Shown here: positions 1 to 64,000 of the stretch, piece after piece
Numbering within the stretch: the first letter of the stretch is position 1
How the letters are laid out: each line of letters starts with the position of its first letter
Assembly (NCBI RefSeq): GCF_050920415.1
Contig: NZ_CP169309.1
Length of the DNA stretch: 64,000 bases
Reading direction: 5' to 3' (one strand)
Origin: Escherichia coli
GTDB taxonomy: Bacteria; Pseudomonadota; Gammaproteobacteria; Enterobacterales; Enterobacteriaceae
Notes under the pieces: model-generated
Told to the model about the DNA's origin: nothing
Seen by the model: only the letters and a program-made list of their open reading frames with translations
Database searches by the model: none
Program-made: the position numbers and the translations under genes

Positions 1-293
1 TCTCTTACAGCGGCAGTAAAAAAGAGATTTTGCTATGCGCCGAGGCAGCGCGAAAGCAGGGGGCAACGGTGATTGCCATTACTTCACTGACTGATTCTTC
101 GCTGCGGCGGTTGGCACATTTCACCCTCGATACCGTTTCTGGTGAAACCGAATGGCGTAGCTCGTCGATGTCCACCCGCACGGCGCAAAATTCGGTTACC
201 GATTTACTGTTTGTTGGGCTGGTACAACTTAATGATGTCGAGTCATTGAAAATGATTGAGCGCAGCAGTGAGCTAACACAACGCCTGAAATGA
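1..293 (+). CDS. murR: MurR/YfeT-type SIS-domain transcriptional regulator, C-terminal part (5' end lies outside the window)
   Basis: Reading frame is open from the window edge with no upstream stop; translation ...[27 protein letters not shown]... matches the MurR C-terminus as recalled; position upstream of ucpA fits K-12 synteny. Confidence 0.75.
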
Positions 294-421
294 TGCATAA
301 AGCAGCGACTGGATTGAGATTTTCCTGAATTAGTGAGCTGATCCGCAGCAATATTTTGTTTATCCTGTATTTTCAGAGGGAATGGAGTGTAACGCTCTGT
401 ATTAACAAGGAGAGCATTAAA

Positions 422-1213
422 ATGGGTAAACTCACGGGCAAGACAGCACTGATTACGGGCGCATTGCAGGGAATTGGCGAAGGAATTGCCAGAACTTTTG
501 CGCGTCATGGCGCAAACCTAATCTTGCTGGATATCTCCCCTGAGATCGAAAAGCTGGCGGACGAACTGTGTGGTCGTGGTCATCGCTGTACGGCGGTTGT
601 CGCCGATGTGCGTGACCCGGCGTCGGTAGCCGCAGCTATCAAGCGCGCAAAGGAAAAAGAAGGGCGCATTGATATCCTGGTGAATAACGCAGGCGTTTGT
701 CGTCTGGGCAGTTTCCTCGATATGAGCGATGAAGATCGCGATTTCCATATTGATATCAATATAAAAGGCGTATGGAACGTCACGAAGGCGGTGCTGCCGG
801 AGATGATTGCCCGCAAAGATGGTCGCATTGTGATGATGTCTTCGGTCACTGGCGATATGGTGGCCGATCCGGGCGAAACGGCGTATGCCTTAACGAAAGC
901 GGCGATTGTTGGCCTGACTAAATCGCTGGCGGTGGAGTACGCGCAGTCTGGTATTCGCGTTAACGCCATCTGCCCAGGATATGTTCGCACGCCAATGGCG
1001 GAAAGCATCGCGCGTCAGTCAAACCCGGAGGATCCGGAATCGGTGCTGACTGAAATGGCGAAAGCAATCCCGCTGCGTCGCCTCGCCGATCCGCTGGAAG
1101 TTGGCGAACTGGCGGCCTTCCTCGCATCCGATGAATCCAGCTATTTAACCGGTACACAGAATGTGATTGATGGCGGCAGCACACTGCCGGAGACGGTTAG
1201 CGTCGGCATCTGA
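422..1213 (+). CDS. ucpA: short-chain dehydrogenase/reductase UcpA
   Basis: ORF 356..1213 trimmed to the internal ATG giving MGKLTGKTALITGALQGIGEGIA (Rossmann TGxxxGIG motif, 263 aa); synteny next to cysP. Confidence 0.85.
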   Translation: MGKLTGKTALITGALQGIGEGIARTFARHGANLILLDISPEIEKLADELCGRGHRCTAVVADVRDPASVAAAIKRAKEKEGRIDILVNNAGVCRLGSFLDMSDEDRDFHIDINIKGVWNVTKAVLPEMIARKDGRIVMMSSVTGDMVADPGETAYALTKAAIVGLTKSLAVEYAQSGIRVNAICPGYVRTPMAESIARQSNPEDPESVLTEMAKAIPLRRLADPLEVGELAAFLASDESSYLTGTQNVIDGGSTLPETVSVGI

Positions 1214-1516
1214 TTCACCTCTGTTTCCTCCCTGCATGTGTGGGGAGGATTTCGTCTTGAACTAAGTTCACCAGGCTATTTTATTTGTCATTTTGGCCCC
1301 GGGCAGTGCTCGAAATCCTCACGTACTATGTGTACGCTCCGGTTTCTCCGCGCTGTTCGTGTCCAAACTGACTGCAACAATTACGCCTGTTGAACCAAGT
1401 TCTTATTCCCTTTTCAACTTCCAAATCACCAAACGGTATATAAAACCGTTACTCCTTTCACGTCCGTTATAAATATGATGACTAATAGAAAGTCATTTAA
1501 TTAATAAGGGTGCGCA

Positions 1517-2533
1517 ATGGCCGTTAACTTACTGAAAAAGAACTCACTCGCGCTGGTCGCTTCTCTGCTGCTGGCGGGCCATGTACAGGCAACGGAACTG
1601 CTGAACAGTTCTTATGACGTCTCCCGCGAGCTGTTTGCTGCCCTGAATCCGCCGTTTGAGCAACAATGGGCCAAAGACAACGGCGGCGATAAACTGACGA
1701 TAAAACAATCTCATGCCGGGTCATCAAAACAGGCGCTGGCGATTTTGCAGGGCTTAAAAGCGGACGTTGTCACTTATAACCAGGTGACCGACGTGCAGAT
1801 CCTGCATGATAAAGGCAAGCTGATCCCGGCTGACTGGCAGTCGCGCCTGCCGAATAACAGCTCGCCGTTTTACTCCACCATGGGCTTCCTGGTGCGTAAG
1901 GGCAACCCGAAGAATATCCATGACTGGAACGATCTGGTGCGCTCCGACGTGAAGCTGATTTTCCCGAACCCAAAAACCTCCGGTAACGCGCGTTATACCT
2001 ATCTGGCGGCATGGGGCGCAGCGGATAAAGCTGACGGTGGCGATAAAGCCAAAACCGAACAGTTTATGACCCAGTTCCTGAAAAACGTGGAAGTGTTCGA
2101 TACCGGCGGTCGTGGCGCGACCACTACTTTTGCCGAGCGCGGGCTGGGCGATGTGCTGATTAGCTTCGAATCGGAAGTGAACAACATCCGCAAGCAGTAT
2201 GAAGCGCAGGGCTTTGAAGTGGTGATTCCGAAAACCAACATTCTGGCGGAATTCCCGGTGGCGTGGGTCGATAAAAACGTGCAGGCCAACGGCACGGAAA
2301 AAGCGGCAAAAGCTTACCTGAACTGGCTCTACAGCCCACAGGCGCAAACGATCATTACCGATTATTACTACCGCGTGAATAACCCGGAAGTCATGGACAA
2401 ACTGAAAGACAAATTCCCGCAGACCGAGCTGTTTCGCGTGGAAGATAAATTTGGCTCCTGGCCGGAAGTGATGAAAACCCACTTCAACAGCGGCGGCGAG
2501 TTAGACAAGCTGTTAGCGGCGGGGCGTAACTAA
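1517..2533 (+). CDS. cysP: thiosulfate/sulfate-binding periplasmic protein CysP
   Basis: 338-aa ORF with N-terminal signal peptide; first gene of the cysPUWA run with contiguous/overlapping junctions. Confidence 0.95.
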
Positions 2534-3366
2534 TGTTTGCAGTTTCTTCCAGACGCGTGCTGCCGGGCTTTACCTTAAGCCTCGGCACCAGTCTGCTGTT
2601 TGTGTGCCTGATTTTGCTGCTGCCGCTCTCCGCACTGGTGATGCAACTGGCTCAGATGAGCTGGGCGCAGTATTGGGAGGTGATCACCAACCCGCAGGTG
2701 GTTGCGGCCTATAAAGTGACGCTGCTGTCGGCGTTTGTGGCATCGATTTTTAACGGCGTTTTCGGCCTGCTGATGGCGTGGATTTTAACCCGCTATCGCT
2801 TTCCGGGCCGCACGCTGCTTGATGCGCTGATGGATTTACCGTTTGCGCTACCAACGGCGGTAGCAGGTTTAACGCTGGCCTCGCTCTTTTCCGTGAACGG
2901 TTTTTACGGTGAATGGCTGGCGAAGTTTGATATCAAAGTCACCTATACGTGGCTTGGTATCGCGGTGGCGATGGCCTTTACCAGTATTCCGTTTGTGGTG
3001 CGTACCGTGCAGCCGGTGCTGGAGGAGTTAGGCCCGGAATATGAAGAAGCCGCAGAAACGCTCGGCGCAACGCGCTGGCAGAGTTTCTGCAAAGTGGTGC
3101 TGCCGGAGCTTTCTCCGGCGCTGGTGGCGGGCGTGGCGCTGTCGTTTACCCGTAGTCTCGGTGAGTTTGGTGCGGTGATTTTTATCGCCGGGAACATCGC
3201 CTGGAAGACGGAAGTGACGTCGCTGATGATTTTTGTTCGCTTACAGGAGTTTGATTACCCGGCGGCGAGCGCAATTGCTTCGGTGATCCTCGCGGCGTCA
3301 CTGCTGCTGCTGTTCTCAATTAACACTCTGCAAAGTCGCTTTGGTCGGCGTGTGGTAGGTCATTAA
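2533..3366 (+). CDS. cysU: sulfate/thiosulfate ABC transporter permease CysU (CysT)
   Basis: 277-aa polytopic membrane protein; start adjoins cysP stop. Confidence 0.95.
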   Translation: MFAVSSRRVLPGFTLSLGTSLLFVCLILLLPLSALVMQLAQMSWAQYWEVITNPQVVAAYKVTLLSAFVASIFNGVFGLLMAWILTRYRFPGRTLLDALMDLPFALPTAVAGLTLASLFSVNGFYGEWLAKFDIKVTYTWLGIAVAMAFTSIPFVVRTVQPVLEELGPEYEEAAETLGATRWQSFCKVVLPELSPALVAGVALSFTRSLGEFGAVIFIAGNIAWKTEVTSLMIFVRLQEFDYPAASAIASVILAASLLLLFSINTLQSRFGRRVVGH

Positions 3367-4241
3367 TGGCGGAAGTGACACAGTTGAAGCGTTATGACGC
3401 GCGCCCAATTAACTGGGGCAAATGGTTTCTGGTTGGCATCGGGATGCTGGTTTCGGCGTTCATCCTGCTGGTGCCGATGATTTACATTTTCGTGCAGGCA
3501 TTCAGCAAAGGGCTGATGCCGGTGTTACAGAATCTTGCTGACCCGGACATGCTGCACGCTATTTGGCTGACGGTGATGATCGCGCTGATTGCCGTACCGG
3601 TAAACCTGGTGTTCGGTATTCTGCTGGCGTGGCTGGTGACGCGCTTTAACTTCCCCGGACGCCAGTTATTGCTGACGCTGCTGGACATTCCGTTTGCCGT
3701 GTCGCCGGTGGTTGCCGGTCTGGTCTATCTGCTGTTCTACGGCTCTAACGGCCCGCTCGGCAGCTGGCTGGATGAACATAATCTGCAAATTATGTTCTCC
3801 TGGCCGGGAATGGTGCTGGTCACCATCTTCGTGACCTGTCCGTTTGTGGTGCGCGAGCTGGTGCCGGTGATGTTAAGCCAGGGCTGCCAGGAAGACGAAG
3901 CGGCGATTTTGCTTGGCGCGTCTGGCTGGCAGATGTTCCGCCGCGTCACGCTGCCGAACATCCGCTGGGCGCTGCTTTACGGCGTGGTGCTGACCAACGC
4001 CCGCGCGATAGGCGAGTTTGGCGCGGTGTCGGTGGTATCCGGCTCGATTCGCGGCGAAACACTTTCGCTGCCGTTACAGATTGAATTGCTGGAGCAGGAC
4101 TACAACACCGTCGGCTCCTTTACCGCCGCTGCGCTGTTGACGCTGATGGCGATTATCACCCTGTTTTTAAAGAGTATGTTGCAGTGGCGCCTGGAGAATC
4201 AGGAAAAACGCGCGCAACAGGAGGAACATCATGAGCATTGA
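3366..4241 (+). CDS. cysW: sulfate/thiosulfate ABC transporter permease CysW
   Basis: 291-aa membrane permease; start adjoins cysU stop. Confidence 0.95.
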
Positions 4242-5328
4242 GATTGCCAATATTAAGAAGTCGTTTGGTCGCACCCAGGTGCTGAACGATATCTCACTGG
4301 ATATTCCTTCTGGTCAGATGGTCGCATTGCTGGGGCCGTCCGGTTCCGGGAAAACCACGCTGCTGCGGATTATCGCCGGGCTGGAGCATCAAACCAGCGG
4401 GCATATTCGTTTCCACGGCACCGACGTCAGCCGCCTGCATGCACGCGATCGTAAAGTCGGTTTCGTGTTTCAGCATTACGCGCTGTTCCGCCATATGACG
4501 GTGTTCGACAATATCGCCTTCGGCCTGACGGTGCTGCCGCGTCGCGAGCGCCCGAATGCCGCAGCCATCAAAGCGAAAGTGACAAAATTGCTGGAAATGG
4601 TGCAGCTTGCGCATCTGGCGGATCGTTATCCGGCCCAGCTTTCAGGCGGGCAGAAACAGCGTGTGGCGCTGGCGCGCGCGCTGGCTGTGGAACCGCAAAT
4701 TCTGCTGCTTGATGAACCGTTTGGCGCGCTGGATGCGCAGGTGCGTAAAGAGCTGCGTCGTTGGCTGCGTCAGTTGCATGAAGAGCTGAAATTCACCAGC
4801 GTGTTCGTTACCCACGACCAGGAAGAAGCGATGGAAGTCGCCAACCGCGTTGTGGTGATGAGCCAGGGCAATATCGAACAGGCTGATGAACCGGATCAGG
4901 TCTGGCGCGAACCGGCGACCCGTTTTGTGCTGGAGTTTATGGGCGAAGTGAACCGCTTGCAGGGAACGATTCGCGGTGGGCAGTTCCACGTTGGTGCGCA
5001 CCGCTGGCCGCTGGGATACACCCCTGCGTATCAGGGGCCGGTGGATCTCTTCCTGCGCCCGTGGGAAGTGGATATCAGCCGCCGCACCAGCCTCGATTCG
5101 CCGCTGCCGGTGCAGGTGCTGGAAGCCAGCCCGAAAGGCCACTACACCCAATTAGTCGTGCAGCCGCTGGGGTGGTATGAAGATCCGCTCACCGTGGTAA
5201 TGCGTGGCGATGATGCGCCAGTGCGCGGCGATCGTTTGTTCGTCGGGCTGCAACATGCGCGGCTGTATCACGGCGACGAGCGTATTGAAACCCGTGATGA
5301 GGAACTTGCCCTCGCACAAAGCGCCTGA
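4231..5328 (+). CDS. cysA: sulfate/thiosulfate ABC transporter ATP-binding protein CysA
   Basis: 365 aa with Walker [13 protein letters not shown] signature LSGGQKQR and Walker B ILLLDEP; overlaps cysW end. Confidence 0.95.
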
Positions 5329-5400
5329 TAGGTTGAGTGAATGTTAAACGCCCGGAGGCGCTTCCCGCGATCCGGGCTTTTTAATGGCAAGGTTTTGTAA

Positions 5401-5437
5401 CCTGTAGGCCTGATAAGACGCGTAAACGTCGCATCAG
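5401..5437. repeat. REP (repetitive extragenic palindromic) element
   Basis: gtaggcctgataagacgcg...cgcatcaggc imperfect palindrome typical of enterobacterial REP, between cysA and cysM. Confidence 0.5.
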
Positions 5438-5462
5438 GCAACACCACGTATGGACAGAGATC

Positions 5463-6374
5463 GTGAGTACATTAGAACAAACAATAGGCAATACGCCTCT
5501 GGTGAAATTACAACGAATGGGGCCGGATAACGGCAGTGAAGTGTGGTTAAAGCTGGAAGGCAATAATCCGGCCGGTTCGGTGAAAGATCGTGCGGCGCTT
5601 TCGATGATCGTCGAGGCGGAAAAGCGCGGGGAAATTAAACCGGGTGATGTGTTAATCGAAGCCACCAGTGGTAACACCGGGATTGCGCTGGCAATGATTG
5701 CCGCGCTAAAAGGCTATCGCATGAAATTGCTGATGCCCGATAACATGAGCCAGGAGCGTCGCGCGGCGATGCGTGCCTACGGTGCGGAGCTAATTCTGGT
5801 CACCAAAGAGCAGGGCATGGAAGGTGCGCGCGATCTGGCGCTAGAGATGGCGAATCGTGGCGAAGGCAAGCTGCTCGATCAGTTTAATAATCCCGATAAT
5901 CCTTATGCGCATTACACCACCACCGGGCCGGAAATCTGGCAGCAAACCGGCGGTCGCATTACCCATTTTGTCTCCAGCATGGGGACGACCGGTACGATTA
6001 CCGGCGTGTCGCGCTTTATGCGCGAGCAATCCAAACCGGTGACCATTGTTGGTCTGCAGCCGGAAGAGGGCAGCAGCATTCCCGGCATTCGTCGCTGGCC
6101 TGAGGAATATCTGCCAGGCATCTTCAACGCTTCGCTGGTGGATGAGGTGCTGGATATTCATCAGCGCGATGCGGAAAACACCATGCGCGAACTGGCAGTG
6201 CGGGAAGGGATTTTCTGCGGTGTAAGTTCCGGCGGCGCGGTTGCCGGAGCACTGCGGGTGGCAAAAGCCAACCCCGGCGCTGTAGTGGTGGCGATCATCT
6301 GCGATCGCGGCGATCGCTACCTTTCTACCGGGGTGTTTGGGGAAGAGCACTTTAGTCAGGGGGCGGGGATTTAA
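5463..6374 (+). CDS. cysM: cysteine synthase B (O-acetylserine sulfhydrylase B)
   Basis: 303 aa, PLP-lysine motif SVKDRAA, probable GTG start; downstream of cysA. Confidence 0.95.
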   Translation: MSTLEQTIGNTPLVKLQRMGPDNGSEVWLKLEGNNPAGSVKDRAALSMIVEAEKRGEIKPGDVLIEATSGNTGIALAMIAALKGYRMKLLMPDNMSQERRAAMRAYGAELILVTKEQGMEGARDLALEMANRGEGKLLDQFNNPDNPYAHYTTTGPEIWQQTGGRITHFVSSMGTTGTITGVSRFMREQSKPVTIVGLQPEEGSSIPGIRRWPEEYLPGIFNASLVDEVLDIHQRDAENTMRELAVREGIFCGVSSGGAVAGALRVAKANPGAVVVAIICDRGDRYLSTGVFGEEHFSQGAGI

Positions 6375-6410
6375 GGATTAATAGCATTGGAGGCTGATGA
6401 CAAACGCAAA

Positions 6411-6512
6411 ACTGCCTGATGCGCTACGCTTATCAGGCCTACAAGGTTCCTGTAATATATTGAATTAGCAATATTTTGTAGGCCGAATAAGGCGTTTACG
6501 CTGCATCTGGCA
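6411..6512. repeat. cluster of two REP elements
   Basis: gcctgatgcgctacgcttatcaggcctac and gtaggccgaataaggcgtttacgctgcatctggca in the cysM-yfeS intergenic region. Confidence 0.5.
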
Positions 6513-6578
6513 TAAACAAAGTGCACTTTGTCAATAATCTGCTTTGTCGGCAGTTGTTGCTGCCGACAAATGCAGTTT

Positions 6579-7313
6579 TTAATTTTCGTGTGGAAACGTA
6601 GTAAGGTCATCAATCATTTTTTGAAGTATTGGTGAGTCCTGACCATCACCCCATTGAAGAATTTTTGCGGTAAGCTGATGACGGGCTAGTGCATTGAGTC
6701 CCATCTTTTTAAGTTTATGGGAGATTTTACCCATGACTTTAATCTGACCGAATGCAGTTGCGTAGGTAATCATATTGCTCTGGATAGTGCTCATTTCATC
6801 GGCTAGTAATTGCGCACGAATATCCTCTTCAAGAATACTTTCCATAGCGATATATTTCATACCCCAGATAGTTTCAATTAACATTTGAGGGAAATCAGCA
6901 CAATCTAGATCCGGCTCTTTACGCAGGCTATTTTCAAGAACGTTTAGAGCATCAGCACCTTCATCGCTGCCAAAAGGTGATTCTTCATCCCAGCAACACA
7001 CATAAAGTGGATCAGTAAAATGGCACTGGAAGTTTGGGTGTGACGTTTTAACATGTAACCCAATTTCTTCATCATCAAAATAGTAGCGATCCATGTAGTT
7101 AAAGTTTGGATCTTCTTGATAGCCTTTCTTCATTTTTGCGGCAATCAATTTACTGGCTTCTTTCAGACACTGTTCTTCATTATCGAACTCTTTTGTCTGG
7201 AATTTACCAATATTACCTACCTTGCCATAGTTGATAGCTAAACTATCCCCTTCGTAATCTATCCACCAAAATTTATTCGATTTTTCATCGTTATAAATAA
7301 AGCATTTTTTCAT
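6579..7313 (-). CDS. yfeS: WGR-domain protein YfeS
   Basis: 244-aa ORF with N-terminal WGR-like segment (FWWIDYEGDSLAINYGKVGNIGKFQTKEF); synteny. Confidence 0.8.
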   Translation of the reverse strand: MKKCFIYNDEKSNKFWWIDYEGDSLAINYGKVGNIGKFQTKEFDNEEQCLKEASKLIAAKMKKGYQEDPNFNYMDRYYFDDEEIGLHVKTSHPNFQCHFTDPLYVCCWDEESPFGSDEGADALNVLENSLRKEPDLDCADFPQMLIETIWGMKYIAMESILEEDIRAQLLADEMSTIQSNMITYATAFGQIKVMGKISHKLKKMGLNALARHQLTAKILQWGDGQDSPILQKMIDDLTTFPHEN

Positions 7314-7345
7314 GTTACCTCCTGTAAATGCCTTGCCAAAGCGGA

Positions 7346-7720
7346 TTAATTCCCTTCCGCAGGCACCGTTTTATCCGTCTGCGCAATTAACGCATGTAAA
7401 AAAGGTTGCGCGTTTTCATCGCTCTTACCGGGCATCTTCACGATATACGGCTTCCCGGTAATCGATGATGACGAAGCAACCTTATCAATAAATTGCTCAG
7501 CAGTATCAATGCGATTACGGGTATTGCCCAGCTTCAGACGCAAATGGGAAACCGCTTCATCGCAGGTATGTTCATCGCCGTTGCGCACAAATATCAAATC
7601 CTTTTTCTGTGCTAATCCCTCCAGCATGGCGTTGATGCGGGCTTCTTCGTGGGCGGTTAACTTCGCGTAAGCGGGGAGTGTCATTAGCAGCGTAATGACC
7701 AGACAAATGATTTTCTTCAT
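7346..7720 (-). CDS. yfeK: secreted protein YfeK
   Basis: 124 aa with cleavable signal peptide [19 protein letters not shown]; synteny between yfeS and pdxK. Confidence 0.75.
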
Positions 7721-7745
7721 TGAATTACCTTATCCTTGTTTTGTG

Positions 7746-7811
<66 letters not shown>

Positions 7812-7824
7812 GAGAAAAAATTAA

Positions 7825-8676
7825 ATGAGTAGTTTGTTGTTGTTTAACGATAAGAGCAGGGCATTGCAGGCGGATATCGTCGCCGTGCAGTCGCAGGTAG
7901 TGTACGGCAGCGTAGGCAACAGCATTGCCGTGCCTGCTATCAAACAGAACGGCCTGAATGTCTTTGCCGTGCCGACGGTATTGCTGAGCAATACGCCGCA
8001 TTATGACACTTTCTACGGTGGTGCGATTCCGGACGAATGGTTTAGCGGTTATTTGCGTGCGCTTCAGGAGCGTGATGCGCTGCGCCAGCTGCGCGCTGTC
8101 ACCACGGGCTATATGGGAACGGCATCGCAAATCAAAATCCTTGCCGAGTGGCTGACTGCGCTACGCAAAGACCATCCTGACTTATTGATTATGGTCGATC
8201 CGGTGATTGGCGATATTGATAGCGGAATTTATGTCAAACCTGACCTTCCTGAGGCATACCGACAATATTTACTGCCTCTGGCGCAGGGTATTACGCCCAA
8301 TATCTTTGAGCTGGAAATCCTGACAGGTAAAAATTGCCGCGATCTCGACAGCGCCATTGCTGCCGCAAAAAGTCTGCTTTCAGACACATTAAAGTGGGTG
8401 GTGATTACCAGTGCCTCCGGTAATGAAGAAAATCAGGAGATGCAGGTGGTGGTGGTCAGTGCCGACAGCGTGAATGTCATTTCCCATTCACGGGTTAAAA
8501 CTGACCTGAAAGGGACTGGCGACCTGTTTTGTGCTCAGCTTATCAGTGGCTTGTTGAAAGGTAAGGAATTAACTGACGCGGTACATAGCGCGGGATTACG
8601 CGTGCTGGAGGTGATGCGCTATACCCAGCAGTATGGTAGCGATGAATTGATTTTGCCGCCGCTGACTGAAGCATAA
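7825..8676 (+). CDS. pdxK: pyridoxal/pyridoxine/pyridoxamine kinase PdxK
   Basis: 283 aa, ribokinase-like PdxK family sequence; synteny next to crr. Confidence 0.9.
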
Positions 8677-8678
8677 AA

Positions 8679-8703
8679 AAATGGCGCCGATGGGCGCCAT
8701 TTT
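8679..8703. terminator. bidirectional intrinsic terminator between pdxK and crr
   Basis: aaaaaaatggcgccgatgggcgccattttt: GC-rich hairpin flanked by A-run and T-run. Confidence 0.55.
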
Positions 8704-8718
8704 TCACTGCGGCAAGAA

Positions 8719-9228
8719 TTACTTCTTGATGCGGATAACCGGGGTTTCACCCACAGTCACGCTACCGGACAGTTTGATCAGTTCTTTGATTTCGTCCATG
8801 TTGGAGATAACAACCGGAGTCAGGGTAGACTTGGCTTTCTCTTCCAGCAGCGGCAGATCGAATTCAATCACGGTATCACCAACTTTCACGCGCTGACCTT
8901 CTTCAGCAATACGCTTGAAGCCTTCGCCTTTCAGTTCAACGGTGTCGATACCGAAGTGGACGAACAGTTCAACGCCGCTATCAGATTCGATAGAGAACGC
9001 GTGGTTGGTCTCAAAGATTTTACCAATGGTGCCGTCTACAGGCGCGACCATTTTGTTTCCAGTTGGTTTGATAGCAATGCCATCACCAACGATTTTTTCC
9101 GCAAAAACGACATCCGGCACGTCTTCGATATTGACGATCTCGCCAGAGAGCGGAGCAATGATCTCAATAGTTCCGGTATCCTTCTTGTCGTCGGAAACCA
9201 GAGATTTCAGTTTATCGAACAAACCCAT
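8719..9228 (-). CDS. crr: PTS glucose-specific EIIA component (EIIA-Glc)
   Basis: 169 aa [16 protein letters not shown]... matches Crr as recalled; pts operon context. Confidence 0.97.
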
Positions 9229-9268
9229 GATCTTCTCCTAAGCAGTAAATTGGGCCGCATCTCGTGGA

Positions 9269-10996
9269 TTAGCAGATTGTTTTTTCTTCAATGAACTTGT
9301 TAACCAGCGTCATTAACTCGTCCGTTGTCGGTTGAGCAAGAGCCTGCTCTGCTAACACCTTCGCATCTTCGAAGTTCGTGTTACGGATAATCTTCTTAAT
9401 GCGCGGGATAGAAATGGCGCTCATAGAGAATTCGTCCAGACCCATCCCCAGCAACAGAAGTGTAGCACGTTCATCGCCAGCAAGCTCACCACACATGCCA
9501 GTCCATTTGCCTTCAGCATGAGAAGCATCAATAACTTGCTTGATCAAGTTCAGCACGGACGGTGACATTGGCTGGTAAAGGTGTGAAATCATATCATTAC
9601 CACGGTCAACTGCCAGAGTGTACTGCGTTAAATCATTGGTGCCGATACTAAAGAAATCAACTTCTTTGGCTAAATGACGTGCAATTGTTGCGGCCGCTGG
9701 TGTTTCCACCATTACGCCGATTTCAATTGACTCGTCAAACGCTTTACCTTCGTCGCGCAGTTCCTGTTTGTAGATTTCGATCTCTTTGCGCAGTGCACGC
9801 ACTTCTTCAACAGAGATGATCATCGGGAACATGATGCGCAATTTACCGAAAGCAGAGGCACGCAGGATAGCGCGGAGCTGATCGCGAAGGATCTCTTTAC
9901 GATCCATCGCGATACGGATAGCGCGCCAGCCGAGGAACGGGTTCTCTTCTTTCGGGAAGTTCATGTATGGCAGCTCTTTGTCGCCGCCGATGTCCATGGT
10001 ACGAACGATAACCGCTTGTGAGCCACACGCTTCAGCTACTGCTTTGTAAGCAGCAAACTGTTCTTCTTCAGTGGGCAGCGCGTCGCGGTCCATGAACAGG
10101 AACTCAGTACGATAAAGACCAACGCCTTCAGCGCCGTTACGCTCAGCACCTTCAACGTCACGAACCGTACCGATGTTAGCGCACACTTCTACCTGGTGAC
10201 CGTCCAGCGTAATAGCTGGCAGATCTTTCAGTTTAGCAAGCTCTGCTTTTTCAGAAGCCACTTGCTCCTGAACAGCGCGCATTTTATCAATAACTTCGTT
10301 GGTTGGATTGACGTAAACCTGATTATTTACGGCATCCAGAATCAGATAGTCGTCATTTTTCACCTGAGAGGTGACGCTACCGGTACCCACGATAGCAGGC
10401 AGTTCCAGAGAACGCGCCATGATAGAGGTGTGGGAAGTACGGCCACCCGCGTCGGTGATGAAACCCAGCACCTTCTTCAGGTTCAGCTGTGCGGTTTCGG
10501 ACGGCGTCAGATCAGCGGCAACCAGAATGACTTCATCCTGAATGGCGCTCAGGTCGATAATCTTCAGGCCCAGGATGTTGCGCAGCAGGCGCTTACCGAT
10601 ATCACGTACGTCAGCCGCACGTTCTTTCAGGTATTCATCATCCAGTTCTTCCAGGGCAGAAGCCTGACCTTCGATAACTTCATGAGCAGCTGCGTCAGCT
10701 GTCATGTGCTTATCTTTAATCAGGGCTATGATTTCCTGCTCCAGCTCCTCATCTTCGAGCAGCATAATATGCCCTTCAAAGATGGCTTCTTTTTCTTCAC
10801 CGAACGTTTCACCAGCTTTCGTTTTGATCGTTTCCAGCTGGGCTGATGCCTTGGCACGACCGCTCAGAAAACGTTCAACTTCCTGATCAACCTGGTCGGC
10901 AGAAATTTTTTTCCGGTCAATGACAATTTCGTCTTCTTTCAGAAGCAGAGCTTTACCGAAAGCGATACCCGGGGATGCTAAAATGCCTGAAATCAT
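9269..10996 (-). CDS. ptsI: PTS enzyme I
   Basis: 575 aa [19 protein letters not shown]..., PEP-utilising enzyme family. Confidence 0.97.
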
Positions 10997-11040
10997 AACC
11001 CTACCTTACTTGTGACTGATTTTTAAAAGAACCCGGGAAA

Positions 11041-11298
11041 TTACTCGAGTTCCGCCATCAGTTTAACCAGATGTTCAACCGCTTTCTGTTCGTCTTCGCC
11101 TTCTGCGGAGATAGTCACAACGGTACCTTGAGTCAGGCCCAGAGTCTGCAGTTTAAACAGGCTTTTCGCGCTGGCGCTTTTGCCGTTGGAAGTCACAGTA
11201 ATTTCAGAAGTGAAGCCCTTAGCTTCTTTTACAAACTGGGCAGCAGGGCGGGTGTGCAGACCGTTCGGAGCGGTAATGGTAACTTCTTGCTGGAACAT
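11041..11298 (-). CDS. ptsH: phosphocarrier protein HPr
   Basis: 85 aa [27 protein letters not shown] with active-site His15 context. Confidence 0.97.
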
Positions 11299-11681
11299 TG
11301 TATTTCCCCAACTTATAGGTTTAGTGTTGTGGAACTAAAGTCTAGCCTGGCGGTTCGACTTTAGCCTGTATTGTTAGCGCCAGTTTTTAACAGACGCGAC
11401 GCACGAAGAGCGCAATACAGTCCTTTGCTGGCGGGTGTTGACCGCTGACGTTTCGTACGTCATTAAACATTATGCCGCTAAAGGAAGAATTGAACCAAAT
11501 CATAAAATCGATTCAGCTATGGCTTTTCCTGTAACGATTAATTTCGCGCATCAAAATAATTAGTCTGGTTAAATACCAGTTCCGACAGGCTGAATCAATG
11601 CCAGGAGGGGCGAAAGTTTGAAGCAGGCCACAAAAAAGCACCTGAAAAGGTGCTTTTTTACGCATTTTTAACAAGCTGGCA

Positions 11682-12653
11682 TTACTGTTGCAATTCTTTC
11701 TCAGTGAAGAGATCGGCAAACAATGCGGTGCTTAAATAACGCTCACCCGATGACGGTAGAATAACCACAATATTCTTGTTGGTAAAGCTTTCATCTTCTT
11801 GTAGTTTCAATGCTGCAGCAACAGCCGCTCCAGAAGAGATACCTGCAAGAATACCTTCCTCTTCCATCAGACGACGCGCGGTAGAAATAGCTTCTTCATT
11901 GGTGATGCCAATGACTTTATCGACCAGCTTGAGATCAAGGTTAGCCGGGATAAAACCAGCGCCAATCCCCTGAATTTTATGCGGGCCAGGTTTAATCTCT
12001 TCACCTGCCAGCGCCTGGGCGATAACCGGAGAATCGGTTGGCTCCACGGCGACAGAGATGAGATCGGTCTTGCCTTTGGTGCCTTTAATGTAGCGGCTGA
12101 CGCCGGTCAGCGTACCGCCAGTCCCAACACCAGCAATAAATACATCAACCTGACCGTCGGTATCTTCCCAGATCTCCGGACCGGTGGTTTTTTCGTGAAT
12201 TTCAGGGTTTGCCGGATTGCTGAATTGTTGCAGCAGTAGGTATTTCTCTGGATTGCTGGCGACAATTTCTTCTGCTTTTTGGATTGCGCCTTTCATGCCT
12301 TTAGCACCTTCGGTCAGCACCAGGTTTGCACCTAACGCTTTCAGCAGCTTGCGGCGTTCAATACTCATGGTTTCTGGCATGGTCAGGGTGAGTTTGTAAC
12401 CGCGAGCGGCAGCCACATAGGCCAGTGCAATCCCGGTATTACCGCTGGTTGGTTCAACCAGTTCAACGCCTGGTTTCAGCACGCCGCGCTTTTCGGCATC
12501 CCAAATCATATTGGCACCGATACGGCACTTAACGCTGAAGCTGGGGTTACGAGATTCCACCTTCGCCAGAATGCGTCCGTTACCGATGCGATTCAGGCGA
12601 ACCAGCGGTGTGTGACCGATAGTCAGCGAGTTATCTTCAAAAATCTTACTCAT
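11682..12653 (-). CDS. cysK: cysteine synthase A (O-acetylserine sulfhydrylase A)
   Basis: 323 aa [24 protein letters not shown]...; PLP enzyme; synteny. Confidence 0.97.
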
Positions 12654-12837
12654 GGCCTGTCCTTAACTGTATGAAATTGGGATACAACAGGTAGCATACC
12701 CGCTCAGAGAATATGCGGAAGTAAGGATTTAGCATATCTATATGCAGAAGGGAAATAATGACATGCAAGATGGAATAAGGGGTGGCATAAGCCACCCCTG
12801 TTTCACACAAACGGTTTACAAAATAACCGGTAGATTG

Positions 12838-13599
12838 TTACCGCCACATCGCGTGTTTATCGCGATAGCAATCGACCCACATCGCCGTCGCGCCACAAAC
12901 GGCAACGGGCATGATGAACAGGTTAAGCAGCGGGATCATCGTAAACAGGCTGGTTAAAGCACCAAACTGCATATTGGTGATTTTGCGTGTGCGCAGGGCG
13001 GTACGCATCTCTTTAAACGGCACTTTGTGGTTATCGAAGGGGTAATCGCAATACTGGATGGCTAACATCCAGGCGCTAAACAGGAACCACAGTACCGGTG
13101 CGACGGTTTGCCCAATGCCAGGGATGAAGTAAAGAATTAGCAATACAATTGCGCGCGGCAGATACCAGGCAAATTTTTGCCATTCGCGTTTCATGATTCG
13201 CGGCACATCTTTCATGATACCGAAAATTCCAGTATCTGGCGGTGTAGCGCCAGTCAGTCTTGCTTCCAGTTGTTCAGCCAATAAACCGTTGAACGGAGCA
13301 GCAATCCAGTTAGCAATCGTTGAGAAGAAATAGCCAAACACTAACAGCACAGAGATGACAGCCAGGGGCCACAACAGATAGCTCAGCCATTGTAACCAGT
13401 CCGGAACATAACTCATGAGAGTCGGGATCCAGACATCGAGTTGCGTAAAGAGCCACCAGAATGCGCCCCCCATCAACAAAATATTGACCAACAGCGGTAA
13501 AATAACAAAACGCCGAATCCCTGGTTGCGAGACGAGCTTCCAGCCTTGCGCAAAATAGTAAAAACCGCTGCGTGGGGCAGATGTGAATGATGAAACCAT
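12838..13599 (-). CDS. cysZ: sulfate transporter CysZ
   Basis: 253-aa polytopic membrane protein; divergent from zipA. Confidence 0.9.
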
Positions 13600-13828
13600 A
13601 ATCAGGATGAGCTCCTTTTGACCAATCCCAGGAAAATTCTGCGTATTTTACCGGGTAATTGCGCAATGGACAGTTAGGATATGTTCGAAAAAACAGCAAA
13701 AAGCACGATTTCATCTATCTTTGTGCTGTGAAAGTTAATAGTGCACTTGCACTTGAGGTAATCGGCAAATACTCTTAGTGAGTAAATGTTTGCCGTGGTG
13801 GCAAGGTGTTAGAACAACAGAGAATATA

Positions 13829-14827
13829 ATGATGCAGGATTTGCGTCTGATATTAATCATTGTTGGCGCGATCGCCATAATCGCTTTACTGGTACATGGT
13901 TTCTGGACCAGCCGTAAAGAACGATCTTCTATGTTCCGCGATCGGCCATTAAAACGAATGAAGTCAAAACGTGACGACGATTCTTATGACGAGGATGTCG
14001 AAGATGATGAGGGCGTTGGTGAGGTTCGTGTTCACCGCGTGAATCATGCCCCGGCTAACGCCCAGGAGCATGAGGCTGCTCGTCCGTCGCCGCAACACCA
14101 GTACCAACCGCCTTATGCGTCTGCGCAGCCGCGTCAACCGGTCCAGCAGCCGCCTGAAGCGCAGGTACCGCCGCAACATGCTCCGCGTCCAACGCAGCCG
14201 GTGCAGCAACCCGTGCAGCAGCCTGCCTATCAGCCTCAGCCTGAACAGCCGTTGCAGCAGCCAGTTTCGCCACAGGTCGCGTCAGCGCCGCAGCCAGTGC
14301 ATTCAGCACCGCAACCGGCACAACAGGCTTTCCAGCCTGCAGAACCTGTAGCGGCACCACAGCCTGAGCCTGTAGCGGAACCGGCTCCAGTTATGGATAA
14401 ACCGAAGCGCAAAGAAGCGGTGATTATTATGAACGTCGCGGCGCATCACGGTAGCGAGTTAAACGGTGAACTGCTTCTTAACAGCATTCAACAAGCGGGC
14501 TTCATTTTTGGCGATATGAATATTTACCATCGTCATCTTAGCCCGGATGGCAGCGGCCCGGCGTTATTCAGCCTGGCGAATATGGTGAAACCGGGAACCT
14601 TCGATCCTGAAATGAAGGATTTCACTACTCCGGGTGTCACTATCTTTATGCAGGTACCGTCTTACGGTGACGAGCTGCAGAACTTTAAGCTGATGCTGCA
14701 ATCTGCGCAGCATATTGCCGATGAAGTGGGCGGTGTAGTGCTTGACGATCAGCGCCGTATGATGACTCCGCAGAAATTGCGCGAGTACCAGGACATCATC
14801 CGCGAAGTCAAAGACGCCAACGCCTGA
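13829..14827 (+). CDS. zipA: cell division protein ZipA
   Basis: ORF 13778..14827 trimmed to [21 protein letters not shown] (N-terminal TM anchor), long P/Q-rich linker, C-terminal FtsZ-binding domain. Confidence 0.9.
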
Positions 14828-14857
14828 TACACTTAAGGCAAATTAACTCCTCTTCGA

Positions 14858-14880
14858 ACCCCCGCTTGTCGGGGGTTTTT
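14858..14880 (+). terminator. intrinsic terminator downstream of zipA
   Basis: cccccgcttgtcgggggttttt hairpin plus T-run. Confidence 0.55.
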
Positions 14881-14888
14881 AGCATTGA

Positions 14889-16913
<2,025 letters not shown>

Positions 16914-16914
16914 G

Positions 16915-17133
16915 ATGGAAAAAGAGCAGCTGATTGAAATAGCCAATACGATAATGCCGTTTGGCAAATACAAAGGGCGTCGATTAATCGACCTGCCGGA
17001 GGAGTATCTTCTGTGGTTTGCCCGCAAAGATGAGTTCCCGGCAGGGAAGCTCGGTGAGCTAATGCAAATCACGCTGCTGATTAAAACCGAGGGGCTGACG
17101 CAACTGGTCCAGCCCCTGAAACGCCCACTTTAA
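16915..17133 (+). CDS. ypeB: small conserved protein YpeB (DUF3820 family)
   Basis: ORF 16822..17133 trimmed to the ATG 1 nt after the ligA stop, giving 72 aa MEKEQLIEIANTIMPFGKYKGRRL... Confidence 0.8.
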   Translation: MEKEQLIEIANTIMPFGKYKGRRLIDLPEEYLLWFARKDEFPAGKLGELMQITLLIKTEGLTQLVQPLKRPL

Positions 17134-18128
17134 GCTTTATCGGCGCTGCTTTCCTGCTGCGCCTGTAACTGTTCGGTCTGGCGTTTGTATCGACGCGCCA
17201 GCACCGCACAGACCATCAATTGGATCTGATGGAAAATCATCAGAGGCAGCACCATCATACCGATCACCGATGTGGGGAACAGAATGTTTGCCATCGGGAT
17301 GCCATTTGCCAGACTCTTTTTCGAACCACAAAAGACGATAGTAATTTCATCTGCCTTATTGAAGCCTAGTCGGCGTGCCATAAAGACGTTAACTACAATC
17401 ACGATAGCCAGAAGAACGCAACTGACCACCACGATAAACAGCAATGATCCCCAGCCAACTTTGTGCCAGATACCGTTAACGACGGCTTCGCTGAATGCCG
17501 TATAAACCACCAACAGAATGGACGTCTGGTCAGTTTTCGCAATCCATTTTTTATTACGCGACACCCAGTCACCAATCCACGGCCGCGAAAGATGCCCCAA
17601 CACAAATGGCAGCAGCAGTTGCAGCATTATCTTACCTACCTGCTCAAGGCTGCCCCCTGCACCGTGAACATTCATCACCAGGCCAACCAGCAACGGTGAA
17701 AGGAAAATCCCCAGTAGGCTGGATGCTGACGCAGAACAAACCGCCGCCGCGACGTTACCGCCCGCCATTGACGTGAAGGCGATTGCAGACTGCACGGTCG
17801 CGGGGAGAATGCACAAGTAGAGAAAACCGGAGTAGAGCATCGGGTCGACATTTACCGGTTTCCACCACGCAAACAGCACGCCCAGAATCGGAAACAGCAC
17901 GAAGGTGCTGCACATTACCCATAAATGCAGTCGCCAATGACCACCGCCTGCAATAATGGCCTCTCGCGATAACTTCGCGCCGTGCATAAAGAACAGCAGA
18001 GCAATGGCTGCGGTAGTCAGATTTTCAAAGAAGGGAACGAAATCGCCCCTGGCCGGAAAGAAAGAGGCCAGCAACACCACCGTGATCAGGGTTAAGGTGA
18101 AAGGATCGAGGATACGAAAAAGTTTCAT
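17130..18128 (-). CDS. yfeH: bile acid:sodium symporter family membrane protein YfeH
   Basis: 332-aa polytopic membrane protein; synteny. Confidence 0.85.
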   Translation of the reverse strand: MKLFRILDPFTLTLITVVLLASFFPARGDFVPFFENLTTAAIALLFFMHGAKLSREAIIAGGGHWRLHLWVMCSTFVLFPILGVLFAWWKPVNVDPMLYSGFLYLCILPATVQSAIAFTSMAGGNVAAAVCSASASSLLGIFLSPLLVGLVMNVHGAGGSLEQVGKIMLQLLLPFVLGHLSRPWIGDWVSRNKKWIAKTDQTSILLVVYTAFSEAVVNGIWHKVGWGSLLFIVVVSCVLLAIVIVVNVFMARRLGFNKADEITIVFCGSKKSLANGIPMANILFPTSVIGMMVLPLMIFHQIQLMVCAVLARRYKRQTEQLQAQQESSADKA

Positions 18129-18217
18129 AAAGACTCCAGATGATCGATGGTTCTATTGTGCTTCTTCCAGTTTGAGAAATAAAATTGATTTATTGCATCC
18201 ATTCATGAAGAAAACAG

Positions 18218-19144
18218 ATGAATTATTCTTTAAAGCAATTAAAGGTTTTCGTCACAGTAGCGCAGGAGAAAAGTTTTAGTCGTGCAGGAGAGCGTATCGG
18301 CCTGAGCCAGTCGGCAGTGAGTCACAGTGTGAAGGAGCTGGAAAATCATACTGGTGTTCGCCTGCTGGACAGAACCACGCGTGAAGTGGTGCTTACAGAT
18401 GCAGGGCAGCAGTTGGCTTTGCGTCTTGAGCGACTGCTGGATGAACTTAACAGCACGTTGCGCGATACCGGGCGTATGGGGCAACAACTGAGCGGAAAAG
18501 TTCGGGTCGCTGCCAGCCAGACCATTTCCGCGCATCTTATTCCGCAATGCATTGCTGAAAGCCATCGCCGCTATCCAGATATTCAGTTTATCCTCCACGA
18601 TCGTCCGCAGCAGTGGGTGATGGAAAGTATTCGCCAGGGAGATGTCGATTTTGGCATCGTCATCGATCCAGGCCCAGTGGGCGATCTGCAATGTGAAGCG
18701 ATTCTTTCCGAGCCTTTCTTTCTGCTTTGCCATCGCGATAGCGCTTTGGCCGTGGAAGATTATGTACCCTGGCAGGCATTACAGGGAGCGAAATTGGTGT
18801 TGCAGGATTACGCGTCAGGCAGCCGACCGCTGATTGACGCAGCGCTGGCGCGCAATGGTATTCAGGCGAATATTGTGCAGGAGATTGGTCATCCGGCGAC
18901 GCTGTTCCCGATGGTAGCCGCAGGCATCGGCATCAGTATTCTTCCCGCACTGGCGCTACCATTGCCTGAAGGTAGCCCGCTGGTGGTAAAGCGCATTACG
19001 CCGGTGGTTGAACGCCAGTTGATGCTGGTGCGCAGGAAGAACCGTTCACTTTCCACCGCCGCTGAAGCGTTATGGGACGTAGTACGAGACCAGGGCAATG
19101 CGCTAATGGCTGGGCGGGAAGGGGATCCGTTGTATCAGATATAG
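18218..19144 (+). CDS. yfeR: LysR-family transcriptional regulator YfeR
   Basis: 308 aa with N-terminal LysR-type HTH ([35 protein letters not shown]); divergent from yfeH. Confidence 0.85.
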
Positions 19145-19182
19145 AGTGAATTCATACTGCCGGGAGCTCCGGCAGTAATCAA

Positions 19183-19947
19183 TCAGAAATTAAATTTGAT
19201 GGAGTAGATTATCGCATCCTGGTAAAAATCTTCGCCCAGTTTGTCATCCGCATAACGATACTGAATCCCTGTGGTGATGTGTGAAGTTGCATTCCACCAA
19301 AGTGCGACGGCACCATTCAGACCTTCTTTGCCGCCATTACCTGCCGCGTAGGTGGCATCACGATCAAACTCGTACTCGTTCCAGTTGGTGAGGGTGAATT
19401 TCTCACTGCCCAGCATAAAGCTGTAACCTGCAACCCAACCGGCGACATAACCGTTATCGCCGGTATAATAGGTTTGGTCTGTATAGCGTTTTGCAAAGAA
19501 CGGTTTGAACCACCAACCGCTGCCGGTGAAATTGTAGCCGATCCCGTAAAGGAACATATCGTCATGGAAATTCACACGATTCGCAGAACCGTAGGTGCCA
19601 TACGCATGCAAGTAGAGATTAAATCCGGTGTCACCCAGGTAAATACGGTTGGTATTTTTAAATGTATAACGCTGCTCGCTACCCTGTTTATCATGACGAT
19701 CATTATAAAAGTTTTCCCAGTCGAAGAACCCGTACATTTCTCCCCAACTAAAGTTAGCGCCGCCTTCCAGTTCCAGATATCCAAAATCATCTTTGTGTGA
19801 TTTGGTCGACGATTTCTCAGTGGTTCTGCTAGTCCAGTCAAGATAATGAATACCTATATCAGCAAAACCGCCTTTAAATTCTGCATGGGATACTGCTGGT
19901 ATCGCCAATACAGAAGAGAGTGTCAGAGTAAAAAGATGTTTTTTCAT
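19183..19947 (-). CDS. yfeN: Tsx-like outer-membrane protein YfeN
   Basis: 254 aa with signal peptide, aromatic-rich beta-barrel-like composition and C-terminal Phe; synteny. Confidence 0.8.
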   Translation of the reverse strand: MKKHLFTLTLSSVLAIPAVSHAEFKGGFADIGIHYLDWTSRTTEKSSTKSHKDDFGYLELEGGANFSWGEMYGFFDWENFYNDRHDKQGSEQRYTFKNTNRIYLGDTGFNLYLHAYGTYGSANRVNFHDDMFLYGIGYNFTGSGWWFKPFFAKRYTDQTYYTGDNGYVAGWVAGYSFMLGSEKFTLTNWNEYEFDRDATYAAGNGGKEGLNGAVALWWNATSHITTGIQYRYADDKLGEDFYQDAIIYSIKFNF

Positions 19948-20195
19948 AGCATAATTCCCTATGCCGATCGTTATTAGTTGATTGCTTAATAAAAAGGTTG
20001 ATTAAAAGCGGCATATTGTTAATGCAAGGGAAAGGAGAGTACCAATACAGTTTTTTCAGCCTATTAATAGTGAAAAAATATAAATATATCGATATCGAAT
20101 AACTATCGGATACATGAAAAAAGTGTATTGGTATGAGGTAGGGCAATCTCGTTATAAAAAGGCGTTAGATTCCACCCTACAAAAAAAGGATATAT

Positions 20196-21029
20196 ATGTA
20201 TCAGGCTCAGTTTTCTCATAACCCACTGTATTGCGTAGATATTATCAAGACTTATAAACCTGATTTCACGCCACGAGTGGCCTTTATTTTAGGTTCCGGG
20301 CTGGGCGCGCTGGCCGATCAGATTGAGAACGCGGTCGCAATTTCCTACGAAAAGCTGCCTGGGTTCCCGGTAAGTACCGTACACGGTCATGCGGGTGAGC
20401 TGGTGCTGGGTTATCTCCAGGGGGTGCCAGTGGCGTGCATGAAAGGTCGCGGACATTTCTACGAAGGTCGTGGGATGACCATCATGACGGATGCAATCCG
20501 TACCTTTAAGTTGCTGGGCTGCGAGTTGCTGTTCTGCACCAATGCGGCTGGCTCACTGCGTCCTGAAGTGGGGGCCGGCAGTCTGGTCGCATTGAAAGAT
20601 CACATCAACACCATGCCGGGAACGCCGATGGTGGGTCTTAATGATGAACGTTTTGGTGAGCGCTTCTTCTCGCTGGCGAATGCCTACGATGCGGAATACC
20701 GCGCACTGTTACAAAAAGTGGCGAAAGAAGAGGGGGTCCCTCTGACGGAGGGCGTGTTCGTCTCGTATCCGGGGCCGAATTTCGAGACTGCGGCGGAAAT
20801 TCGCATGATGCAAATTATTGGTGGGGATGTTGTTGGTATGTCTGTGGTGCCTGAGGTTATTTCAGCTCGCCATTGCGAACTTAAAGTCGTTGCGGTCTCT
20901 GCGATTACCAACATGGCGGAAGGTCTGAGTGACGTGAAGCTTTCTCATGCCCAAACGCTGGCAGCAGCGGAACTCTCAAAGCAAAACTTTATTAATCTTA
21001 TTTGCGGCTTTCTGCGCAAAATTGCCTGA
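20196..21029 (+). CDS. xapA: xanthosine phosphorylase (purine nucleoside phosphorylase II)
   Basis: 277 aa, PNP family; followed by xapB and xapR. Confidence 0.95.
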   Translation: MYQAQFSHNPLYCVDIIKTYKPDFTPRVAFILGSGLGALADQIENAVAISYEKLPGFPVSTVHGHAGELVLGYLQGVPVACMKGRGHFYEGRGMTIMTDAIRTFKLLGCELLFCTNAAGSLRPEVGAGSLVALKDHINTMPGTPMVGLNDERFGERFFSLANAYDAEYRALLQKVAKEEGVPLTEGVFVSYPGPNFETAAEIRMMQIIGGDVVGMSVVPEVISARHCELKVVAVSAITNMAEGLSDVKLSHAQTLAAAELSKQNFINLICGFLRKIA

Positions 21030-21089
21030 GTAAAACAACAATAAACGGCCTCACTGAGTGAGGCCATATGATGCGACAAGGAAACGATT

Positions 21090-22346
21090 ATGAGCATCGC
21101 TTTGCGCTTAAAGGTAATGTCCTTTTTGCAATATTTTATCTGGGGGAGCTGGCTGGTTACCCTCGGTTCTTACATGATTAATACCCTTCATTTCACCGGC
21201 GCTAATGTTGGCATGGTTTACAGTTCCAAAGGGATCGCCGCGATTATTATGCCTGGTATAATGGGGATCATCGCAGACAAATGGCTGCGTGCAGAACGTG
21301 CATACATGCTGTGTCACCTGGTGTGTGCAGGCGTACTTTTTTATGCGGCATCCGTAACTGATCCGGATATGATGTTTTGGGTGATGTTAGTCAATGCGAT
21401 GGCGTTTATGCCGACTATTGCGTTATCGAACAGCGTCTCTTATTCCTGTCTTGCCCAGGCAGGGCTTGACCCGGTGACCGCTTTCCCGCCCATTCGCGTT
21501 TTTGGTACGGTGGGGTTCATTGTCGCCATGTGGGCAGTAAGCCTGCTGCATCTGGAATTGAGTAGTCTGCAACTGTATATCGCGTCCGGTGCGTCATTGC
21601 TGCTGTCGGCTTATGCGCTGACTTTGCCGAAGATTCCGGTTGCGGAGAAAAAAGCGACTACATCGCTTGCCAGCAAGCTGGGTCTGGATGCCTTCGTGCT
21701 GTTTAAAAATCCACGCATGGCTATCTTTTTCCTCTTCGCCATGATGCTGGGTGCGGTGCTGCAAATTACCAACGTTTTTGGCAACCCGTTCCTGCATGAT
21801 TTCGCCCGTAATCCTGAGTTTGCTGATAGCTTCGTGGTGAAATATCCGTCCATTTTACTGTCAGTTTCACAGATGGCTGAAGTCGGTTTCATTCTGACGA
21901 TACCGTTCTTTTTGAAGCGTTTCGGTATTAAAACCGTCATGCTGATGAGTATGGTGGCGTGGACGCTGCGCTTTGGCTTCTTTGCCTATGGCGATCCATC
22001 ACCAACCGGGTTTATTTTGCTGTTGCTGTCGATGATTGTTTACGGTTGTGCATTCGATTTCTTCAATATTTCTGGTTCGGTCTTTGTCGAACAGGAAGTT
22101 GATTCCAGCATTCGTGCCAGCGCCCAGGGCCTTTTTATGACGATGGTAAATGGCGTCGGCGCATGGGTTGGCTCGATTCTGAGCGGTATGGCAGTGGATT
22201 ACTTCTCGGTGGATGGCGTAAAAGATTGGCATACCATTTGGCTGATGTTTGCAGGGTATGCTCTTTTCCTCGCAGTGATATTTTTCTTTGGGTTTAAATA
22301 TAACCATGACCCTGAAAAGATAACGCATCGTTCAGTTACACATTAA
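21090..22346 (+). CDS. xapB: xanthosine permease (nucleoside:H+ symporter)
   Basis: 418-aa MFS-type membrane protein; synteny. Confidence 0.95.
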   Translation: MSIALRLKVMSFLQYFIWGSWLVTLGSYMINTLHFTGANVGMVYSSKGIAAIIMPGIMGIIADKWLRAERAYMLCHLVCAGVLFYAASVTDPDMMFWVMLVNAMAFMPTIALSNSVSYSCLAQAGLDPVTAFPPIRVFGTVGFIVAMWAVSLLHLELSSLQLYIASGASLLLSAYALTLPKIPVAEKKATTSLASKLGLDAFVLFKNPRMAIFFLFAMMLGAVLQITNVFGNPFLHDFARNPEFADSFVVKYPSILLSVSQMAEVGFILTIPFFLKRFGIKTVMLMSMVAWTLRFGFFAYGDPSPTGFILLLLSMIVYGCAFDFFNISGSVFVEQEVDSSIRASAQGLFMTMVNGVGAWVGSILSGMAVDYFSVDGVKDWHTIWLMFAGYALFLAVIFFFGFKYNHDPEKITHRSVTH

Positions 22347-22597
22347 AAGGATTCGCAGCTCTGTTCCTTGGGGCTGCTTTCATGATAAAGGTTAATTAGT
22401 GAAAGATATTTTATTTTCTTCTGGCGTTGGTTTTGGCATTGGTGCTTTGTTTACAATCGTGCGATTACCTATTCCTGTTCCAAATGTATTGCCGGGTATA
22501 TTATCCATCGTGTTTATGTATGTCGGATATCTGGTGGTGAAATACTTTATGCCATGATAATTTAATACGATGTATTTTTTATATGGAGCACTTAATT

Positions 22598-23482
22598 ATG
22601 GAACGCATATATAGAACAGATCTTAAGTTGCTCCGTTATTTTCTTGCCGTAGCGGAAGAGTTGCATTTTGGTCGCGCAGCAGCGCGTTTAAATATGTCTC
22701 AGCCTCCGCTCAGTATTCATATTAAAGAGCTGGAAAATCAACTCGGCACGCAGCTTTTTATTCGCCATTCGCGCAGCGTCGTACTGACACACGCGGGCAA
22801 AATCTTGATGGAAGAATCGCGTCGATTGCTGGTGAATGCAAATAATATATTGGCTCGGGTTGAACAAATAGGTCGGGGAGAAGCAGGGCGGATTGAACTC
22901 GGGGTTGTGGGAACGGCAATGTGGGGACGGATGCGCCCGGTTATGCGGCGATTCCTTAGAGAAAATCCTAACGTTGAAGTTCTGTTTCGCGAAAAGATGC
23001 CCGCGATGCAAATGGCCTTGCTGGAACGCCGCGAACTTGATGCCGGGATCTGGCGAATGGCGACAGAACCACCGACTGGTTTTACCAGCTTACGGTTGCA
23101 TGAATCGGCGTTTCTGGTGGCGATGCCTGAAGAGCATCATCTCTCATCATTTTCCACCGTCCCGCTGGAAGCGCTACGTGACGAGTATTTCGTTACAATG
23201 CCGCCCGTGTACACTGACTGGGATTTTTTGCAGCGAGTTTGCCAGCAGGTGGGATTTTCACCGGTTGTTATTCGCGAAGTTAATGAACCGCAAACGGTAC
23301 TCGCCATGGTCAGTATGGGTATTGGTATCACATTGATAGCGGACAGCTACGCGCAGATGAACTGGCCCGGTGTCATATTCCGTCCGCTCAAAGAACGCAT
23401 CCCGGCAGACTTATATATTGTTTATGAAACGCAGCAGGTGACGCCCGCGCTGGTTAAACTGCTGGCGGCGTTGGCGCAGTAG
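22598..23482 (+). CDS. xapR: LysR-family activator XapR
   Basis: ORF 22583..23482 trimmed to MERIYRTDLKLLRYFLAVAEELHFGRAAARLNMSQPPLS (294 aa). Confidence 0.9.
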   Translation: MERIYRTDLKLLRYFLAVAEELHFGRAAARLNMSQPPLSIHIKELENQLGTQLFIRHSRSVVLTHAGKILMEESRRLLVNANNILARVEQIGRGEAGRIELGVVGTAMWGRMRPVMRRFLRENPNVEVLFREKMPAMQMALLERRELDAGIWRMATEPPTGFTSLRLHESAFLVAMPEEHHLSSFSTVPLEALRDEYFVTMPPVYTDWDFLQRVCQQVGFSPVVIREVNEPQTVLAMVSMGIGITLIADSYAQMNWPGVIFRPLKERIPADLYIVYETQQVTPALVKLLAALAQ

Positions 23483-23552
23483 ATGAGAGGCACGGGAACT
23501 GCCGGACATAGTTGGTCTGATAAGCGAAGCGCATCAGGCAATTTCGCAAATT

Positions 23553-23610
23553 GCAGATAGTAAAAAAGCGCCTTTAGGGCGCTTTTTTACATTGGTGGGT
23601 CGTGCAGGAT
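23553..23610. repeat. terminator palindrome plus 18-nt copy of the tRNA-Lys 3' end (att-like direct repeat, copy 1)
   Basis: gcagatagtaaaaaagcgcctttagggcgcttttttacat followed by tggtgggtcgtgcaggat, identical to the first 18 nt of the lysV complement at 39727. Confidence 0.6.
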
Positions 23611-23707
23611 GACTCGCTTCGCTCGCCCTTCGGGCCGTCGCCGCGAGCGGCTCCGTTGTTTCGCTGCGCTCAACTCGAACCTGCTGCAGGTTCGAATCTT
23701 TGAGTAT

Positions 23708-23765
23708 CGCAGATAGCAAAAAAGCGCCTTTAGGGCGCTTTTTTACATTGGTGGGTCGTGCAGAA
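23708..23765. repeat. second tandem copy of the terminator/att-like repeat (island-proximal boundary)
   Basis: gcagatagcaaaaaagcgcctttagggcgcttttttacat followed by tggtgggtcgtgcag (15 nt of the tRNA-Lys 3' end); near-identical to copy 1, about 155 bp away. Confidence 0.6.
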
Positions 23766-23826
23766 TCCTTATTCAGACTCTAACCTTTTGAAAAATCAAG
23801 AGATATAACACTAACAACCATCACTG

Positions 23827-23851
23827 TGGGCCTAATTATAGGCCCATTTTT
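23827..23851 (+). terminator. hairpin plus T-run just inside the island boundary
   Basis: tgggcct-aattat-aggccca followed by ttttt on the plus strand. Confidence 0.4.
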
Positions 23852-23927
23852 GAAAGCTGCAAGTAAGAATTGATTTTGGTGATTTAAGTGCACAATTTTC
23901 AGGCAGCGCGGGAGTTGCAGCGGCATA

Positions 23928-24227
23928 TCAGGAGATCATTAACCCGGATTCACCTTCCACGATCACACCACCATGTTCGGTGGTATCTCCCATACGGGCA
24001 ACGGCTTTACCGTTAATTTTGAGAACCGTTGAACCGGAAACAATAGTGTCTTTGCTACCGCTACCTTTGCAGGTGAGCTTATCACCCACCAACGCCAGCG
24101 GAACACCATTATACGTAACAAAGGTCTGCTGACATTCACTGACCGGGCCACCAATATGTGGGCGGGGGCCGGGATCAACTTTCGGGCAGGTATGGTTATG
24201 TCCTTTGAGTACCACGGCTTTACTCAT
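23928..24227 (-). CDS. PAAR-domain protein (T6SS spike tip)
   Basis: ORF 23928..24317 trimmed to the ATG preceded by AGGAGA: 99 aa MSKAVVLKGHNHTCPKVDPGPRPHIGGPV...GVPLALVGDKL...GKAVARMGDTTEHGG, Gly/Pro-rich PAAR-like repeats; start overlaps the upstream gene stop by ATGA. Confidence 0.7.
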   Translation of the reverse strand: MSKAVVLKGHNHTCPKVDPGPRPHIGGPVSECQQTFVTYNGVPLALVGDKLTCKGSGSKDTIVSGSTVLKINGKAVARMGDTTEHGGVIVEGESGLMIS

Positions 24228-24982
24228 CGTCTGTTCTCCTGCGCAGTTTTTGTGAATATGTCCAGAAGTCGCCAGTAAGCATACTCCTGTTGTCCCAGAT
24301 TCAGGCAACCATACCACCGTGGATGCAGAGGATCATCAAAACAACGAAATCCGTCATAATATTGGGCTACTGCCAGTAGCACTTCGGCCTGTCCGCCGGA
24401 TTCATAGCGGGATAGCGCCCGCCTTGCACTAGCCATCAGTTGTCGGTATATATTTTCATATAGCTCAACTGTTGGCGAAAAAGCCGTTCTTTTTTCCACC
24501 GTATACAGGCGGGTGAAAATCTGACCACTCCCCAGCCAGGCATTGTGATATTGGGGGATAATGCAGTGAGGCGTATCCGGCCCCCAGGAATGTTTATAGT
24601 GTTCACTAAGCCAGTCAACAGACCAGTCATCTTTATGTGCTATCAGGTATGCAGGTATAGTCTCATCTTGCGGGGATGTCTTTGCACTAATGTAGTGTTC
24701 AACAATTTTCTGCAATTCCGTATAGCGGACATCCTCCATAAAAAACGATCCCAGGCACAATCTGGCACTGGCAATATGTATAGCAAGCAATTGATCAGGA
24801 ACTTTTTGAGTCTCAGTCCATTGATAGCTCTGTCTGATTAATTCATCAATAGCGGATGCGGGAAGCTTTCTGTCGGTAATAACCTTACCAAAGCGGTTTA
24901 CCAGCCAGACGCGGCCCTTTTTCAGAAATTCCATCATCCGGTGCTCCGCCAGACTACGGTAAGTTGCTTCTGTTATCCTCAT
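24224..24982 (-). CDS. hypothetical cytoplasmic protein, 252 aa (T6SS operon member; immunity candidate)
   Basis: Intact ORF with GGAGAG RBS about 9 nt upstream of the ATG; no TM segment or signal peptide; position only. Confidence 0.55.
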   Translation of the reverse strand: MRITEATYRSLAEHRMMEFLKKGRVWLVNRFGKVITDRKLPASAIDELIRQSYQWTETQKVPDQLLAIHIASARLCLGSFFMEDVRYTELQKIVEHYISAKTSPQDETIPAYLIAHKDDWSVDWLSEHYKHSWGPDTPHCIIPQYHNAWLGSGQIFTRLYTVEKRTAFSPTVELYENIYRQLMASARRALSRYESGGQAEVLLAVAQYYDGFRCFDDPLHPRWYGCLNLGQQEYAYWRLLDIFTKTAQENRR

Positions 24983-25014
24983 GACTTCAGCCTCTCCCTT
25001 ACGCTATTGCAACA

Positions 25015-33253: not shown

Positions 33254-34281
33254 AAAACGACACGCCCGATAGCGGAAAACGGAATGAGACACAGGCTCTG
33301 CGTGATGCCTGCTACGGCAATTTTTTTGCTGTCACCGATCTGCTGTACCGCAGTCGTGGCGATGCCATTTCACTGAGAACGGAACCGGAGCAGGAAACGG
33401 TTCATTTTCGTGCCAGTCCTGACATCGCGTTTCCCCTGCGGGATATTGAATCGCTGGAAAAAAATACCGCCGATCAGTACGTAATGACCACCCGATTTAT
33501 GGGGTTATCCGGCAGTTCATCACCATTGCCGGGTTACTATCTGGATGAGATGGCCTGGGTGCAGGCACAGGAAGGCGGCAGCACAACGGCGGATTTCCTG
33601 AACCTCTTCACCCACAGGTATACGCAATTTTTGTACCACATCTGGCGAAAATACCGCTGGTATATCAGTTTTCGTAATGGTGGAACGGATAAGATCTCAC
33701 AGCGGATCTATGCGCTTATCGGGCTGGGCAACCCGCGTGTACGGGAACGGCTGGATATCTGCCACAGCAGGCTGCTGGCTTACGCCGGAATATTATCCGG
33801 CCCCGGACGTTCACCGGCAATGATCTGCGATCTGATCGCACACTGTTTTGATCTGCATGATGTCAGACTGGAAAACTGGCAGTTTCGTCGGGTGGCTATT
33901 CCACCTGATCAGCAAACCCGGCTGGGAAGGTGTGAGCCGGATGCCGAAGGGAAGATGCAGGGTAAATCGGTGCTGGGCGTTAATTTTGTTCTCGGCTCGC
34001 GCGTACCGGATTACAGTGGGAAATTTATGTTGTGTATCAGTAACCTGTCACTGCCGCGATATATGGCCTTTTTGCCCGACGGTGAGGAATACCTGGCGCT
34101 GACCACCTTCGTGGCTTTCCTGTTGCGCGATCAGTTTGCCTGGGAGCTGCGGTTAAGTCTTGTGCCAGAGCAAATTGGTGGAATGCGGCTGGGGGATAAG
34201 AGAAGCTCTCAACTGGGGAGAACCAGTTTTATTGGTAAGCCGCCACGCGAACCCTTTGTGACCATACGGGTCAGGGGATAA
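33217..34281 (+). CDS. tssG: T6SS baseplate subunit TssG (ImpH/VasB family)
   Basis: 354 aa overlapping the tssF 3' end by 37 nt; conserved FMGLSGSSSPLPGYYLDEM block typical of TssG. Confidence 0.8.
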   Translation: MEGKNRSVPPDVENDTPDSGKRNETQALRDACYGNFFAVTDLLYRSRGDAISLRTEPEQETVHFRASPDIAFPLRDIESLEKNTADQYVMTTRFMGLSGSSSPLPGYYLDEMAWVQAQEGGSTTADFLNLFTHRYTQFLYHIWRKYRWYISFRNGGTDKISQRIYALIGLGNPRVRERLDICHSRLLAYAGILSGPGRSPAMICDLIAHCFDLHDVRLENWQFRRVAIPPDQQTRLGRCEPDAEGKMQGKSVLGVNFVLGSRVPDYSGKFMLCISNLSLPRYMAFLPDGEEYLALTTFVAFLLRDQFAWELRLSLVPEQIGGMRLGDKRSSQLGRTSFIGKPPREPFVTIRVRG

Positions 34282-34616
34282 AGCCTGTACTGGCAATTGT
34301 TCCGGCCTGCGCTTTGCGATCCGTCCTTCCAGAAAATCACTTGCCACCTTTTATGGGTCATTGTATCGTTGCGCCGCGTCTGCAAAATCAGGCGTCGGGA
34401 TTGGTCTCCCGGTTATAACTCGTTGACGGCATATGACATTTCTGTGTCATTTCTGTGCCGTGCGTTCGGCTGCACTTCTATGGTGGGGCCGGGTGGGGGC
34501 GTTGAAAGACGCGCCGGTTCCCAACGAGACCGGTAAGACCAACTCCGTCCGGTTCCACCACCCGTAAGATTGGTCTCTTCAGTGGTGGAAAATATATTCT
34601 CGTTGGAGGCCACATT

Positions 34617-35078
34617 ATGGCTGTTATTTCTGTTCATAAAGACGATTTACTTACCATCCCCTTCAGTGCCGCTACTGATTTCACCGATCTGGCTGCTCAC
34701 TGCGATCGCTTCGCCCAGACCCTGATCGAATGCCACAATCCTGCGCTAAAAATGGCGCTCTGTGGCAGGCTTAATACCTGCCTTGCACTGTTGCGGCCCA
34801 CGCTGAACGAGCCGATCCCGCCGCATCTGATTGACGGTTTTATTACGAATGATTTTCCCGATGTTTCACCCGGTTTTGAACCTGATGCAGAATCACTCTG
34901 CGATTACTGCCTGGCGCTGACACAGATACTGAATGGTCACTCACTGTTACCTGAAACCGAAACCACGCTGACCGGGCTGCTGTGCGAGCTGGTCTGGTAT
35001 TTTGCTGACAGTCTGAAAGCCCCGCACTGGATACGTACCGCTGACGGCGTACAGGTTATCGACGGGAGGCCAGCATGA
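34617..35078 (+). CDS. hypothetical protein, 153 aa, translationally coupled to the Ner-like gene
   Basis: Intact ORF; stop overlaps the next gene start (ATGA); no recognisable domain. Confidence 0.45.
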   Translation: MAVISVHKDDLLTIPFSAATDFTDLAAHCDRFAQTLIECHNPALKMALCGRLNTCLALLRPTLNEPIPPHLIDGFITNDFPDVSPGFEPDAESLCDYCLALTQILNGHSLLPETETTLTGLLCELVWYFADSLKAPHWIRTADGVQVIDGRPA

Positions 35079-35329
35079 TGCAGCCGGACTGGCATCCCGC
35101 TGATATTATCGCGGGACTGAGAAAACGGGGGACATCGCTGGCTAAGGTGTCCCGCAGCGCGGGACTGGCGTCCGCCACGCTGGCAAACGCGTTGACCCGT
35201 TCGTGGCCGCGCGGCGAAAAACTCATTGCGGATGCGCTGGAAACATCACCGGAAATTATCTGGCCCTCCAGATATTTCGATAATCAGGGCAACCGCATTG
35301 TAAGACTTATGCGAGAGCGGCGCTCCTGA
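35075..35329 (+). CDS. Ner/Nlp-family small DNA-binding protein
   Basis: 84 aa; DWHPADIIAGLRKRGTSLAKVSRSAGLASATLANAL resembles the Mu Ner / E. coli Nlp (SfsB) HTH family. Confidence 0.7.
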   Translation: MMQPDWHPADIIAGLRKRGTSLAKVSRSAGLASATLANALTRSWPRGEKLIADALETSPEIIWPSRYFDNQGNRIVRLMRERRS

Positions 35330-35365
35330 TGGCAGAAGCGTCAGATACAAGGTTACGGTAAAATA

Positions 35366-35409
35366 TCTCCCGGCTCTCTGCCTGCTTCTGCTGGCAGAGA
35401 GCCGGGAGA
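35366..35409 (+). terminator. strong stem-loop downstream of the Ner-like gene (17-bp perfect stem, no U-tract)
   Basis: tctcccggctctctgcc / ggcagagagccgggaga inverted repeat with about a 10-nt loop. Confidence 0.4.
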
Positions 35410-36219
35410 AGACAAGCGAAGCGCGGCAGTTTTTCAGTCACGAAGTAAGCAAACAATCTTTTAAACGCAAAAAACGTTTTTTCTTTCTGCGCCAGAAATA
35501 ACGGTGTAATCTCCCTCCTGCACTATGCCTTCGGGCACCCTTTGGCTTCATGGTCTGCAAGAAGCCCCTGATTTATCAGGACGACCAGCCCTTGCTACCG
35601 GTACGACCTCCGCAATACCGGAACGCGAAAGCGTTTGAGGCGAAGTAATTACACACCGGACAGCCCCATCGTCATCGTTTTACCGCAACGGCCTTCACTG
35701 GCTGCAAGGTTTCTCTTTGCCGGAATTTCTCCGGCCTGCTTATCCCCTGCTGATGACCAGCGCCTTTTACATGACGGGCTGCGGCCTGCATTGCCGTCAG
35801 GCTTTGCTGCCGCGTGACCGTTAATCTACCAGACTGTTAATTTTCGAATACTGCACCAGAAACGCAATGTTTACCCCTTGCACCAGACGAGGCGTCACTT
35901 TGATCGCGTCAGCGAAAAAGCAAAGTGACGCCGCACAACTCACCGCCGCAAGCCGCGCCAGTTCTGGCCTGCGCCCTGTTTCCGCCGTCTGACATGCCCT
36001 TTGGGGCCGTTGTCAGCTCAGAGTAAAGGAGAAAAAGATCGATACCGAGGGGGGCACGACGCCCCGGAGACACCCCTGCTTCGTCAGGCAGTCTGTACTG
36101 CGTACAGCCTGAAACTCCCTAAACCTCAACAAACTGCCACTCCGGCGTGAAGGTATCGTTCTGGCGCAGCCAAAAAGCACACGCCGGAGACTGTTTGTTT
36201 TTGTTGTCAGGGGAGAGTC

Positions 36220-37104
36220 ATGAGCAAATTAAGCAGTGAAATGAAGGCGCTGGCGAAGAAAGCGGGCGGCAGCTTCAAAACGGTGAATGATCGTATTCAT
36301 GCCACGAAGCGGTTCAGCCAGCATTTACGCGAACTGAATATCCAGATCCAGCGGGTGGAGCAGATCAAAGTTCGCCATATCGAATGCTACATTCAGGAGC
36401 GGCTGGAGCAGGATATTGGTTTACGCACGCTGCAAAACGAAATGGCGGCGCTGCGCTCCGTACTGAGACTGGCGGGACGCCGACAGGTGGTGGAGCATCC
36501 GCGCCTGACCAATAAGGCGCTGGGGCTGTCAGGCGCTTCGCGCAACGGCACGCGCCGCGCCATTACGCCGGAACATTATGAAAAAGTGATGGAGAGCGCC
36601 CGTGCACAGGATGCGGGGCTGGCGGCAGCGGTGGAGATTGCGCGGCTGATGGGATTACGCTCGCAGGAGGCGGTACAGAGTTCACAGTCGCTGAAAACGT
36701 GGCTGAAAGCCATTTCCCGCGGCGAAACCCGGCTGAAAGTGGTGTTTGGCACCAAAGGCGGGCGTCCACGTTACACAACGATCCTGGACGCTGGTGCAGT
36801 CAGAAAGGCGGTGGAAAACGCGTTACCGATCGCCAGACAGCGCAATGGCAGGCTGATCGACAGGCCTGACCTCAAAACAGCGCTGGAGAGCTGGCACAAA
36901 CAGGCCATTAAGGCGGGACTGAAGGGGGAATTTTCCCCGCACTCACTGCGTTATGCATGGGCACAGGACGCGATCCGTTATTATCTGGCGCAGGGATTCA
37001 GCGAAAAAGAATCCCTGGCGCTGACGGCAACGGATCTGGGCCACGGCGACGGTCGCGGCCGCTGGGTGAAACAGGTGTACGGCTACCGCTGGAAGGAGGA
37101 ATAA
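36220..37104 (+). CDS. tyrosine recombinase (phage integrase family)-like protein, 294 aa
   Basis: Catalytic-residue pattern consistent with tyrosine recombinases: GLRSQEA (box I Arg), HSLRYAWAQ (HxLR), C-terminal VYGYRW (Tyr). Confidence 0.6.
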   Translation: MSKLSSEMKALAKKAGGSFKTVNDRIHATKRFSQHLRELNIQIQRVEQIKVRHIECYIQERLEQDIGLRTLQNEMAALRSVLRLAGRRQVVEHPRLTNKALGLSGASRNGTRRAITPEHYEKVMESARAQDAGLAAAVEIARLMGLRSQEAVQSSQSLKTWLKAISRGETRLKVVFGTKGGRPRYTTILDAGAVRKAVENALPIARQRNGRLIDRPDLKTALESWHKQAIKAGLKGEFSPHSLRYAWAQDAIRYYLAQGFSEKESLALTATDLGHGDGRGRWVKQVYGYRWKEE

Positions 37105-37429
37105 CTGAATTCATGAATGGCGCAAAATAGTACGTTATTGTGTAATGACAGCAATCAGTCTGGCGCAGGGACCGGATGAAATAAAACAACCGGATACCTG
37201 CCGTTATCACTTAACAATATAGTGATAATATTGTTACTGTATGGCGAGTAAATATCAATAACCCAGACCTTCCTGCTTCATCAGTGTGTTTTTCTGGAAT
37301 ATTATAGTGATTACCCCTGTAATCACTCGAAACGTTCCCTATTGATAACAGGTGTTTTAATCGTTTTTACCGATACCACAGGACTGGGAAAATGTTAAAA
37401 TGCCAATTCACCAGAATTTCACATTAATT

Positions 37430-37920
37430 CTGGCGCAGGATTATATCTGAATAATTCTCTCCATGTTTTCCTGCATCCTGTGACATATATTGTATGCTCA
37501 CAGAATGTCTCATGATTTTATAAAAAATGCTGCGACAGTTTTTGACATCATTACCTGCTACATATAGATTAACAATCTTCGGTGCTTCATGTTGTTTTTT
37601 GCACTTTGTGATCATTATCAGGTGGTTAAAATACAATCTGGTGCAGACTGTCATGGCGCATTTCCAAATAAACTGGTTGCGCCAGAAAGGGAAAGGGTCA
37701 TAAAGGTTAAGGGGCAATAAGGGTAACAGCGCCTGACCGGAAAGGGCGGAAAACTAAAGGGCCAGAAACTGGCGCAGTCCTGAGTATTTTAAATCGCAGG
37801 ATGCTGGTGTAGATATCGGCTAATCCGAAATGGTGCAGGATTTTATCTCTGCGTATCTGGTGCGGTTCTTAAAGGTTGCAGGATATATTTTCATGATCAG
37901 GTTGTGGTGCAGATATTTTT
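37430..37920. repeat. array of iteron-like direct repeats (consensus about TGGTGCAGGATnTTATCT)
   Basis: ctggcgcaggattatatctg, tggtgcagactg, cgcaggatgctggtgtagatatcg, ggtgcaggattttatctctg, ggttgcaggatatatttt, ggtgcagatatttttg within about 500 bp of AT-rich ORF-poor DNA. Confidence 0.4.
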
Positions 37921-37972
37921 GCGTATTAATTGTTTTTTCCGTGAAATTATCGCTTATTGATAGATTTCCACC

Positions 37973-37998
37973 TGTTTTGATTTGCATGCAAATCAAAA
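37973..37998. promoter_or_regulatory. perfect 26-bp palindrome (candidate protein-binding site)
   Basis: gttttgatttgcatgcaaatcaaaac is its own reverse complement; a second dyad (aaattattcac-tg-gtgaataattt) lies at about 38045..38068. Confidence 0.4.
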
Positions 37999-38249
37999 CG
38001 GTCAGTTTCCTATTAATAAGGCGTTAATTAATAGGTTTTTACCCAAAATTATTCACTGGTGAATAATTTCGTACTATTTCCAATTAATAATAACAAACAC
38101 AATGGCAATACCTCTCAATACAAAAAAGCAGATCCCCGTCAATCAGGATCTGCTTTTCCATTTTTACAGAATTACATTATTTCTGACTCAGGCAGGCCTG
38201 TGTCACCAGGTATGGCTGATAACGGCTATTTCTGTTGCCATATGGAGCA

Positions 38250-39461
38250 CTATATTGCCCTTACAGTCACAGATGCCTCACTGATCTTCTGCCCCCACCA
38301 ATTCATCAGTTCCACACGCTGAACCAGGTAAACTGCGCGGTTGTAGGCAACACGTGTTGGATTTTCATCAATATGTGACAAAACTGCTTCCACCGCATCC
38401 GGCATAAATCCGGCTTCATGCAGCGCCGTACTGCCCAGCGCGCGGAAACCATGTGAAACCAACTCGCCGCCGTAACCCATCCGCCATAATGCCTTGTTGA
38501 CCGTCTCACTGTGCATTGGCTGGCTGCGTTTAACCCTGCCGGGAAAGACATACAGCGAATGCTCACTTAATGGCTTAAGCTGCGCCAATACCGACATTGC
38601 CTGTGGTGACAGTGGCACCTGGTGCTCACGCTTCATCTTCATGCGTTCAGCCGGGATAGTCCAGAGCCGTTTATCCATATCAATCTCACACCACATCGTT
38701 CCTGCGGCCTCAGCAGGGCGTACCAGGGTCAGGAGTTGCCATTGCAGCAATAACCGCGTCATGGGGCTTAAACAGGTTGTGTGGACCCGCTGCATGAGTT
38801 CCGGCAGACGCTCCGGGCGAATGGTCGGCATATGCTGCTTTTTCGGCTTCACGAATGCTTCATCAATGGTTGACGCCGGGTTTGCATCCAGCAGGCCTGT
38901 ATTAATGGCGAATTTCATGACCTCATTAATTCGCTGCGTCAGCCGGTGCAACGTCTCCAGCGTGCCACGCGCCCGTACAGGCTCCAGGGCGGAAATAAGC
39001 GTGTGCGCTTTCAGTTCTGTCACTGGCATCTGCCCAATGGCCGGGAACACATCGCGCTCCAGCGATCTCCAGATATCGTCTGCATAATCTTCGGAGATTC
39101 TGGTTTTCTTCACCGCGAACCATCTCGTCGCCACATTAATAAACAGGCTCTCCACCGCCAGCCGCTCCCGTTCGGCTTCCTCCTGCTCCAGTTTCTTTGG
39201 GTCAATACCTTTCACAAGCAGGGAAAGCTGTTCGGCGTGTAATGCGCGTGCGCTGGCAAGCGACATGGCAGGATAATGCCCGAGAGTGATGGTGGTTCGC
39301 GCAGTCGAATTTGGCCGTTTGTAACGAAAACGCCAGATCTTTTTACCGCTGGTTCTGACAAACAGGGTCAGCCCCTGCCCGTCAAACAGTTCGTAATCTT
39401 TATCAGAGGGTTTTGCTTTCTGGACTTCGCAAGCTGATAACGGACGGGTAAGAACAGCCAT
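38250..39461 (-). CDS. int: P4-type (tRNA-associated) tyrosine integrase
   Basis: 403 aa; N-terminal LSACEVQKAKPSDKDYELFDGQGLTLFV... block typical of P4-like integrases; gene ends 265 bp from the 3' end of tRNA-Lys. Confidence 0.9.
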   Translation of the reverse strand: MAVLTRPLSACEVQKAKPSDKDYELFDGQGLTLFVRTSGKKIWRFRYKRPNSTARTTITLGHYPAMSLASARALHAEQLSLLVKGIDPKKLEQEEAERERLAVESLFINVATRWFAVKKTRISEDYADDIWRSLERDVFPAIGQMPVTELKAHTLISALEPVRARGTLETLHRLTQRINEVMKFAINTGLLDANPASTIDEAFVKPKKQHMPTIRPERLPELMQRVHTTCLSPMTRLLLQWQLLTLVRPAEAAGTMWCEIDMDKRLWTIPAERMKMKREHQVPLSPQAMSVLAQLKPLSEHSLYVFPGRVKRSQPMHSETVNKALWRMGYGGELVSHGFRALGSTALHEAGFMPDAVEAVLSHIDENPTRVAYNRAVYLVQRVELMNWWGQKISEASVTVRAI

Positions 39462-39726
39462 ACAATCACTCCTTAAATGTCAGTTGAAAATGACAGTGAT
39501 TGAGTGGTGCAATATTTTGTTTTCTTGAAGTTTTTTCAGCAGGAAACTGAATATGGGCCTACAAGATTTCCACCGCCAGAAGCATAGGCCCATTCGTAGG
39601 CCCATTTGCTCTGGATTCCCCGAACCCCGGAGAGAAGCATACAGACGAAAAAAAACCGTATCCTGTTGACAGTGATACGGTTTTCTTACTTCCCCGGACT
39701 CTATGAGACATCCCAAGAATGTATGT

Positions 39727-39802
39727 TGGTGGGTCGTGCAGGATTCGAACCTGCGACCAATTGATTAAAAGTCAACTGCTCTACCAACTGAGCTAACGAC
39801 CC
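39727..39802 (-). tRNA. lysV: tRNA-Lys (anticodon UUU)
   Basis: Reverse complement reads GGGTCGTTAGCTCAGTTGGTAGAGCAGTTGACTTTTAATCAATTGGTCGCAGGTTCGAATCCTGCACGACCCACCA. Confidence 0.95.
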
Positions 39803-39806
39803 GAAG

Positions 39807-39882
39807 TGGTGGGTGATGACGGGATCGAACCGCCGACCCCCTCCTTGTAAGGGAGGTGCTCTCCCAGCTGAGCTAATCACCC
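39807..39882 (-). tRNA. valY: tRNA-Val (anticodon UAC)
   Basis: Reverse complement reads GGGTGATTAGCTCAGCTGGGAGAGCACCTCCCTTACAAGGAGGGGGTCGGCGGTTCGATCCCGTCATCACCCACCA. Confidence 0.95.
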
Positions 39883-39928
39883 ACTTCGGTACTTCACATT
39901 GTTACAAGAAATCTAGCTGGCGAGAAAG

Positions 39929-40004
39929 TGGTGGGTGATGACGGGATCGAACCGCCGACCCCCTCCTTGTAAGGGAGGTGCTCTCCCAGCTGAGCTAATC
40001 ACCC
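39929..40004 (-). tRNA. valX: tRNA-Val (anticodon UAC)
   Basis: Identical copy of the tRNA-Val sequence. Confidence 0.95.
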
Positions 40005-40047
40005 ACTTCTCAATTTCTTGCTACACGGCGGAGACTACATAAGTAGT

Positions 40048-40123
40048 TGGTGGGTGATGACGGGATCGAACCGCCGACCCCCTCCTTGTAAGGGAGGTGC
40101 TCTCCCAGCTGAGCTAATCACCC
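40048..40123 (-). tRNA. valU: tRNA-Val (anticodon UAC)
   Basis: Third tRNA-Val copy; one 3'-proximal substitution (acceptor stem ...caccccc). Confidence 0.9.
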
Positions 40124-40381
40124 CCGCTGTGTGGAGTCGCATTATAGGGAGAGTTCAAAATGAGTCAACGCATTTTCTAAAGAAATTGTTCGTTCGTCGT
40201 AAATTTAAGCAAGATGATCGCAAAACAGACCGTGTTGCGCAATTTGTCAACGAAAACAATAATGCGTAAGGTTGCAACCCGAACTACATTGAGGAATCAG
40301 GCGGGAGTGATAGAATATCGCCCACTCAATTTTTCCAGGATTTGCCGGTTGTCGGCATCTTTCTAAACGTAAGGCCATTTC

Positions 40382-41797
40382 ATGAAAATCAAAACTCGCT
40401 TCGCGCCAAGCCCAACAGGCTATCTACACGTTGGCGGCGCGCGTACTGCTCTTTACTCCTGGCTTTTTGCACGTAACCACGGCGGTGAGTTCGTGCTGCG
40501 TATTGAAGACACCGATCTTGAGCGTTCCACGCCGGAAGCTATCGAAGCCATTATGGATGGTATGAACTGGCTGAGCCTGGAGTGGGATGAAGGTCCGTAC
40601 TTCCAGACCAAACGTTTTGATCGCTACAACGCGGTGATCGATCAGATGCTGGAAGAGGGCACTGCCTATAAATGCTACTGCTCCAAAGAGCGTCTGGAAG
40701 CGCTGCGTGAAGAGCAAATGGCAAAAGGTGAGAAACCACGTTATGACGGTCGCTGCCGCCACAGTCATGAGCATCACGCTGATGATGAGCCGTGTGTCGT
40801 ACGTTTTGCTAACCCGCAGGAAGGTTCTGTTGTTTTTGACGATCAGATCCGTGGTCCGATCGAGTTCAGCAACCAGGAGCTGGATGATCTGATTATCCGC
40901 CGTACCGATGGTTCCCCAACCTATAACTTCTGTGTGGTTGTCGATGACTGGGATATGGAAATCACCCACGTTATCCGTGGCGAAGACCATATCAACAACA
41001 CACCGCGCCAGATTAACATTCTTAAGGCTCTGAAAGCGCCGGTACCGGTTTACGCGCACGTTTCTATGATCAACGGCGATGACGGTAAAAAACTGTCCAA
41101 ACGTCACGGGGCGGTCAGCGTAATGCAGTATCGTGATGATGGTTATCTGCCTGAAGCACTGCTGAACTATCTGGTGCGTCTGGGCTGGTCCCACGGCGAT
41201 CAGGAAATCTTCACTCGTGAAGAGATGATTAAATACTTCACTCTGAATGCCGTCAGCAAATCTGCCAGTGCGTTCAACACCGACAAGCTGCTGTGGCTGA
41301 ACCATCACTACATTAACGCGCTGCCGCCGGAGTATGTTGCTACTCACTTACAATGGCACATTGAGCAGGAAAATATCGATACCCGTAACGGCCCGCAGCT
41401 GGCTGATCTGGTGAAACTGCTGGGCGAACGCTGCAAGACGCTGAAAGAGATGGCACAGAGCTGCCGTTATTTCTACGAAGATTTTGCTGAGTTCGATGCC
41501 GACGCCGCGAAAAAACATCTGCGTCCGGTAGCGCGTCAGCCGCTGGAAGTGGTTCGTGACAAACTGACTGCGATTACTGACTGGACCGCTGAAAACGTTC
41601 ATCACGCTATTCAGGCGACGGCGGATGAGCTGGAAGTGGGTATGGGTAAAGTTGGTATGCCGCTGCGTGTCGCCGTAACCGGTGCGGGGCAGTCTCCGGC
41701 GCTGGATGTTACCGTTCACGCAATCGGTAAGACCCGCAGTATCGAGCGTATCAACAAAGCGCTGGCTTTTATTGCTGAACGCGAAAATCAGCAGTAA
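40382..41797 (+). CDS. gltX: glutamate--tRNA ligase
   Basis: 471 aa with class I HIGH-type motif ([19 protein letters not shown]) and KLSKR motif. Confidence 0.97.
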
Positions 41798-41847
41798 TTA
41801 GCGCATAAAAGATAAACGGCAGGAGAGATACCCCTGCCGTTTTTTAT

Positions 41848-42240
41848 TTATTCTGATTCATCTATGTCGAGACGAGCAAGGAAATGACGAATTCCTTCAC
41901 GTGACAAAAATTGCGCAACTTTTTCCTGCTCACTGTGAGTCATGTTGTCTATTGCGCTGATGATTTGCCGATAAGCGGGAGTGCGAATCCCCGGTGCATA
42001 TTCGGCAAGCGGTTCTTCGGCTTCCAGAAGCATCGGCGTGTTATGGAAGGCTGGCGTGTTCTGAATAAACTCGCAAACTTGCGTATCGACCAGAATAAGT
42101 CTGGCACGACCGCCTTTCACGCCGGGAAATTTTTCCGTTTTCCAGCCTTTCTCTCTGATCCAACGGTTAACAGTTTGTTTAGCCACACCGAGGCATTCCG
42201 CCAGTTCTTCGGTGGTCATTTTATTGCGTAATCTTTTCAT
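41848..42240 (-). CDS. yfeD: putative DNA-binding protein YfeD
   Basis: 130 aa with N-terminal HTH-like segment (TTEELAECLGVAKQTVNRWIREKGW); paralogue of the adjacent yfeC. Confidence 0.8.
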   Translation of the reverse strand: MKRLRNKMTTEELAECLGVAKQTVNRWIREKGWKTEKFPGVKGGRARLILVDTQVCEFIQNTPAFHNTPMLLEAEEPLAEYAPGIRTPAYRQIISAIDNMTHSEQEKVAQFLSREGIRHFLARLDIDESE

Positions 42241-42241
42241 A

Positions 42242-42601
42242 TTATTTGCTATCGCGAATCCCTAAGCGTTGTAATAACCCGATAATCCCTTCCCGCAGAA
42301 GCAAGGATGTAAACTGTTTTTGTTCAACTGGCGTCATCTCTTTCGCCAGTGTCACCAGTAACACTTCAAGCGGCGTATCACCAGACAGGGCAGGTGCTTC
42401 TCCCTGACCTTCCGGACGCTCTGCATTCCGAATATATTCACGAACCTGTTCATTGACGTGAACCAGTCTGGCTTTGCCACCCTGGACGCCTGGTTTTGGT
42501 GACGTCGTCCAGCCTTCCTTGCGTACCCATTTATTAATGGTCTGACGGCTATAACCGGTCAGTCTGGCAAGTTCATCTGGCGTCATCCTCTCCTTGAACA
42601 T
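42242..42601 (-). CDS. yfeC: putative DNA-binding protein YfeC
   Basis: 119-aa ORF as called (possible ATG start at 42586 giving 114 aa); HTH-like MTPDELARLTGYSRQTINKWVRKEGW. Confidence 0.8.
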   Translation of the reverse strand: MFKERMTPDELARLTGYSRQTINKWVRKEGWTTSPKPGVQGGKARLVHVNEQVREYIRNAERPEGQGEAPALSGDTPLEVLLVTLAKEMTPVEQKQFTSLLLREGIIGLLQRLGIRDSK

Positions 42602-42821
42602 AACAATTCCCTGAATGTATGTAGGTCTATTAGCGGTTCATTTTATAACACCACTTTACAGGAAACCGTGACATGAATAACTACTGAATGCGAGCGGTTT
42701 TCCAAAATTGTTCATTTGCCTGATTTTTCAGCGATTGAAACTACACGCTGCAATTTGCCGTTGACACATTCGGGCGGAATTCATATGATGCCGCCCGTCA
42801 ACTCGACAAGCTTTACGTGAT

Positions 42822-42897
<76 letters not shown>

Positions 42898-42936
42898 AAT
42901 TTTGCACCCAGCAAATTTGGTACGTAAACGACTCGT

Positions 42937-43012
<76 letters not shown>

Positions 43013-43021
43013 AATTTCAAA

Positions 43022-43048
43022 CCCTCGCTGCAAAGCGGGGGTTTTTTG
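43022..43048 (+). terminator. intrinsic terminator after the tRNA-Ala pair
   Basis: ccctcgctgcaaagcgggggtttttt hairpin plus T-run. Confidence 0.55.
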
Positions 43049-43218
43049 TCTCTGCCTTTTGCCGCTTTTGTAATACAGTCTACATCCTGGCAGTGCCGTG
43101 TGGTGAATGCATCACTGACTGAAAAAACAGCAACAGGCTGGCCCCTGTTTGCTTCGCGATGCGAATAAACTTATTATTTGTGTGCCTGAAAACCCCGATC
43201 AGTGAGAGTAGTGTACTC

Positions 43219-45408
43219 ATGTTTGTGGAGCATAACCTGATAAAAAATATCAAGATATTCACACTAGCGTTTACGCTCACCGTGGTACTTATTCAGCTAT
43301 CCCGTTTTATTTCGCCACTTGCCATTATCCATTCCAGTTATATCTTTCTGGCGTGGATGCCACTGTGCGTAATGCTGTCAATCTTGTTTATCTTTGGCTG
43401 GCGCGGTGTCGTTCCCGTTTTATGCGGGATGTTTTGCACCAATCTGTGGAACTTTCATCTCTCTTTTTTACAGACCGCGGTCATGCTCGGCAGCCAGACG
43501 TTTGCAGTCCTGTGTGCCTGTGCAATATTACGCTGGCAATTGGGAACGCGTTGGCGTTATGGTTTGACCAGCCGATACGTCTGGCAACGTCTCTTCTGGC
43601 TTGGTTTGGTGGCACCGATTGGCATCAAATGCAGCATGTATCTTGTGGGGAATTTCTTTGATTTTCCGCTAAAGATATCTACCTTTTTCGGCGATGCGGA
43701 TGCCATTTTCACGGTCGTTGATTTGCTAAGCCTTTTCACCGCAGTGCTGATTTACAACATGCTGTTTTACTATCTCACCCGCATGATTGTAAGTCCCCAC
43801 TTTGCGCAGATACTGTGGCGCAGGGATATCGCTCCGTCGTTGAGCAAAGAGAAACGCGCATTTACCTTAAGCTGGCTGGCAGCTCTTAGCGTGCTGCTAC
43901 TTCTGATGTGTACACCGTATGAAAATGACTTCATTGCCGGTTACCTGGTACCTGTTTTCTTTATCATCTTTACCCTCGGGGTCGGTAAGCTTCGCTATCC
44001 GTTTTTAAATCTCACCTGGGCTGTTTCAACGCTTTGCCTGCTGAATTACAACCAGAACTTTTTGCAAGGGGTACTAACCGAATATTCGCTGGCATTTATT
44101 CTCGCAGTGCTGATTTCCTTTAGTGTTTGCCTGCTCTATATGGTGCGCATTTATCATCGTAGTGAATGGCTTAACCGACGCTGGCATTTGCAGGCGCTGA
44201 CCGATCCGTTAACGCTCTTACCCAACTTTCGCGCGTTGGAACAAGCACCAGAGCAAGAGGCTGGCAAGAGTTTTTGCTGCCTGCGTATTGATAACCTTGA
44301 GTTTATGAGTCGTCATTACGGGTTAATGATGCGCGTTCACTGTATCCGCTCAATTTACCGTACGTTAATGCCGCTGATGCAGGAAAACGAAAAGTTGTAT
44401 CAATTGCCGGGGAGTGAACTGCTATTAGTACTGAGCGGGCCGGAAACGGAAGGGCGACTCCAGCATATGGTTAACATCCTGAATAGTCGGCAAATTCACT
44501 GGAACAATACCGGGCTGGATATGGGCTATGGTGCTGCCTGGGGGCGTTTTGATGGAAATCAGGAAACCCTGCAACCCTTGTTGGGGCAGTTAAGCTGGCT
44601 GGCGGAGCAATCCTGCGCACATCATCATGTGCTGGCGCTGGATAGCAGAGAGGAGATGGTTTCCGGGCAGACCACTAAACAGGTGCTATTGCTGAATACC
44701 ATTCGCACGGCGTTAGATCAGGGGGATTTGCTGCTCTACGCCCAGCCAATTCGCAACAAAGAGGGTGAAGGTTATGATGAGATCCTCGCGCGACTGAAAT
44801 ATGACGGCGGCATTATGACCCCGGATAAGTTTCTGCCCCTTATTGCTCAGTTTAACCTTAGCGCGCGTTTTGATTTGCAAGTGCTGGAATCCTTGTTGAA
44901 GTGGCTGGCCACACACCCTTGCGACAAAAAAGGCCCGCGCTTTTCAGTTAATTTAATGCCGCTCACGCTGCTACAAAAGAATATTGCCGGGCGGATTATT
45001 CGTCTGTTTAAGCGTTATCACATCTCCCCGCAGGCGGTCATTCTTGAGATCACCGAGGAGCAGGCGTTTTCTAACGCAGAAAGCAGCATGTACAACATCG
45101 AGCAGCTGCATAAGTTTGGTTTCCGGATTGCGATTGATGATTTTGGCACCGGCTATGCCAACTACGAACGGTTAAAGCGTTTGCAGGCTGATATCATCAA
45201 AATCGATGGCGTCTTTGTGAAAGATATCGTCACGAACACGCTGGATGCGATGATTGTGAGATCAATTACCGATCTGGCGAAAGCGAAGTCATTGAGTGTG
45301 GTCGCGGAGTTTGTCGAGACGCCACAGCAGCAGGCGCTATTGCATAAGCTCGGGGTGCAATATCTGCAAGGGTATTTGATTGGTCGCCCTCAGCCATTAA
45401 CTGATTAA
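43219..45408 (+). CDS. pdeA: membrane-anchored c-di-GMP phosphodiesterase (degenerate GGDEF plus EAL domains) PdeA/YfeA
   Basis: ORF 43159..45408 trimmed to MFVEHNLIKNIKIF (729 aa); multi-TM N-terminus and C-terminal EAL-type region. Confidence 0.85.
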   Translation: MFVEHNLIKNIKIFTLAFTLTVVLIQLSRFISPLAIIHSSYIFLAWMPLCVMLSILFIFGWRGVVPVLCGMFCTNLWNFHLSFLQTAVMLGSQTFAVLCACAILRWQLGTRWRYGLTSRYVWQRLFWLGLVAPIGIKCSMYLVGNFFDFPLKISTFFGDADAIFTVVDLLSLFTAVLIYNMLFYYLTRMIVSPHFAQILWRRDIAPSLSKEKRAFTLSWLAALSVLLLLMCTPYENDFIAGYLVPVFFIIFTLGVGKLRYPFLNLTWAVSTLCLLNYNQNFLQGVLTEYSLAFILAVLISFSVCLLYMVRIYHRSEWLNRRWHLQALTDPLTLLPNFRALEQAPEQEAGKSFCCLRIDNLEFMSRHYGLMMRVHCIRSIYRTLMPLMQENEKLYQLPGSELLLVLSGPETEGRLQHMVNILNSRQIHWNNTGLDMGYGAAWGRFDGNQETLQPLLGQLSWLAEQSCAHHHVLALDSREEMVSGQTTKQVLLLNTIRTALDQGDLLLYAQPIRNKEGEGYDEILARLKYDGGIMTPDKFLPLIAQFNLSARFDLQVLESLLKWLATHPCDKKGPRFSVNLMPLTLLQKNIAGRIIRLFKRYHISPQAVILEITEEQAFSNAESSMYNIEQLHKFGFRIAIDDFGTGYANYERLKRLQADIIKIDGVFVKDIVTNTLDAMIVRSITDLAKAKSLSVVAEFVETPQQQALLHKLGVQYLQGYLIGRPQPLTD

Positions 45409-45466
45409 CAGGCGTAAAAAAAGCAGGGAATTATCCCCGGCTTTTGTGGCTGATGACAAACAGAAA

Positions 45467-45502
45467 AATGCCTGATGCGCTACGCTTATCAGGCCTACAT
45501 GG
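45467..45502. repeat. REP element
   Basis: gcctgatgcgctacgcttatcaggcctac flanked by gggaattatccccggcttttt hairpins. Confidence 0.5.
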
Positions 45503-45550
45503 AATTGAAGCCGGGGAATTATCCCCGGCTTTTTAATTAATGAATTGGAC

Positions 45551-46753
45551 TTACAGCACCAGTGCTGCGATTGACGCAGACAGCACACTCACCAGAGTAG
45601 AGCCGTAAACCAGTTTCAGACCGAAGCGAGAAACCACGTTACCTTGCTCTTCATTCAGGCCTTTAACTGCACCTGCGATAATCCCGATAGAAGAGAAGTT
45701 AGCGAAGGAAACCAGGAACACAGAGATGATGCCTTCAGCACGCGGAGAGAGCGTGGAAGCAATTTTCTGCAGATCCATCATCGCAACGAACTCGTTGGAA
45801 ACCAGTTTGGTCGCCATAATACTGCCCACTTGCAGTGCTTCACTGGAAGGAACACCCATCACCCAAGCAACCGGATAGAAGATGTAGCCCAGGATGCCCT
45901 GGAAGGAGATGCTGTAGCCAAACCAGCCAGTCACAGTGGCAAACAGTGCGTTCAGCGCAGCGATCAGGGCGATAAAGCCGATCAGCATCGCGGCAACGAT
46001 AATGGCAACTTTGAAACCTGCCAGAATGTATTCACCCAGCATTTCGAAGAAGCTCTGACCTTCGTGCAGGTTGGACATCTGAATGTTTTCTTCACTGGCA
46101 TCAACACGGTAAGGGTTGATCAGCGACAGCACGATAAAGGTGCTGAACATGTTCAGTACCAGCGCCGCAACGACGTATTTCGGCTCCAGCATCGTCATGT
46201 ATGCACCAACGATGGACATCGACACGGTGGACATCGCCGTAGCTGCCATGGTGTACATACGATTGCGGGAGATTTTGCCGAGGATATCTTTATAGGCAAT
46301 AAAGTTTTCAGACTGACCCAGAATCAGAGAGCTGACGGCGTTGAAGGATTCCAGTTTGCCCATACCGTTGACTTTGGAGAGCAGGAAACCAATTGCGCGG
46401 ATAATCACCGGCAACACGCGAATGTGCTGGAGAATACCGATCAGCGCAGAGATAAAGACGATTGGGCACAGCACTTTCAGGAAGAAGAATGCCAGGCCTT
46501 GATCATTCATGCTACCAAAGACGAAGTTAGTCCCTTCGTTGGCAAATCCGAGCAGTTTCTCAAACATTTCGGAGAAGCCTTTCACGAAGCCCAAACCAAC
46601 GTCGGAGTTCAGGAAGAACCACGCCAGTAACACTTCGATAACAAGCAGTTGAATAACATAACGGATACGAATTTTTTTGCGGTCGCTGCTTACCAGCAGT
46701 GCGAGAATCGCAACAACGGCAAGTGCCAGTACAAAATGAAGGACGCGGTCCAT
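45551..46753 (-). CDS. nupC: nucleoside:H+ symporter NupC
   Basis: ORF 45551..46792 trimmed to [20 protein letters not shown] (400 aa), CNT-family transporter. Confidence 0.95.
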
Positions 46754-47018
46754 ATTTGCTCCAAATATGAGGCAGGTTAAATTTCCGTGCACATTCTATG
46801 TAACATGGTTAAGGAAAACGAGATCTGACACACACTATAATGACGTCCTGTGACAAGCTTCAAAAATAGTGAGCTGTCATACATTTCTGCTATGTTGTGT
46901 ATGGAAGCTGAAAGTTATGTAAATGTGCTAACATTAAACATAATCACAACATTCAAGTCATCAATCTTTTCGTCGTCATAATTCTGGTCTATCAAAGAAA
47001 TCATCACAATCCACTTAA

Positions 47019-47039
47019 ATGAATTTGATAATCATTCTC
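47019..47039. promoter_or_regulatory. Fur-box-like site in the mntH promoter
   Basis: aatgaatttgataatcattct resembles the GATAATGATAATCATTATC Fur consensus. Confidence 0.5.
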
Positions 47040-47054
47040 GTTTGACATAGCATG

Positions 47055-47076
47055 AAACATAGCAAAGGCTATGTTT
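47055..47076. promoter_or_regulatory. MntR-box palindrome in the mntH promoter
   Basis: aaacatagcaaaggctatgttt inverted repeat immediately upstream of the mntH start. Confidence 0.6.
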
Positions 47077-47079
47077 TAG

Positions 47080-48327
<1,248 letters not shown>

Positions 48328-48354
48328 TTCAACTGGCGTCGTACCAGGCATCAC

Positions 48355-48445
48355 TGGCGGATGCGGCGTAAAACGCCTTATCCGCCCTACACATTAAAGA
48401 GCCGGTTTGTAGGCCTGATAAGACGCGCTAGCGTCGCATCAGGCA
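48355..48445. repeat. pair of REP elements
   Basis: gcggatgcggcgtaaaacgccttatccgccctac and gtaggcctgataagacgcgctagcgtcgcatcaggca. Confidence 0.5.
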
Positions 48446-48468
48446 TTGTGCTCCAGTGGCGAATGTGT

Positions 48469-48795
48469 TTAATGGCGATGCCCATGTCCGCGGCCCTTTC
48501 CGCGATGATCATCACGATCGCGCCAGCCTTCACGATAGCCACGCTCATAGGCTTTACGCTTATCCCAGCCACGGTGGTAGCCATTATCATGACGCCACCA
48601 GCGGTTTTTACGCCATTCATAATTGCGATGCCAGTAGTCACGGTCGCGCCAGTGACCACCGTCCCAGTAATTACCGTAATGATCGCGATCGCCAATTTGT
48701 AATTTGATTGATGGCAGTAGGGTGATTTCACCTGCGTTTGCCACAAGCGGGGTAAATGCCATCAGGGCGGCCGCCAGAAACAGTGACCTGAACAT
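48469..48795 (-). CDS. ypeC: periplasmic His/Arg/Trp-rich protein YpeC (DUF2502)
   Basis: 108 aa with signal peptide and repetitive RDRDxWHR composition; synteny. Confidence 0.8.
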
Positions 48796-48909
48796 TGTTA
48801 TTCTCCTTCACGATCGAAGCCGTCAGCGGCCTGTTAACGCAATATTACGGGGAGGTAAAGCCCCGTATCATCGCCATAACTCTTAAATCATAAAGGAGAG
48901 CATTTTTTG

Positions 48910-50166
48910 CTAAATGTTATCGTGGGGTGGCTGTTGCTTCGGACGATTGACTATCATCATCGGCTTACCTGCTAATAACAGCCATGCCGGAAGCATGACG
49001 ATACAGAGCAGCGGTAGCAATGTGGTATTGGGTACAACGACTGCCGCCATAAAAAGACTTAACCAGCCATCGCGTGTTACCACCAGCACGATGCCGAGAA
49101 TAGCGCAGGAAACGGTTATTGCCGCTGGAACGGCGGGAACGTGCTCATGCAGCATCAATCCTAATGCCACGCCGACAAACACTGCCGGGAAGATTCGCCC
49201 ACCGCGAAAGCCGCTGGCGGCAGCAACCACGAGAGCGGCAAGTTTAATCACTGCCAGCAAAAAGTAATCGCTGGTGCTGAAAGCCTGATTTGCCACCATC
49301 TGCTGCATCTCATCCAGCCCTTTAAATAGCGAAACCGGTCCAGCAATAACCCCCAGAATACCGAGAATAAATCCGCCAACTCCTAGCATTAGCACCGGAT
49401 TTTTAATCTGATGCATCATCGCGTGCAACCGTGGCAGACACCATACGGCAACCATCCCTGCTGCGATGGCAATAGCCGCCACAATTGCACCGCTGAGAAT
49501 ATCGGTCATCTCCATCTGCCCATAATGCGCAATGGGCAGTGAAAAATGAGGATGGAAAAATAATCCGGTAGTAAGTGCACCAGCTGCTGCGGCCATTAAC
49601 GGCGCAAAGAGACGGTCCCATAGCGGAACCTCATTACTGCCATTTAAGGTTTGCGAAAATATCAACGCCGCTGCAACAGGTGTGCCAAACAGCGCGCCGA
49701 TGGTTCCGGCAGAGGCTAAAATAGTCCACTCCATTCGGTTGACGCGCGGTAACAGACGAGCGCCAATGGCGACGGCAAGGGCGATATTGACGGTCATGAT
49801 CGGATGTTCCGGCCCGAGACTGACGCCGCCAGCAAGACCGAGAATTAATGCTACGATAAGTCCTGGTAGCGCAGAGGGCGGAACCGGTGCGCCGATCAGC
49901 GGTTCACAGGCGGGGTCTGGCCCGGCATGCCCCTGGCTGAAACGGATAACCAACCCCACCGCAATACCTGTTAGCGTTAATATGGCGATGATCCAGAAAG
50001 GTGAATCCTGGGCTATCCCCAGAGTTCCCGGCAGTCGTTGCCAGAGCAAATTCTGTAATACCGAGGCGATTTTCATCACCACAATCAGAATAAGACTGGA
50101 CGCAATCCCAATTGCCACGGCGGGGAGCGATAATAACAACATGGTTCTGGCTCGCGGATGGAGCAT
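48910..50166 (-). CDS. yfeO: ClC-like ion channel family membrane protein YfeO
   Basis: 418-aa polytopic membrane protein; synteny between ypeC and glk. Confidence 0.85.
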
Positions 50167-50369
50167 GTTCTATTCCTTATGCAGGGTCAGATACTTAGTT
50201 TGCCCAGCTTGCAAAAAGGCATCGCTGCAATTGGTGCTGAAACGATAAAGTAATTGTGTGACCCAGATCGATATTTACAGGGAGCCTGCCTTTCCGGCGT
50301 TGTTGTTATGCCCCCAGGTATTTACAGTGTGAGAAAGAATTATTTTGACTTTAGCGGAGCAGTTGAAGA

Positions 50370-51335
50370 ATGACAAAGTATGCATTAGTCGGTGATGTGG
50401 GCGGCACCAACGCACGTCTTGCTCTGTGTGATATTGCCAGTGGTGAAATCTCGCAGGCTAAGACCTATTCAGGGCTTGATTACCCCAGCCTCGAAGCGGT
50501 CATTCGCGTTTATCTTGAAGAACATAAGGTCGAGGTGAAAGACGGCTGTATTGCCATCGCTTGCCCAATTACCGGTGACTGGGTGGCAATGACCAACCAT
50601 ACCTGGGCGTTCTCAATTGCCGAAATGAAAAAGAATCTCGGTTTTAGTCATCTGGAAATTATTAACGACTTTACCGCTGTATCGATGGCGATCCCGATGC
50701 TGAAAAAAGAGCATCTGATTCAGTTTGGTGGCGCAGAACCGGTAGAAGGTAAACCTATTGCGGTTTACGGTGCCGGAACAGGGCTTGGGGTTGCGCATCT
50801 GGTTCATGTTGATAAACGCTGGGTAAGCTTGCCAGGCGAAGGCGGTCACGTTGATTTTGCGCCGAATAGTGAAGAAGAGGCCATTATCCTCGAAATACTG
50901 CGTGCAGAAATTGGTCATGTTTCGGCAGAGCGCGTGCTTTCTGGTCCTGGGCTGGTGAATTTGTATCGCGCGATTGTGAAAGCCGACAACCGCCTGCCAG
51001 AAAATCTCAAGCCAAAAGATATTACCGAACGTGCGCTGGCTGACAGCTGCACCGATTGCCGCCGCGCGTTGTCGCTGTTTTGCGTCATTATGGGCCGTTT
51101 TGGCGGCAATCTGGCGCTCAATCTCGGGACATTTGGCGGCGTGTTTATTGCCGGTGGTATCGTGCCGCGCTTCCTTGAGTTCTTCAAAGCCTCTGGTTTC
51201 CGTGCCGCATTTGAAGATAAAGGGCGCTTTAAAGAATATGTCCATGATATTCCGGTGTATCTCATCGTCCATGACAATCCGGGCCTTCTTGGTTCCGGTG
51301 CACATTTACGCCAGACCTTAGGCCACATTCTGTAA
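50370..51335 (+). CDS. glk: glucokinase
   Basis: 321 aa [21 protein letters not shown] (ROK-like ATP-binding N-terminus). Confidence 0.97.
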
Positions 51336-51553
51336 ATCCTTCCTGTTATATCGGGAGGTAACTCTCCCGATAATCTTTTAAATCATACAGTTAATTCAAT
51401 TTTTCTTTGTGTCTCCTCACAAGGCCGACCTGCGTCACACTTCCGTACAGCGGGATTAATTCTCCAGTAAATGCATTATTTGTCTGGTAACGGCGATTTG
51501 TTTTGCACGTTCATAATTTCACTCGTCAACTATCACTGAACGAGGAATTAACG

Positions 51554-51880
51554 ATGAGTAAGAAACTGATTGCCTTATGTGCCTGCCCAATGGGCCTGGC
51601 TCACACCTTTATGGCCGCTCAGGCGCTGGAAGAAGCGGCGGTAGACGCCGGTTATGAAGTGAAAATTGAAACCCAGGGTGCGGACGGCATCCAGAATCGT
51701 CTGACCGCGCAGGATATCGCCGAAGCGACCATCATCATCCACTCCGTGGCGGTTACCCCGGAAGATAACGAACGTTTCGAATCACGCGACGTTTATGAAA
51801 TCACTTTGCAGGACGCAATTAAAAACGCTGCGGGCATCATCAAAGAAATCGAAGAGATGATTGCCTCTGAACAACAGTAA
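51554..51880 (+). CDS. fryB: PTS fructose-like EIIB component FryB
   Basis: ORF 51503..51880 trimmed to MSKKLIALCACPMGLAHTFMAA (108 aa; active-site Cys in CACPMG). Confidence 0.85.
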   Translation: MSKKLIALCACPMGLAHTFMAAQALEEAAVDAGYEVKIETQGADGIQNRLTAQDIAEATIIIHSVAVTPEDNERFESRDVYEITLQDAIKNAAGIIKEIEEMIASEQQ

Positions 51881-51901
51881 TATTCGACAGGGATAATTGT
51901 T

Positions 51902-53149
51902 ATGGCCATTAAAAAACGCAGTGCAACCGTTGTGCCTGGCGCATCCGGTGCGGCAGCGGCAGTTAAGAATCCGCAGGCCTCTAAAACCAGCTTCTGGGGT
52001 GAACTCCCGCAGCATGTGATGTCAGGGATTTCACGCATGGTGCCGACCTTAATTATGGGCGGTGTGATCCTCGCTTTCAGCCAGCTGATTGCTTATAGCT
52101 GGCTTAAAATTCCTGCGGATATCGGCATCATGGATGCGCTTAATAGCGGGAAATTCTCCGGTTTCGACCTCTCCTTACTGAAGTTTGCCTGGCTGTCACA
52201 GTCCTTTGGTGGCGTGCTGTTTGGCTTTGCCATACCGATGTTTGCCGCTTTTGTGGCGAACTCTATCGGTGGCAAACTGGCATTCCCGGCTGGTTTTATC
52301 GGCGGCTTGATGTCTACCCAGCCGACGCAACTGCTGAACTTCGATCCCAGCACGATGCAATGGGCGACCTCTTCGCCGGTGCCGTCCACCTTCATTGGTG
52401 CCCTGATTATTTCCATCGTTGCCGGTTACCTTGTGAAGTGGATGAACCAGAAAATCCAGTTACCGGATTTCCTGTTAGCGTTCAAAACCACATTTTTGCT
52501 ACCGATTCTTTCCGCCATTTTTGTCATGCTGGCGATGTACTACGTCATCACCCCCTTTGGTGGCTGGATTAACGGTGGTATCCGTACCGTGCTGACTGCC
52601 GCAGGTGAGAAGGGCGCGCTAATGTATGCGATGGGTATCGCAGCAGCGACAGCAATCGACCTTGGTGGCCCGATCAACAAAGCCGCAGGTTTCGTTGCCT
52701 TCAGCTTTACCACTGACCACGTATTACCGGTCACCGCACGTTCTATCGCTATCGTTATTCCACCGATTGGTCTGGGTCTGGCGACCATTATTGACCGTCG
52801 TTTAACCGGCAAACGCCTGTTCAACGCTCAGCTTTATCCGCAGGGTAAAACCGCCATGTTCCTTGCCTTTATGGGGATCAGTGAGGGTGCGATTCCGTTT
52901 GCGCTGGAAAGCCCCATCACCGCCATTCCGTCGTATATGGTTGGCGCGATTGTCGGCTCAACCGCCGCAGTCTGGCTGGGTGCAGTTCAATGGTTCCCGG
53001 AATCTGCTATCTGGGCATGGCCGCTGGTCACTAACCTCGGTGTCTATATGGCGGGGATCGCGCTGGGAGCAATCATTACTGCGCTGATGGTGGTGTTCCT
53101 GCGTCTGATGATGTTCCGTAAAGGCAAATTGTTAATCGATAGCCTGTAA
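51902..53149 (+). CDS. fryC: PTS fructose-like EIIC component FryC
   Basis: 415-aa polytopic membrane protein following fryB. Confidence 0.85.
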
Positions 53150-53163
53150 GAAGGACAATCCTG

Positions 53164-54249
53164 ATGACATTACTCGCTTCGCTGCGCGACTGGCTTAAGG
53201 CGCAACAACTGGATGCGGTGCTTCTCTCCTCACGGCAGAACAAACAACCGCATCTGGGGATCTCCACCGGATCAGGCTATGTGGTGCTTAGCCGTGAAAA
53301 TGCGCACATTCTGGTGGATTCGCGCTATTACGCGGATGTGGAAGCCCGTACGCAAGGCTACCAGATGCATTTGCTTGATGCGACGCACACGCTTGCAACC
53401 ATCGTCAGGCAAATCATTGCCGATGAACAGCTGCAAACGCTCGGTTTTGAAGGCCAGCAGGTGAGTTGGGAAACCGCGCACCGCTGGCAGGCTGAACTCA
53501 ATGCGAAATTGGTAAGCGCCACGCCGGACGTACTGCGGCAAATCAAAACGCCAGAGGAGGTGGAGAAAATCCGTCTCGCCTGTGGGATTGCCGATCGCAG
53601 TGTGCAACATATTCGCCGTTTTATTCAGGCGGGGATGAGCGAATGCGAGATAGCCGCTGAACTGGAGTGGTTTATGCGCCAGCAGGGGGCAGAAAAAGCC
53701 TCTTTTGACACCATTGTCGCCAGCGGCTGGCGTGGGGCGCTGCCGCACGGCAAAGCCAGCGACAAGATTGTTGCAGCGGGCGAGTTTGTCACTCTCGATT
53801 TCGGTGCGCTGTATCAGGGCTACTGCTCTGATATGACGCGCACCTTGCTGGTGAATGGCGAAGGGGTGAGCGCCGAATCTCACCCACTGTTTGATGTGTA
53901 TAACATTGTCCTGCAGGCACAGCTCGCGGCAATCTCCGCGATTCGCCCCGGCGTGCGCTGCCAACAGGTTGACGACGCCGCGCGCCGGATCATTACAGAA
54001 GCCGGTTATGGTGACTATTTTGGTCACAACACTGGTCATGCTATCGGCATTGAAGTCCATGAAGAGCCGCGTTTTTCACCGCGGGACACCACGACGCTAC
54101 AGCCAGGGATGTTACTGACCGTGGAGCCGGGGATTTATTTGCCAGGGCGAGGGGGCGTGCGCATCGAAGATGTCGTGCTGGTTACCCCGCAAGGCGCGGA
54201 AGTGCTCTACGCCATGCCAAAAACAGTGTTGCTCACGGGAGAGGCATAA
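53164..54249 (+). CDS. ypdF: Xaa-Pro aminopeptidase (M24 family) YpdF
   Basis: 361 aa with creatinase/prolidase-type C-terminal domain ([15 protein letters not shown]). Confidence 0.85.
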
Positions 54250-55286
54250 TGGATTTATCGCTATTAAAAGCGTTGAGCGAGGCAGATGCGATCGCCTCCT
54301 CGGAACAGGAAGTGCGGCAGATCCTGCTGGATGAAGCGGATCGACTGCAAAAAGAAGTGCGATTTGATGGCCTGGGATCGGTGCTGATCCGCCTCAATGA
54401 ATCGACAGGTCCGAAGGTGATGATCTGTGCGCATATGGACGAAGTGGGATTTATGGTGCGTAGCATCTCCCGCGAAGGGGCGATTGATGTCCTGCCAGTT
54501 GGCAATGTGCGCATGGCTGCCCGCCAGCTTCAGCCAGTACGGATCACTACTCGTGAAGAGTGCAAAATTCCCGGTTTGCTCGATGGCGAGCGGCAGGGGA
54601 ATGACGTCAGCGCCATGCGCGTGGACATTGGTGCGCGCTCGTATGACGAAGTGATGCAGGCAGGTATTCGTCCGGGCGATCGTGTCACGTTTGATACCAC
54701 TTTTCAGGTTCTCCCTCACCAGCGAGTGATGGGTAAAGCCTTTGATGACCGCCTCGGTTGCTACCTGCTGGTGACGTTACTACGTGAGCTGCACAACACC
54801 GAGCTGCCTGCGGAAGTGTGGCTGGTGGCAAGTTCCAGCGAAGAGGTGGGATTACGCGGCGGGCAAACCGCCACCCGCGCGGTGTCGCCGGACATCGCCA
54901 TTGTGCTTGATACCGCCTGCTGGGCGAAAAACTTTGATTATGGCGCGGCTAACCATCGCCAGATTGGTAACGGCCCGATGCTGGTGTTAAGCGACAAGTC
55001 GCTGATTGCGCCGCCAAAACTTACCGCGTGGATCGAAACCGTGGCGGCAGAAATTGGCGTGCCGTTACAGGCGGATATGTTCAGCAACGGCGGCACGGAT
55101 GGCGGGGCGGTACATTTAACCGGCACTGGCGTACCCACAGTGGTGATGGGGCCAGCAACCCGCCACGGACATTGCGCCGCATCGATTGCCGACTGCCGCG
55201 ACATTTTGCAGATGCAGCAGCTTTTATCTGCCCTTATTCAACGTCTTACCCGTGAGACGGTTGTTCAACTGACGGATTTCAGATGA
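54249..55286 (+). CDS. ypdE: M42-family aminopeptidase YpdE
   Basis: 345 aa; start overlaps the ypdF stop; FrvX/M42-like sequence. Confidence 0.85.
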
Positions 55287-55310
55287 TCTCCTGATTAACC
55301 CGGAGCGGTT

Positions 55311-64000: not shown

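Follow-up and report, generated by a model that had tools for sequence, protein, structure and literature searches.

The primary paper on the proline- and glutamine-rich (P/Q) tether of the cell division protein ZipA is said to be that of Ohashi et al., 2002. Among the closest described systems is the ZipA of Escherichia coli K-12, given as 328 amino acids long, in which a transmembrane helix (residues 7-28) is followed by a charged region (29-85), an unstructured P/Q domain (86-185) and a globular FtsZ-binding domain (186-328) (PMC6904479). The P/Q domain is described as an unstructured, flexible linker (PMC6904479, PMC5651908); it is also reported to be more compact than a free chain, and the picture of a freely ranging chain has been questioned (PMC6904479). 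Why the length of the spacer between FtsZ and the membrane should matter has been the subject of speculation only (PMC9111741), and a literature search for natural variation in ZipA linker length, or for engineered linker lengths, found no paper. The solved full-length chain, PDB 9iue, has the K-12 length of 328 residues, whereas the ZipA considered here, which it matches with E = 1.2e-212, has 332.

This longer protein is encoded in a stretch of 64,000 nucleotides of E. coli DNA (contig NZ_CP169309.1 of assembly GCF_050920415.1), referred to below as the window, where zipA is found in the same cysZ-zipA-ligA context as in K-12:

12838..13599, minus strand: cysZ
13829..14827, plus strand: zipA coding sequence, an ORF of 999 nt (332 codons plus stop) with an ATG ATG (MMQDL) start
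13847..13912, plus strand: N-terminal transmembrane anchor, codons 7-28, predicted through identity with K-12 and the helix limits of PMC6904479
14084..14395, plus strand: Pro/Gln-rich disordered linker (P/Q domain), residues 86-189, equivalent to 86-185 in K-12 (limits from PMC6904479)
14420..14791, plus strand: ZipA_C FtsZ-binding domain, residues 198-321 (Pfam match to PF04354)
14898..16913, plus strand: ligA

The product matches the full-length equivalog TIGR02205 (septum_zipA) with 416.6 bits, against a cutoff of 119.65, over profile positions 1-284 of 284, and PF04354 (ZipA_C) with E = 3.2e-46 over profile positions 2-126 of 128; the PDB chains 1f47 and 1f46, both of the ZipA C-terminal domain, match its residues 189-332. 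Besides the equivalog match, the C-terminal domain and a gene neighbourhood collinear with that of K-12, it has the P/Q linker of a ZipA, with 31 Pro and 26 Gln among the 104 residues from 86 to 189, and a single N-terminal transmembrane anchor followed by a charged region, both predicted from the identity of residues 1-119 with those of K-12. The whole FtsZ-binding domain is likewise identical to that of K-12 ZipA, and on this basis the window protein is predicted to bind the C-terminal peptide of FtsZ and to be needed for division. A promoter scan of 13560..14950 returned no promoter-like site. The sequence between zipA and ligA contains, at about 14860..14880, what may be read as a GC-rich hairpin (CCCCG cttgt CGGGG) with TTTTT after it; a terminator scan of the same range, 13560..14950, did not flag it.

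A preliminary description of the window had put ZipA at 332 amino acids from the MMQDL start, and so longer than the 328 given for K-12, and had attributed the difference to the P/Q linker as a plausible but minor length polymorphism. Both figures are right: the ORF is 999 nt long, while zipA of MG1655 in RefSeq (b2412, NP_416907.1) has 987 nt and encodes 328 amino acids. A GTG at 13778 gives a longer mechanical reading of the zipA ORF. Annotation of K-12, and of all the RefSeq genomes examined, uses the MMQDL start, which is common to the orthologues in all of the Enterobacteriaceae genera retrieved. PGAP places the start at this codon in strains carrying the 332-amino-acid allele too, again over 999 nt, which means that a different choice of start does not account for the extra length; nor does chance play any part, since the comparison of lengths is direct.

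Direct alignment with the K-12 protein gave 332 versus 328 residues, not equal lengths, with a single four-residue gap in K-12 opposite window residues 123-126. This places the indel at about residue 123, well inside the P/Q domain, as the preliminary description had proposed. Three substitutions (R120H, T122A and S152P, from window to K-12, the last falling at residue 148 of the K-12 protein) are the only other differences. All of the differences lie in the Pro/Gln-rich linker, and the anchor portion (residues 1-85) is unchanged. At the DNA level there is again one gap in K-12, 12 nt long and in frame, opposite 14201..14212. It corresponds to one of two adjacent VQQP units present in the window:

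14201..14212, plus strand: unit 1, GTGCAGCAACCC (V-Q-Q-P), missing in K-12 (from DNA alignment and codon comparison; placement ambiguous within 14201..14220)
14213..14224, plus strand: unit 2, GTGCAGCAGCCT, kept in K-12 (the same as unit 1 at 10 of 12 positions)

The window thus reads CAG CCG GTGCAGCAACCC GTGCAGCAGCCT GCC TAT at this site and K-12 reads CAG CCG GTGCAGCAGCCT GCC TAT, which has a single unit and encodes QPVQQP. The two units are imperfect tandem copies that differ at two synonymous third positions (CAA CCC in the first, CAG CCT in the second). Both of them begin with GTGCAGCA, which leaves the position of the 12-nt gap free to move over as many as 8 nt. Tandem Repeats Finder, run on zipA, reported no array, two 12-nt units being too short to score.

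To assess the frequency of the two forms, 80 nt with the indel at their centre were searched against 5,426 complete E. coli genomes. The extra unit is present in the 2,334 records matching at 95% identity or more (about 43% of the complete genomes), while the 3,045 records in the 80-90% identity band (about 56%) align with the 12-nt gap, as in K-12; the 16 records in other bands (14 at 90-95% and 2 at 60-80%) represent other variants, and about 33 genomes gave no match to the 80 nt. Strains with the unit include O157:H7, O145:H28, NRG 857C and MS7163, and those with the gap include K-12 derivatives, BLR(DE3) and C600. Among the full-gene matches listed, the spans are 999 or 987 nt, in agreement with this split. 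The exact 332-amino-acid protein occurs on at least 1,000 contigs of a public collection, under the source name 'Cell division protein ZipA ... RepID=ZIPA_ECOL6'; ZIPA_ECOL6 is a 332-amino-acid E. coli ZipA catalogued in UniRef/NCBI, with no difference from the window at the protein level. The genome frequency and the exact-protein look-up together establish that the 332-amino-acid allele is common, already catalogued and an ordinary polymorphism. At the DNA level, only strain MFDS1022581 (in which the gene is annotated zipA) is 100% identical to the window over zipA. Two of the 5,428 zipA matches sit on records labelled as plasmids and one of the 5,426 genomes gave no zipA match; these are probably labelling or assembly issues.

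The same counts bear on whether the difference in length is an artefact, arising either because a low-complexity stretch was wrongly sequenced or assembled or because a wrong start codon was chosen. Low-complexity repeats are error-prone, and the zipA of E. coli FCI23 (L020 301..1294) has a 5-nt gap at exactly this spot (gene positions 373-377, inside the 12-nt repeat) and is annotated as a 'frameshifted' pseudogene; that gap is itself probably an assembly error. That about 2,334 complete genomes, each assembled independently, share an in-frame allele of 999 nt is, however, hard to reconcile with such errors, as is the occurrence of the exact protein on so many contigs, while the PGAP annotation and the MMQDL start shared among the Enterobacteriaceae orthologues speak against a misplaced start. 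Both forms of artefact were rejected on these grounds and are exceedingly improbable.

Which of the two lengths came first was approached with a neighbour-joining tree of 5 kb (cysK'-cysZ-zipA-ligA'; 4,608 ungapped columns) that includes the window, K-12, ten sampled E. coli genomes and four outgroups, E. albertii and three other Escherichia lineages. In this tree of 12 E. coli alleles at one 5-kb locus, which recombination could distort, the six 328-amino-acid alleles are monophyletic in 200 of 200 bootstraps. They form a shallow clade, with 0.2-0.5% divergence from K-12, nested in a grade of 332-amino-acid alleles of which O157:H7 is the closest; the window carries the earliest-branching E. 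coli allele of the sample.

Outgroup zipA genes were retrieved with a degenerate DNA pattern for a conserved peptide, which yielded 15 loci, from four other Escherichia lineages and several other genera, with Salmonella and E. fergusonii not among them. ZipA has 331 amino acids in E. albertii, 326 in Escherichia sp. E1V33, 320 in SCPM-O-B-8794 (a divergent genome labelled E. coli), 321 in Escherichia sp. MOD1-EC7003 and 331-358 in Pluralibacter, Citrobacter, Enterobacter and others, and all of the length change among these relatives is within the linker. The other Escherichia proteins are built in the same way, their anchor and C-terminal domain hardly altered, and vary in repeat number at the very site of the indel, where an 18-nt QPVQQP unit occurs once, twice or three times in them (L003, L007, L009 and L002); they also have extra indels further downstream in the linker. 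Where there are several copies, the first unit ends in CAA CCG and the last in CAG CCG, and the window keeps the same CAA-then-CAG order. Its 12-nt period, as against 18 nt, is matched by none of the four outgroups; compared with theirs, the window allele must therefore be short of 6 nt, either lost or never acquired, and any reconstruction of how the repeats were first arranged is ambiguous. The nesting in the tree and the codon order in the outgroups agree on the direction of change within the species: 332 amino acids is the ancestral state in E. coli, and the K-12 form derives from it by a single 12-nt deletion. The perspective of the preliminary description is corrected to this extent, that it is K-12 that has the shortened form, and not the window that has a lengthened or unusual one.

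The opposite polarity, in which the single unit of K-12 is ancestral and the extra unit arose by tandem duplication, either in the lineage of the window or in the ancestor of the 332-amino-acid strains, could appeal to the single unit that MOD1-EC7003 has at this site, and slippage adds units as easily as it removes them. That outgroup unit, though, is of the CAA type and the one kept in K-12 of the CAG type, which points to independent loss. A recent duplication is unlikely because the two window units differ at two synonymous positions, and neither the codon order shared with the multi-unit outgroups nor the tree, with its 328-amino-acid alleles in one shallow, nested clade and its 332-amino-acid alleles paraphyletic and deeper, is what a gain would lead one to expect. 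Taken as a whole, duplication is an unlikely origin for the extra unit.

Very probably, then, the window has an ordinary, widespread 332-amino-acid allele, and the K-12 lineage has lost one 12-nt VQQP unit, likely through slippage and with a neutral outcome to be expected. The two-unit state, GTGCAGCAACCC GTGCAGCAGCCT, is ancestral in E. coli, and one unit was lost in the K-12 lineage, most likely when replication slipped between the 8-nt GTGCAGCA repeats, a mechanism suggested by the repeat structure. The loss should be functionally neutral, since it is in frame and alters about 4% (4 of about 104 residues) of a linker that differs freely in length from one Escherichia species to another.

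Variation among the sampled alleles is similarly confined. The 12 full-length E. coli alleles differ from one another in amino-acid sequence only within residues 107-189. Among the rarer alleles, examination covered that of E. coli N54 (L019 358..1305), in which a 51-nt deletion between CAGCCG repeats leaves a ZipA of 315 amino acids. The alignments, the allele frequency and the sampled E. coli alleles all bear out the view of a minor length polymorphism. Free variation in linker length between invariant flanking domains is what is expected of a loosely constrained tether, and four extra residues on about 100 are, to judge from the sequences, most likely without functional consequence. It has also to be considered that linker length is under selection, the four residues tuning the distance from Z ring to membrane, or the strength of tethering, according to lineage. 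Each allele is indeed fixed in large clades, and a review speculates that the length of the FtsZ-membrane spacer matters (PMC9111741). Against this, indels at several places in the linker make ZipA anything from 315 to 332 amino acids long within Escherichia and leave the flanking domains unchanged, and the distribution by clade is explained by descent alone; selection on length is thus a very unlikely explanation. Little credence can be given, in the same way, to the broader proposal that the 328/332 dimorphism and the repeat hotspot after HAP(R/H)P are not neutral and adjust the length of the tether differently in the major E. coli lineages. If it were true, tether length would alter the spacing of the Z ring from the membrane or the behaviour of ZipA at the membrane.

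Outside zipA, the window is collinear with K-12 from 2,545,044 to 2,495,795, in reverse orientation and at 94-97.5% identity, except for an island of about 16 kb, absent from K-12, that abuts a tRNA gene. The features of this region are:

23767..39726: island absent from K-12
24227..28306, minus strand: four consecutive ORFs of 252, 309, 341 and 444 amino acids, downstream of the vgrG-like and DUF4123 genes
28326..28898, minus strand: DUF4123 protein
28898..30967, minus strand: VgrG-like protein
31406..33250, plus strand: TssF
33217..34278, plus strand: TssG
36220..37101, plus strand: second integrase-like ORF
38253..39461, minus strand: P4-type integrase
39727..39802: tRNA-Lys(UUU), lysV, which the island abuts

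The whole has the appearance of an island integrated at a tRNA gene and carrying an incomplete type VI secretion / vgrG-effector module. A Pfam search of the four ORFs in 24227..28306 gave no match; their position downstream of the vgrG-like and DUF4123 genes suggests that they are type VI effector or immunity cargo. The island is complete in only one of the 5,426 complete E. coli genomes, that of MFDS1022581, and 581 share parts of it at about 80-90% identity. Over the first 23.5 kb of the window (1..23500), only 3 of 5,464 matching records reach 99% identity, most being at 95-99%, and MFDS1022581 is the only genome that is 100% identical; the matching region of that genome is about 1.3 kb longer than the query and has an IS2-family transposase listed under it, which suggests that this strain carries an IS2 insertion that the window lacks. 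The window is from a rarely sampled, divergent E. coli lineage. The IS186C copy that K-12 has between nupC and pdeA (2514273-2515617) is absent at the equivalent position of the window, about 45437..45514, where the flanks join directly. The 147 nt at 6395..6541 are 85% identical to a K-12 sequence that lies out of synteny, between yfeW and yfeX (2549447-2549593), and presumably belong to a small dispersed intergenic repeat.

The biological weight of the length variant itself is very little. It does mean that the 328 amino acids of K-12 are not a species-wide reference length for ZipA: nearly half of sequenced E. coli carry 332, and residue numbering after about 122 is shifted by four in those strains. 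In the strains sampled, the indel is a clean marker of descent, separating the lineage that contains K-12 from the rest, and the site is an example of disordered linkers being remodelled by slippage between short repeats, with no change to the folded domains.

Follow-up and report, generated by a model that had tools for sequence, protein, structure and literature searches.

A probable integrative island at the lysV gene of Escherichia coli with T6SS accessory cargo that includes wedge genes

Introduction

The 64-kb window analyzed here, i.e. the whole stretch of E. coli DNA, contains between xapR and lysV a block of about 16 kb that the initial annotation had taken for an island integrated at the 3' end of the tRNA gene. 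The locus raises the questions of whether this DNA was indeed inserted, where it begins and ends, and what T6SS genes may do in such a place when the host encodes a complete T6SS elsewhere. The best overall explanation, which we regard as likely, is an integrative island (23749-39726) with T6SS accessory cargo, including wedge genes.

Results

An integrated element next to lysV

The locus was compared with K-12 and other E. coli genomes, as the initial annotation had proposed. The xapR-lysV loci of K-12, 2015C-3108, and FDAARGOS_1253 were uninterrupted, and the alignments showed a clean rejoining of the flanks. Of 5,426 complete E. coli genomes searched, one had the island DNA and 5,425 had the flanks. 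A second island allele (L025) was found in a different chromosomal background with the same junctions, and a decayed form exists that lacks 23714-36465. The GC content ranged from 0.34 to 0.58 inside the island, compared with about 0.50 in the flanks.

Three tRNA-Val genes come after the tRNA-Lys(UUU) gene (ARAGORN). The P4-type integrase gene, rightly placed beside the tRNA by the initial annotation, is located 265 bp from it and is intact. Its product has the Pfam domains Arm-DNA-bind_3, Phage_int_M, and Phage_integrase, a dN/dS of 0.11 versus the second allele, 72% identity to the integrase of an Escherichia sp. island (L016), and about 35% identity to integrases of islands at tRNA-Asn genes. 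The comparison supports the entry of some 16 kb of foreign DNA into the lysV 3' end through a P4-type integrase. All features are listed in Table 1.

Table 1. Features of the island and its ends (positions in the 64-kb window)
Feature	Coordinates	Strand	Evidence or remark
RtT-like repeat unit, native to the xapR-lysV locus, outside the island	23593..23718	-	Rfam RF00391, 51.6 bits vs gathering score 45
Distal attachment-site repeat (TTGGTGGGTCGTGCAGaAT)	23748..23766	.	chromosome-to-island junction within repeat
Two inverted TAGGCCCA copies, candidate arm-type integrase sites, distal end	23827..23846	.	motif search
PAAR spike-tip protein, 99 aa	23928..24227	-	Pfam PAAR_motif, 1.7e-18
237-aa cytoplasmic protein	24224..24937	-	alternative ORF start 24982; stop overlaps PAAR start
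309-aa cytoplasmic protein, about 35% GC	25015..25944	-	most diverged gene between alleles (73% aa)
341-aa protein	25947..26972	-	invariant D184...E204-x-K206
443-aa protein, directly after DUF4123 adaptor gene	26972..28303	-	one hydrophobic segment, residues 300-329
DUF4123 adaptor/chaperone, 191 aa	28323..28898	-	Pfam DUF4123, 1.5e-20
VgrG spike protein, 690 aa	28895..30967	-	TIGR03361, 600 bits vs cut-off 186
Divergent vgrG/tssF intergenic region, AT-rich, presumed promoter region	30968..31405	.	sequence reading
TssF baseplate wedge subunit, 615 aa, extra copy	31406..33253	+	TIGR03359 equivalog, 448 bits vs cut-off 260
TssG baseplate wedge subunit, 354 aa, extra copy	33217..34281	+	TIGR03347 equivalog, 312 bits vs cut-off 143
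P1/P4-type antisense-RNA element: a1b1 target, isrK-like RNA, C4 antisense RNA	34363..34565	+	Rfam
Conserved backbone protein, 153 aa	34617..35078	+	53-94% identity in related Asn/Lys tRNA islands
Ner/SfsB-like HTH regulator, 84 aa	35075..35329	+	Pfam HTH_35, 1.4e-32
EFASI RNA, immediately upstream of second recombinase gene	36034..36162	+	Rfam RF02957
Second tyrosine recombinase, 294 aa	36220..37104	+	Pfam Integrase_1 3.4e-59, Phage_int_SAM_2 4.9e-40
AT-rich stretch without convincing gene	37105..38249	.	near-palindromes 37953-38020, 38027-38088
P4-type (PRK09692-class) integrase, 403 aa	38250..39461	-	NCBIfam PRK09692, 521 bits vs cut-off 434
Three TAGGCCCA copies, candidate arm-type sites, integrase-proximal end	39554..39604	.	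motif search
Island-borne hairpin, then U8	39644..39692	-	RNA fold; also inverted repeat
Proximal attachment-site repeat	39726..39744	.	overlaps lysV 3' end
tRNA-Lys(UUU), lysV	39727-39802	-	ARAGORN; gene intact

The motif TAGGCCCA occurs five times in the window, never more than about 170 bp from one or the other end of the island. It is also found beside the Lys-type integrases of L016, L020, and L025 and is absent from Asn-type islands; the copies are read as candidate arm sites of the integrase. The hairpin close to the tRNA has a folding energy of -24.1 kcal/mol (z = -4.2), which was equalled by none of 200 shuffled sequences, and it takes the place of the terminator that the valU-lysV tRNA operon has natively. 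Comparison of the sequences reveals the steps of integration: the integrase joined the element, by recombination at one of its sites, to the final 15 nt of lysV and one flanking base, and this kept the tRNA intact, duplicated a core of 16-19 bp at both ends, and supplied the replacement terminator. These last 15 nt of lysV lie within the 16-bp crossover repeat and may be of either island or chromosomal origin.

The second recombinase contains the motifs LRSQE, HSLRY, and VY, has a dN/dS of 0.16 versus the second allele, and is 62-97% identical to its counterparts in related islands. No excisionase-like gene was recognized in the island, the predicted attP junction was absent from metagenome and viral contigs, and no excised or circular form was found. 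Because the island contains no genes for transfer, replication, or packaging, it cannot move between cells unaided. A literature search retrieved no paper on lysV as an integration site.

Spike, adaptor, and candidate effectors

The cargo genes are arranged in the order PAAR, four proteins of very rare families, DUF4123 adaptor, and VgrG, and they are divergent from an intact tssF-tssG pair. Residues 31-575 of VgrG match solved VgrG structures; the protein is 52% identical overall to a host VgrG and has a dN/dS of 0.065 versus the second allele. The PAAR protein is 83-89% identical to PAAR proteins of Salmonella salamae and L031 modules, and its match to NCBIfam T6SS_PAAR_dom (5e-9) is under the curated cut-off. 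VgrG and PAAR would make up the spike, and the adaptor, which weakly matches Tla1, the Tle1 chaperone, would most likely load the neighbouring 443-aa protein, judging from the gene order.

This 443-aa protein is a candidate T6SS effector. It was found in only 7 clusters among 5.8 billion proteins and in 14 representatives among 1.84 billion, had no match in Pfam, PDB, or PHROGs, and yielded a poor structure model (pLDDT 45). The 341-aa protein is also rare, with only 6 clusters among the 5.8 billion proteins, and its homologues are always found beside a homologue of the 443-aa protein where the context is visible. It had no match among PDB sequences, and its AlphaFold model is of low confidence (pLDDT 46). 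It is a candidate toxin, and its invariant residues may correspond to a PD-(D/E)xK nuclease motif, which they resemble. The 309-aa protein had no family match in Pfam, NCBIfam, PHROGs, or PADLOC. A hot spot of allele divergence (25500-26500) extends from the C-terminal half of the gene upstream into the N-terminal half of this one. Gene order and allele divergence point to the 341-aa and 309-aa proteins as the strongest candidates for a toxin and its immunity protein. The 237-aa protein, which is 96% identical between the two alleles, had no match in the same four databases and no hydrophobic segment or signal peptide; it is possibly an immunity or accessory protein.

The extra wedge genes

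The island TssF matches the solved EAEC TssF (6GIY_A) over its full length and is 49% identical to the host TssF; the island TssG matches 6GIY_C and is 55% identical to the host TssG. The dN/dS values versus the second allele were 0.14 and 0.115, respectively. The host has a complete T6SS (L014: hcp, tssB, C, E, F, G, tagH, tssJ, K, L, H, vasI, and tssA) about 2.6 Mb from the island. Because the island contains no sheath, tube, membrane-complex, or ATPase genes, firing of its spike must depend on the host T6SS.

Each of the 12 contexts examined contained the unit of vgrG divergent from tssF(-tssG); the contexts came from Escherichia, Salmonella houtenae and salamae, Citrobacter, Enterobacter, and gut metagenomes. 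No other core T6SS gene was found within 10 kb of it in these contexts, and the effectors varied among them. The vgrG/tssF gap (220-438 bp) was kept in 11 of 11 modules compared. In a tree, the island-type TssF proteins formed a separate clade, with a median identity of 0.60 within the clade and a highest identity to core TssF of 0.54; Citrobacter sp. wls619 has both a core-type (P0088) and an island-type TssF (L015). The identities of the VgrG core and of TssF were correlated (55 pairs, r = 0.94), whereas the C-termini of VgrG were only 18-30% identical.

Across genera, TssF and TssG are passed on together with VgrG as a single unit, and they are under purifying selection. Our preferred reading, held tentatively and at slightly less than even probability, is that they are working wedge subunits for the island VgrG, which would build or adapt a baseplate around this divergent spike protein together with the remaining parts of the resident machine.

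It is unlikely that the island is an ordinary vgrG-effector carrier and that tssF-tssG are inert remnants of a formerly complete cluster from which hcp, tssB, tssC, and tssE have disappeared at one side and tagH onwards at the other. In the host-type layout, vgrG and hcp are divergent from tssB, C, E, F, and G, and removal of hcp-tssBCE would leave the order seen in the island. Moreover, tssG is split or missing in some S. houtenae strains, and two members of the family lack both tssG and the integrase. Core-positive hosts are not enriched among E. coli carriers: of the 31 complete E. coli genomes that have an island-type tssFG, blastn detected a second, core-type tssFG in only 4. A related vgrG-tssF-tssG island is present at tRNA-Asn in O145:H28 strains of E. 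coli, for which the absence of the OI-7 T6SS and of any T6SS-1/T6SS-3 genes has been reported (PMC5567499, PMC9144400); therefore, the module persists without a core system, at least temporarily. However, TssF was intact in 11 of 11 translated modules and TssG in 9 of 11, despite only 56-66% TssF identity, and the TssF clade is monophyletic, with no examined member inside a complete cluster. In addition, the dN/dS is 0.12-0.14 at a dS of about 0.12, and inert genes are not expected to have kept their reading frames over that divergence.

Discussion

Comparison with known elements

P4-type islands integrated at tRNA genes are known from Enterobacteriaceae, e.g. CP4-57 at ssrA, the pks island at asnW, and the Yersinia HPI at asnT. 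The lysV island resembles them in the integrase next to the tRNA, recombination in the tRNA 3' end, a short direct repeat at the far end, an empty site in related strains, and a mosaic composition. It differs in its target, which was found empty in every other complete E. coli genome, in its small size (16 kb), in the second recombinase, EFASI RNA, and C4-type RNA, and in its cargo of T6SS parts.

The Aux1 cluster of Vibrio cholerae has the order hcp-vgrG-tap1(DUF4123)-tseL-tsiV1, and the vgrG islands of Pseudomonas aeruginosa are likewise auxiliary or "orphan" T6SS clusters. The order of vgrG, DUF4123 adaptor, effector, candidate immunity genes, and PAAR is shared with such clusters, as is dependence on a core T6SS encoded elsewhere. 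In contrast to them, the island adds tssF and tssG, which travel with vgrG as a conserved unit, lacks hcp, and is an integrase-bearing element with defined att sites. Orphan hcp/vgrG/PAAR islands have been surveyed (PMC13098142), and partial or split T6SS loci have been described in Klebsiella (PMC13367176). The latter also contain some but not all core T6SS genes; unlike them, the island has only vgrG, tssF, and tssG, duplicates genes of the host's complete cluster, is mobile, and is seen in several genera with its form unchanged.

The closest relatives share one frame: effector genes and vgrG divergent from tssF and tssG, then the 153-aa protein, the Ner-like HTH protein, Integrase_1, the P4-type integrase, and the tRNA. 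This frame is found at tRNA-Asn in E. coli (O145:H28 RM13514 and E7-1N7) and S. houtenae, and at a lysT-type tRNA cluster in S. salamae; in E7-1N7, a repeated 16-nt stretch of the tRNA-Asn 3' end marks the island boundaries. At the DNA level, the backbone shares about 85% identity with the tRNA-Asn islands, and the AT-rich stretch likewise as far as 38193. The Asn-type islands differ in their integrase (about 35% identity) and tRNA target, and throughout these relatives the effectors are entirely different (Rhs proteins or other unknowns) and TssF is only 56-66% identical. No description of a spike and baseplate gene module (vgrG with tssF-tssG) on a mobile island was found. The island is of an ordinary kind, and its T6SS "spike plus wedge" module is unusual and apparently undescribed.

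C4-type antisense RNA systems are known from satellite phage P4 and from the c4 immunity of phages P1/P7. The island shares with them the P4-family integrase and a C4-type RNA with upstream target-like repeats ahead of protein genes. The C4 (RF01695) and isrK (RF01394) matches reached 68.1 and 53.2 bits (gathering scores 45 and 50), and c4-a1b1 reached 43.1 bits, under its gathering score of 46.7. This element is located upstream of the Ner-like regulator, which matched NCBIfam SfsB with 114 bits, under the cut-off of 150, and PHROG 769, a transcriptional repressor. The EFASI RNA was matched at full length (99.2 bits vs gathering score 51.2), and the 153-aa protein had no family match in Pfam, NCBIfam, or PHROGs. 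Together with the second recombinase, these components form a backbone that probably regulates the element. No primase/helicase, capsid-size, psu/delta, or cos-type functions were recognized in the island, and its PHROGs matches were confined to the integrases and the repressor-like HTH protein; in its present form, it is not a satellite phage.

Ends and age of the insertion

The initial annotation had reported that the lysV 3' end is repeated at 23593 and, slightly degenerate, at 23749. A search with the 18-mer TGGTGGGTCGTGCAGGAT confirmed this: the match was exact at two positions (23593 and 39727) and had one mismatch (TGGTGGGTCGTGCAGAAT) at 23749. No further match with up to three mismatches was found in the 64 kb; the chance expectation was 0.06, and none of 100 shuffles contained three matches. 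The proposed insertion of about 16 kb at the lysV 3' end held, but its span (23593-39802) did not. In K-12 the site is empty, and part of the DNA between xapR and lysV is native. The copy at 23593 is not an island end, because it starts an RtT-like repeat that is present at empty sites of K-12 and other E. coli. This native RtT-type unit of 156 bp (23593-23748) begins with the last 18 nt of the tRNA and comprises the RF00391 match and a second copy of the operon terminator (about 23706-23746); a 61-nt stretch at 23550-23610 is duplicated at 23706-23766. It occupies the same place at the empty site in K-12 and many other strains, and the RtT sRNA is annotated at the empty sites of K-12, 2015C-3108, and IAI1. 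The attachment-site repeat consists of 16 identical bases (23748-23763 = 39726-39741) and extends to 19 bases with one mismatch (A at 23764 vs G at 39742). With the true ends at 23748-23766 and 39726-39744, the insert therefore comprises 15,978 bp (about 23767-39744, equivalently 23749-39726). That the element instead ends at 23593 and includes the RtT-like unit and the 23749 copy is hardly credible: the 23593 copy is perfect and the 23749 copy is not, but in K-12, 2015C-3108, and IAI1 the unit is joined directly to lysV with no island, the alignment to empty-site loci breaks off only after 23766, and the second allele has the same distal junction with the same G-to-A difference.

At synonymous sites, the two island alleles have diverged (dS 0.09-0.13) about as far as the flanking gltX (0.108), so the island may have resided in the species ever since the two backgrounds parted. 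It is nevertheless extremely improbable that the DNA is ancestral at the locus and has since disappeared from almost every lineage. A duplicated tRNA 3' end marks its two boundaries, and an integrase lies on the tRNA-proximal side. The DNA is absent from 5,425 of 5,426 complete genomes, the three empty sites examined rejoin cleanly, and its GC content is mosaic. Further species have the same frame at different tRNA genes and with different integrases, and the empty sites in outgroup lineages refute an ancestral origin.

Insertion at lysV and the true ends of the island

The window was located in the chromosome of E. coli MFDS1022581 (NZ_CP169399.1), record coordinates being window coordinates plus 1,479,196. 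The flanks of the insert were matched in 5,425 of 5,426 complete E. coli genomes, and the intervening DNA was found in the source genome only. The alignment proposed in the initial annotation, against the K-12 locus and other E. coli genomes, yielded empty sites that rejoined at the repeat in K-12, 2015C-3108, and FDAARGOS_1253. Together with the end repeats, these sites bear out the presumed island of about 16 kb at the 3' end of lysV, and the insert size is 15,978 bp. The GC content of the island varied from 0.34 to 0.58, compared with about 0.50 outside.

The initial annotation had also described a repeat of the tRNA 3' end at 23593 and, in degenerate form, at 23749. Both copies were confirmed, and no further match to TGGTGGGTCGTGCAGGAT with up to three mismatches was present in the 64-kb window, in which 0.06 matches are expected by chance. 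The copy at 23593 had been taken as the island end, and all DNA between lysV and xapR as insertion. Indeed, the two genes lie together without the island in K-12, but the equivalent of 23593-23748 is already present there. To define the left junction, it was aligned with the three island-free loci. K-12 and 2015C-3108 share the order xapR, terminator, 18-mer, about 130 nt, second terminator copy, and lysV, and the equivalent of 23593-23748 abuts the tRNA directly; in FDAARGOS_1253, this unit is wholly absent. RefSeq labels the unit at island-free loci as RtT sRNA, and the 23593 copy has the position and the start that define RtT elements, i.e., it lies downstream of a tRNA operon and begins with the tRNA 3' end. 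Because the unit occurs in the island-free K-12 and 2015C-3108 and matches the Rfam model, the 23593 copy is a native tRNA-operon repeat that is polymorphic in E. coli. Matching to the island-free loci continues to 23766, and the window departs from them only past this position, so that 23593 does not mark the island end. Thus, not every copy of a tRNA 3' end marks the edge of an island, and annotators should be aware that RtT-type repeats imitate the att repeats of islands.

The xapR-lysV spacer (window 23550-23766; comparison loci L002, L003, L004, and L012) is itself polymorphic. A 156-bp RtT-like unit, which has the final 18 nt of lysV at its start and contains a further copy of the operon terminator, is present in K-12, IAI1, 2015C-3108, and the window strain, and absent from FDAARGOS_1253.

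The end repeats of the insert (see the table of features) place the crossover within the last 15 nt of the tRNA plus one flanking base, and the tRNA is intact. The island provides a hairpin followed by eight U, 35 bases downstream of the tRNA (-24.1 kcal/mol, z = -4.2 in RNA folding), which substitutes for the displaced terminator of the tRNA operon. A consensus terminator scan missed this element because of its long loop, and it was recovered by folding.

Features of the island and its edges in window order (gene order from the RefSeq annotation, checked against family libraries)
Feature	Position	Strand	Details
18-mer TGGTGGGTCGTGCAGGAT	23593; 23749; 39727		exact; one mismatch; exact
RtT RNA match	23593-23718		Rfam RF00391, 51.6 bits, gathering score 45
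End repeat, identical part	23748-23763; 39726-39741		16 bases
End repeat, longer form	23748-23766; 39726-39744		19 bases, one mismatch (A 23764, G 39742)
TAGGCCCA, distal copies	23827-23846		n = 2
Distal block		minus	PAAR; 237-, 309-, 341-, and 443-aa proteins; DUF4123 adaptor; VgrG
vgrG-tssF gap			438 bp, AT-rich
Second block		plus	TssF; TssG; C4-type element; 153-aa protein; Ner/SfsB-like HTH; EFASI; 294-aa recombinase
C4-type element	34363-34565	plus	c4-a1b1, isrK-like, C4
Hairpin	35366-35409		20 bp, perfect-looking, arms 95% complementary, 4-nt loop; 37 bp past the Ner-like stop codon
EFASI RNA	36034-36162	plus	RF02957, 99.2 bits, gathering score 51.2, full length
294-aa tyrosine recombinase		plus	Phage_int_SAM_2/Integrase_1 type, 58 bp past EFASI
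AT-rich non-coding DNA	37105-38249		1.1 kb; near-palindromes 37953-38020 and 38027-38088
P4-type integrase	38250-39461	minus	403 aa
TAGGCCCA, integrase-proximal copies	39554-39604		n = 3
tRNA-Lys(UUU), lysV	39727-39802	minus	terminal gene of a Val-Val-Val-Lys tRNA operon (ARAGORN)

Integrase, mobility, and history

The presence of a P4-type integrase adjoining the tRNA was verified. It lies 265 bp from lysV, scored 521 bits with NCBIfam PRK09692 (cut-off 434), and contains the Pfam domains Arm-DNA-bind_3, Phage_int_M, and Phage_integrase. Both the integrase and the island ends are intact. Within the 64-kb window, TAGGCCCA occurs five times, always less than about 170 bp from an island end. The motif was also found beside the Lys-type integrases of three comparison loci (L016, L020, and L025), and in none of the Asn-type relatives. 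We infer that the copies are arm-type integrase sites. The insertion into lysV was site-specific and duplicated the core; the integrase would have catalyzed it by means of these sites, and it may still catalyze excision. The predicted attP junction TGTATGTTGGTGGGTCGTGCAGAATCCT, with the layout …GAATGTATG-TTGGTGGGTCGTGCAG-AATCCTTATT…, was not found in metagenome and viral contig collections, although excision may nevertheless occur. Genes for an excisionase, conjugation, replication, or packaging were not recognized on the island, and its transfer would depend on other elements or on recombination.

The island is neither a complete T6SS, nor a conjugative element, nor a P4 satellite. From the 13 T6SS core genes tssA to tssM, it contains only tssI (vgrG), tssF, and tssG. 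None of its 13 annotated proteins has a relaxase or mating-pore domain, as an integrative conjugative or mobilizable element would. A P4 satellite would have a primase or replication gene, genes for exploiting a helper (sid, psu, and delta), and cos; in the backbone, PHROGs and NCBIfam identified only integrases and a repressor-like HTH protein, and a C4-type RNA is present. As an island, the element is standard for the P4-integrase type at tRNA genes; its site is unusual.

Public assemblies contain the identical 403-aa integrase protein in 138 recorded blocks and, wherever flanking DNA was returned, it was always encoded beside gltX and the tRNA operon. Three loci (L005, L008, and L009) belong to clone-mates of the window strain. 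A fourth (L007) has slightly different flanks (99.24% identical, compared with 99.75% for the island). A second allele with a 96% identical TssF (L025-L028) occupies the same lysV site next to an IAI1-type left flank that lacks the xap operon, and its junctions equal those of the window, the G-to-A difference included. The synonymous divergence between the two alleles was 0.09-0.13, compared with 0.108 for the flanking gltX; therefore, the element may have been in the species for a long time, with retention in few strains, and need not have arrived very recently. Independent acquisitions may also have occurred, and the allele divergence fits both histories alike. Another clone-mate (GCA_053046425.1) has undergone a deletion of 12.75 kb, equivalent to window 23714-36465, which begins in the terminator of the RtT unit and ends within the Integrase_1 gene. 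The distal end with its att site, all T6SS genes, and half of the second recombinase gene are lost, and the integrase end alone is left.

A common frame with exchanged ends

The backbone from the C4-type RNA to just short of the integrase (34358-38193) had about 85% identical DNA in 577 of the 5,426 complete E. coli genomes, in every case on the chromosome. The three relatives that were examined are all located next to tRNA-Asn genes, with cargo of the Rhs or vgrG-tssFG type. Across related islands, the Integrase_1 recombinase and the 153-aa and HTH proteins are 53-97% identical, whereas the identity between Asn-type and Lys-type integrases is only about 35%. The family thus has a fixed frame and exchanges its integrase on one side and its effectors on the opposite side. 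The island of E. coli E7-1N7 has 16 nt of the tRNA-Asn 3' end repeated at its boundaries, showing that Asn-type elements are also discrete integrative islands. Lys- and Asn-type elements with one frame are a clean pair for studies of integrase and arm-site specificity.

The 153-aa backbone protein had no match in Pfam, NCBIfam, PHROGs, or PADLOC. EFASI is described by Rfam, in the part quoted in PMC12370729, as an RNA of unknown function upstream of integrase genes in Enterobacteriaceae, often with a STAXI motif alongside. Beside the EFASI of the island, a STAXI motif was not detected, even at E values of up to 10. To our knowledge, neither the EFASI RNA nor the Integrase_1 recombinase family has a known role, and the island offers a natural setting for this orphan RNA and the recombinase. 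Inverted repeats flanking the cargo were considered as targets of the second recombinase, and only short pairs at chance level were found. The sole viral match to Integrase_1 in IMG/VR (IMGVR_UViG_2534681697_000014) consists of the edge of an Asn-tRNA island together with mtfA, tRNA-Ser, and a neighboring prophage, and looks like an over-extended prophage call, not like a virus with an Integrase_1 gene.

Several further elements of the backbone were observed. The C4-type element has the composition of a P1/P4-style antisense-RNA immunity element (a1b1-like target, isrK-like RNA, and C4 RNA) and lies between tssG and the genes for the 153-aa and Ner-like proteins; for the Asn-tRNA relatives, the annotation places a small 'ash family' ORF on the equivalent stretch. 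The hairpin behind the Ner-like gene is probably the terminator of its operon. The AT-rich DNA between the two recombinase genes contains no convincing ORF and, as far as 38193, shares about 85% identity with the Asn-tRNA islands. In NZ_CP169399.1, a second region matches the island backbone (34282-39726, two places in the record), and this may be another member of the island family.

A vgrG-tssF-tssG module is conserved across genera

A search of 5.8 billion proteins with the island TssF yielded the 96% identical allele and a tier of relatives with 56-66% identity, followed by ordinary enterobacterial core TssFs with at most 50% identity. The tier formed one clade in a neighbor-joining tree. 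A scan of genome contigs with TssF, the reach of which is limited to close relatives, retrieved two loci only.

Contexts of the module, taken for every member of the TssF tier on a usable contig
Source	Loci	Site and content
E. coli, two alleles	window, L025-L028	lysV
Escherichia sp. MOD1-EC7003	L016	short contig without tRNA; Lys-type integrase
Citrobacter sp. wls619	L015	
Salmonella houtenae	L017-L019	by yeeO, beside Asn-type P4-like integrase; Rhs cargo
Salmonella salamae	L020-L021	Lys-tRNA cluster, nadA to pal
	L031-L032	site as in S. salamae
Enterobacter	L022-L023	tssF only; no integrase
	L024	tssF only; no integrase
Gut-metagenome contigs	L029-L030	Rhs cargo
Public sequencing-run assemblies	L033-L034	Rhs cargo
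E. coli O145:H28 RM13514	L035	tRNA-Asn
E. coli E7-1N7	L036	tRNA-Asn

In all contexts examined, vgrG and tssF were divergent neighbors at a distance of 220-438 bp. tssG followed tssF everywhere except in the Enterobacter loci and L024, and no other T6SS core gene was found within 10 kb of the module in any context. The genes beyond vgrG varied. Among 11 modules, the VgrG core was 70-77% identical to the window copy, and its identity followed that of TssF (r = 0.94, 55 pairs), with just 18-30% identity at the VgrG C-terminus. The dN/dS values between the two E. coli alleles, calculated with our own Nei-Gojobori script, were 0.14 for TssF, 0.115 for TssG, and 0.065 for VgrG. These results showed that the vgrG-tssF-tssG unit is conserved across genera and is under purifying selection.

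In two of the three S. houtenae strains (L017 and L018), tssG was split into two ORFs or was not called, while tssF and vgrG were intact. TssF seems to be kept longer than TssG. Where tssG and the integrases are gone (L022 and L024), tssF has its full length.

Neither tRNA-gene islands nor orphan vgrG-effector clusters are anything but routine, and the island itself is ordinary. What stands out is a small mobile element that has its own TssF and TssG in addition to VgrG, and that has kept them intact, under purifying selection, in members of Escherichia, Salmonella, Citrobacter, and Enterobacter. It is this recurrent spike-plus-wedge module on an integrase-swapping frame that should be of interest to T6SS specialists. 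The arrangement was not found in a full-text literature search on lysV islands, orphan or extra tssF/tssG, and orphan vgrG islands in E. coli, which had most subscription journals outside its scope, and it may have been described before.

The cargo includes candidate toxins

VgrG, the DUF4123 adaptor, and PAAR are encoded on the island, about 2.6 Mb away from the core cluster, which is the layout of an auxiliary module, with effector and immunity roles assigned by position. The three proteins would load the neighboring unknowns as toxins, and the resident machine would fire them. As in auxiliary vgrG clusters with a DUF4123 adaptor, the cargo is of this kind; however, such clusters carry no baseplate genes, whereas the island has intact tssF and tssG equivalogs. 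Therefore, it is a variant and not a typical auxiliary module.

The DUF4123 protein and the 443-, 341-, 309-, and 237-aa proteins were found in no other member of the module family. The four unknowns had no match in Pfam, NCBIfam, PHROGs, or PADLOC and no known toxin domain. The 443-aa family comprised 7 clusters in 5.8 billion proteins and 14 representatives in 1.84 billion (full-sensitivity profile search), and the 341-aa family 6 clusters in 5.8 billion. Homologs of both came from a common source where the records were comparable, and in one Enterobacteriaceae genome they had consecutive locus tags. Profile searches with both proteins against PDB sequences gave nothing meaningful, and AlphaFold2 models built from few homologs had low confidence (pLDDT of 45 for the 443-aa and 46 for the 341-aa protein). 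The 443-aa protein has one hydrophobic segment (residues 300-329), and a signal peptide was predicted for none of the cargo proteins. D184, E204, and K206 are invariant in the 341-aa family, a spacing that, in our reading, may resemble the PD-(D/E)xK nuclease motif.

The divergence between the alleles was highest at 25500-26500 (60-67% nucleotide identity), a stretch that takes in the C-terminal half of the 341-aa gene along with the N-terminal half of the 309-aa gene. Divergence peaked again in the middle of the 443-aa gene, and DUF4123 and VgrG were 99% identical. Such a pattern is usual for effector/immunity pairs. Because of it, we regard the 341-aa and 309-aa proteins as a candidate toxin/immunity pair and the 443-aa protein as the candidate client of the adaptor. 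The island thus offers two very rare, uncharacterized candidate toxin families for testing.

Possible roles of the additional TssF and TssG

The host has a complete T6SS of its own, which lies beside yafV on the same chromosome and contains hcp, tssB, C, E, F, G, tagH, tssJ, K, L, clpV, vasI, and tssA, as well as three vgrG genes with Tae4, M23-peptidase, and Tle1-type cargo. Identities between island and host proteins were 49% for TssF, 55% for TssG, and 52% for VgrG. The island TssF and TssG gave full-length matches to the solved EAEC structure 6GIY, and the island VgrG to several VgrG structures. A consensus promoter scan of the vgrG-tssF gap was uninformative.

Chances are slightly below even that the island TssF and TssG function as wedge subunits that match the island VgrG. 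Two observations count against this function. First, O145:H28 strains have been reported to be without the OI-7 T6SS and the T6SS-1/-3 genes (PMC5567499, PMC9144400), and yet a related module is kept in them. In about 25 complete O145:H28 STEC genomes, an intact vgrG-tssF-tssG unit at tRNA-Asn is the only tssFG detectable by blastn; in RM13514 (NZ_CP006027.1, about 2,512,000-2,524,000), an IS3 element interrupts the cargo, and Integrase_1 is present as a pseudogene. Second, blastn detected another, core-type tssFG in only 4 of 31 E. coli carriers. Most of the remaining carriers appear to be O145:H28 or related, and they therefore probably represent one lineage in effect.

If the proteins work, T6SS baseplates may mix resident and imported parts, and this would bear on the usability of new spikes and toxins after horizontal transfer. 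A more far-reaching proposal, which we consider rather unlikely, is that the unit is a portable 'spike plus wedge' kit, by which the island would supply a new VgrG, toxins, and two fitting baseplate proteins. In that case, a resident T6SS could build hybrid baseplates and fire a foreign spike that could otherwise not dock, baseplate composition would be a horizontally exchangeable layer of T6SS specificity, and the islands would constitute a family of T6SS satellites with a fixed frame, exchanging integrases (for Lys or Asn tRNA genes) and effectors.

The variable region of the host T6SS (NZ_CP169399.1, 4,105,000-4,127,000) has been heavily disrupted by mobile elements: an IS21 element interrupts one vgrG, and the effector genes are interspersed with an IS2, ISAs1 remnants, and a group II intron.

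Follow-up and report, generated by a model that had tools for sequence, protein, structure and literature searches.

Why should the gene for a PAAR spike-tip protein close a type VI secretion system (T6SS) effector operon, with vgrG the sixth gene upstream of it, and where does its product begin? The question is raised by a 99-codon gene in a stretch of 64,000 nucleotides of Escherichia coli DNA (the window), which corresponds to the chromosome between xapR and gltX. The operon lies within an insertion of about 16 kb adjoining tRNA-Lys and forms a co-directional run, vgrG-DUF4123-444-341-309-252-PAAR (unnamed genes are given by the length of their product in aa), whose successive junctions measure -4, +16, -1, +2, +32 and -4 nt (Table 1). 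The initial annotation had described the PAAR gene as the distal-most of the operon and as overlapping the 252-aa gene by an ATGA; it is the seventh of the seven co-directional genes, and the overlap was confirmed by a direct read of the sequence. The explanation we consider probable is that the gene encodes a minimal, stand-alone PAAR tip at the fixed end of a tRNA-Lys island that exchanges its cassettes.

Table 1 Features of the PAAR-ending operon and of the surrounding tRNA-Lys island (positions in the window).
Feature	Position	Strand	Basis or remark
Att-like repeat of tRNA-Lys 3' end, TTGGTGGGTCGTGCAGAAT	23750..23766		Far island boundary
Conserved island right arm, PAAR stop to att core	23767..23927		Alignment, blastn; has hairpin GGGCCTATAATTAGGCCC
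Stand-alone PAAR spike-tip gene, 99 aa	23928..24227	minus	PF05488, AlphaFold2 fold, dN/dS
252-aa all-helical protein, proposed detached C-terminal lobe of split DUF4123 adaptor	24224..24982	minus	
Shine-Dalgarno AGGAG	24240-24236	minus	8 nt before PAAR ATG, within 3' end of 252-aa gene
309-aa protein, probable immunity protein	25015..25944	minus	Role inferred
341-aa protein, candidate PD-(D/E)xK-like toxin	25947..26972	minus	Conserved residues, inferred
444-aa protein, candidate effector or effector-carrier	26972..28306	minus	Directly after DUF4123; hydropathy
Short DUF4123 adaptor (Tap), 191 aa	28323..28898	minus	PF13503 E 1.2e-20, residues 50-164
VgrG, 690 aa	28895..30967	minus	Full VgrG domain set in Pfam, TIGR03361
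Island tssF and tssG, divergent from vgrG	31406..34281	plus	PGAP; 49% and 55% aa identity to core copies
Island tyrosine integrase, 403 aa	38250..39461	minus	Integrase domain annotation in L001
tRNA-Lys (lysV), integration site at other island end	39727..39802	minus	ARAGORN

The PAAR reading frame opens with the ATG at 24227-24225 and closes with the TGA at 23930-23928, and the 252-aa ORF stops at the TGA of the ATGA at 24226-24224, overlapping the PAAR start. The true start had been regarded as ambiguous in the initial annotation, since the frame runs on for 30 codons 5' of the ATG that is preceded by a ribosome binding site. Both elements of that description are present, namely the AGGAG and a longer ORF of 129 aa from a GTG at 24317, the extra codons of which fall within the 3' end of the 252-aa gene, read in another frame. 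The longer ORF is there because this 3' end happens to be open in that frame. An in-frame stop is found 1-7 codons 5' of the same ATG in four orthologous loci (two from Salmonella with different cargo types, one from Budvicia and a remnant locus, L013), which rules out the 129-aa product. The length of the PAAR homologues is 88-104 aa in 35 of 38 cases, the three outliers having 138, 147 and 171 aa, and the 20 homologues that were aligned mostly start with MSK, MGK or MP. The PGAP annotation of the only complete E. coli genome with the island gives this 99-aa product as well (WP_000030802.1). Judged from the orthologue stops and the homologue lengths, the start codon is the ATG at 24227, which leaves no ambiguity. 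The possibility that the longer ORF might be the real product, for which the initial annotation had allowed, falls with the stops upstream in the orthologues.

The 99-aa protein matches the Pfam family PAAR_motif (PF05488) over residues 20-90, with an E-value of 7.1e-20 and 71.5 bits against a cut-off of 27, a match that puts its identity as a PAAR protein far beyond chance. Its AlphaFold2 model, computed with 20 homologues, is all-beta (pLDDT 94.6, pTM 0.86). A Foldseek search with this model against the PDB gave classical PAAR structures as the best matches, with TM scores of 0.71-0.77 for 4jiv_D (VCA0105; E 2e-5, TM 0.75), 4jiw_D (c1882) and 4ku0_D (T4 gp5.4); phiKZ gp163.1 (6p1z_D) and a baseplate-cup chain of the Klebsiella phage KP1-variant (9f4b_BA) were also matched. 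Structure prediction had been proposed at the outset as a check of the PAAR fold, and since model and Foldseek agree, a non-PAAR fold is refuted. Among solved proteins, sequence similarity is highest to 8gra_J, named “Type VI secretion system spike protein Paar” (E 1.4e-13), and to SalCis10 (9rce_c, E 1.6e-13). The earlier reading that the protein has no toxin extension also stands: with the longer ORF excluded, it is a single domain of 99 aa, and the traits of specialised PAAR effectors (an N- or C-terminal toxin, an Rhs or a TM extension) are absent from it. No Pfam match to DUF4150 or DUF2169 (Tvp) was obtained for any of the seven cassette proteins, the DUF4150 PAAR-like/DUF2169 family being taken as defined in PMC13373197.

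Against NF033420, the canonical T6SS PAAR model of NCBIfam, the protein scores 36.1 bits, which is below the cut-off of 124, and it shares approximately 35% identity over 52 residues with the two 94-aa PAARs of the core cluster, which are of the NF033420 type. Because of this low score and low identity, it is assigned to a distinct, narrow subfamily, and the low identity further indicates that it is not a duplicate of the core PAARs. A word-indexed search returned 38 cluster representatives of the homologues, mostly from Enterobacterales. Residues H24 and C53 are invariant among 20 homologues, and H12, C14 and H85 are conserved in at least 90% of them, a pattern which fits a putative PAAR-type metal site at the apex. 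The dN/dS of 0.04-0.07 relative to the orthologues from Salmonella and from two further islands (L014 and L024) indicates strong purifying selection. None of the seven loci compared has a broken PAAR frame, each retaining the full 99 codons. In the assembly collection, the index lists the identical protein in 137 blocks and the Salmonella form in 612.

Besides the genes listed in Table 1, the insertion holds a second integrase-like gene, an HTH gene and a 153-aa gene. The att-core stretch at 23750-23766 abuts lysV in island-free E. coli, and 161 nt separate it from the PAAR stop; the hairpin in between, GGGCCTATAATTAGGCCC, is conserved and has a fold z-score of -4.4, and it has no U-tract. A scan 3' of PAAR found no intrinsic terminator on the PAAR strand. 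A search of 5426 complete E. coli genomes found the island in one of them. Its integrase adjoins a tRNA gene, the tRNA 3' end is repeated directly at its far boundary, and most conspecific genomes are without it, all of which makes it a tRNA-integrating island; no published description of it was found in the literature searched.

The C-terminal tail of VgrG, DQVEALTAMVNEGKPFCEICAKAK, is helix-turn-helix-like and, within the alignment, common only to VgrGs linked to DUF4123. According to its hydropathy profile, the 444-aa protein contains one strongly hydrophobic helix (residues ~305-325). In the 341-aa protein, G182-x-D184 and K206 are invariant, and four of five homologues have E at position 204, the remaining one having D; given this PD-(D/E)xK-like signature, a nuclease toxin is plausible. 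Immunity genes often occur as several paralogues, and the Budvicia locus has three paralogues of the 309-aa protein, which itself has no hydrophobic segment and is probably a cytoplasmic protein with an immunity function. Scans of the four cargo proteins (444, 341, 309 and 252 aa) against Pfam and NCBIfam gave nothing credible, also at E <= 10, and sequence searches of the PDB with the 341-aa and 444-aa proteins gave no match. The GC content is 54% for vgrG, 56% for tssF (53-56% for tssF/G), 51% for PAAR and 49% for the 3' half of the 252-aa gene, compared to 38-43% for the cargo.

[quoted passage not shown] The islands of Salmonella enterica (L002-L006), at a tRNA site beside nadA, have tssG-tssF divergent from vgrG, which is followed by one or two unrelated genes, a gap of 86-203 nt and PAAR, with cargo genes of either 141 and 430 aa or 117 and 401 aa. 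L014 occupies the same lysV site as the island in the window and reads vgrG, 119, 75, 329 aa, PAAR, without tssFG. In Budvicia aquatica and in an Enterobacteriaceae MAG (L016), the order vgrG-DUF4123-542/550-356/334-317/308-248-PAAR is found inside a complete T6SS cluster, and a metagenomic island with two flanking integrases (L017) has the same order. The L013 remnant, which is without vgrG, retains 309-like and 252-like genes and PAAR, and PAAR is again last in L024, another E. coli island, which occupies the nadA-side site. In all the contexts examined, no gene of the vgrG-directed block lies downstream of PAAR, and PAAR is genetically linked to vgrG in all of them but the L013 remnant. Some of the island relatives show decay of tssF, tssG or vgrG.

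The proteins of these islands are unequally conserved. Identity to the Salmonella counterparts is 88% for PAAR, 66% for VgrG (residues 1-624 only), 63% for TssF and 70% for TssG, which makes PAAR the best-conserved island protein by this measure. Compared with L024, VgrG (98%), TssG (97%) and PAAR (97%) are near-identical, while Tap (44%) and the 444-aa (35%), 341-aa (24%) and 309-aa (38%) proteins have diverged. The 252-aa protein is divided between the two classes, its first 116 residues being 35% identical and its last 135 residues 93%. Sliding-window DNA identity places the breakpoints of the swap at ~28900, where the vgrG stop meets the Tap start, and at ~24640; from codon 116 of the 252-aa gene onwards and across PAAR, the sequence is near-identical to L024. 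A 94% blastn segment shared with L024 had seemed to include the Tap gene, which is ruled out by the sliding-window identity and by tblastn (44% at the aa level). Towards the Salmonella and L014 islands, DNA similarity restarts exactly at the PAAR ATG and continues through the hairpin to the att core, and the DNA from the PAAR stop to att is conserved among the islands and not shared with Budvicia. On these alignments, PAAR and the att arm are the constant right arm of the island and vgrG the left arm, with the cargo between them exchanged. The initial annotation had suggested that the gene may have been captured with another module; since PAAR and the ~160 nt to the att core are constant while the genes between vgrG and PAAR are swapped among relatives, PAAR belongs instead to the constant backbone. 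T6SS auxiliary clusters are known to swap effector modules between conserved flanks, as in V. cholerae, where Aux3 is a mobile auxiliary module.

The gene that PAAR overlaps belongs to a very rare family: a search of 1.84 billion clustered proteins gave 18 representatives with E <= 0.001. A distant member, P0062, is a single 511-aa protein in which DUF4123 (residues 87-218) is joined to a 252-like region (268-490); the match has an HMMER E of 4.8e-7 in a search of 1.84e9 proteins and an hhalign probability of 97.3% over 85 columns. Its halves match the two separate genes of the island in tblastn at 32% and 23% (the latter over 231 aa); its gene is followed by one for a GH108/PG_binding effector. 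Another distant member, P0057, directly follows a DUF4123 gene of 194-205 aa in a cassette of the order vgrG-DUF4123-252like-X-Y-309like, which is without PAAR. The DUF4123 protein of the island, with 191 aa, has about the size of an N-lobe, the full-length adaptors seen having 254 and 290 aa; the conserved DUF4123 N-lobe counts ~177 residues in Tap6 and Tap14 (PMC11582642). In the TecT/co-TecT pair, as outlined in the same source, binding to the spike is the task of the N-lobe, and binding to the effector that of the other part. Because of the fusion to DUF4123, the adjacency to DUF4123 and the N-lobe size of the 191-aa Tap, we read the 252-aa protein as the effector-binding lobe of a divided DUF4123 adaptor, encoded as a separate gene in the manner of co-TecT, an interpretation by sequence and analogy towards which we lean somewhat. 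An immunity role for the gene is ranked below that of co-adaptor on account of the same fusion and adjacency. Foldseek with the model of the 252-aa protein against the PDB gave no significant match, a PDB search with the family profile no match, and hhalign between the family and the full-length DUF4123 protein of the host no similarity.

The distance from the 252-like stop to the PAAR start is -4 to +1 nt in five of the six cassettes with a 252-like gene, the junction being ATGA in the window, ATGATGA in L024, TAA-A-ATG in Budvicia and L016, and TAAATG in L017; L013 has 18 nt and its own AGGAG. Translational coupling of PAAR to the 252-aa gene is plausible from these junctions. It is not required by PAAR as such, since the Salmonella and L014 orthologues have a gap of 86-203 nt upstream and are without a 252-like gene. 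A broader proposal would be that the 252-aa protein is the first of a new and very rare family of detached adaptor lobes, and that its conserved C-terminal half works physically with the extension-less PAAR, with the tip helping to load a two-part nuclease-type effector and the ATGA setting the stoichiometry; as a whole, this seems unlikely.

A full T6SS lies at aspV in the only complete E. coli genome that carries the island; it comprises tssBCEFG, tagH, tssJKL, tssH, tssA, tssM, hcp, three vgrG modules and two canonical 94-aa PAARs, and therefore a machine able to fire the island spike is available. The island VgrG is 52-61% identical to the core copies. Against the explanation we prefer, the host has two PAAR and three vgrG genes besides those of the island, and the 88%-identical PAAR type goes with Salmonella VgrGs of quite different distal beta-helix and C-terminus. 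The long gaps before PAAR in Salmonella and L014, and the terminator scan that found none on the PAAR strand, also speak against it.

How the island could work follows from the general role of PAAR proteins, a single copy of which attaches to the three beta-strands at the end of the VgrG trimer and sharpens the spike, and is often needed for its assembly (Shneider et al. 2013, as outlined in PMC7324665). One copy of the island PAAR would cap the blunt beta-helix end of the island VgrG trimer in this manner, and the resulting spike would be fired by the core T6SS of the host. PAAR itself carries no toxin. The putative toxin cargo, the 444-aa and 341-aa proteins, is most likely tethered to the helix-turn-helix tail of VgrG by the split adaptor, which would be made up of the product of the 191-aa N-lobe gene by vgrG and the 252-aa helical protein; the Tap N-lobe would bind the VgrG tail (DQVEALTAMVNEGKPFCEICAKAK) and the 252-aa lobe would hold the effector. 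PAAR would then be the last gene because it is part of the fixed frame of a tRNA-Lys integrative island, where vgrG on one side and PAAR with the att arm on the other form constant flanks between which recombination exchanges effector cassettes. The ATGA overlap would make translation of PAAR follow that of the 252-aa protein, and the cognate tip would be made at a constant ratio to the cassette, and only after transcription had passed through all of it, the immunity gene included. Since delivery depends on PAAR and adaptor stoichiometry and on how PAARs and VgrGs compete (PMC11925235), a PAAR gene that is both last and overlapping would be a sensible arrangement.

Several of these observations could also be accommodated by PAAR being an effector-docking platform and not only a cap, the 252-aa co-adaptor, whose conserved C-terminal half would always accompany the PAAR gene, bridging the effector to PAAR in the way that TecT and co-TecT load TseT onto PAAR4 in P. 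aeruginosa. The block shared with L024, which spans codon 116 of the 252-aa gene through PAAR, would suit such a partnership, as would the tight stop/start junctions in five of six cassettes and the persistence of the 309-like/252-like/PAAR trio without vgrG in L013, and there is a precedent in TecT/co-TecT/PAAR4 as described in PMC11582642 and PMC6684961. However, according to the description in PMC11582642, TecT binds a C-terminal extension of PAAR4, and the island PAAR is without extension. The VgrGs of all DUF4123-type cassettes bear the conserved helix-turn-helix-like tail that Tap N-lobes bind, distant 252-like genes adjoin or are fused to DUF4123 with no PAAR nearby, and PAAR is also found without any 252-like gene in Salmonella and L014. 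We therefore give the docking role only a small chance. The recombination breakpoint inside the 252-aa gene, the occurrence of 252-like and PAAR genes without vgrG in L013, and a GC content of PAAR and of the 252-aa 3' half above that of the cargo might equally speak for a two-gene module, 252-aa plus PAAR, acquired separately and added to the end of a vgrG-effector operon. The GC argument is weakened by vgrG and tssF/G, which are also high; since they share the higher GC of PAAR, it is the low-GC cargo that is the odd part. In addition, the constant partners of PAAR across the islands are vgrG, tssFG and the att arm and not the 252-aa gene, and the whole order from vgrG to PAAR also occurs inside complete T6SS clusters, which renders a separate acquisition quite improbable.

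It could finally be argued that a host whose core cluster has its own PAARs leaves the island copy redundant, a decaying and unused leftover. The two canonical 94-aa genes in the host and the decay of tssF, tssG or vgrG in some relatives would be in line with this, but PAAR itself is under purifying selection, intact in 7/7 loci and the most conserved island protein, and its identical and Salmonella forms recur in the 137 and 612 blocks mentioned above; a leftover is thus very unlikely. We retain the reading of a minimal stand-alone tip at the fixed end of the island.

Under the preferred reading of a fixed-end tip, the constant position of PAAR would mark a compact, mobile cassette holder for uncharacterised effectors, on an island that has spread among E. 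coli, Salmonella and other Enterobacterales. The uncharacterised cargo is a more novel part of it than PAAR; neither the probable split adaptor nor the candidate PD-(D/E)xK toxin has a database annotation. The island could serve as a natural system for studying the function of a split DUF4123 adaptor, the need for a cognate PAAR among several PAARs, and the exchange of effector cassettes.

The closest parallel is the vgrG1-tap1-tde1-tdi1-paar module of Agrobacterium tumefaciens C58, in which PAAR caps VgrG1 and Tap1 loads Tde1 on the VgrG1 C-terminus (PMC7324665). Both operons run from vgrG through a DUF4123 adaptor, a nuclease-type effector and an immunity gene to a stand-alone PAAR in last place. 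In contrast to the C58 module, the adaptor of the island is apparently split, with its second half between the immunity candidate and PAAR, the effector region consists of two ORFs without known family, and the whole is a tRNA-Lys integrative island with its own tssF and tssG. A split DUF4123 adaptor and a nuclease effector would, by analogy, be shared with the PAAR4-TecT-co-TecT-TseT-TsiT cluster of P. aeruginosa, an orphan cluster remote from the core T6SS, in the account given by PMC11582642 and PMC6684961. It differs in that the island PAAR has no C-terminal extension of the kind described for PAAR4 in PMC11582642, and in that the island VgrG bears the helix-turn-helix-like tail. In its architecture, the island protein resembles VCA0105 (4JIV), c1882 (4JIW) and T4 gp5.4 (4KU0), which are single domains of ~95 residues with the same fold, although identity to them is 15-30% and the island subfamily adds an N-terminal H-x-C-P ... 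P-H-x-G-G-P segment. The 94-aa PAARs at E. coli aspV are stand-alone as well; they are interleaved with vgrG-effector-immunity modules and, unlike the island PAAR, are located directly upstream of the next vgrG and not at the end of an island.

As with the mobile auxiliary or orphan islands of T6SS outlined in PMC13098142, which bear an integrase or are mobile by other means and include orphan hcp/vgrG/PAAR islands on plasmids and chromosomes, a spike component and an effector-immunity pair are added to a resident T6SS, but the present island has tssF and tssG in addition. Among the PAAR genes counted in a census, vgrG was found at most five genes upstream in 45.6% of cases, and within twenty genes up- or downstream in 62.3% (PMC8651086). 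The PAAR gene and its placement are ordinary, as operons of vgrG, adaptor, effector and immunity genes closed by PAAR have already been described. Less ordinary are the probable split adaptor of an undescribed family, the unannotated two-ORF effector region, and an island that brings tssF and tssG along with its spike.

Between the window and the sibling E. coli island at the nadA-side site (L024), the DNA identity of the PAAR gene drops to only 82–83% in the middle of the gene (24067–24157), while the flanks are 95–100% identical. The two proteins are nevertheless 97% identical despite this dip, with a dS of 0.25, and the divergent segment could be a small conversion tract. The positions of the other features considered here are collected in the table below.

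Features of the island and its right end (window coordinates)
Feature	Position	Strand	Remarks
RtT-like repeats (two)	23550–23766		61 nt each; each terminates in a partial tRNA-Lys 3' end
Hairpin GGGCCTATAATTAGGCCC	within 23790–23930		Between PAAR stop and att core; 8-bp stem
252-aa gene	24224–24982	−	PGAP call in NZ_CP169399 is 237 aa
309-aa gene	25015–25944	−	Paralogues in a Budvicia T6SS locus
341-aa cargo gene	25947–26972	−	PD-(D/E)xK-like signature
444-aa gene	26972–28306	−	Immediately downstream of the DUF4123 gene
tssF and tssG, island copies	31406–34281	+	Without accompanying tssE or tssK
153-aa gene	34617–35078	+	No family match; adjoins a small HTH_35 gene

The hairpin is kept in the E. 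coli islands and in that of L014, a relative inserted at the same lysV site, and its version in the Salmonella island carries three substitutions and a one-base deletion. The 141 nt holding it (23790–23930) gave a fold z of −4.4. The element has a T-run on the plus strand only and may therefore stop incoming transcription, or it may serve recombination. In the neighboring repeat region, a related complete genome has approximately 150 nt extra, which is consistent with one additional copy of the RtT-like repeat.

At the amino acid level, the island TssF and TssG are 49% and 55% identical, respectively, to their core-cluster counterparts in the one complete genome carrying the island, and the island genes are broken up or missing in some relatives (the sibling island L024, L014 and the Salmonella enterica locus L003). 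The 153-aa gene and the HTH_35 gene, placed between tssG and an integrase-like gene, may encode regulators of the island; the product of the former shows 95% conservation in the sibling island. As for the host's core T6SS region itself (NZ_CP169399, 4112000–4161000), one vgrG is interrupted by IS21, IS2 separates a vgrG module from a PAAR gene, and the region has its own DUF4123 gene, followed by three DUF3304 genes.

Among the cargo genes, the 444-aa gene overlaps the start of the 341-aa gene by one base, and its product, which contains one strongly hydrophobic stretch (residues ~305–325), may be the carrier or membrane-active component of a two-ORF effector. Sequence searches of Pfam, NCBIfam and PDB gave no matches for the 341-aa protein. 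Five homologues (23–50% identity) all share G182-x-D184 and K206, and four of them have E at position 204, where the other has D; such a PD-(D/E)xK-like signature suggests a candidate nuclease toxin. The start of the 252-aa gene is probably correct, rather than that of the shorter PGAP call, because the M1-R/K-x-T found there is kept in all 11 sequences of the family alignment. The GC content falls to 29% at the 5' end of the 309-aa gene, and the Budvicia T6SS locus (L007) contains three paralogues of this gene (8275–9225, 12812–13744 and 14087–14911), a pattern typical of immunity-gene arrays.

Follow-up and report, generated by a model that had tools for sequence, protein, structure and literature searches.

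A probable P4-CI/P1-C4-type antisense RNA cassette in a non-phage tRNA-Lys island of Escherichia coli

Results

Genes and features of the locus

The window analysed here is a stretch of 64,000 nucleotides of Escherichia coli DNA (assembly GCF_050920415.1, contig NZ_CP169309.1), to which all coordinates refer. A gap of 335 bp separates tssG, which ends at 34281, from an ORF for a 153-aa protein (34617-35078), and this gap lies in an island of about 16 kb at tRNA-Lys that is bounded by 19-nt copies of the tRNA-Lys 3' end (TTGGTGGGTCGTGCAGGAT, at about 23592-23610 and at 39726-39744). A second 19-nt copy with one mismatch occurs 156 nt further on (about 23748-23766), in a duplicated 61-nt terminator/RtT-like segment; the 19-nt copies look like att repeats bounding the island. 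Counted from tRNA-Lys, the island holds a P4-type integrase gene, a 294-aa Integrase_1 gene preceded by an EFASI RNA, a Ner-like gene, the 153-aa gene and the leader, followed by orphan tssG/tssF genes and a vgrG-DUF4123-effector-PAAR cluster. The window is 100% identical to E. coli strain MFDS1022581, in whose annotation the island consists of a pair of integrase-type genes, the two genes of the cassette and cargo for type VI secretion; genes for P4 replication or helper exploitation are absent from it. In the RefSeq version of this annotation there is no RNA feature at 34476-34565.

The EFASI RNA (RF02957; 36034-36162, + strand; 99.2 bits, gathering score 51.2) lies 58 nt upstream of the 294-aa Integrase_1/Phage_int_SAM_2 gene (36220-37104), and blastn places it in the same position in 9 related loci. 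EFASI and STAXI are said to travel together; in the interval from the Ner-like gene to EFASI, Rfam gave no STAXI match. A motif of 17 nt, GAATNCCTGGCGCTGAC, recurs with 82-94% identity in tssG (34087-34103), in the 153-aa ORF (34905-34921) and in the 294-aa integrase gene (37009-37025), probably by chance.

The features of the gap and of the two genes behind it are as follows.

34341..34369, + strand: sigma-70-type promoter (-35 TTGCCA, 17-nt spacer, -10 TATCGT)
34376..34460, + strand: IsrK/P4-seqA-like 5' leader RNA (Rfam isrK and c4-a1b1; pairing in 55 sequences)
34376-34395, + strand: hairpin 1 of the 5' leader, loop CAAAAU
34396-34411, + strand: hairpin 2 of the 5' leader, whose loop AUUGGUCU presents box b1, the first GGTCTC
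34401-34407, + strand: box b1, UUGGUCU
34419-34425, + strand: box a1, CUCGUUG
34428..34459, + strand: hairpin in terminator position, holding a tandem repeat (34437-34457) and a dyad
34476..34565, + strand: C4/P4-CI-type antisense RNA gene (long closing stem, hairpin 1, hairpin 2)
34521-34529, + strand: recognition loop a' in C4 hairpin 2, CCAACGAGA
34536-34542, + strand: single-stranded segment b' of the C4 RNA, AGACCAA
34570..34576, + strand: target box b2, UUGGUCU, identical to b1 and complementary to b'; the second GGTCTC
34582..34590, + strand: alternative pairing partner GUGGUGGAA, inverted repeat I7, 9/9 complementary to the 3' strand of the C4 closing stem (34553-34561)
34598-34606 (element 34598..34609), + strand: target box a2, UCUCGUUGG, inverted repeat I6, 9/9 complementary to loop a'
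34617..35078, + strand: 153-aa protein gene, proposed first regulated gene
35075..35329, + strand: 84-aa Ner-like winged-HTH gene (Pfam HTH_35, 1.2e-32), proposed second regulated gene

The two downstream genes

Searches of Pfam, PHROGs, NCBIfam and PADLOC assigned the 153-aa protein to no family, a profile search against the sequences in the PDB found nothing, and a literature search by protein accession returned no papers. Its AF2 model (pLDDT 76.8) is a four-helix bundle with a C-terminal beta hairpin, for which Foldseek against the PDB gave only generic four-helix-bundle matches (best E = 0.07). Because 50% of the substitutions in the ORF family fall at codon position 3, we regard the ORF as a real gene. 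Homologues number 228 across Enterobacterales, and a scan of one genome per species yielded 67 related loci. P4 ORF151, which is similar in size and position, was rejected as a homologue (hhalign probability 0.1%).

The start of the Ner-like gene overlaps the stop of the 153-aa ORF (ATGA), an overlap that is conserved in most loci with this gene; a Ner-like match, in a few cases partial, lies directly downstream in 37 of the 67 loci (tblastn). The protein is assigned to PHROG 769 ('transcriptional repressor') and is SfsB-like. Beginning 37 nt past its stop, there is a perfect 17-bp inverted repeat with a 10-nt loop (35366-35382 and 35393-35409), which has no T run behind it on the + strand and may mark a transcript end or a processing site.

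Promoter, 5' domain and terminator-position hairpin

Three Rfam families were found in series on the + strand of the gap in a permissive scan: c4-a1b1 (RF03163; 34363-34415; 43.1 bits, below the gathering score of 46.7), isrK (RF01394; 34376-34454; 53.2 bits, above the gathering score of 50) and the C4 antisense RNA (RF01695; 34476-34565; 68.1 bits, gathering score 45; positions 1-87 of the 87 in the model). At gathering thresholds, the scan of the whole window retained C4 and isrK, and its sole C4 match is the one at 34476-34565.

The promoter reached 9/12 matches in a consensus scan, and its position would put the start of transcription at about 34376, the nucleotide at which the match to the isrK model begins. 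The best promoter-like site in 59 related leaders is TTGCnn-17-TAtctT; 56 of the 59 have the 17-nt spacing, and in 53 exactly 6 nt separate the -10 box from hairpin 1. The leader alignment shows no conservation on the 5' side of the -35 box, and other E. coli match the gap only from about 34358 onward. The initial annotation took the entire 335 bp for a structured leader; the conserved unit is shorter and begins with the -35 box at about 34341, whereas 34282-34340 form a junction to the cargo that is not conserved.

Behind the promoter, the two hairpins of the 5' leader (97.5% and 99.5% paired in 55 sequences; fold z = -3.8) are followed by box a1, which offers 7 bp here and 8-9 in most relatives. 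The hairpin after a1 has an outer stem GGCAUA/UGUGCC (96.3% paired, with one pair that is UA in 25 and CG in 24 sequences) and an inner stem of 5 bp, UGACA-UUUCUG-UGUCA, and it is followed by UUUCUGUG, an interrupted U tract. With an inner stem rich in A and U and with this interruption of the U tract, the terminator is degenerate in this copy, and a terminator scan made no call at this hairpin. In most relatives the same position holds GACGCG-loop-CGCGUC followed by U6-7, a canonical intrinsic terminator after a1, and two Escherichia relatives (L002 and L004) have no inner hairpin. Owing to this degeneration most transcripts probably read through, and this copy may not give rise to a separate short 5' RNA.

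The tandem repeat CATTTCTGTG that the initial annotation had pointed out is present in this hairpin (34437-34446 and 34448-34457, period 11; 34434-34445 and 34445-34456 as family D1 of the repeat search), as is the dyad (ATGACA at 34433-34438, TGTCAT at 34445-34450). The 33-nt stretch that contains both folds at -13.9 kcal/mol (z = -4.9; 0/200 shuffles as good). The repeat is lineage-specific, being absent from the 54 other leaders, and we read it as the product of a duplication of 11 nt by slippage in a variant without the terminator, of the L002/L004 kind, not as a conserved element.

The C4-like RNA and its target boxes

The C4 region has a minimum free energy (MFE) of -46.3 kcal/mol (z = -3.4), its fold is the Rfam structure, and the 3' ...CCACCACCC tail is present. 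Both exposed segments of this RNA are complementary to boxes on either side of it: upstream, b' pairs with b1 (7/7) and a' with a1 (7/7); downstream, b' pairs with b2 (7/7) and a' with a2 (9/9). Box a2 overlaps the Shine-Dalgarno sequence GGAGG (34605-34609) of the 153-aa ORF, whose ATG is at 34617, and the GGAG is invariant in the leader alignment. A search of the 64-kb window for further trans targets found the b box only at b1 and b2, and the 8-mer a box at one further site (45791), which is the level expected by chance. The 9-mer ATTGGTCTC has exactly 2 copies in the window, both within the gap, which is more than chance would give (0.36 expected).

Leader and the first 24 nt of the ORF together (34376-34640) fold at -107.7 kcal/mol (z = -4.6). 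The suggestion of a structured RNA leader, made earlier as one of two options, is borne out by the Rfam families and by the co-variation described below; it understates the locus, which holds a complete C4/CI-type antisense RNA gene with both of its target sets.

Conservation and co-variation of the pairings

A profile built from the aligned C4 region detected a C4 RNA directly upstream of the 153-aa-type ORF in 58 of the 67 loci, the exceptions being gene fragments, a contig end and visibly deleted leaders. We scored an alignment of 55 complete leaders from many Enterobacterales genera against a specified structure, with structure strings taken from the window and the Rfam model, which favours the proportions of paired cells given here but not the counts of compensatory changes.

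C4 closing stem: 99.5% of cells paired; both sides changed in 9/17 pairs; 55 leaders
C4 hairpin 1: 100% of cells paired; both sides changed in 4/5 pairs; 55 leaders
C4 hairpin 2: 99.6% of cells paired; both sides changed in 4/5 pairs; 55 leaders
a'-a2: 89.5% of cells paired (93-100% in the seven inner pairs); both sides changed in 7/9 pairs; 55 leaders
b'-b2: 99.0% of cells paired; both sides changed in 5/7 pairs; 55 leaders
a'-a1: 97.4% of cells paired; both sides changed in 7/7 pairs; 55 leaders
b'-b1: 99.5% of cells paired; both sides changed in 5/7 pairs; 55 leaders

The three C4 helices together have compensatory changes in 17 of 27 pairs, and since they are 99.5-100% paired with this many compensatory changes, we conclude that selection acts on the C4 fold. 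Across the 55 leaders, pairing in the combined structure amounts to 96.4-97.7%, with 36 pairs changed on both sides; column shuffles of the whole structure never reached the observed values (0/500), and in slid controls, with partners moved by 1-3 columns, pairing fell to 34-43%. For b'-b2 the duplex energy is -9.1 kcal/mol with the locus's own partner vs. -4.2 kcal/mol with the partners of other loci, and for a'-a2 it is -13.9 kcal/mol vs. -7.1 kcal/mol (-15.4 kcal/mol in the window); each RNA pairs with its own targets better by about 5-7 kcal/mol than with those of other loci. The boxes form discrete types, about 6 for b and more than 10 for a, which are freely combined. Such co-variation marks an antisense RNA that has co-evolved with its targets, in the manner of hetero-immune phages.

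Some relatives depart from this pattern. In L002 (E. coli APEC O78, 10019-10955) box b2 is UUAGCCU and mismatches the locus's own b' (AUGCCAA), which b1 matches; the Ner-like gene of this locus is frameshifted. In L015 the entire 5' domain has another specificity than the C4 RNA and downstream boxes of the same locus. These hybrids suggest recombination between cassettes of different types. Single genomes hold up to six cassettes, each with a different combination of a and b boxes: Enterobacteriaceae bacterium 89 has six copies (L005, L007, L010, L013, L018 and L069), and RIT691 has the copies L012, L015, L020 and L029; many of these copies are of the stand-alone kind described below. With about 28 pairs of co-resident copies, and about 1 pair sharing both boxes expected by chance, multi-copy genomes are too few to show whether such copies avoid having both boxes in common.

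Discussion

Proposed mechanism

We consider it likely that the gap is an 'immunity' cassette of the P4-CI/P1-C4 type, situated in a non-phage tRNA-Lys island, and that a processed antisense RNA made from it silences the two genes downstream. The membership of the RNA in its family, its fold, the complementarities and their co-variation, the overlap of a2 with the ribosome-binding site and the overlap of the two genes are directly supported by the data above.

From these and from the behaviour of related systems we infer that the cassette is transcribed, that its RNA is processed and acts in trans, and that Rho-dependent polarity follows. The sigma-70 promoter (34341-34369) would constitutively start a leader transcript at about 34376, the first 85 nt of which would form the IsrK/seqA-like domain that displays b1 and a1 and closes with the terminator-position hairpin, where termination would be partial and here probably weak. 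The following 90 or so nucleotides (34476-34565) would fold into a cloverleaf-like structure, from which RNase P and 3' trimming would release a stable small RNA, by analogy with P1 and P4. Its segments a' and b' would then pair in trans with a2 and b2 on further transcripts. As a2 reaches into the Shine-Dalgarno sequence, the 153-aa ORF would be left untranslated once a2 is paired, and the Ner-like gene, being coupled to it through the ATGA overlap, would be silenced with it; the naked RNA would probably be ended early by Rho. The upstream boxes a1 and b1 would be identical decoys that pair in cis with a' and b' in the unprocessed precursor, and a short RNA carrying them could act in trans to titrate the antisense molecule, the part that IsrK plays in Gifsy-1; the cassette would then work as a switch. 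A point that counts against this explanation is that the characterised effect of the Gifsy-1 5' RNA is activation, not repression. Also on this side are the c4-a1b1 score below its threshold, the degenerate terminator, the shorter a1 pairing, a whole-leader MFE structure that lacks the C4 fold, and downstream genes that are related neither to icd/ant of P1 nor to the replication genes of P4.

Alternative explanations

A purely cis-acting switch, in which the a1/b1-a'/b' fold and the C4 fold would open and close the ribosome-binding site of the 153-aa ORF and no processed trans-acting RNA would be made, is an unlikely account of the same sequence. It draws on the MFE structure of the whole leader, which lacks the C4 fold: a1 and b1 pair in cis with a' and b', the 3' strand of C4 pairs with 34582-34590, and the ribosome-binding site is open. 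The latter helix is mutually exclusive with the C4 fold and shows some covariation (84.7% paired; 78-100% in the seven inner pairs, six of which reach at least 89%; one pair is AU in 31 and GC in 19 leaders), and the isrK locus of Gifsy-1 has also been described with two alternative structures (PMC4825925). However, the C4 fold itself is almost invariably paired and rich in compensatory changes, and a2 and b2 repeat a1 and b1 and vary in step with the very a' and b' that those boxes match, as expected if one trans-acting partner serves both pairs; moreover, a processed RNA of about 80 nt is reported for P4, P1 and Gifsy-1 (PMC4825925 and PMC5499578). Since the whole-leader MFE pairs a1 and b1 in cis and leaves the ribosome-binding site open, it suggests that the antisense cassette itself might switch between a precursor and a mature form, similar to the two structures of isrK.

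The repeats and the dyad had also been proposed to be operator sites, and a Ner-like DNA-binding protein that could act on them, if not another regulator, is indeed encoded directly downstream. The other motifs that had been listed are likewise present: CCGGTT(C) recurs at 34409, 34514 and 34549, GGTCTC occurs at both 34403 and 34572, and GAGACC, the complement of the latter motif, occurs at 34526. We nevertheless consider DNA operators very unlikely. The tandem repeat and the dyad are missing from the 54 other leaders and stand in the place of the GC-rich hairpin of the intrinsic terminator. The remaining motifs are conserved or co-varying across the leaders and are explained base for base by RNA pairing, as the strands of RNA helices or as antisense and target boxes: the two GGTCTC motifs correspond to target boxes b1 and b2, each CCGGTT(C) is one strand of a helix (in two cases a helix of the C4-like RNA), and GAGACC spans the 3' end of loop a' and the adjoining stem. 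Their co-variation preserves Watson-Crick and G-U pairing on the + strand. In addition, nothing on the 5' side of the -35 box is conserved, loci that have the Ner-like gene and loci that lack it share the same kind of promoter spacer, and about 20 cassettes have no Ner-like gene at all.

The cassette might instead be a relic of a decayed P4-like element that no longer has any function in this strain. This would fit the degenerate terminator, the lack of P4 replication and helper-exploitation genes in the island and the clearly hybrid or broken state of some relatives (L002, L015, L017, L060 and L062), but it is highly improbable given that the window has an intact promoter, C4 fold and ribosome-binding site, that its two ORFs and both downstream boxes (9/9 and 7/7 complementary) are intact as well, that the ORF family has a coding-type substitution pattern, and that the cassette is retained in 58/67 loci from many genera.

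Distribution, annotation and wider reading

The antisense cassette occurs at the tRNA-proximal end of islands with type VI secretion or Rhs cargo, the same end module adjoining tRNA-Asn or tRNA-Phe in related loci, and it also occurs as an orphan unit. Within E. coli, 294 genomes carry the cassette. About 20 cassettes, with an ORF of about 145 aa and neither a Ner-like nor an integrase gene, stand alone between core genes, for example between autotransporter and permease genes or at tar-cheA-motB. The RNA-immunity design of P4 and P1 is thus widespread outside phages, and each cassette is proposed to gate a conserved 153-aa-type protein and often also a Ner-like regulator. A phage origin of the whole cassette was considered and rejected: only the C4 portion matches phages, weakly (six records, at most 37% of the query), and the 153-aa protein was found in 1 of 50,697 phage records, an entry of 1,472 bp (tblastn, E ≤ 1e-3).

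The identification also corrects a gap in annotation, as RefSeq has no RNA gene here and the RNA gene of relatives is sometimes translated as part of an 'ash family protein'. Positions 49-105 of Pfam PF10554 (Phage_ASH) match the translated C4/CI RNA gene, and the 'Ash family protein' of relatives (P0011, P0082 and P0088; L070, 8168-8584) is a 153-aa gene call extended in the 5' direction through the RNA gene. In the P4 record, a 'cI gene product' CDS is still annotated over the Rfam C4 match.

The first ORFs under C4/CI control in P1 and P4 (icd and kil) are toxic. One reading, which we offer only tentatively and which may well prove wrong, is that the C4/CI-type cassette and the 153-aa gene form a self-contained unit adopted by non-phage islands and chromosomes in Enterobacterales, either as a module akin to type I toxin-antitoxin or addiction systems or as a switch for excision or incompatibility mediated by the Ner-like protein. 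The RNA-repressed 153-aa gene would then possibly be harmful to growth, and the interchangeable a and b boxes may prevent cross-talk between co-resident copies. Hints in this direction are the stand-alone copies, the genome with six copies that all differ in their a/b combination, and the recombinant hybrids. If the 153-aa protein controls the stability or excision of the island, the cassette would be the switch. Whatever the role of the protein, the 55 loci provide a natural series of compensatory mutations for studies of antisense recognition.

Comparison with known systems

The reading of the gap as a P4-CI/P1-C4-type cassette follows from its three Rfam families, from the same three families in P4, and from the likeness of IsrK and its neighbouring RNA to seqA and the CI RNA (PMC4825925). 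In the immunity region of the phage P4 genome, Rfam finds C4 (74.9 bits), isrK (60.8 bits) and c4-a1b1 (44.1 bits, also below the gathering score of 46.7), in the same order and on one strand as in the window. The layout of P4 immunity (PLE promoter, seqA, CI RNA with seqB, seqC) is the same as well, with a promoter, two 5' hairpins, target box(es) and a terminator, and further 3' the processed RNA and then target boxes before the first translated ORF; a P4-type integrase gene beside a tRNA gene is also found in the island of the window. The two differ in that 21 nt lie between the isrK-like part and C4 in the window vs. about 107 nt in P4, that the island has no alpha primase, sid, delta, psu or epsilon and no vis/ORF88 upstream, that the genes downstream are unrelated to those of P4, and that the terminator is degenerate in the window, whose element is an island carrying cargo rather than a satellite phage.

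The immI operon of P1 and P7 (c4, icd, ant) encodes an RNA of the same Rfam family (RF01695), which carries a' and b' and has target pairs on both sides (a1b1 and a2b2), as in the window. Other similarities are that the downstream target takes in the first ORF's ribosome-binding site, that the second gene depends on the first ORF (in the window, as predicted from the ATGA overlap), and that differing specificities arise by matched changes in RNA and targets; the hetero-immunity of P1 and P7 was reportedly described by Citron and Schuster in 1990. The genes under control are different, however, as the 153-aa protein without a family and the Ner-like HTH_35 protein are not icd and ant, and the element that harbours the window cassette is not a plasmid prophage. 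Both CI and C4 are cited as RNase P substrates in PMC5499578.

In the Salmonella Gifsy-1 locus isrK-STnc1160/orf45-anrP, IsrK is a structural homologue of P4 seqA, and STnc1160, a processed RNA of about 80 nt downstream of IsrK, is complementary to IsrK, similar to the P4 CI RNA (PMC4825925). The 5' part of the window cassette scores above the isrK gathering threshold, and in both loci translational coupling links the first ORF to the regulator gene that follows (a coupling that is predicted in the window from the ATGA overlap). Gifsy-1 differs in that a working terminator releases the short IsrK, which activates translation, whereas the terminator of the window is probably weak; in addition, orf45 overlaps the C4-like region and the second gene encodes an antirepressor, whereas in the window no conserved ORF runs across the RNA gene. 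C4/CI antisense RNA cassettes have been in Rfam since Weinberg 2010 (PMC2864571), so that the kind of element is already known; what is unusual in the present case is its non-phage setting with type VI cargo, a 153-aa protein that belongs to no family and the existence of stand-alone copies, and of further interest is the clean natural series of co-varying specificities.

Follow-up and report, generated by a model that had tools for sequence, protein, structure and literature searches.

The two overlapping genes at positions 34617 to 35329 of the window (the whole 64,000-nt stretch of Escherichia coli DNA analyzed here) probably encode the proteins expressed under an antisense-RNA immunity switch of the phage P4 type, a switch that serves as the conserved regulatory backbone of a family of tRNA-integrated islands with P4-type integrases. 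A 240-nt structured leader lies directly 5' of the pair and comprises a putative promoter, an IsrK/seqA-like RNA, a C4/CI RNA, and a second copy of the target sites of the latter. The antisense and target segments of this leader change together across related loci, and the second gene of the pair is linked to integrase genes downstream.

The window is 100% identical to the genome of E. coli MFDS1022581, and the RefSeq annotation of that strain contains the same two CDSs. Most of the module is also present in approximately 160 complete E. coli genomes. An ORF of 153 aa (34617..35078, + strand) and a Ner-like ORF of 84 aa (35075..35329, + strand), both starting with ATG, share the ATGA at 35075-35078, which holds the stop codon of the former and the start codon of the latter. 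A sequence-only reading of this region had reported this overlap and proposed that the two genes are translationally coupled. The 4-nt overlap was invariant wherever both genes were present (25 distinct pairs from related loci, including other genera), and the Shine-Dalgarno (SD) sequence of the Ner gene (GGAGG, 35065-35069, + strand), which is embedded in the final codons of the 153-aa gene, was kept as GAGG or GGAG in 17 of 20 distinct junctions. We agree that the pair is a coupled unit; however, the Ner gene has a well-placed SD of its own and could thus be translated without strict dependence on the 153-aa gene. Substitutions in both ORFs were concentrated at third codon positions, with counts for the first, second, and third positions of 8343, 6546, and 15949 in the 153-aa ORF and 1424, 1110, and 3655 in the Ner ORF. 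The two-gene pair is thus real, beyond chance.

According to the Rfam models, isrK, c4-a1b1, and C4 stand in tandem just 5' of the 153-aa ORF, and the order of the leader RNAs was the same in all but one of 12 related loci scanned. The leader opens with a sigma-70-type promoter-like site recognized by its consensus match (34341..34369, + strand; TTGCCA, a 17-nt spacer, and TATCGT), from which a transcript would start near position 34376. It was the sole such site found in 34200-36300, and its hexamers CTTGCC and GTATC keep a fixed spacing to the IsrK-like RNA among related loci. No operator-type promoter was found immediately 5' of the pair. The IsrK/P4 seqA-like RNA (34376..34454, + strand; RF01394, 53.2 bits, gathering score 50) is closed by a weak terminator-like hairpin, and the c4-a1b1 model (RF03163) overlaps it at 34363-34415 with 43.1 bits, slightly below the gathering score of 46.7. 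Within the IsrK-like RNA lie the target segments a1 (TTGGTCT, 34401-34407, + strand) and b1 (CTCGTTG, 34419-34425, + strand); here, as in most related loci, both are complementary to segments of the C4 RNA.

The C4/P4 CI-type antisense RNA (34476..34565, + strand) matched the full RF01695 model with 68.1 bits (gathering score 45; E = 1e-12), and its predicted fold has a free energy of -46.3 kcal/mol. Its b' segment (CCAACGAGA, 34521-34529, + strand) lies in the loop of hairpin 2, and its a' segment (AGACCAA, 34536-34542, + strand) is unpaired and immediately 3' of this hairpin. Two further targets, equivalent to P4 seqC, follow on the same strand: a2 (TTGGTCT, 34570-34576) is an exact 7-nt complement of a', and b2 (TCTCGTTGG, 34598-34606) is an exact 9-nt complement of b'. 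The b2 target overlaps the SD of the 153-aa gene (GGAGG, 34605-34609, + strand; ATG at 34617). The predicted duplex between b' and this ribosome-binding site has a free energy of -20.7 kcal/mol, compared with -7.4 +/- 2.6 kcal/mol in shuffled sequences.

The C4 RNA was found in 52 of 56 related loci, the other four having no recognizable C4. In an alignment of 51 loci from many Enterobacterales genera, 94.6% of the cells were paired and compensatory changes occurred in 12 of the 16 intermolecular pairs. The covariation score was 0.538, compared with 0.203 after shuffling, and none of 500 shuffles scored as high; when the partner columns were slid, the score was at most 0.119 and pairing at most 48%. 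Cells changed on both sides numbered 135, as against 30 +/- 4.5 in the shuffles. At least 12 variants of b' and approximately 8 of a' were present, each matched within its own locus. The perfect match averaged 7.9 nt for b and 6.8 nt for a within a locus but only 4.4 nt and 3.8 nt, respectively, across loci with different loops. Cassettes that reside together in Enterobacteriaceae bacterium 89 differ in their a'/b' specificity. Some copies are decaying, since the locus of APEC O78 has lost the a'/a2 match, carries a frameshifted Ner gene, and has an integrase gene with an internal stop codon.

The 84-aa product is a close homologue of Mu Ner and a full-length member of the HTH_35 family; the sequence-only reading had correctly called it a Ner/Nlp-type protein. 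It scored 112 bits against Pfam PF13693 (cut-off 25) and matched Mu Ner (PDB 1NEQ) over residues 4-68 with an E-value of 7e-25; the match to EnrR (7F9H) had an E-value of 6e-21. It is a DNA-binding protein of the winged-HTH type with a predicted pI of 11.1. It is not the SfsB equivalog, as it reached 114.4 bits against that model (NCBIfam NF007670), which has a cut-off of 150. At the locus, the operator consensus of Mu Ner was absent and its matches across the window were below chance, and a search for operator repeats near the leader promoter gave nothing convincing. None of the papers searched tied a Ner-like gene to a P4-like integrase. In Mu and in the EnrR clade, the ner-type gene is the first gene at a divergent switch, whereas in the window it is the second, overlapping gene. 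EnrR has an N-terminal extension that is absent from the window protein (residue 17 of EnrR aligns with residue 4 of the query), and genes of the EnrR clade stand first, divergent from a DUF2787/RadC operon and without a 153-aa gene. By this alignment offset and gene order, the window protein falls outside the EnrR type, and we rejected the placement of EnrR in the same module as the window pair.

The 153-aa product had been described as lacking a recognizable family, and our searches bore this out: it had no match in Pfam, NCBIfam, PHROGs, or PADLOC, nor in a profile search of PDB sequences, and Foldseek against viral structures returned nothing at E <= 0.001. A tblastn search of phages matched just one unannotated fragment record of 1.5 kb, with neither P4 nor P1 matched in the phage collection, and the matches obtained against plasmids were mostly mislabelled chromosomes. 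P4 ORF151, which is of similar length, was considered as a relative and rejected as unrelated. The product is a member of an unnamed family and occupies the position of P4 kil. It is acidic (pI 4.6, net charge -12) and is predicted to fold as a four-helix bundle with a C-terminal beta-hairpin (AlphaFold pTM 0.69 for the protein alone). Any Ner gene was missing beside 29 of 57 family copies, mostly those of a shorter form of 142-146 aa. The fusion proteins returned by an exhaustive search of the family were not informative domain fusions but ORFs that read through the RNA leader and thereby carry Phage_ASH; such read-through accounts for the family members annotated as longer "ash family proteins". 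A linker-fused model of the 153-aa protein and Ner reached a pTM of 0.48 and did not raise the confidence at the C-terminal hairpin, and thus gave no support for a complex of the two, although this run used 25 paired sequences and no PAE and is weak evidence either way.

Downstream of the pair, 37 nt after the Ner stop codon, lies a hairpin with 20-bp arms (35366..35409, + strand; arms 95% complementary, -42 kcal/mol). A similar hairpin directly follows Ner in nearly all Ner-containing loci, with differing stem sequences. It probably marks the 3' end of the bicistronic unit as a terminator, processing site, or stabilizer; we did not call it an intrinsic terminator because it has no + strand T-run. 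An EFASI RNA motif (36034..36162, + strand; RF02957, 99.2 bits, gathering score 51.2) lies directly 5' of a small tyrosine-recombinase-like gene, and a scan of 12 related loci showed it at the equivalent site in 7; a STAXI motif precedes EFASI in locus L008. The small integrase gene (36220..37104, + strand; 294 aa) encodes Phage_int_SAM_2 and Integrase_1 domains (Pfam E-values of 3e-59 and 2.5e-40) with HSLR, LGH, and C-terminal Tyr motifs. Most Ner-containing loci have such a gene 1.0-2.1 kb 3' of the pair; no Ner-less locus does. A P4-type integrase of 403 aa (38250..39461, - strand; RefSeq CDS) adjoins the attachment site, and Ner-containing loci have a tyrosine integrase in like orientation 2.3-4.9 kb downstream. 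Overall, integrase genes were found downstream in 20 of the 23 Ner-containing loci with enough flanking sequence and in 1 of 24 Ner-less loci.

The attachment site belongs to the tRNA-Lys gene lysV (39727..39802, - strand), which was identified by both ARAGORN and Rfam. The 3' 18 nt of lysV (39727-39744) are directly repeated at 23593-23610 (18/18 identical) and 23749-23766 (17/18), and these repeats bound an island of approximately 16 kb with the cassette at its integrase end. The cargo varies around a constant backbone, comprising T6SS genes such as vgrG and tssF in the window and Rhs, restriction-modification, or Abi genes in sister islands. The island lacks the P4 genes for replication and helper exploitation.

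Three known RNA-gated systems resemble this arrangement. In phage P4 itself, isrK (8615-8692), C4 (8420-8507), and then kil follow in the same RNA order as in the window according to Rfam. Both place b2 next to the SD of their leading translated gene, which overlaps the gene that follows it, and both have a P4-type integrase beside a tRNA attachment site. The initiation region of P4 kil, CACAGGAGGCTGCCATCATGGCTACAACC, and the first residues MATTLTPSHP match the family consensus, and approximately 20 N-terminal residues of the 153-aa family align with P4 kil/eta (hhalign probability 60%). However, P4 Kil has 65 aa, and the 153-aa protein is unrelated to it beyond the N-terminus; functional equivalence is a guess because only these 20 or so residues are alike and the window protein is more than twice as long. 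Stop codons interrupt the reading frame through the RNA genes in the window, and thus there is no eta-like extension. The second gene of P4 encodes the anti-repressor Epsilon, whereas that of the window encodes the Mu Ner homologue; furthermore, the window island has no homologue of P4 orf151 and no alpha primase, sid/delta/psu, or Vis. P4 is a satellite-phage genome, whereas the window element is a cargo island. The summary of P4 Kil, Eta, and CI in PMC10111431 describes kil as a growth-inhibiting gene restrained by the CI RNA and states that Kil overexpression kills.

The immI region of P1/P7 (c4-icd-ant1/2) also has duplicated a/b target sites both upstream and downstream of C4. There, the C4 RNA is cut from the very transcript under its control, b2 is located at the ribosome-binding site of a short leading gene that must be translated for expression of the overlapping second gene, and specificity variants result in heteroimmunity (PMC8198154, PMC12197685). 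However, the output genes of the window are unrelated to P1 icd and ant, and no C1-type repressor or operator was evident. The P1 context is a plasmid prophage, whereas the window element is a chromosomal island belonging to a family with many more specificity types. In the isrK-orf45 (STnc1160)-anrP region of Salmonella Gifsy-1, IsrK is followed by a processed RNA of approximately 80 nt, and an AUGA-coupled downstream gene is activated by IsrK in trans; the authors relate IsrK to P4 seqA and STnc1160 to CI (PMC4825925). The gene gated in Gifsy-1 encodes an anti-repressor that switches on an antiterminator in a lambdoid prophage, whereas the genes that the window leader would gate, those for the 153-aa protein and for Ner, lie in a non-phage island.

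Taken together, we propose the following mechanism. A leader transcript would be made from the promoter at 34341-34369, part of which would end as a short IsrK/seqA-like RNA bearing a1 and b1, and read-through transcripts would be cut to a stable C4/CI RNA of approximately 90 nt. The two exposed segments of this RNA would pair with a2 and b2, and because b2 overlaps the SD, translation of the 153-aa gene would be blocked. If P1 icd-ant and P4 kil are a guide, the untranslated RNA may then be open to Rho, so that Ner output should fall with that of the 153-aa protein. When the C4 RNA is outcompeted, possibly by an excess of the IsrK-like decoy or by stronger transcription, both proteins would be made. 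The Ner homologue would then bind DNA as a Cro/Ner-type regulator, most likely at island promoters, either the one that drives its own expression or those of the neighboring integrase module, and we infer that the acidic four-helix protein acts as a protein-binding effector.

The sequence-only reading had also suggested a toxin-antitoxin-like cassette with the toxin first and an HTH partner second, and two small genes that overlap by ATGA in an island, one encoding an HTH protein, would suit a type II system in which Ner is both antitoxin and autorepressor. This reading did not hold up and is very improbable. An obligatory antitoxin would forbid the 29 of 57 family copies without Ner, which include intact multi-copy orphan cassettes; neither a toxin family nor a toxin fold was recognized for the 153-aa protein, whose predicted fold is a generic acidic helical bundle; Ner lacks any extra neutralizing domain; the AlphaFold result gives no support for a complex; and a long RNA leader, instead of an operator at the first gene, would provide the regulation. 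A different kind of growth inhibition, in which the 153-aa protein arrests growth, the C4 RNA is its antidote as for P4 kil and P1 icd, Ner is an accessory, and the cassette stabilizes the island or excludes relatives, is unlikely but has more in its favor. The gene stands exactly at the kil position with a homologous initiation region, and P4 Kil is described in PMC10111431 as lethal on overexpression. S. Typhi transposon libraries showed a requirement for IsrK-like elements of P4-like prophages (PMC3632133), orphan cassettes of leader and gene persist without Ner or integrase, and the differing a'/b' of the Enterobacteriaceae bacterium 89 cassettes would be expected if cross-talk were selected against. 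Set against these points, the resemblance to Kil is confined to the N-terminus, and an acidic soluble bundle of 150 aa is unlike known small RNA-controlled toxins. This proposal concerns the role of the protein and is compatible with regulation by the RNA switch. That the pair is a functionless remnant of a decayed P4-like satellite would fit the loss of the P4 replication and helper-exploitation genes and the visible decay of some copies, such as that in APEC O78; it is scarcely credible given two intact ORFs with third-position-biased substitution across many genera, antisense-target complementarity preserved through many compensatory changes, and a conserved SD and ATGA junction.

The remaining alternatives concern the target of Ner. 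It is conceivable, though rather unlikely, that Ner, with or without the 153-aa protein, steers the neighboring recombinases and that relief from C4 triggers excision or transfer. The association of Ner with the small and P4-type integrases downstream (20 of 23 versus 1 of 24 loci) points in this direction, as do the EFASI and STAXI motifs between Ner and the integrases, which are known only as integrase- or ICE-associated, and the fact that no AlpA/Vis-type directionality factor is annotated in the 16-kb island. However, the operator consensus and repeat searches found no Ner binding sites at the locus, a strong hairpin stands between Ner and the integrase genes, a Pectobacterium locus has no small integrase, and the linkage could reflect no more than shared ancestry of the backbone. 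The island-encoded HTH_35 protein EnrR opposes H-NS at T3SS/T6SS promoters (PMC9023278), and its similarity to the window Ner, together with the T6SS-related cargo of the window, raises the idea that Ner displaces H-NS and activates AT-rich cargo, here the T6SS genes. We consider this quite improbable, since the gene context of the EnrR clade differs and lacks a 153-aa gene, and the cargo of the sister islands (restriction-modification, Abi, Rhs) is unrelated.

Enterobacterales very often carry islands made up of only an integrase and cargo, defense islands and orphan T6SS or Rhs islands among them; to our knowledge, few of these have an established mode of control. The antisense-RNA switch that we favor for the window pair indicates that one island family has retained the antisense-RNA logic of P4 and P1 and wired it to a different output, an acidic protein and a Mu Ner homologue. 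An unannotated conserved protein family thereby gains a genomic context and a first hypothesis, and the a'/b' loops and their targets offer a concrete, mutable handle on island regulation. More speculatively, the cassette might be a general, sequence-programmable RNA switch that times excision, transfer, or cargo expression in a large family of non-phage islands of Enterobacterales with defense, Rhs, or T6SS cargo, with the 153-aa protein as a new Kil- or anti-repressor-like effector and Ner as its DNA-binding arm; if so, the differing specificities would keep co-resident islands from interfering with one another.

The 153-aa gene and its Ner-like partner are headed by a leader of the phage P4 immunity type (seqA-CI-seqC-kil), in which antisense and target sites co-evolve and one target lies on the Shine-Dalgarno (SD) sequence of the first gene. 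The sequence-only reading overlooked this leader. An Rfam scan of the surroundings of the pair located three RNA elements head to tail within 240 nt 5' of the 153-aa gene, all on the plus strand: an a1/b1 target motif (34363-34415), an IsrK RNA (34376-34454, above gathering) and a C4 antisense RNA (34476-34565, 68 bits versus 45). A sigma-70-like promoter site is predicted just 5' of them (34341-34369, plus strand; TTGCCA, 17-nt spacer, TATCGT); it is the sole such site in the region and is conserved in related loci. The loop of C4 hairpin 2 (b', 34521-34529; CCAACGAGA) is complementary at every position to TCTCGTTGG (b2, 34598-34606), which overlaps the GGAGG SD of the 153-aa gene (34605-34609), and the single-stranded segment a' (AGACCAA, 34536-34542) is complementary to TTGGTCT at 34570-34576 (a2). 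The IsrK-like RNA holds second copies of both targets. The duplex between b' and the ribosome-binding site reached -20.7 kcal/mol, compared with -7.4 ± 2.6 for shuffled targets.

Two further features were seen in this region. The C4 closing stem has a 3' strand (CCACCACC; columns ~93-103 of alignment A3, window ~34553-34563) that is also complementary to GGTGGTGG, a conserved sequence a few nt past a2 (columns ~122-130, window ~34583-34590). Changes in one seem to go with changes in the other (CCGCCACC with either GGTGGCGG or CTGGCGG); this complementarity suggests a putative alternative fold of the unprocessed transcript. The motif TTTGCGA(T/G)C-N6-9-TTCCAG is conserved in many loci, with or without Ner, ~20-40 nt 5' of the -35 hexamer (window ~34300-34335), near the transition between the conserved backbone and the variable cargo; it may be an operator or may mark the boundary of an element.

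For comparison, we fetched 56 loci that code for proteins related to the 153-aa one, taking a single genome for each species, from Escherichia, Salmonella, Klebsiella, Enterobacter, Citrobacter, Serratia, Dickeya, Pectobacterium, Erwinia, Morganella and others, and took additional loci from the protein collection. A C4 RNA was present in 52 of the 56. The recognition segments were diverse (at least 12 b' and ~8 a' variants), and within each locus the targets changed in step with them: perfect complements averaged 7.9 nt (b) and 6.8 nt (a) within a locus, versus 4.4 and 3.8 nt between loci with different loops. The end of b2 always lay 9-11 nt 5' of the ATG. In a formal covariation count on an alignment of 51 loci, 94.6% of cells were paired (77% shuffled, at most 48% slid), compensatory changes were found in 12 of 16 pairs, and 135 cells had changed on both sides, compared with 30 ± 4.5 in shuffled controls (none of 500 as high). 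The covariation score was 0.538, versus 0.203 for shuffled and at most 0.119 for slid controls. The heteroimmune C4 systems of P1 and P7 carry this signature, seen here at a much larger scale.

The same Rfam elements were found on the minus strand of phage P4 (IsrK, 8615-8692; C4, 8420-8507), with the kil start next. In P4, the b' loop has the sequence ATCCTGTGAAG and pairs with TTCACAGG, which abuts the kil SD, and the a' segment pairs with GTGAGAA at two places, one in seqA and one after CI. Clear homology links the initiation region of P4 kil (CACAGGAGGCTGCCATCATGGCTACAACC) and the first residues of its product (MATTLTPSHP...) to the 153-aa family consensus (...ACTGGAGGCTGCCACTATGGCTAC...; MATTLTQTHPLL); past ~20 residues, the two proteins show no relationship (hhalign probability somewhat better than even, over 26 columns). 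Judging from the shared RNA order and the homologous initiation region, the 153-aa gene occupies the place that kil has in P4. There, kil comes first among the translated genes of the operon under immunity control, and its product kills when overexpressed, as stated in a passage of PMC10111431 summarising Forti et al. (1999). The counterpart in P1 is icd-ant, where C4 blocks translation of icd and thereby expression of ant (PMC8198154), and that in Gifsy-1 is the AUGA-coupled orf45-anrP (PMC4825925). Where ordinary temperate phages have a similar C4, an anti-repressor gene comes next.

The ATGA overlap proposed in the sequence-only reading was confirmed. Both ORFs, of 153 codons (34617-35078) and 84 codons (35075-35329), lie on the plus strand and share ATGA at 35075-35078, and they are exactly the CDSs annotated by RefSeq in E. 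coli MFDS1022581, the chromosome of which is 100% identical to the window. The junction to the Mu Ner homologue is invariant in all related loci with both genes, and in 17 of 20 distinct junctions the final codons of the 153-aa gene encode the Ner SD (GAGG/GGAG). In both ORFs, substitutions fall preferentially at third codon positions, and the 153-aa family has ~230 representatives at 50% identity, in Enterobacterales only. Family size, third-position bias, the constant junction and the retained SD establish that both genes are real.

The 84-aa protein is of the Ner/Nlp type, as first read: it is a full-length HTH_35 protein (PF13693, 112 bits), closely homologous to Ner of phage Mu (PDB 1NEQ, E 7e-25) and to EnrR (7F9H, E 6e-21), and does not reach the threshold that NCBIfam sets for the chromosomal SfsB equivalog. 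EnrR, which counteracts H-NS (PMC9023278), is the only experimentally characterised island-borne member found; however, EnrR-clade genes carry an N-terminal extension absent from the 84-aa protein and differ in gene order. Almost all Ner-containing loci have a near-perfect, very long hairpin (17-20 bp stem) 3' of the Ner stop, at 35366-35409 in the window (20-bp arms) and at the same spot in 13 named loci and others. Stems vary by locus, with the base (CTCCCG...CGGGAG) and the flank on the 3' side (AAGRCAAGCGAAGCGCGGCA) retained. Many copies have no T-run, so instead of a plain terminator the hairpin may represent an element for processing or stabilisation, or a structure of single-stranded DNA.

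The 153-aa protein itself had no match in Pfam, NCBIfam, PHROGs, PADLOC or PDB sequences, in agreement with the initial view that it has no recognisable family; P4 ORF151 was ruled out as a relative. With a pI of 4.6 and a net charge of -12 (family median pI 4.6) it is strongly acidic, and Ner is basic (pI 11.1), a charge pattern that would suit a modulator that binds proteins or mimics DNA. When the two proteins were joined by a linker and folded with 25 paired sequences, the model had a pTM just under the middle of its range, did not raise hairpin confidence and gave no sign of mutual binding. The family has two forms. The Ner-linked form (~153 aa) has an integrase module downstream in 20 of 23 loci with sufficient flank, whereas the shorter form (142-146 aa, without the C-terminal hairpin) has the RNA leader and, in 23 of 24 Ner-less loci, neither Ner nor integrase within 6 kb. 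These orphan cassettes lie among ordinary chromosomal genes (five in Enterobacteriaceae bacterium 89, four in RIT691 and five further ones), with up to five per genome, and copies in the same genome differ in a'/b' type. Six members are annotated as 199-215-aa 'ash family proteins'; their extra N-terminus (MVG.AGA.QGAPVS...) is an in-frame translation of the C4 RNA gene and matches Phage_ASH (PF10554) positions 49-105. These long forms mirror P4 eta, which contains kil and overlaps seqA and CI. At 34331-34616 in the window, stops close the eta-like frame (nearest in-frame stop, 34503), which leaves the 153-aa form as the only possible product.

The pair lies inside a ~16-kb island bounded by the 3' 18 nt of the tRNA-Lys gene lysV (39727-39744) and direct repeats (23593-23610 and 23749-23766), and the Ner-containing form is linked to a recombinase module at a tRNA att site. 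From the post-Ner hairpin toward the tRNA follow an EFASI RNA motif (36034-36162, 99 bits), a 294-aa Integrase_1-type recombinase (36220-37104), a 1.1-kb AT-rich gap (37105-38249; GC 35-45% versus 52-60% around) with short ORFs only and no annotated gene, and a P4-type integrase (38250-39461, minus strand). EFASI lies directly 5' of the small Integrase_1 gene in the window and in 7 of 12 related loci scanned, and one of the Escherichia whittamii loci (L008) has STAXI between Ner and EFASI (L008 6895-7041). To our knowledge, neither motif has a known function; the island backbone gives both a fixed genetic context.

The remaining cargo is T6SS-related and incomplete: one strand has no more than tssF and tssG (31406-34281), and the other a vgrG-DUF4123-four hypothetical genes-PAAR operon (minus-strand genes leftward; 9629-16668 in fetched locus L001), with no other T6SS core genes in the island. 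Sister islands keep the backbone and carry different cargo: Rhs in E. coli APEC O78 (at tRNA-Asn), AbiE and TacAT in Klebsiella, and type I restriction-modification and DarTG in Pectobacterium. The far end holds two copies of a 61-nt unit (23550-23610 and 23706-23766, 156 nt start to start; region labelled 'RtT sRNA' by RefSeq), each a terminator-like hairpin followed by a copy of the tRNA-Lys 3' end (18/18 and 17/18 relative to the att core), which suggests successive integrations or the leftover of a second element. The APEC O78 module (NC_020163.1, ~2,797,000-2,802,500) is decaying: its Ner gene carries a frameshift and its tRNA-proximal integrase gene an internal stop, and a' (ATGCCAA) is mismatched to its own a2 (TTAGCCT) and still complementary to a1. 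In Escherichia whittamii (NZ_JACSQI010000002.1), two complete modules (L044 and L008), each with its own small and P4-type integrases, lie ~10 kb apart and convergent, suggesting adjacent islands with separate integrase modules.

For such pairs the sequence-only reading had offered either a regulator pair or a toxin-antitoxin-like cassette with the toxin first and an HTH partner second. We reject the reading as toxin and HTH antitoxin, mainly because half of the family exists without Ner. A toxic 153-aa gene with an RNA antidote is possible. We favor a C4-controlled switch, in which the leader would be transcribed constitutively and processed to C4, which would hold the 153-aa gene untranslated and keep Ner low along with it; like those of P1 and P4, the switch would use coupling and probably Rho polarity. 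Excess IsrK-like decoy or stronger transcription would open the switch; Ner might then act as a Cro/Ner-type regulator on island promoters, and the acidic 153-aa protein may be a Kil- or anti-repressor-like effector.

The regulatory logic is already known from P4, P1 and IsrK, and the finding is useful and testable and brings no new principle. What is new is the output, an unannotated protein family with Ner; the home, non-phage cargo islands and orphan cassettes; and the breadth of specificity types.

What the first reader, a model, noticed from the sequence alone, without database searches (positions are those of the whole stretch)
35330..36219. About 890-bp ORF-free, GC-normal stretch with strong stem-loops
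Unlike the AT-rich spacers elsewhere in the island, this stretch has backbone-like GC but no ORF over 60 codons. It contains a 17-bp perfect stem-loop (35366-35409) and further dyads (ggcgtcactttg...caaagtgacgcc; ctgtactgcgtacag). It could be a decayed gene or a non-coding RNA locus.
Basis: seen in the sequence. Interest (0 to 1): 0.4.

Follow-up and report, generated by a model that had tools for sequence, protein, structure and literature searches.

The report
Structured control region of island relaxase
The 890-bp gene-free stretch is not a dead gene but a conserved, heavily folded non-coding unit (it contains the catalogued EFASI RNA motif) that always sits directly upstream of an integrase-like gene of the family used by some mobilisable genomic islands as their DNA-transfer enzyme, so it is probably the island's transfer origin plus a regulatory RNA.

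Summary

It is not a decayed gene. No gap ORF hits Pfam, only 11% of indels are multiples of three, and stems change by compensatory substitutions.

Rfam places a full-length EFASI RNA (RF02957, 99 bits against a cut-off of 51) at 36034-36162. EFASI is only the 3' sixth of the conserved unit. Fifty-five non-redundant relatives share homologous sequence from about 35370 to the start codon at 36220.

The other conserved parts are:
- a 20-bp covarying hairpin
- a pseudoknotted domain that is STAXI-like but fails Rfam's STAXI model
- an almost invariant imperfect hairpin
- a 12-bp inverted repeat conserved in sequence even on distant plasmids
- a covarying helix with a U-rich tail just before the gene's ribosome-binding site

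The downstream 294-aa "integrase" matches Pfam PF12835 (199.5 bits). An SGI1-type MpsA homologue fetched here also passes PF12835 (43.5 bits), and published work uses PF12835 as the signature for MpsA, SGI1's atypical relaxase. All 91 EFASI-like loci with enough downstream sequence carry this gene 54-144 nt away.

Best reading (about 0.5): this is a mobilisation region, oriT plus a structured RNA, organised like SGI1's oriT / sgm-sRNA / mpsA module. No nucleotide homology to SGI1 was detected.

The parts
35366..35409 (+). H1: a 20-bp hairpin just after the stop codon of the HTH gene, followed by the conserved sequence AGACAAGCGAAGCGCGGCAG. It has no U-run on the + strand.
   Evidence: Arms confirmed. 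In 26 distinct relatives 97.3% of cells are paired. Positions 35373-35381 change by compensatory substitutions. U.G pairs are many and A.C pairs are few, which points to the + strand.
35463..35488 (+). Terminator-like hairpin plus T-run. In this copy it is weak (AAACG/CGTTT then TTTCTTTCT). In many relatives it is a strong 7-11-bp GC stem (GGGGAAACTCA..TGAGTTTCCCC TTTCTG).
   Evidence: Read from the alignments. The consensus scan did not call it. Function is inferred.
35487..35497 (+). Box CTGCGCCAGAA. It is the exact reverse complement of TTCTGGCGCAG at 36159-36169.
   Evidence: Inverted repeat I2 and direct repeat D17. Related CTGCRCCAG boxes recur at other positions in relatives. Role unknown.
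35505..35510 (+). A -10-like hexamer, TGTAAT. Relatives have TATAAT, CATAGT, CGCAGT or TGTAAG at the same position. The -35 is weak. This is a candidate promoter for a transcript starting near 35515.
   Evidence: Alignment columns. The consensus promoter scan did not detect it. Inferred only.
35518..35648 (+). STAXI-like 5' domain of five hairpins plus a pseudoknot. Hairpins: a 35527-29/35534-36 (UUCG loop); b 35544-49/35561-66; c 35567-71/35576-80; d 35598-603/35616-21; e 35622-26/35631-35 (GAAA loop). Pseudoknot: CCUC 35607-10 with GAGG 35637-40.
   Evidence: Covariance model R1 found 52 distinct matches at E<1e-6. On that alignment 95.6% of cells are paired against 86.1% in shuffles. Nineteen pairs change on both sides against 10.2 in shuffles (0 of 500 shuffles reach this). 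Slid controls give 33-47%. The pseudoknot was not part of the model and is 94% paired with two covarying pairs. G.U+U.G = 38 against A.C+C.A = 9. R1 matches in L031 and L092 overlap Rfam STAXI matches at 41 bits.
35748..35762 (+). Small hairpin GCUG..CAGC, followed by CCUUUUAC.
   Evidence: 93.7% of cells paired in 46 sequences, with 2 covarying pairs. The terminator scan also picked it up, weakly.
35772..35823 (+). Central imperfect hairpin, ACGGGCUGCGGCCUGCA..GGC.UUUGCUGCCGCGUGACCGU. Within the gap it is as conserved as EFASI; I did not compare it with the flanking genes. Candidate core of a protein-recognised site (oriT).
   Evidence: Conservation peak of about 1.55 bits per position. Its three component helices are 92-99% paired (95.1% for the whole structure counted) but almost invariant, including a U.G pair present in 46 of 46 sequences. 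Covariation therefore says little either way.
35851..35887 (+). Two direct CTGCACCAGA boxes at 35851-35860 and 35878-35887. A third, partial copy at 35828-35834 lies inside a 27-nt insertion found only in this sequence type.
   Evidence: GCACCAGA is nearly invariant at 35853-35860. Role unknown.
35891..35932 (+). Perfect 12-bp inverted repeat, GGCGTCACTTTG / CAAAGTGACGCC, around a variable 18-nt loop. Candidate relaxase-binding repeat of an oriT.
   Evidence: The helix is 92.9% paired, 5 of its 12 pairs never vary, and covariation is seen only at the two ends of the stem. The arm sequence is conserved even upstream of 50-58%-identical genes on Pantoea and Salmonella plasmids.
35989..36016 (+). 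Hairpin CUGACA(.GCCC....GGGC...)UGUCAG.
   Evidence: Recovered in separate folds of five of the divergent representatives (window, L006, L012, L041, L049). An equivalent hairpin is present in L135.
36025..36032 (+). Nearly invariant Shine-Dalgarno-like AAAGGAGA with no start codon after it in this copy. It is complementary to UCUCC at 35510-35514.
   Evidence: Alignments. AAGGAG is also present in L132 and L135. The pairing cannot be tested because both sides are invariant.
36034..36162 (+). EFASI RNA motif (Rfam RF02957), full length.
   Evidence: 99.2 bits against a gathering score of 51.2, E = 3.6e-20, model positions 1-133 of 133. The same motif was found in all 16 loci fetched by then that carry the gene. 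My own model R2 scores the window at 143.6 bits.
36140..36206 (+). Helix T: 36140-36148 pairs with 36181-36189. It encloses the 3' strand of EFASI stem P1, so the two form a pseudoknot. A U-rich tail (ACUGUUUGUUUUUGUUG) follows. Terminator-like, and outside the Rfam model.
   Evidence: Nine pairs are formed in at least 50 of 51 sequences each. Compensatory changes occur at 36141/36188 (U-A in 23, C-G in 28) and 36148/36181 (U-A in 36, C-G in 15). Most copies have a T-rich tail, though in a few it is short or weak. The consensus scan did not call it; its rule allows loops of only 3-8 nt, and this loop is 30 nt.
36220..37104 (+). 294-aa gene annotated 'integrase domain-containing protein': Phage_int_SAM_2 plus Integrase_1 (PF12835). 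Probable MOB_M / MpsA-type relaxase.
   Evidence: PF12835 at 199.5 bits and PF12834 at 137.4 bits. BLASTP E = 2e-6 to an SGI1-type MpsA homologue that also hits PF12835. PF12835 is the signature used for MpsA in PMC10484663.

Best explanation
The stretch is the cis-acting mobilisation region of a tRNA-integrated, probably mobilisable, genomic island. It lies directly upstream of a tyrosine-recombinase-like (MOB_M / MpsA-type, PF12835) relaxase gene.

Proposed working:
1. The near-invariant central hairpin (35772-35823) and the sequence-conserved 12-bp inverted repeat (35891-35932) make up the origin of transfer. The downstream protein recognises and nicks it.
2. The same region is transcribed on the + strand, from about 35515, into a structured RNA of roughly 0.7 kb. 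Its 5' part is the STAXI-like pseudoknot domain. Its 3' part is EFASI.
3. The RNA ends at the helix-T / U-tract element (36140-36206), just before the relaxase ribosome-binding site. That element either limits read-through into the relaxase gene or defines the 3' end of a stable RNA needed for transfer.

This organisation mirrors SGI1: promoter, then a promoter-proximal terminator-like hairpin, then oriT, then the sgm-sRNA core, then mpsA.

Shown here: the conservation, the structures, the strand, the obligate linkage to the gene, and the gene's family.

Inferred only: oriT function, the nick site, the promoter, termination, and what the RNA does.
For: 1. EFASI is present and complete.
2. All 91 EFASI-like loci with at least 250 nt downstream carry the PF12835 gene 54-144 nt away on the same strand. 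Most of these loci came from a metagenome scan that used a DNA pattern in EFASI alone.
3. The pairing persists on plasmids where the protein is only 46-58% identical. My EFASI model scores 77.8, 31.3 and 31.2 bits at 75-110 nt upstream of the ATG.
4. The gene is PF12835 at 199.5 bits. An SGI1-type MpsA homologue fetched here also passes PF12835 and aligns at E = 2e-6, sharing the GTKGGR motif. PMC10484663 uses PF12835 as the signature for the MpsA-type relaxase.
5. bioRxiv 10.64898/2026.01.13.699239 reports that MOB_M relaxases are common in chromosomes, that 96% lie next to an integrase, and that they are often annotated as integrases. Here a P4-type integrase lies 1.1 kb downstream.
6. In SGI1 the oriT is a GC-rich 125-bp segment with 7-, 12- and 19-bp inverted repeats about 275 nt upstream of mpsA. 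It lies inside a roughly 720-nt primary transcript whose 3' end, just upstream of mpsA, is an RNA essential for transfer. A terminator-like hairpin sits near that transcript's promoter (PMC6414798, PMC9299015). The window has the same order of parts over the same length.
7. Homologous sequence spans the whole gap in at least 90% of 55 non-redundant relatives.
8. The inverted repeat and the central hairpin are conserved in sequence, as protein-binding sites are. The 5' domain, H1 and helix T covary, as structures do.
9. The wobble-pair asymmetry puts the structure on the + strand.
10. UUCG and GAAA tetraloops and conserved U-rich tails favour an RNA component.
11. RT-qPCR detected EFASI and STAXI RNA in vesicles of an STEC strain (PMC12370729).
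12. Forty-two of the 56 plasmids that carry a homologue are typed 'non-mobilizable'. One of them, a Pantoea plasmid, has MPF_G genes but no typed relaxase.
Against: - No experiment bears on this element. oriT activity, nicking and transfer are untested.
- My EFASI and STAXI-like covariance models find nothing above noise in an SGI1-type mob region. The parallel with oriT_SGI1 and sgm-sRNA is one of layout, not homology.
- The window protein carries an N-terminal SAM-like domain (PF12834). The literature says MpsA, MobK and TcpM lack a core-binding domain (PMC8152469). No mpsB-like gene follows it.
- The published MOB_M profile could not be run.
- The consensus scans found no promoter in the gap and did not call helix T as a terminator.
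- Covariation cannot separate RNA from single-stranded DNA of the transferred strand.
- Which element holds the nick site is a guess. EFASI itself, with its invariant unpaired ACCUCAACA, is an equally good candidate.
Confidence: 0.5

Rival explanations
1. RNA only. The gap encodes one long structured leader, or separate small RNAs (a STAXI-like RNA and EFASI). These regulate the downstream recombinase gene in cis by attenuation at helix T, or act in trans, as Rfam suggests for EFASI. The region has no origin-of-transfer role.
For: - Strong Rfam EFASI match.
- Rfam's text says EFASI likely functions as a trans-acting small RNA (quoted in PMC12370729).
- Covariation, pseudoknots, UUCG and GAAA loops, and a terminator-like 3' end.
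- Fixed short distance to the start codon.
Against: - The near-invariant central hairpin and the 12-bp inverted repeat are conserved in sequence rather than by compensation, even across distant plasmids. That fits protein recognition of DNA.
- The partner gene belongs to a relaxase-type family, and a relaxase needs a cognate oriT nearby.
- A 100% cis linkage argues against a purely trans-acting small RNA.
Confidence: 0.2
2. DNA only. The hairpins work as single-stranded DNA of the transferred strand, or as extruded cruciforms. They serve as oriT, single-strand initiation sites or single-strand promoters of a leading region. Any transcript is incidental.
For: - Weinberg et al. 2010 raised the single-stranded-DNA option for STAXI because its neighbours are ssb, topoisomerase, antirestriction and integrase genes (PMC2864571). 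From my own knowledge, that is typical leading-region content.
- Strand-specific G.T wobble pairs are compatible with a transferred strand.
- The partner gene is relaxase-like.
Against: - UUCG and GNRA loops stabilise RNA rather than DNA, as argued in PMC2864571.
- The conserved U/T-rich tail after helix T and the -10-like element have no obvious role in DNA.
- EFASI and STAXI were amplified from cDNA (PMC12370729).
- SGI1 shows that an RNA from exactly this position can be essential (PMC9299015).
Confidence: 0.15
3. Recombination site. The 294-aa protein is a genuine site-specific recombinase, acting as a resolvase, an invertase or a second integrase. The repeats in the gap (the CTGCRCCAG boxes and the 35487 / 36159 inverted pair) are its recombination or arm-type sites.
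For: - The protein has both a SAM-like core-binding domain and a catalytic domain.
- Repeated boxes, and an exact 11-nt inverted pair 661 nt apart.
- pemIK and HigA cassettes are inserted at the 5' edge of the unit in some relatives.
Against: - All 68 full-length E. coli matches are collinear single pieces, so no inverted variant is seen.
- The 35487 box is absent from that position in other genera.
- There is no close pair of inverted core sites with a 6-8-bp spacer.
- The P4-type integrase already accounts for integration into the tRNA gene.
Confidence: 0.08
4. Decayed protein-coding gene.
For: Backbone-like GC content and a length typical of a gene. NCBI's automatic annotation (PGAP) calls small hypothetical ORFs here in some genomes.
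Against: - No Pfam hit for any gap ORF.
- The annotated ORFs sit at different places and are absent in this genome.
- Only 11% of indels are multiples of three.
- Compensatory changes in stems.
- Rfam EFASI match.
Confidence: 0.02

Closest known systems
EFASI RNA motif (Rfam RF02957; Weinberg et al. 2017, NAR, PMC5737381)
   Same: Window 36034-36162 is a full-length, high-scoring member. It sits upstream of an 'integrase' gene and a few hundred nt downstream of a STAXI-like element, exactly as the family description says.
   Different: - The family has no known function and is described as a probable trans-acting small RNA.
- Here the conserved unit is about 850 nt, not 133.
- A covarying 3' helix (36140-48 / 36181-89) forms a pseudoknot with stem P1 and carries a U-rich tail.
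- The partner gene is always PF12835.
- EFASI-like elements also lie upstream of 46-58%-identical genes on Pantoea, Klebsiella and Salmonella plasmids.
STAXI RNA motif (Rfam RF01728; Weinberg et al. 2010, PMC2864571)
   Same: - Repeated pseudoknotted hairpins with UUCG loops.
- Near c4 antisense RNAs and integrase genes.
- Upstream of EFASI.
- The homologous positions in L031 and L092 pass the STAXI gathering score (41 bits against 40.5) and overlap my R1 matches.
   Different: - The window copy gives no STAXI match even at E<=10 on 171 nt.
- A classical STAXI (L065, 68.8 bits) is not found by my model.
- The window domain is therefore a diverged relative, not a demonstrable member.
SGI1 mobilisation module: oriT_SGI1, sgm-sRNA and mpsA-mpsB (Kiss et al. 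2019, PMC6414798; Nagy et al. 2021, PMC9299015)
   Same: - The same order of parts over about 0.7 kb: a terminator-like hairpin near a promoter, a GC-rich segment with several inverted repeats, a structured RNA domain ending just upstream of the gene, then a PF12835 tyrosine-recombinase-like gene.
- The two proteins share the Pfam family and align at E = 2e-6.
   Different: - No nucleotide or covariance-model similarity.
- There is no mpsB. Instead, an N-terminal SAM-like domain is fused to the protein.
- SGI1 integrates at trmE and depends on an IncA/C helper plasmid. This island sits at a tRNA-Lys gene with a P4-type integrase, and no helper is known.
MOB_M (tyrosine-recombinase-like) relaxases: TcpM of pCW3, MobK of pIGRK, MpsA of SGI1
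   Same: - Catalytic-domain family.
- Adjacent to an integrase.
- Annotated as an integrase.
- Plasmid homologues are typed 'non-mobilizable', and one sits with MPF_G genes.
   Different: - Activity is untested.
- The published MOB_M profile was not available to run.
- The three characterised members are said to lack a core-binding domain, whereas this protein has one.
P1 / P4-type C4 (CI) antisense-RNA immunity module
   Same: A c4-a1b1 / isrK / C4 set lies 0.8-1 kb upstream on the same strand (34363-34565), so the gap belongs to a P4-like island end.
   Different: It lies outside the finding. I found no specific C4 complementarity in the gap beyond what shuffled sequence gives.

Membership tests
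EFASI RNA (Rfam RF02957) | Match to the family covariance model at or above the gathering score, over the full length of the model | tested here: met
   99.2 bits against 51.2, model positions 1-133 of 133, E = 3.6e-20.
EFASI RNA (Rfam RF02957) | Genomic setting: Enterobacteriaceae, upstream of an integrase gene, downstream of STAXI | tested here: met
   The window is 100% identical to an E. coli chromosome. The integrase-domain gene starts 57 nt downstream. A STAXI-like domain lies 385 nt upstream. In 91 of 91 loci the gene follows.
EFASI RNA (Rfam RF02957) | Expressed as an RNA | not testable with these tools
   The only evidence is RT-qPCR of a different EFASI copy in STEC vesicles (PMC12370729).
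STAXI RNA (Rfam RF01728) | Match to the family covariance model | tested here: not met
   No STAXI match in 35300-36260 or 35505-35675 at E<=10. The homologous sites in L031 and L092 just pass, at 41.2 and 41.1 bits against 40.5.
STAXI RNA (Rfam RF01728) | Pseudoknot unit repeated two or three times, with UUCG loops, near c4 RNA and integrase genes | tested here: inconclusive
   One covarying pseudoknot (35607-10 / 35637-40), a UUCG hairpin, and a second possible pseudoknot (GGUC 35552-55 with GACC 35583-86) that I did not count.
MOB_M / MpsA-type relaxase | Catalytic domain of the PF12835 family, which an SGI1-type MpsA homologue also matches | tested here: met
   PF12835 at 199.5 bits. An SGI1-type MpsA homologue scores 43.5 bits on the same model and aligns to the window protein at E = 2e-6.
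MOB_M / MpsA-type relaxase | Score above the cut-off (84) of the MOB_M profile of bioRxiv 10.64898/2026.01.13.699239 | not testable with these tools
   The profile is not available here.
MOB_M / MpsA-type relaxase | Located next to an integrase in a chromosomal island (96% of members) | tested here: met
   A P4-type integrase lies at 38250-39461, and tRNA-Lys at 39730.
MOB_M / MpsA-type relaxase | No core-binding domain of its own, as in MpsA, MobK and TcpM | tested here: not met
   Residues 1-91 match Phage_int_SAM_2 at 137 bits.
MOB_M / MpsA-type relaxase | Nicks a cognate oriT and is required for conjugative mobilisation | not testable with these tools
   Needs mating and cleavage assays.
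SGI1-type oriT / sgm-sRNA | Sequence or structure homology to oriT_SGI1 or to the sgm-sRNA core | tested here: not met
   Models R1 and R2 give only noise on the SGI1-type locus L131 (at most 9.6 bits, E of about 1). The blastn search with the gap sequence found only a 13-nt chance match in L131.
SGI1-type oriT / sgm-sRNA | Layout: promoter-proximal hairpin, a segment rich in inverted repeats, a structured RNA ending at the relaxase gene, all within about 0.7 kb | tested here: met
   See the parts list, compared.

The most novel reading that the evidence does not exclude
EFASI, together with the 12-bp inverted repeat and central hairpin upstream of it and in many islands a STAXI-type domain, is the cognate oriT / helper-RNA module of a large, overlooked clade of tyrosine-recombinase-type (MOB_M) relaxases. 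If so, two orphan Rfam motifs acquire a function. Many tRNA-associated E. coli islands now regarded as immobile, which here carry T6SS, Rhs, toxin-antitoxin and defence cargo, would be mobilisable elements whose transfer depends on a structured RNA, as in SGI1.
Probability: 0.4. Interest if true: 0.65.

Novelty: new member of a known kind. Interest (0 to 1): 0.45.

Why it matters
EFASI and STAXI have been in Rfam for years with no assigned function. This analysis ties EFASI, in 91 of 91 loci with sequence downstream, to a gene of the family that SGI1 uses as its atypical relaxase, and it shows that EFASI is only one end of an ~850-bp conserved unit.

That gives a concrete, testable proposal for what the motifs do: they form an origin of transfer plus an RNA required for, or limiting, mobilisation.

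It also bears on how tRNA-linked islands carrying T6SS, Rhs and defence genes move between Enterobacterales, and on why plasmids carrying this gene are typed as non-mobilisable.

For annotation, the practical point is that this stretch should not be called a pseudogene or be filled with small hypothetical ORFs.

Tried and rejected
1. Decayed gene. Rejected on ORF, Pfam, indel and covariation evidence.
2. Membership in STAXI for the window copy. Rfam gave no match at two sensitivities, so I call it only a STAXI-like relative.
3. Homology of EFASI or the STAXI-like domain to the SGI1 sgm-sRNA / oriT region. I obtained an SGI1-type locus through a knock-out primer arm. Both covariance models gave noise on it.
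4. C4 antisense RNA targeting the gap. Duplex energies were no better than against shuffled sequence.
5. Invertible segment between the 35487 and 36159 inverted boxes. All 68 full-length E. coli matches are collinear, and the 5' box is not conserved in position in other genera.
6. RNA guide for the recombinase. The gap is 94.5% identical between islands at tRNA-Lys and tRNA-Asn, so it does not track the integration site.
7. Small ORF starting after the AAGGAG motif. There is no start codon in this copy, and relatives have indels inside EFASI.
8. RNAalifold on plain MAFFT alignments of mixed sequence groups. Hairpins of different lengths were misaligned and the consensus structures were poor. 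I replaced it with covariance-model alignment and block-wise counts.
9. The viral-contig scan found one contig-edge hit only. The phage collection gave one unannotated 3-kb record.
10. The solved-structure sequence search for the protein found nothing.
Full report
**Observation.** Window 35330-36219 lies between the stop codon of an 84-aa helix-turn-helix gene (35075-35329; Pfam HTH_35, SfsB/Ner-like) and the ATG of a 294-aa gene at 36220. No ORF in it exceeds 60 codons. Its GC is 0.49-0.59. The stretch folds far better than dinucleotide shuffles on either strand, z = -5.0 and -6.2.

**Origin and setting.** The window is 100% identical to the chromosome of E. coli MFDS1022581, where nothing is annotated in this interval. 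The order on the + strand is:
- tssF and tssG
- Rfam c4-a1b1 / isrK / C4 antisense RNA (34363-34565), behind a promoter-like site at 34341-34369
- a 153-aa ORF of unknown function
- the HTH gene
- the gap
- the 294-aa gene
- a 1.1-kb AT-rich spacer
- a P4-type integrase on the - strand
- tRNA-Lys and three tRNA-Val genes

The same end-module lies next to tRNA-Asn or tRNA-Phe in other E. coli, with different cargo (Rhs, Abi, ATPases). It is also found in Escherichia whittamii, E. albertii, Serratia, Klebsiella indica, Cedecea, Pseudocitrobacter, Salmonella arizonae and Erwinia.

**What is catalogued.** Rfam places a complete EFASI RNA at 36034-36162, scoring 99.2 bits against a gathering score of 51.2. 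EFASI stands for "Enterobacteriaceae, Frequently Around STAXI and Integrases". Its function is unknown. Rfam's text says it probably acts in trans and lies several hundred bp downstream of STAXI and upstream of integrase genes (quoted in PMC12370729).

**The conserved unit is much larger than EFASI.** I collected relatives in three ways: through the 294-aa protein, through a metagenome scan with an EFASI-only DNA pattern, and from E. coli genomes. That gave 55 non-redundant 950-nt upstream regions. Homologous sequence is present in at least 90% of them from about 35370 to 36219. Conservation peaks at 35770-35822 and across EFASI. The region is mosaic at its 5' edge. Some relatives carry a HigA or a pemIK cassette there. 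Others start only at about 35690.

**It is not coding.**
- The ten longest ORF translations have no Pfam match even at E<=1.
- Stop-free stretches are not conserved in length or strand.
- Only 11% of 1117 indel events are multiples of three.

**Structures found, from 5' to 3':**

1. **H1, 35366-35409.** 97% of cells are paired in 26 distinct sequences. There are many compensatory changes and many U.G pairs.
2. **Terminator-like hairpin and -10-like hexamer.** A hairpin plus T-run lies around 35463-35488. It is weak here and strong in many relatives. A -10-like hexamer follows at 35505-35510. Both are read from the alignments and were not called by the consensus scan.
3. **The 130-nt domain, 35518-35648.**
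   - I modelled it with a covariance model (R1), which found 52 distinct matches.
   - On that alignment, five hairpins plus a pseudoknot that was not in the model are 95.6% paired, against 86.1% in shuffles.
   - Nineteen pairs change on both sides against 10.2 in shuffles (0 of 500 shuffles reach this). Slid controls give 33-47%.
   - The alignment is fitted to the model, so these numbers lean towards the structure. The pseudoknot is independent of that bias.
4. **Central imperfect hairpin (35772-35823) and 12-bp inverted repeat (35891-35932).** Both are 92-99% paired but nearly invariant, so covariation is uninformative there.
5. **Helix T, 36140-36148 with 36181-36189.**
   - It lies beyond the Rfam model. 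Each of its nine pairs is formed in at least 50 of 51 sequences, and two positions covary.
   - It encloses the 3' strand of EFASI stem P1, which makes a pseudoknot.
   - In most copies a U-rich tail follows it, 15-40 nt before the start codon.

**Strand.** Within the supported helices, G.U+U.G outnumber A.C+C.A by 38 to 9. H1 and the central hairpin carry frequent or invariant U.G pairs. The + strand is therefore the structured strand. It is the same strand as the flanking genes.

**Relation to STAXI.**
- Rfam STAXI matches in L031 and L092 (41 bits against a threshold of 40.5) fall on the same places as my R1 matches.
- L065 has a classical STAXI 490 nt upstream of its EFASI.
- The window copy does not match STAXI at E<=10, even when only 171 nt are searched.
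- R1 does not find the classical STAXI of L065.
- I therefore call the window domain a diverged STAXI-like element and do not file it as a member.

**The partner gene.**
- The 294-aa protein is Phage_int_SAM_2 plus Integrase_1 (PF12835, 199.5 bits).
- By inspection it keeps the tyrosine-recombinase residues: GLR, GTKGGR, HSLR, and a C-terminal YGY.
- PF12835 is the signature that PMC10484663 uses for the "INT_DTR_like" class, that is, MpsA, the atypical tyrosine-recombinase-type relaxase of Salmonella Genomic Island 1.
- I recovered an SGI1-type mob region through a knock-out primer arm printed in the supplement of PMC9299015. Its MpsA homologue also passes PF12835 (43.5 bits) and aligns to the window protein at E = 2e-6.
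- A 2026 preprint (10.64898/2026.01.13.699239) reports that such MOB_M relaxases are the most common relaxases in chromosomes, are missed by standard profiles, are often annotated as integrases, and in 96% of cases lie next to an integrase. This gene fits that description.

**Linkage.**
- All 91 EFASI-like loci with at least 250 nt of downstream sequence carry this gene 54-144 nt away on the same strand.
- tblastn finds homologues on 56 plasmids, 42 of them typed "non-mobilizable".
- In three plasmids that I fetched, the protein is 46-58% identical, the gene is preceded by 0.9-1.5 kb without annotation, and my EFASI model (R2) hits 75-110 nt upstream of the ATG. One of them, a Pantoea plasmid, has MPF_G genes but no typed relaxase.
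- In two of these three plasmids (Salmonella L135 and Pantoea L132), the arms of the 12-bp inverted repeat (GCGTCACTTTG / CAAAGTGACGC) and the AAGGAG motif just 5' of EFASI are conserved in sequence. The STAXI-like domain is not found in any of the three.
- The universal core is therefore the inverted repeat, EFASI and the PF12835 gene.

**Mechanism proposed.** SGI1 is the precedent.
- Its oriT is a 125-bp GC-rich segment with 7-, 12- and 19-bp inverted repeats about 275 nt upstream of mpsA.
- That oriT lies inside a roughly 720-nt primary transcript. The 3' 277 nt of the transcript, between oriT and mpsA, mature into sgm-sRNA, which is essential for transfer.
- A terminator-like hairpin near the transcript's promoter modulates its amount (PMC6414798, PMC9299015).

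The window shows the same order of parts over the same length. I therefore propose three things:
- The central hairpin and the inverted repeat are the oriT recognised by the downstream protein.
- The region is transcribed on the + strand into a structured RNA with a STAXI-like 5' domain and an EFASI 3' domain.
- The helix-T / U-tract element sets the RNA's 3' end, limits read-through into the relaxase gene, or both.

All the functional steps are inferences. The parallel with SGI1 is one of layout only: neither covariance model detects anything in the SGI1-type region. The protein also differs from MpsA in carrying its own N-terminal DNA-binding-type domain and in lacking an mpsB partner.

**Rivals.** They are an RNA-only element, a DNA-only element, a recombination site and a decayed gene.
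- RNA and transferred-strand DNA cannot be separated by covariation.
- UUCG and GAAA loops, the U-rich tails and the RT-qPCR detection of EFASI and STAXI favour some RNA role.
- Sequence-level conservation of the inverted repeat, and the family of the partner gene, favour a DNA site.
- Inversion is unlikely, since all 68 full-length E. coli matches are collinear.

**Verdict.** The finding is real and is a non-coding element. Part of it is an ordinary member of a catalogued motif (EFASI). Three points go beyond the catalogue entry: the extent of the unit, the 3' pseudoknot / terminator-like extension, and the invariable pairing with a MOB_M-type gene. Together they suggest a testable function. 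I rate it a new member of a known kind, of moderate interest.

Noticed in passing
window 34341-34565 (+): A P1/P4-type antisense-RNA immunity set. A promoter-like site (TTGCCA-17-TATCGT) is followed by Rfam c4-a1b1 (43 bits in the window, just below its 46.7-bit gathering score, but above it in relatives L003, L004, L006 and L010), isrK and C4 antisense RNA. Next come a 153-aa ORF with no family and an SfsB/Ner-like HTH gene. The set travels with the EFASI unit in most relatives.
   Followed up: partly
L009 2360-3459; L031 4233-5338 (-); L007 2841-3925: A pemI/pemK (MazEF-type) toxin-antitoxin pair is flanked by two copies of the STAXI-like domain. The upstream copy is a distinct variant whose pseudoknot is CCUU/AAGG. 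This occurs in three unrelated contexts: an E. whittamii island, a metagenome contig, and a Salmonella Infantis pESI-like plasmid. It looks like a cassette that brings its own STAXI-type leader, or like insertion targeted to that spot.
   Followed up: partly
L004 4002-4473 (E. coli O145 strains): A HigA-family antitoxin gene is inserted between the H1 hairpin and the promoter-like region of the unit. In the same strains the PF12835 gene is frameshifted.
   Followed up: no
window 37105-38249: A 1.1-kb AT-rich stretch (GC 0.34-0.44) with few ORFs lies between the relaxase-like gene and the convergent P4-type integrase. Nothing is annotated there in the source genome.
   Followed up: no
window 35828-35852: An insertion of about 27 nt, found only in this sequence type (window, L002, L061), duplicates the CTGCACCAGA box. 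The window copy has then lost two bases of the first box.
   Followed up: no
window 35510-35514 and 36028-36032; 35487-35497 and 36159-36169: Two possible long-range pairings bracket the unit: UCUCC with GGAGA, and an exact 11-nt CUGCGCCAGAA with UUCUGGCGCAG. Both sides are nearly invariant, so covariation cannot test them. Two Salmonella sequences (L008, L087) whose sequence upstream of about 35700 is unrelated to the unit have AGAGA instead of GGAGA.
   Followed up: partly
L132 (Pantoea agglomerans plasmid pROTS050421_D): This plasmid is typed non-mobilizable but carries MPF_G mating-pair genes. Its only relaxase candidate is a PF12835 gene with an EFASI-like element 110 nt upstream.
   Followed up: partly
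window 23593-23718 (-): Rfam RtT RNA match (51.6 bits against a gathering score of 45) elsewhere in the window.
   Followed up: no
L007 4263-4874: In the pESI-like plasmid the unit is cut off after the central conserved block by a transposase-like ORF. No EFASI and no PF12835 gene follows, so this copy is a remnant.
   Followed up: no

Follow-up and report, generated by a model that had tools for sequence, protein, structure and literature searches.

A repeat- and hairpin-rich spacer beside a putative MOB_M-type relaxase gene in an Escherichia coli island as a candidate cis-acting region

We analyzed the 1.1-kb spacer at positions 37105–38249 of a 64,000-nucleotide stretch of Escherichia coli DNA (the window, meaning this whole stretch), which adjoins a relaxase-like gene and is rich in inverted repeats but lies downstream of that gene. 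Our best reading, held tentatively, is that the spacer is a putative cis-acting binding and hairpin region, located as a non-coding flank on the 3′ side of a mobilization module. Because the repeats and dyads are real, non-random, and conserved in relatives, it is reasonable to posit a cis-acting region that binds protein or forms hairpins, and a cis-acting role in island movement is more likely than the replication origin that the original prediction had put forward. The mobilization reading is supported by a short motif enriched with strict polarity, by linkage of the spacer to a MOB_M-like gene, by the mutual exclusion of this motif and the STAXI element, by a core kept across genera, and by compensatory changes in the hairpins. 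It is weakened because, within Escherichia, the motif copies do not exceed random 9-mers of the spacer in conservation, and because the known MOB_M oriTs are found 5′ of the relaxase gene and this region 3′ of it. MOB_M relaxases have only recently been recognized as very common in enterobacterial chromosomes, are usually misannotated as integrases, and have cis-acting sites known for only a handful of elements.

The spacer belongs to an island of about 16 kb (23592–39744), best read as integrated at the tRNA gene lysV and, by our proposal, mobilizable. Its framework is as follows.

36220–37104, plus strand: 294-aa tyrosine-recombinase-like protein, a putative MOB_M-type (MpsA/TcpM/MobK family) relaxase, matching PF12834 and PF12835
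38193: right end of homology to tRNA-Asn islands (blastn against L002–L008), the end of the module travelling with the 294-aa gene
38250–39461, minus strand: P4-type integrase (int) of 403 aa, convergent with the 294-aa gene and with its start facing lysV (NCBIfam PRK09692, 521 bits)
39726–39744: att repeat at the 3′ end of tRNA-Lys (lysV), whose 19-bp direct-repeat partner at 23592–23610 is the other island end

Besides the 294-aa protein and int, the island genes comprised T6SS cargo, hypothetical proteins, and an HTH protein, without Rep or primase, and a C4/CI-like RNA was present. The same spacer was found joined to Lys-type and to Asn-type integrases, which are only 35% identical; it thus travels with the 294-aa gene and not with the P4-type integrase. 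That it would hold arm sites of this integrase, as had been suggested, is unlikely because it is linked to the 294-aa gene and its array lies past the 3′ end of int, opposite to the att core and more than 1.4 kb from it; in P4 itself, the integrase arm repeats lie within about 460 bp of the core, five of six within about 160 bp. A nested att site, as expected of tandem islands, was rejected, as the spacer held no tRNA-Lys or tRNA-Asn fragment. The region matched E. coli DNA at 1148 places, every one of them chromosomal, spread over 578 genomes; 384 genomes matched over at least 80% of the query in one colinear place. No phage matches were obtained, and blastn against 72,556 plasmids returned one match only, in a Salmonella 473-kb record carrying the same module. 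Among complete E. coli genomes, about 10% carried the module, often with T6SS/Rhs effector cargo, and a dispersed repeat or MITE was rejected, given that all E. coli matches stood in the same module context, adjoining the homologous gene or its integrase.

The spacer contained 38.5% G+C compared with 57% in the adjoining 294-aa gene, bearing out its description as AT-rich, and the source genome annotation placed no feature between this gene and int. It was rightly called ORF-poor: no ORF was conserved, and every one of at least 35 codons was broken by stops or frameshifts in homologues. Blastx of the spacer against both recombinases gave no similarity (E ≥ 0.65), so that a coding or pseudogene origin was rejected, and the idea that the motif cluster is a decayed recombinase C terminus (W-A-Q-D-A-I-R-Y-Y-L-A-Q) was likewise unsupported.

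The spacer does lie between the 294-aa gene and int, but the former, which the original prediction took for a recombinase, is better described as a putative MOB_M-type relaxase-like protein, judging from its sequence. Its Pfam matches reached E values of 3e-59 (PF12835, which serves as an MpsA-like signature) and 5e-40, and it was 49% identical (E = 2e-102) to WP_033567157.1 of SGI-4, a named MOB_M seed in a preprint; a sequence search of the PDB returned no match to it. Homology to MpsA/TcpM/MobK-type relaxases was thus found together with a P4-type int 1.1 kb away, a tRNA-Lys insertion, and a 19-bp direct repeat. Among known systems, the locus comes close to the mobilization modules of MOB_M relaxases (SGI1 oriT/sgm-sRNA/mpsA-mpsB, pIGRK oriT/mobK, pCW3 oriT/tcpM, and SGI-4) in having a tyrosine-recombinase-like PF12835 protein beside a conventional integrase. 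Published MOB_M oriT regions contain inverted and direct repeats, to which pIGRK adds an essential G-rich tract, and the SGI1 and pIGRK oriTs share these three features with the present spacer, a likeness of described features; blastn against the same 72,556 plasmids detected no similarity to any plasmid oriT region. The MOB_M oriTs described so far, all characterized upstream of the relaxase gene, differ in this from the downstream spacer studied here. The region upstream of the 294-aa gene, with the element listed below, would be the more orthodox oriT candidate.

36034–36162, plus strand: EFASI element (Rfam RF02957), directly 5′ of the 294-aa gene (cmscan, 99.2 bits; gathering score, 51.2)

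EFASI preceded the gene across 93 related loci, at 56–140 nt 5′ of the homologous gene in nearly all 87 loci listed, and is part of the gene's conserved module. STAXI (Rfam RF01728), which comprises tandem hairpin/pseudoknot units near DNA-handling genes, behaved differently between clades. It was found in 0 of 29 loci of the clade with at least 70% identity, whereas in the other clades it lay upstream in 49 and downstream in 24 of 64 loci, always on the gene's strand. In the STAXI-free clade, CTGGYGCA copies stood at the STAXI positions, on the minus strand upstream and on the plus strand downstream, so that STAXI and the CTGGYGCAG motif were mutually exclusive between clades. Positions 37090–38260 gave no STAXI match at E ≤ 10 (relatives score 55–135 bits), and none was present anywhere in the window at the gathering score. 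k-mer counting in distant clades recovered no new repeat motif but STAXI units alone (CGCCTTCGGGTG). In relatives of less than 70% identity, STAXI sits at both of these places, 5′ of EFASI and 3′ of the gene, and, like the spacer, combines short conserved single-strand boxes with hairpins, in tandem and on the gene's strand; unit sequence and size differ. The replacement of STAXI by the motif is positional only, because the upstream motif copies are inverted and both STAXI copies direct. Two Rfam motifs that had been orphans, EFASI and STAXI, are thereby linked to relaxase-like genes.

The motif copies in and around the module were located as follows.

35484–35495, 35848–35859, 35875–35886, and 35950–35961, minus strand: four inverted CTGGYGCAG-type copies upstream of EFASI (motif search)
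36161–36169, plus strand: copy CTGGCGCAG between EFASI and the start codon (motif search)
37117–37125, plus strand: copy ATGGCGCAA, the counterpart of the copy that comes first behind the stop codon in short-spacer genera
37160–37171, plus strand: copy CTGGCGCAGGGA (motif search)
37430–37448, plus strand: long-form copy CTGGCGCAGGATTATATCT, with a column conservation of 0.93 in Escherichia
37638–37661, plus strand: copies CTGGTGCAG (37638) and ATGGCGCAT (37653), with conservation of 0.98 and 0.79
37804–37912, plus strand: cluster of five copies (37804, 37830, 37857, 37873, and 37904) spaced by 16–31 bp

TGGYGCAG occurred six times on the plus strand of 37105–38249 and never on the minus strand, against an expectation of 0.03, and none of 2000 dinucleotide shuffles of the region reached six; the formal motif count that had been called for thus confirmed the enrichment. 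Five exact copies, starting at 37431, 37639, 37770, 37831, and 37905, fell within 37430–37920, exactly where at least five same-orientation copies had been announced. When one to three mismatches to CTGGYGCAG(GAT) were allowed, 11 same-orientation copies were found from 37117 to 37912. The repeats were irregularly spaced, at 43, 270, 208, 15, 116, 35, 26, 27, and 47 bp. The conserved part of the motif was 9–12 bp, and the predicted extension to a TTATCT-like end did not hold in general: the long form TGGTGCAGGAT..TTATCT was complete in two copies only (37431–37448 and 37831–37848, 89% identical over 18 nt). Across the 29 loci of the clade with at least 70% identity, the downstream flank carried on average 4.1 motifs on the plus strand and 0.55 on the minus strand, while the upstream flank carried 3.2 on the minus and 1.3 on the plus strand. 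This clade retained the minus-strand copies located at about −1250 and −1220 relative to the end of the gene, and the position of the copy at 36161–36169 was retained down to Photorhabdus relatives of 54% identity.

Within Escherichia, extra purifying selection on the motif copies was not detected, their conservation being 0.80 compared with 0.78 for random spacer 9-mers (P = 0.36). This lack of excess conservation is one of the observations behind the main competing explanation, itself unlikely, in which the spacer is largely non-functional mosaic DNA at a cargo-turnover hotspot at the module end. Its repeats and palindromes would then be products of duplication, slippage, or repair on hairpin templates that have been retained through descent, with only the terminator, and perhaps a core of about 100 nt, being functional. 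The 1.1-kb size is indeed confined to Escherichia, the gap measuring 100–350 bp in other genera, and beyond the cross-genus core the spacer is Escherichia-specific and mosaic, with blocks replaced, duplicated, or deleted between islands. Some E. coli islands carry two copies of a repeat module whose motif half is the cluster at 37804–37912; a segment of about 37742–37995 was duplicated in L005–L008 and L088–L091. The 294-aa gene, int, or both were pseudogenes in many E. coli copies of the module, so that much of the spacer similarity may reflect shared ancestry and not selection. Seven loci of the same protein clade lacked the downstream array, homology ending right after the catalytic-Tyr codons, and the downstream flank is therefore dispensable for the 294-aa gene. 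In other lineages, unrelated small genes occupied the equivalent place. Drift alone, however, would not be expected to yield the motif polarity, the 200-fold enrichment, or the recurrence of motif copies in non-homologous blocks, as seen in the replacement blocks of E. albertii and E. coli M3; nor does mosaic DNA readily accommodate a core element conserved across genera and hairpin pairing that survives many double substitutions. Should the region prove inert, it would be a clear case of repeat-rich mosaic DNA at a cargo hotspot and not a replication origin.

Conservation across genera was limited to an AAGGG-rich element of about 100 nt, a few motif copies, and the terminator, listed here with a neighboring promoter-like site.

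37542–37570, plus strand: sigma-70 promoter-like site TTGACA-17-TAGATT, directed toward the AAGGG-rich element (10 of 12 consensus matches)
37674–37790, plus strand: AAGGG-rich element with six GGG runs (76% purine on the plus strand)
38124–38157: intrinsic terminator hairpin with 12-bp arms, nearly invariant in alignment A1 and found in other genera too

The AAGGG-rich element had an invariant core, TAAGGGTAACAGCGCC..ACCGGAAAGGGC, and its 3′ end was itself a motif copy (CTGGCGCAG, 37769). Together with three to four motif copies and the terminator, it was kept in Klebsiella, Cedecea, Citrobacter, Pseudocitrobacter, Erwinia, Serratia, and Salmonella arizonae, in which the remaining intergenic DNA was unrelated, and other E. 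coli contexts likewise had it 3′ of the homologous gene. The terminator serves mainly the integrase gene, because its T-run is stronger on the minus strand. Both hexamers of the promoter-like site were mostly retained in alignment A1. This conservation, with 10 of 12 consensus matches, is compatible with an element acting at the RNA level, the spacer being transcribed either from 37542 or within an extended 3′ UTR of the 294-aa gene, and its purine-rich tract and hairpins serving as a stability or termination signal, a convergent-gene insulator, or an sRNA analogous to the SGI1 sgm-sRNA. We consider such a role improbable, though by no means negligible. As RNA, positions 37575–37800 folded at z = −2.3 on the plus strand versus −1.5 on the minus strand, the hairpin units described below folded as well or better on the plus strand in most cases, and G-T mismatches outnumbered A-C mismatches in these units (21 versus 10); moreover, SGI1 requires a small RNA encoded beside mpsA, and the neighboring motifs EFASI and STAXI were described as RNAs. 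Against an RNA-level role, no Rfam family matched the spacer even at E ≤ 10, other than spuriously, and a structured RNA in the cross-genus core was rejected after RNAalifold returned 9 pairs with almost no covariation (term, −0.19). In addition, the long-range helix predicted in E. coli is impossible in the short-spacer genera, and the covariation signal of a DNA palindrome is the same as that of an RNA hairpin.

The palindromes at the module's 3′ end proved to be the centers of longer imperfect palindromes.

37953–38020: hairpin unit A, with 34-nt imperfect arms, outer boxes TTATTGATAG and CTATTAATAA, and an inner perfect palindrome at 37974–37999
38027–38088: hairpin unit B, with 30-nt imperfect arms and inner 11-bp arms at 38046–38056 and 38059–38069

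The perfect 26-bp palindrome and the 11-bp-arm dyad that had been predicted thus exist, but each begins one position later than reported (37973–37998 and 38045–38068, respectively), the dyad now ending at 38069. The units measured about 62–68 bp and occurred in one to three tandem copies; the L005 counterpart of unit B had 31-nt arms that were 97% complementary. Unit A belongs to a family with 21 aligned copies, in whose alignment 89% of cells were paired compared with 34–53% when the partners were slid. Double-sided change was found in 8 of 13 pairs of the inner helix, and compensatory cells numbered 78 versus 31 ± 4 in shuffles. Compensatory change in the hairpin units was thus strong. Folded as DNA, the hairpin region gave z values of −5.4 and −5.0 on the two strands.

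The hairpin units resemble integron attC sites in being imperfect palindromes with conserved outer boxes and variable self-complementary inner stems, in standing in tandem beside a tyrosine-recombinase-type gene, and in that some blocks carry small genes in other lineages. They differ in that the 294-aa protein is not of the IntI type and most units flank no ORF; an attI-like site, an extrahelical-base pattern, and cassette shuffling were not seen. It appears to us rather improbable that the spacer is a site-specific recombination platform, with CTGGYGCAG serving the tyrosine-recombinase-like protein as its site of crossover or nicking and the intervening blocks representing segments captured as in integron cassettes or tandem accretion. 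Block boundaries often fell within 14 nt of a motif copy (in spacer coordinates, boundary and motif at 51 and 57, 533 and 535, 319 and 327, 521 and 535, 742 and 754, and 807 and 801), but BLAST end points are imprecise, and with 10 motifs in 800 bp about one-third of random points lie equally close. In Serratia L012, homology broke inside a motif; in Cedecea L017, the 18-bp repeat GTGCAAATAAAAAGCAGA, of which the end of the motif is a part, stood on either side of an inserted gene; and in E. albertii, a 95-aa ORF lay in a block bounded by motif copies, of which 37638 marks the right breakpoint of the replaced block. No remnant of this ORF was found in the spacer by tblastn. However, inverted half-site pairs with a 6- to 8-bp spacer, the canonical core, were not seen, most E. 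coli blocks lacked a gene, and neither circular intermediates nor alternative orders were observed. It is still less probable, to the point of being barely credible, that the spacer acts as a promoter switch that one of the two recombinases inverts. A tyrosine recombinase-like gene does adjoin, and a perfect 10-bp inverted repeat pair, TTCTGGCGCA / TGCGCCAGAA (37428–37437 / 37678–37687), brackets the promoter-like site; TATCAATAA / TTATTGATA (37253 / 37954) is another candidate pair. Yet all 17 fetched Escherichia and Salmonella copies were colinear, with minus-strand matches confined to palindromes, the 384 genomes mentioned above were likewise colinear, and the "inverted" arm aligned to an ordinary direct motif copy in other genera.

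An iteron-type replication origin, or a P4-like ori/crr, is very improbable. AT-rich DNA, short direct repeats, and dyads fit it, and so do the P4-type integrase and the C4/CI-like RNA of the island; the P4 crr, too, lies just downstream of its replication gene. Nevertheless, the initiator is missing: the island has no Rep or primase gene, and the 294-aa protein has a tyrosine-recombinase fold. The DnaA box consensus TTWTNCACA was unmatched on either strand of the spacer, the 9- to 12-bp repeats are irregularly spaced, whereas iterons are about 17–22 bp long and helically phased, and the distribution is chromosomal apart from the single Salmonella record. The P4 crr/ori, with type-1 iterons bound by the alpha protein, shares with the spacer tandem direct repeats, short boxes in both orientations, and a location close to a P4-type int and att, immediately 3′ of the gene for a replication or transfer protein. 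It differs in that the alpha primase is absent here, and it was rejected as a match: the spacer held one octamer with a single mismatch to the type-1 repeat (TGTTCACC), that is, 0.87 per kb compared with 1.2 in the window, the Smith-Waterman score against crr was 22 versus 19 ± 2.7 in shuffles, and the neighboring proteins were not homologous to P4 ORF151 or ORF106.

Returning to the proposed mobilization module, its anatomy runs from inverted CTGGYGCAG copies through EFASI and the MOB_M-type gene to direct copies and the AAGGG-rich element, and closes with one to three tandem hairpin units and the terminator. We propose that the CTGGYGCAG(GAT) copies, at 9–12 bp of the size of a single recombinase half-site, would bind a protein encoded by the module, for which the 294-aa protein is the likeliest, though only a possible, candidate, and would fill the STAXI positions of more distant relatives. 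Motif copies and the G-rich tract would assemble a nucleoprotein complex around the gene, which would serve nicking or transfer, or its control. The hairpin units would act as folded DNA, either as a cruciform or as single-strand hairpins during transfer; alternatively, they would act as RNA hairpins. A large STAXI-less MOB_M-like clade thus bears a polarized 9- to 12-bp motif array, a cross-genus G-rich element, and a structure-conserving hairpin family, and the spacer supplies candidate protein-binding, nick, or hairpin signals. A bolder version, which we hold to be doubtful, makes CTGGYGCAG the single-monomer binding and nicking site of a MOB_M relaxase, with arrays of opposite polarity on either side of the gene and the tandem 62- to 68-bp hairpin units forming a transfer or recombination region of a type not described before. 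This region would functionally replace STAXI and double as a cassette-like insertion platform for swapping small genes and non-coding blocks. If this were true, EFASI and STAXI, listed as RNA motifs in Rfam, would belong to MOB_M oriT regions as parts acting at the DNA or RNA level. We regard resemblances to the XerC arm of dif (GGTGCGCATAA), an NtrC half-site (TGGTGCA), the att core of lysV (TGGTGGGTCGTGCAGGAT), and the nic region of MOB_Q (GGTAAGTGCGCC) as leads only.

The spacer between the two recombinase genes, 37105-38249, lies in a ~16-kb island (about 16.1 kb) that is inserted at the 3′ end of the tRNA-Lys gene lysV and carries T6SS genes (PAAR, VgrG, tssF/tssG) plus two small genes. 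The spacer and its surroundings contain repeats of a motif, CTGGYGCAG(GAT), and the main features are as follows.

23592-23610 and 39726-39744, 19-bp direct repeat bounding the island, TGGTGGGTCGTGCAGGAT(+1)
35484, 35848, 35875 and 35950, - strand, motif copies upstream of the 294-aa gene
36034-36162, EFASI (Rfam RF02957), 58 nt upstream of the 294-aa gene
36220-37104, + strand, 294-aa 'integrase domain' gene, intact in the window
37674-37790, AAGGG-rich element of ~100 nt, + strand 76% purine, with six GGG runs and the invariant core TAAGGGTAACAGCGCC..ACCGGAAAGGGC
38250-39461, - strand, P4-type integrase gene, intact in the window

Because the two genes are convergent, the spacer is downstream of both, and it contains no annotated feature. 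It is indeed AT-rich (38.5% G+C versus ~57% in the adjacent gene) and ORF-poor, as every ORF of at least 35 codons is broken in homologues; blastx of the spacer against either recombinase found no similarity. Six copies of TGGYGCAG lie on the + strand of the spacer and none on the - strand, compared with 0.03 in dinucleotide shuffles of the region, none of 2000 of which reached six. A whole-window scan identified nine consecutive + strand copies from 36162 to 37905, and 11 same-orientation copies of CTGGYGCAG(GAT) were found at 37117-37912 when mismatches were allowed. Thus, the same-orientation array of the original prediction stands, while the long form of the motif given with it is complete in two copies only. 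The perfect 26-bp palindrome and the 11-bp-arm dyad are likewise present, each one base away from its predicted position (37974-37999, and arms 38046-38056 and 38059-38069), and they centre larger imperfect palindromes at 37953-38020 and 38027-38088, hereafter hairpin units. The arrangement is therefore real, non-random and previously undescribed, but the label first put on it, a replication origin, was wrong. An origin is contradicted by the lack of an initiator gene and a DnaA box, by irregular spacing of the repeats and by occurrence in chromosomes only, and arm sites of the P4-type integrase are disfavoured by the linkage and position of the spacer. P4 ori/crr was rejected too: P4 crr does lie directly downstream of the alpha gene, but type-1 octamers were not enriched, the alignment score fell within that of shuffles, and the neighbouring proteins were not homologous to P4 ORF151 or ORF106. 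An invertible switch was rejected because only colinear copies were found, a nested att site was rejected as well, and no known Rfam family matches the spacer. TGGTG...GTGCAGGAT is common to the island att core and the spacer motif TGGTGCAGGAT, probably by coincidence, given that tRNA-Asn islands carry the same motif.

The 294-aa protein matched an N-terminal SAM-like domain (PF12834, E 5e-40) and the catalytic domain PF12835 (E 3e-59), and only weakly the generic phage-integrase family and XerC/XerD models. Among 12 diverse homologues, R147, K179, H241, R244, H275 and Y287 were invariant, falling in GLRSQE, TKGGRPR, HSLRYA and LGH...QVY blocks; judged by position, these would constitute the tyrosine-recombinase catalytic set. 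PF12835 is the signature used by the Burrus laboratory for the atypical relaxase of SGI1 MpsA type (PMC10484663). A 2026 preprint of the Rocha laboratory defined the MOB_M relaxase family (TcpM, MobK, MpsA) and reported that its members are frequent on chromosomes, carry integrase annotations and adjoin an integrase in 96% of cases. One of its seeds, WP_033567157.1, is a protein of SGI-4 whose gene lies beside ICE mating-pore genes, and the window protein is 49% identical to it over the full length (E 2e-102). On the basis of the PF12835 signature and this seed identity, we treated the 294-aa gene as a putative MOB_M-type relaxase gene and the island as a putative mobilizable element.

Spacer homologues were found in 578 of the 5,426 complete E. 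coli genomes, at no more than six places per genome, all of them chromosomal and nearly all without annotation. No phage matched, and the plasmid collection yielded a single 473-kb Salmonella record. In tRNA-Asn and tRNA-Asp islands, the 294-aa gene, spacer, terminator (38124-38157 in the window) and P4-type integrase follow in the same order. Homology between the window and the tRNA-Asn islands ends at 38193, just beyond the terminator, and the integrases of those islands share only 35% identity with that of the window, indicating that the spacer is part of the module of the 294-aa gene and not of the integrase. In many E. coli copies (L002-L008 and L088-L093, islands at tRNA-Asn and tRNA-Asp), the annotation gives the MOB_M-type gene, the P4-type integrase or both as pseudogenes, with frameshifts, internal stops or IS interruptions, and the spacer is retained. 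Some E. coli islands have shrunk to the integrase, spacer and 294-aa gene, adjoining yeeJ.

The layout of the wider family was then compared. Nearly all of 87 loci listed had an EFASI match upstream of the MOB_M-type gene, at a distance of 56-140 nt and invariably on the same strand as the gene. Of the 64 loci from relatives of below 70% identity, 49 carried another orphan motif, STAXI (RF01728), beyond EFASI on the upstream side and 24 carried it downstream of the gene, in every case on the gene's strand; SGI-4 is one of the carriers. STAXI consists of tandem units, each a short box plus a hairpin. None of the 29 loci of the window's clade had STAXI, and STAXI did not match the spacer region even at E ≤ 10. 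Both STAXI positions in these 29 loci instead held TGGYGCA copies, averaging 3.2 per locus on the - strand versus 1.3 on the + strand upstream and 4.1 on the + strand versus 0.55 on the - strand downstream. Thus, the spacer array forms half of a polarised repeat array that extends on both sides of EFASI and the gene and takes the positions that STAXI has in other clades. In SGI1, the oriT and sgm-sRNA occupy an upstream position equivalent to that of EFASI/STAXI, which raises the possibility that EFASI and STAXI serve MOB_M modules as parts of an oriT or sRNA; no paper linking EFASI to relaxases was found in a full-text literature search. The four inverted motif copies of the window lie in a second large non-coding stretch, 35330-36033 (~700 bp, G+C-rich), between the gene of an 84-aa HTH protein and EFASI. 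By analogy with SGI1, SGI-4 and pIGRK, this would be a more orthodox place for an oriT than the spacer.

Column identity within Escherichia was similar for the spacer (0.74-0.95) and the gene (0.80-0.96), which may reflect shared descent, as many copies hold pseudogenes. Scanning one genome per species gave 77 loci. The 1.1-kb gap is specific to Escherichia, other genera having ~100-350 bp. The AAGGG-rich element, three or four same-orientation CTGGYGCA copies and the terminator are kept in Klebsiella indica, Cedecea, Citrobacter, Pseudocitrobacter, Erwinia mallotivora, Serratia and Salmonella arizonae. RNAalifold detected almost no covariation in the AAGGG element, so that it is the sequence that is conserved and not a demonstrable fold. 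Seven other loci of the window's protein clade (L013, L014, L016, L018 and L020-L022) lose homology immediately past the catalytic-Tyr codons (..GCGCAGGTnTATGGG) and continue into unrelated cargo; hence, the downstream flank is not indispensable. Four of them (L014, L016, L018 and L022) show a different module order, with the P4-type integrase upstream on the same strand.

Spacer blocks have also been exchanged between islands. E. albertii carries unrelated DNA at spacer positions 44-533, again with motif copies and with a 95-aa ORF (L010 2991-3278, -) between its own CGTTACTGCGTAACG palindromes, where the window has only non-coding DNA (about 37149-37636); the ORF weakly matched IncL/M RepC-type small regulators (E 0.026). 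Several block replacements were seen in E. coli M3, the Cedecea insert is bounded by an 18-bp repeat, GTGCAAATAAAAAGCAGA, that takes in the end of the motif, and the Serratia homology break falls inside a motif copy. Small unrelated genes lie between the AAGGG element and the terminator in Cedecea (L017, ~6045-6830) and Serratia (L012, ~5985-6545), namely a 189-aa P-loop-like ORF on the - strand and an ORF of ~90 aa. Six of about nine block breakpoints were within 14 nt of a motif copy, an association that is only suggestive, since roughly one-third would be expected to lie so close at random and BLAST does not place end points exactly. That the spacer serves as a cassette-like recombination platform seems improbable to us.

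From the motif polarity, the recurrence of the motif in unrelated blocks, its cross-genus conservation beside a G-rich core, the STAXI exclusivity and the linkage to a relaxase-like gene, we infer, tentatively, that the likeliest role of the spacer is that of a cis-acting part of the mobilization module, with the motif copies as candidate binding sites. Each copy, having the size of one recombinase half-site, would be bound by a module protein, probably the 294-aa protein, and the hairpin units would act as folded-DNA or RNA signals. Published MOB_M oriT regions resemble the spacer in combining inverted and direct repeats, to which pIGRK adds an essential G-rich tract; however, they lie upstream of the gene and the spacer downstream. 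The cis-acting reading is further weakened by the lack of excess conservation of motif copies within Escherichia, by the missing flank in some relatives and by the many copies in decaying modules. Largely inert mosaic DNA is an unlikely alternative. The arrangement supplies testable cis-element candidates for a recently recognised, very common relaxase family, to which the orphan motifs EFASI and STAXI are now linked.

The hairpin units form a family of their own. Islands differed in the length of DNA between the AAGGG core and the terminator (261-714 bp), chiefly owing to the copy number of a module comprising several motif copies and one hairpin unit, which occurs singly or in duplicate and is followed by a further hairpin unit. 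Aligned in register, 21 units from 11 islands have outer boxes (TTATTGATAG ... CTATyrATAA) and a TTTTCAyC segment in common and differ in the inner stem (GTTTTGATTTGCA|TGCAAATCAAAAC in the window, TTCCGTGATTAACG|CGTTAATCACGGAA in the tRNA-Asn island L003 and, as a further example, CCAAAATTATTCAC..GTGAATAATTTTGG). For 24 specified pairs, 89% of cells were paired versus 34-53% with partners slid, 8 of 13 inner-helix pairs had changed on both sides, and 78 cells were compensatory versus 31 ± 4 in shuffles. DNA folding of the window hairpin region gave z = -5.4 and -5.0 for the two strands. These data show selection for self-complementarity and not its cause, as the covariation would look no different for a symmetric protein-binding site. 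Mismatches were more often G-T (21) than A-C (10), and the + strand folded slightly better in most units, a weak hint that it is the folding strand. A promoter-like site at 37542-37570 and a + strand RNA fold of z = -2.3 are in favour of the spacer acting at the RNA level, which we nevertheless consider quite doubtful.

Elsewhere in the island, an RtT RNA match (23593-23718, -, 51.6 bits), also annotated by RefSeq, starts at the distal att repeat and is probably tRNA-like repeat sequence at the island junction rather than a tyrT-derived RNA. Matches to isrK (34376-34454, +, 53 bits) and to a C4/P4-CI-type antisense RNA (34476-34565, +, 68 bits) lie directly upstream of the genes for a 153-aa and the 84-aa protein. 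The pair recurs in L011 and in Cedecea, with a C4 copy downstream of the gene in two further loci (L024 and L030), which suggests a P1/P4-like immunity cassette tied to the module. The 84-aa HTH protein (35075-35329, +) lacks homology to P4 ORF106 and matched the SfsB/Nlp (Ner-like) regulator model at E 1.7e-33, under the curated cut-off.
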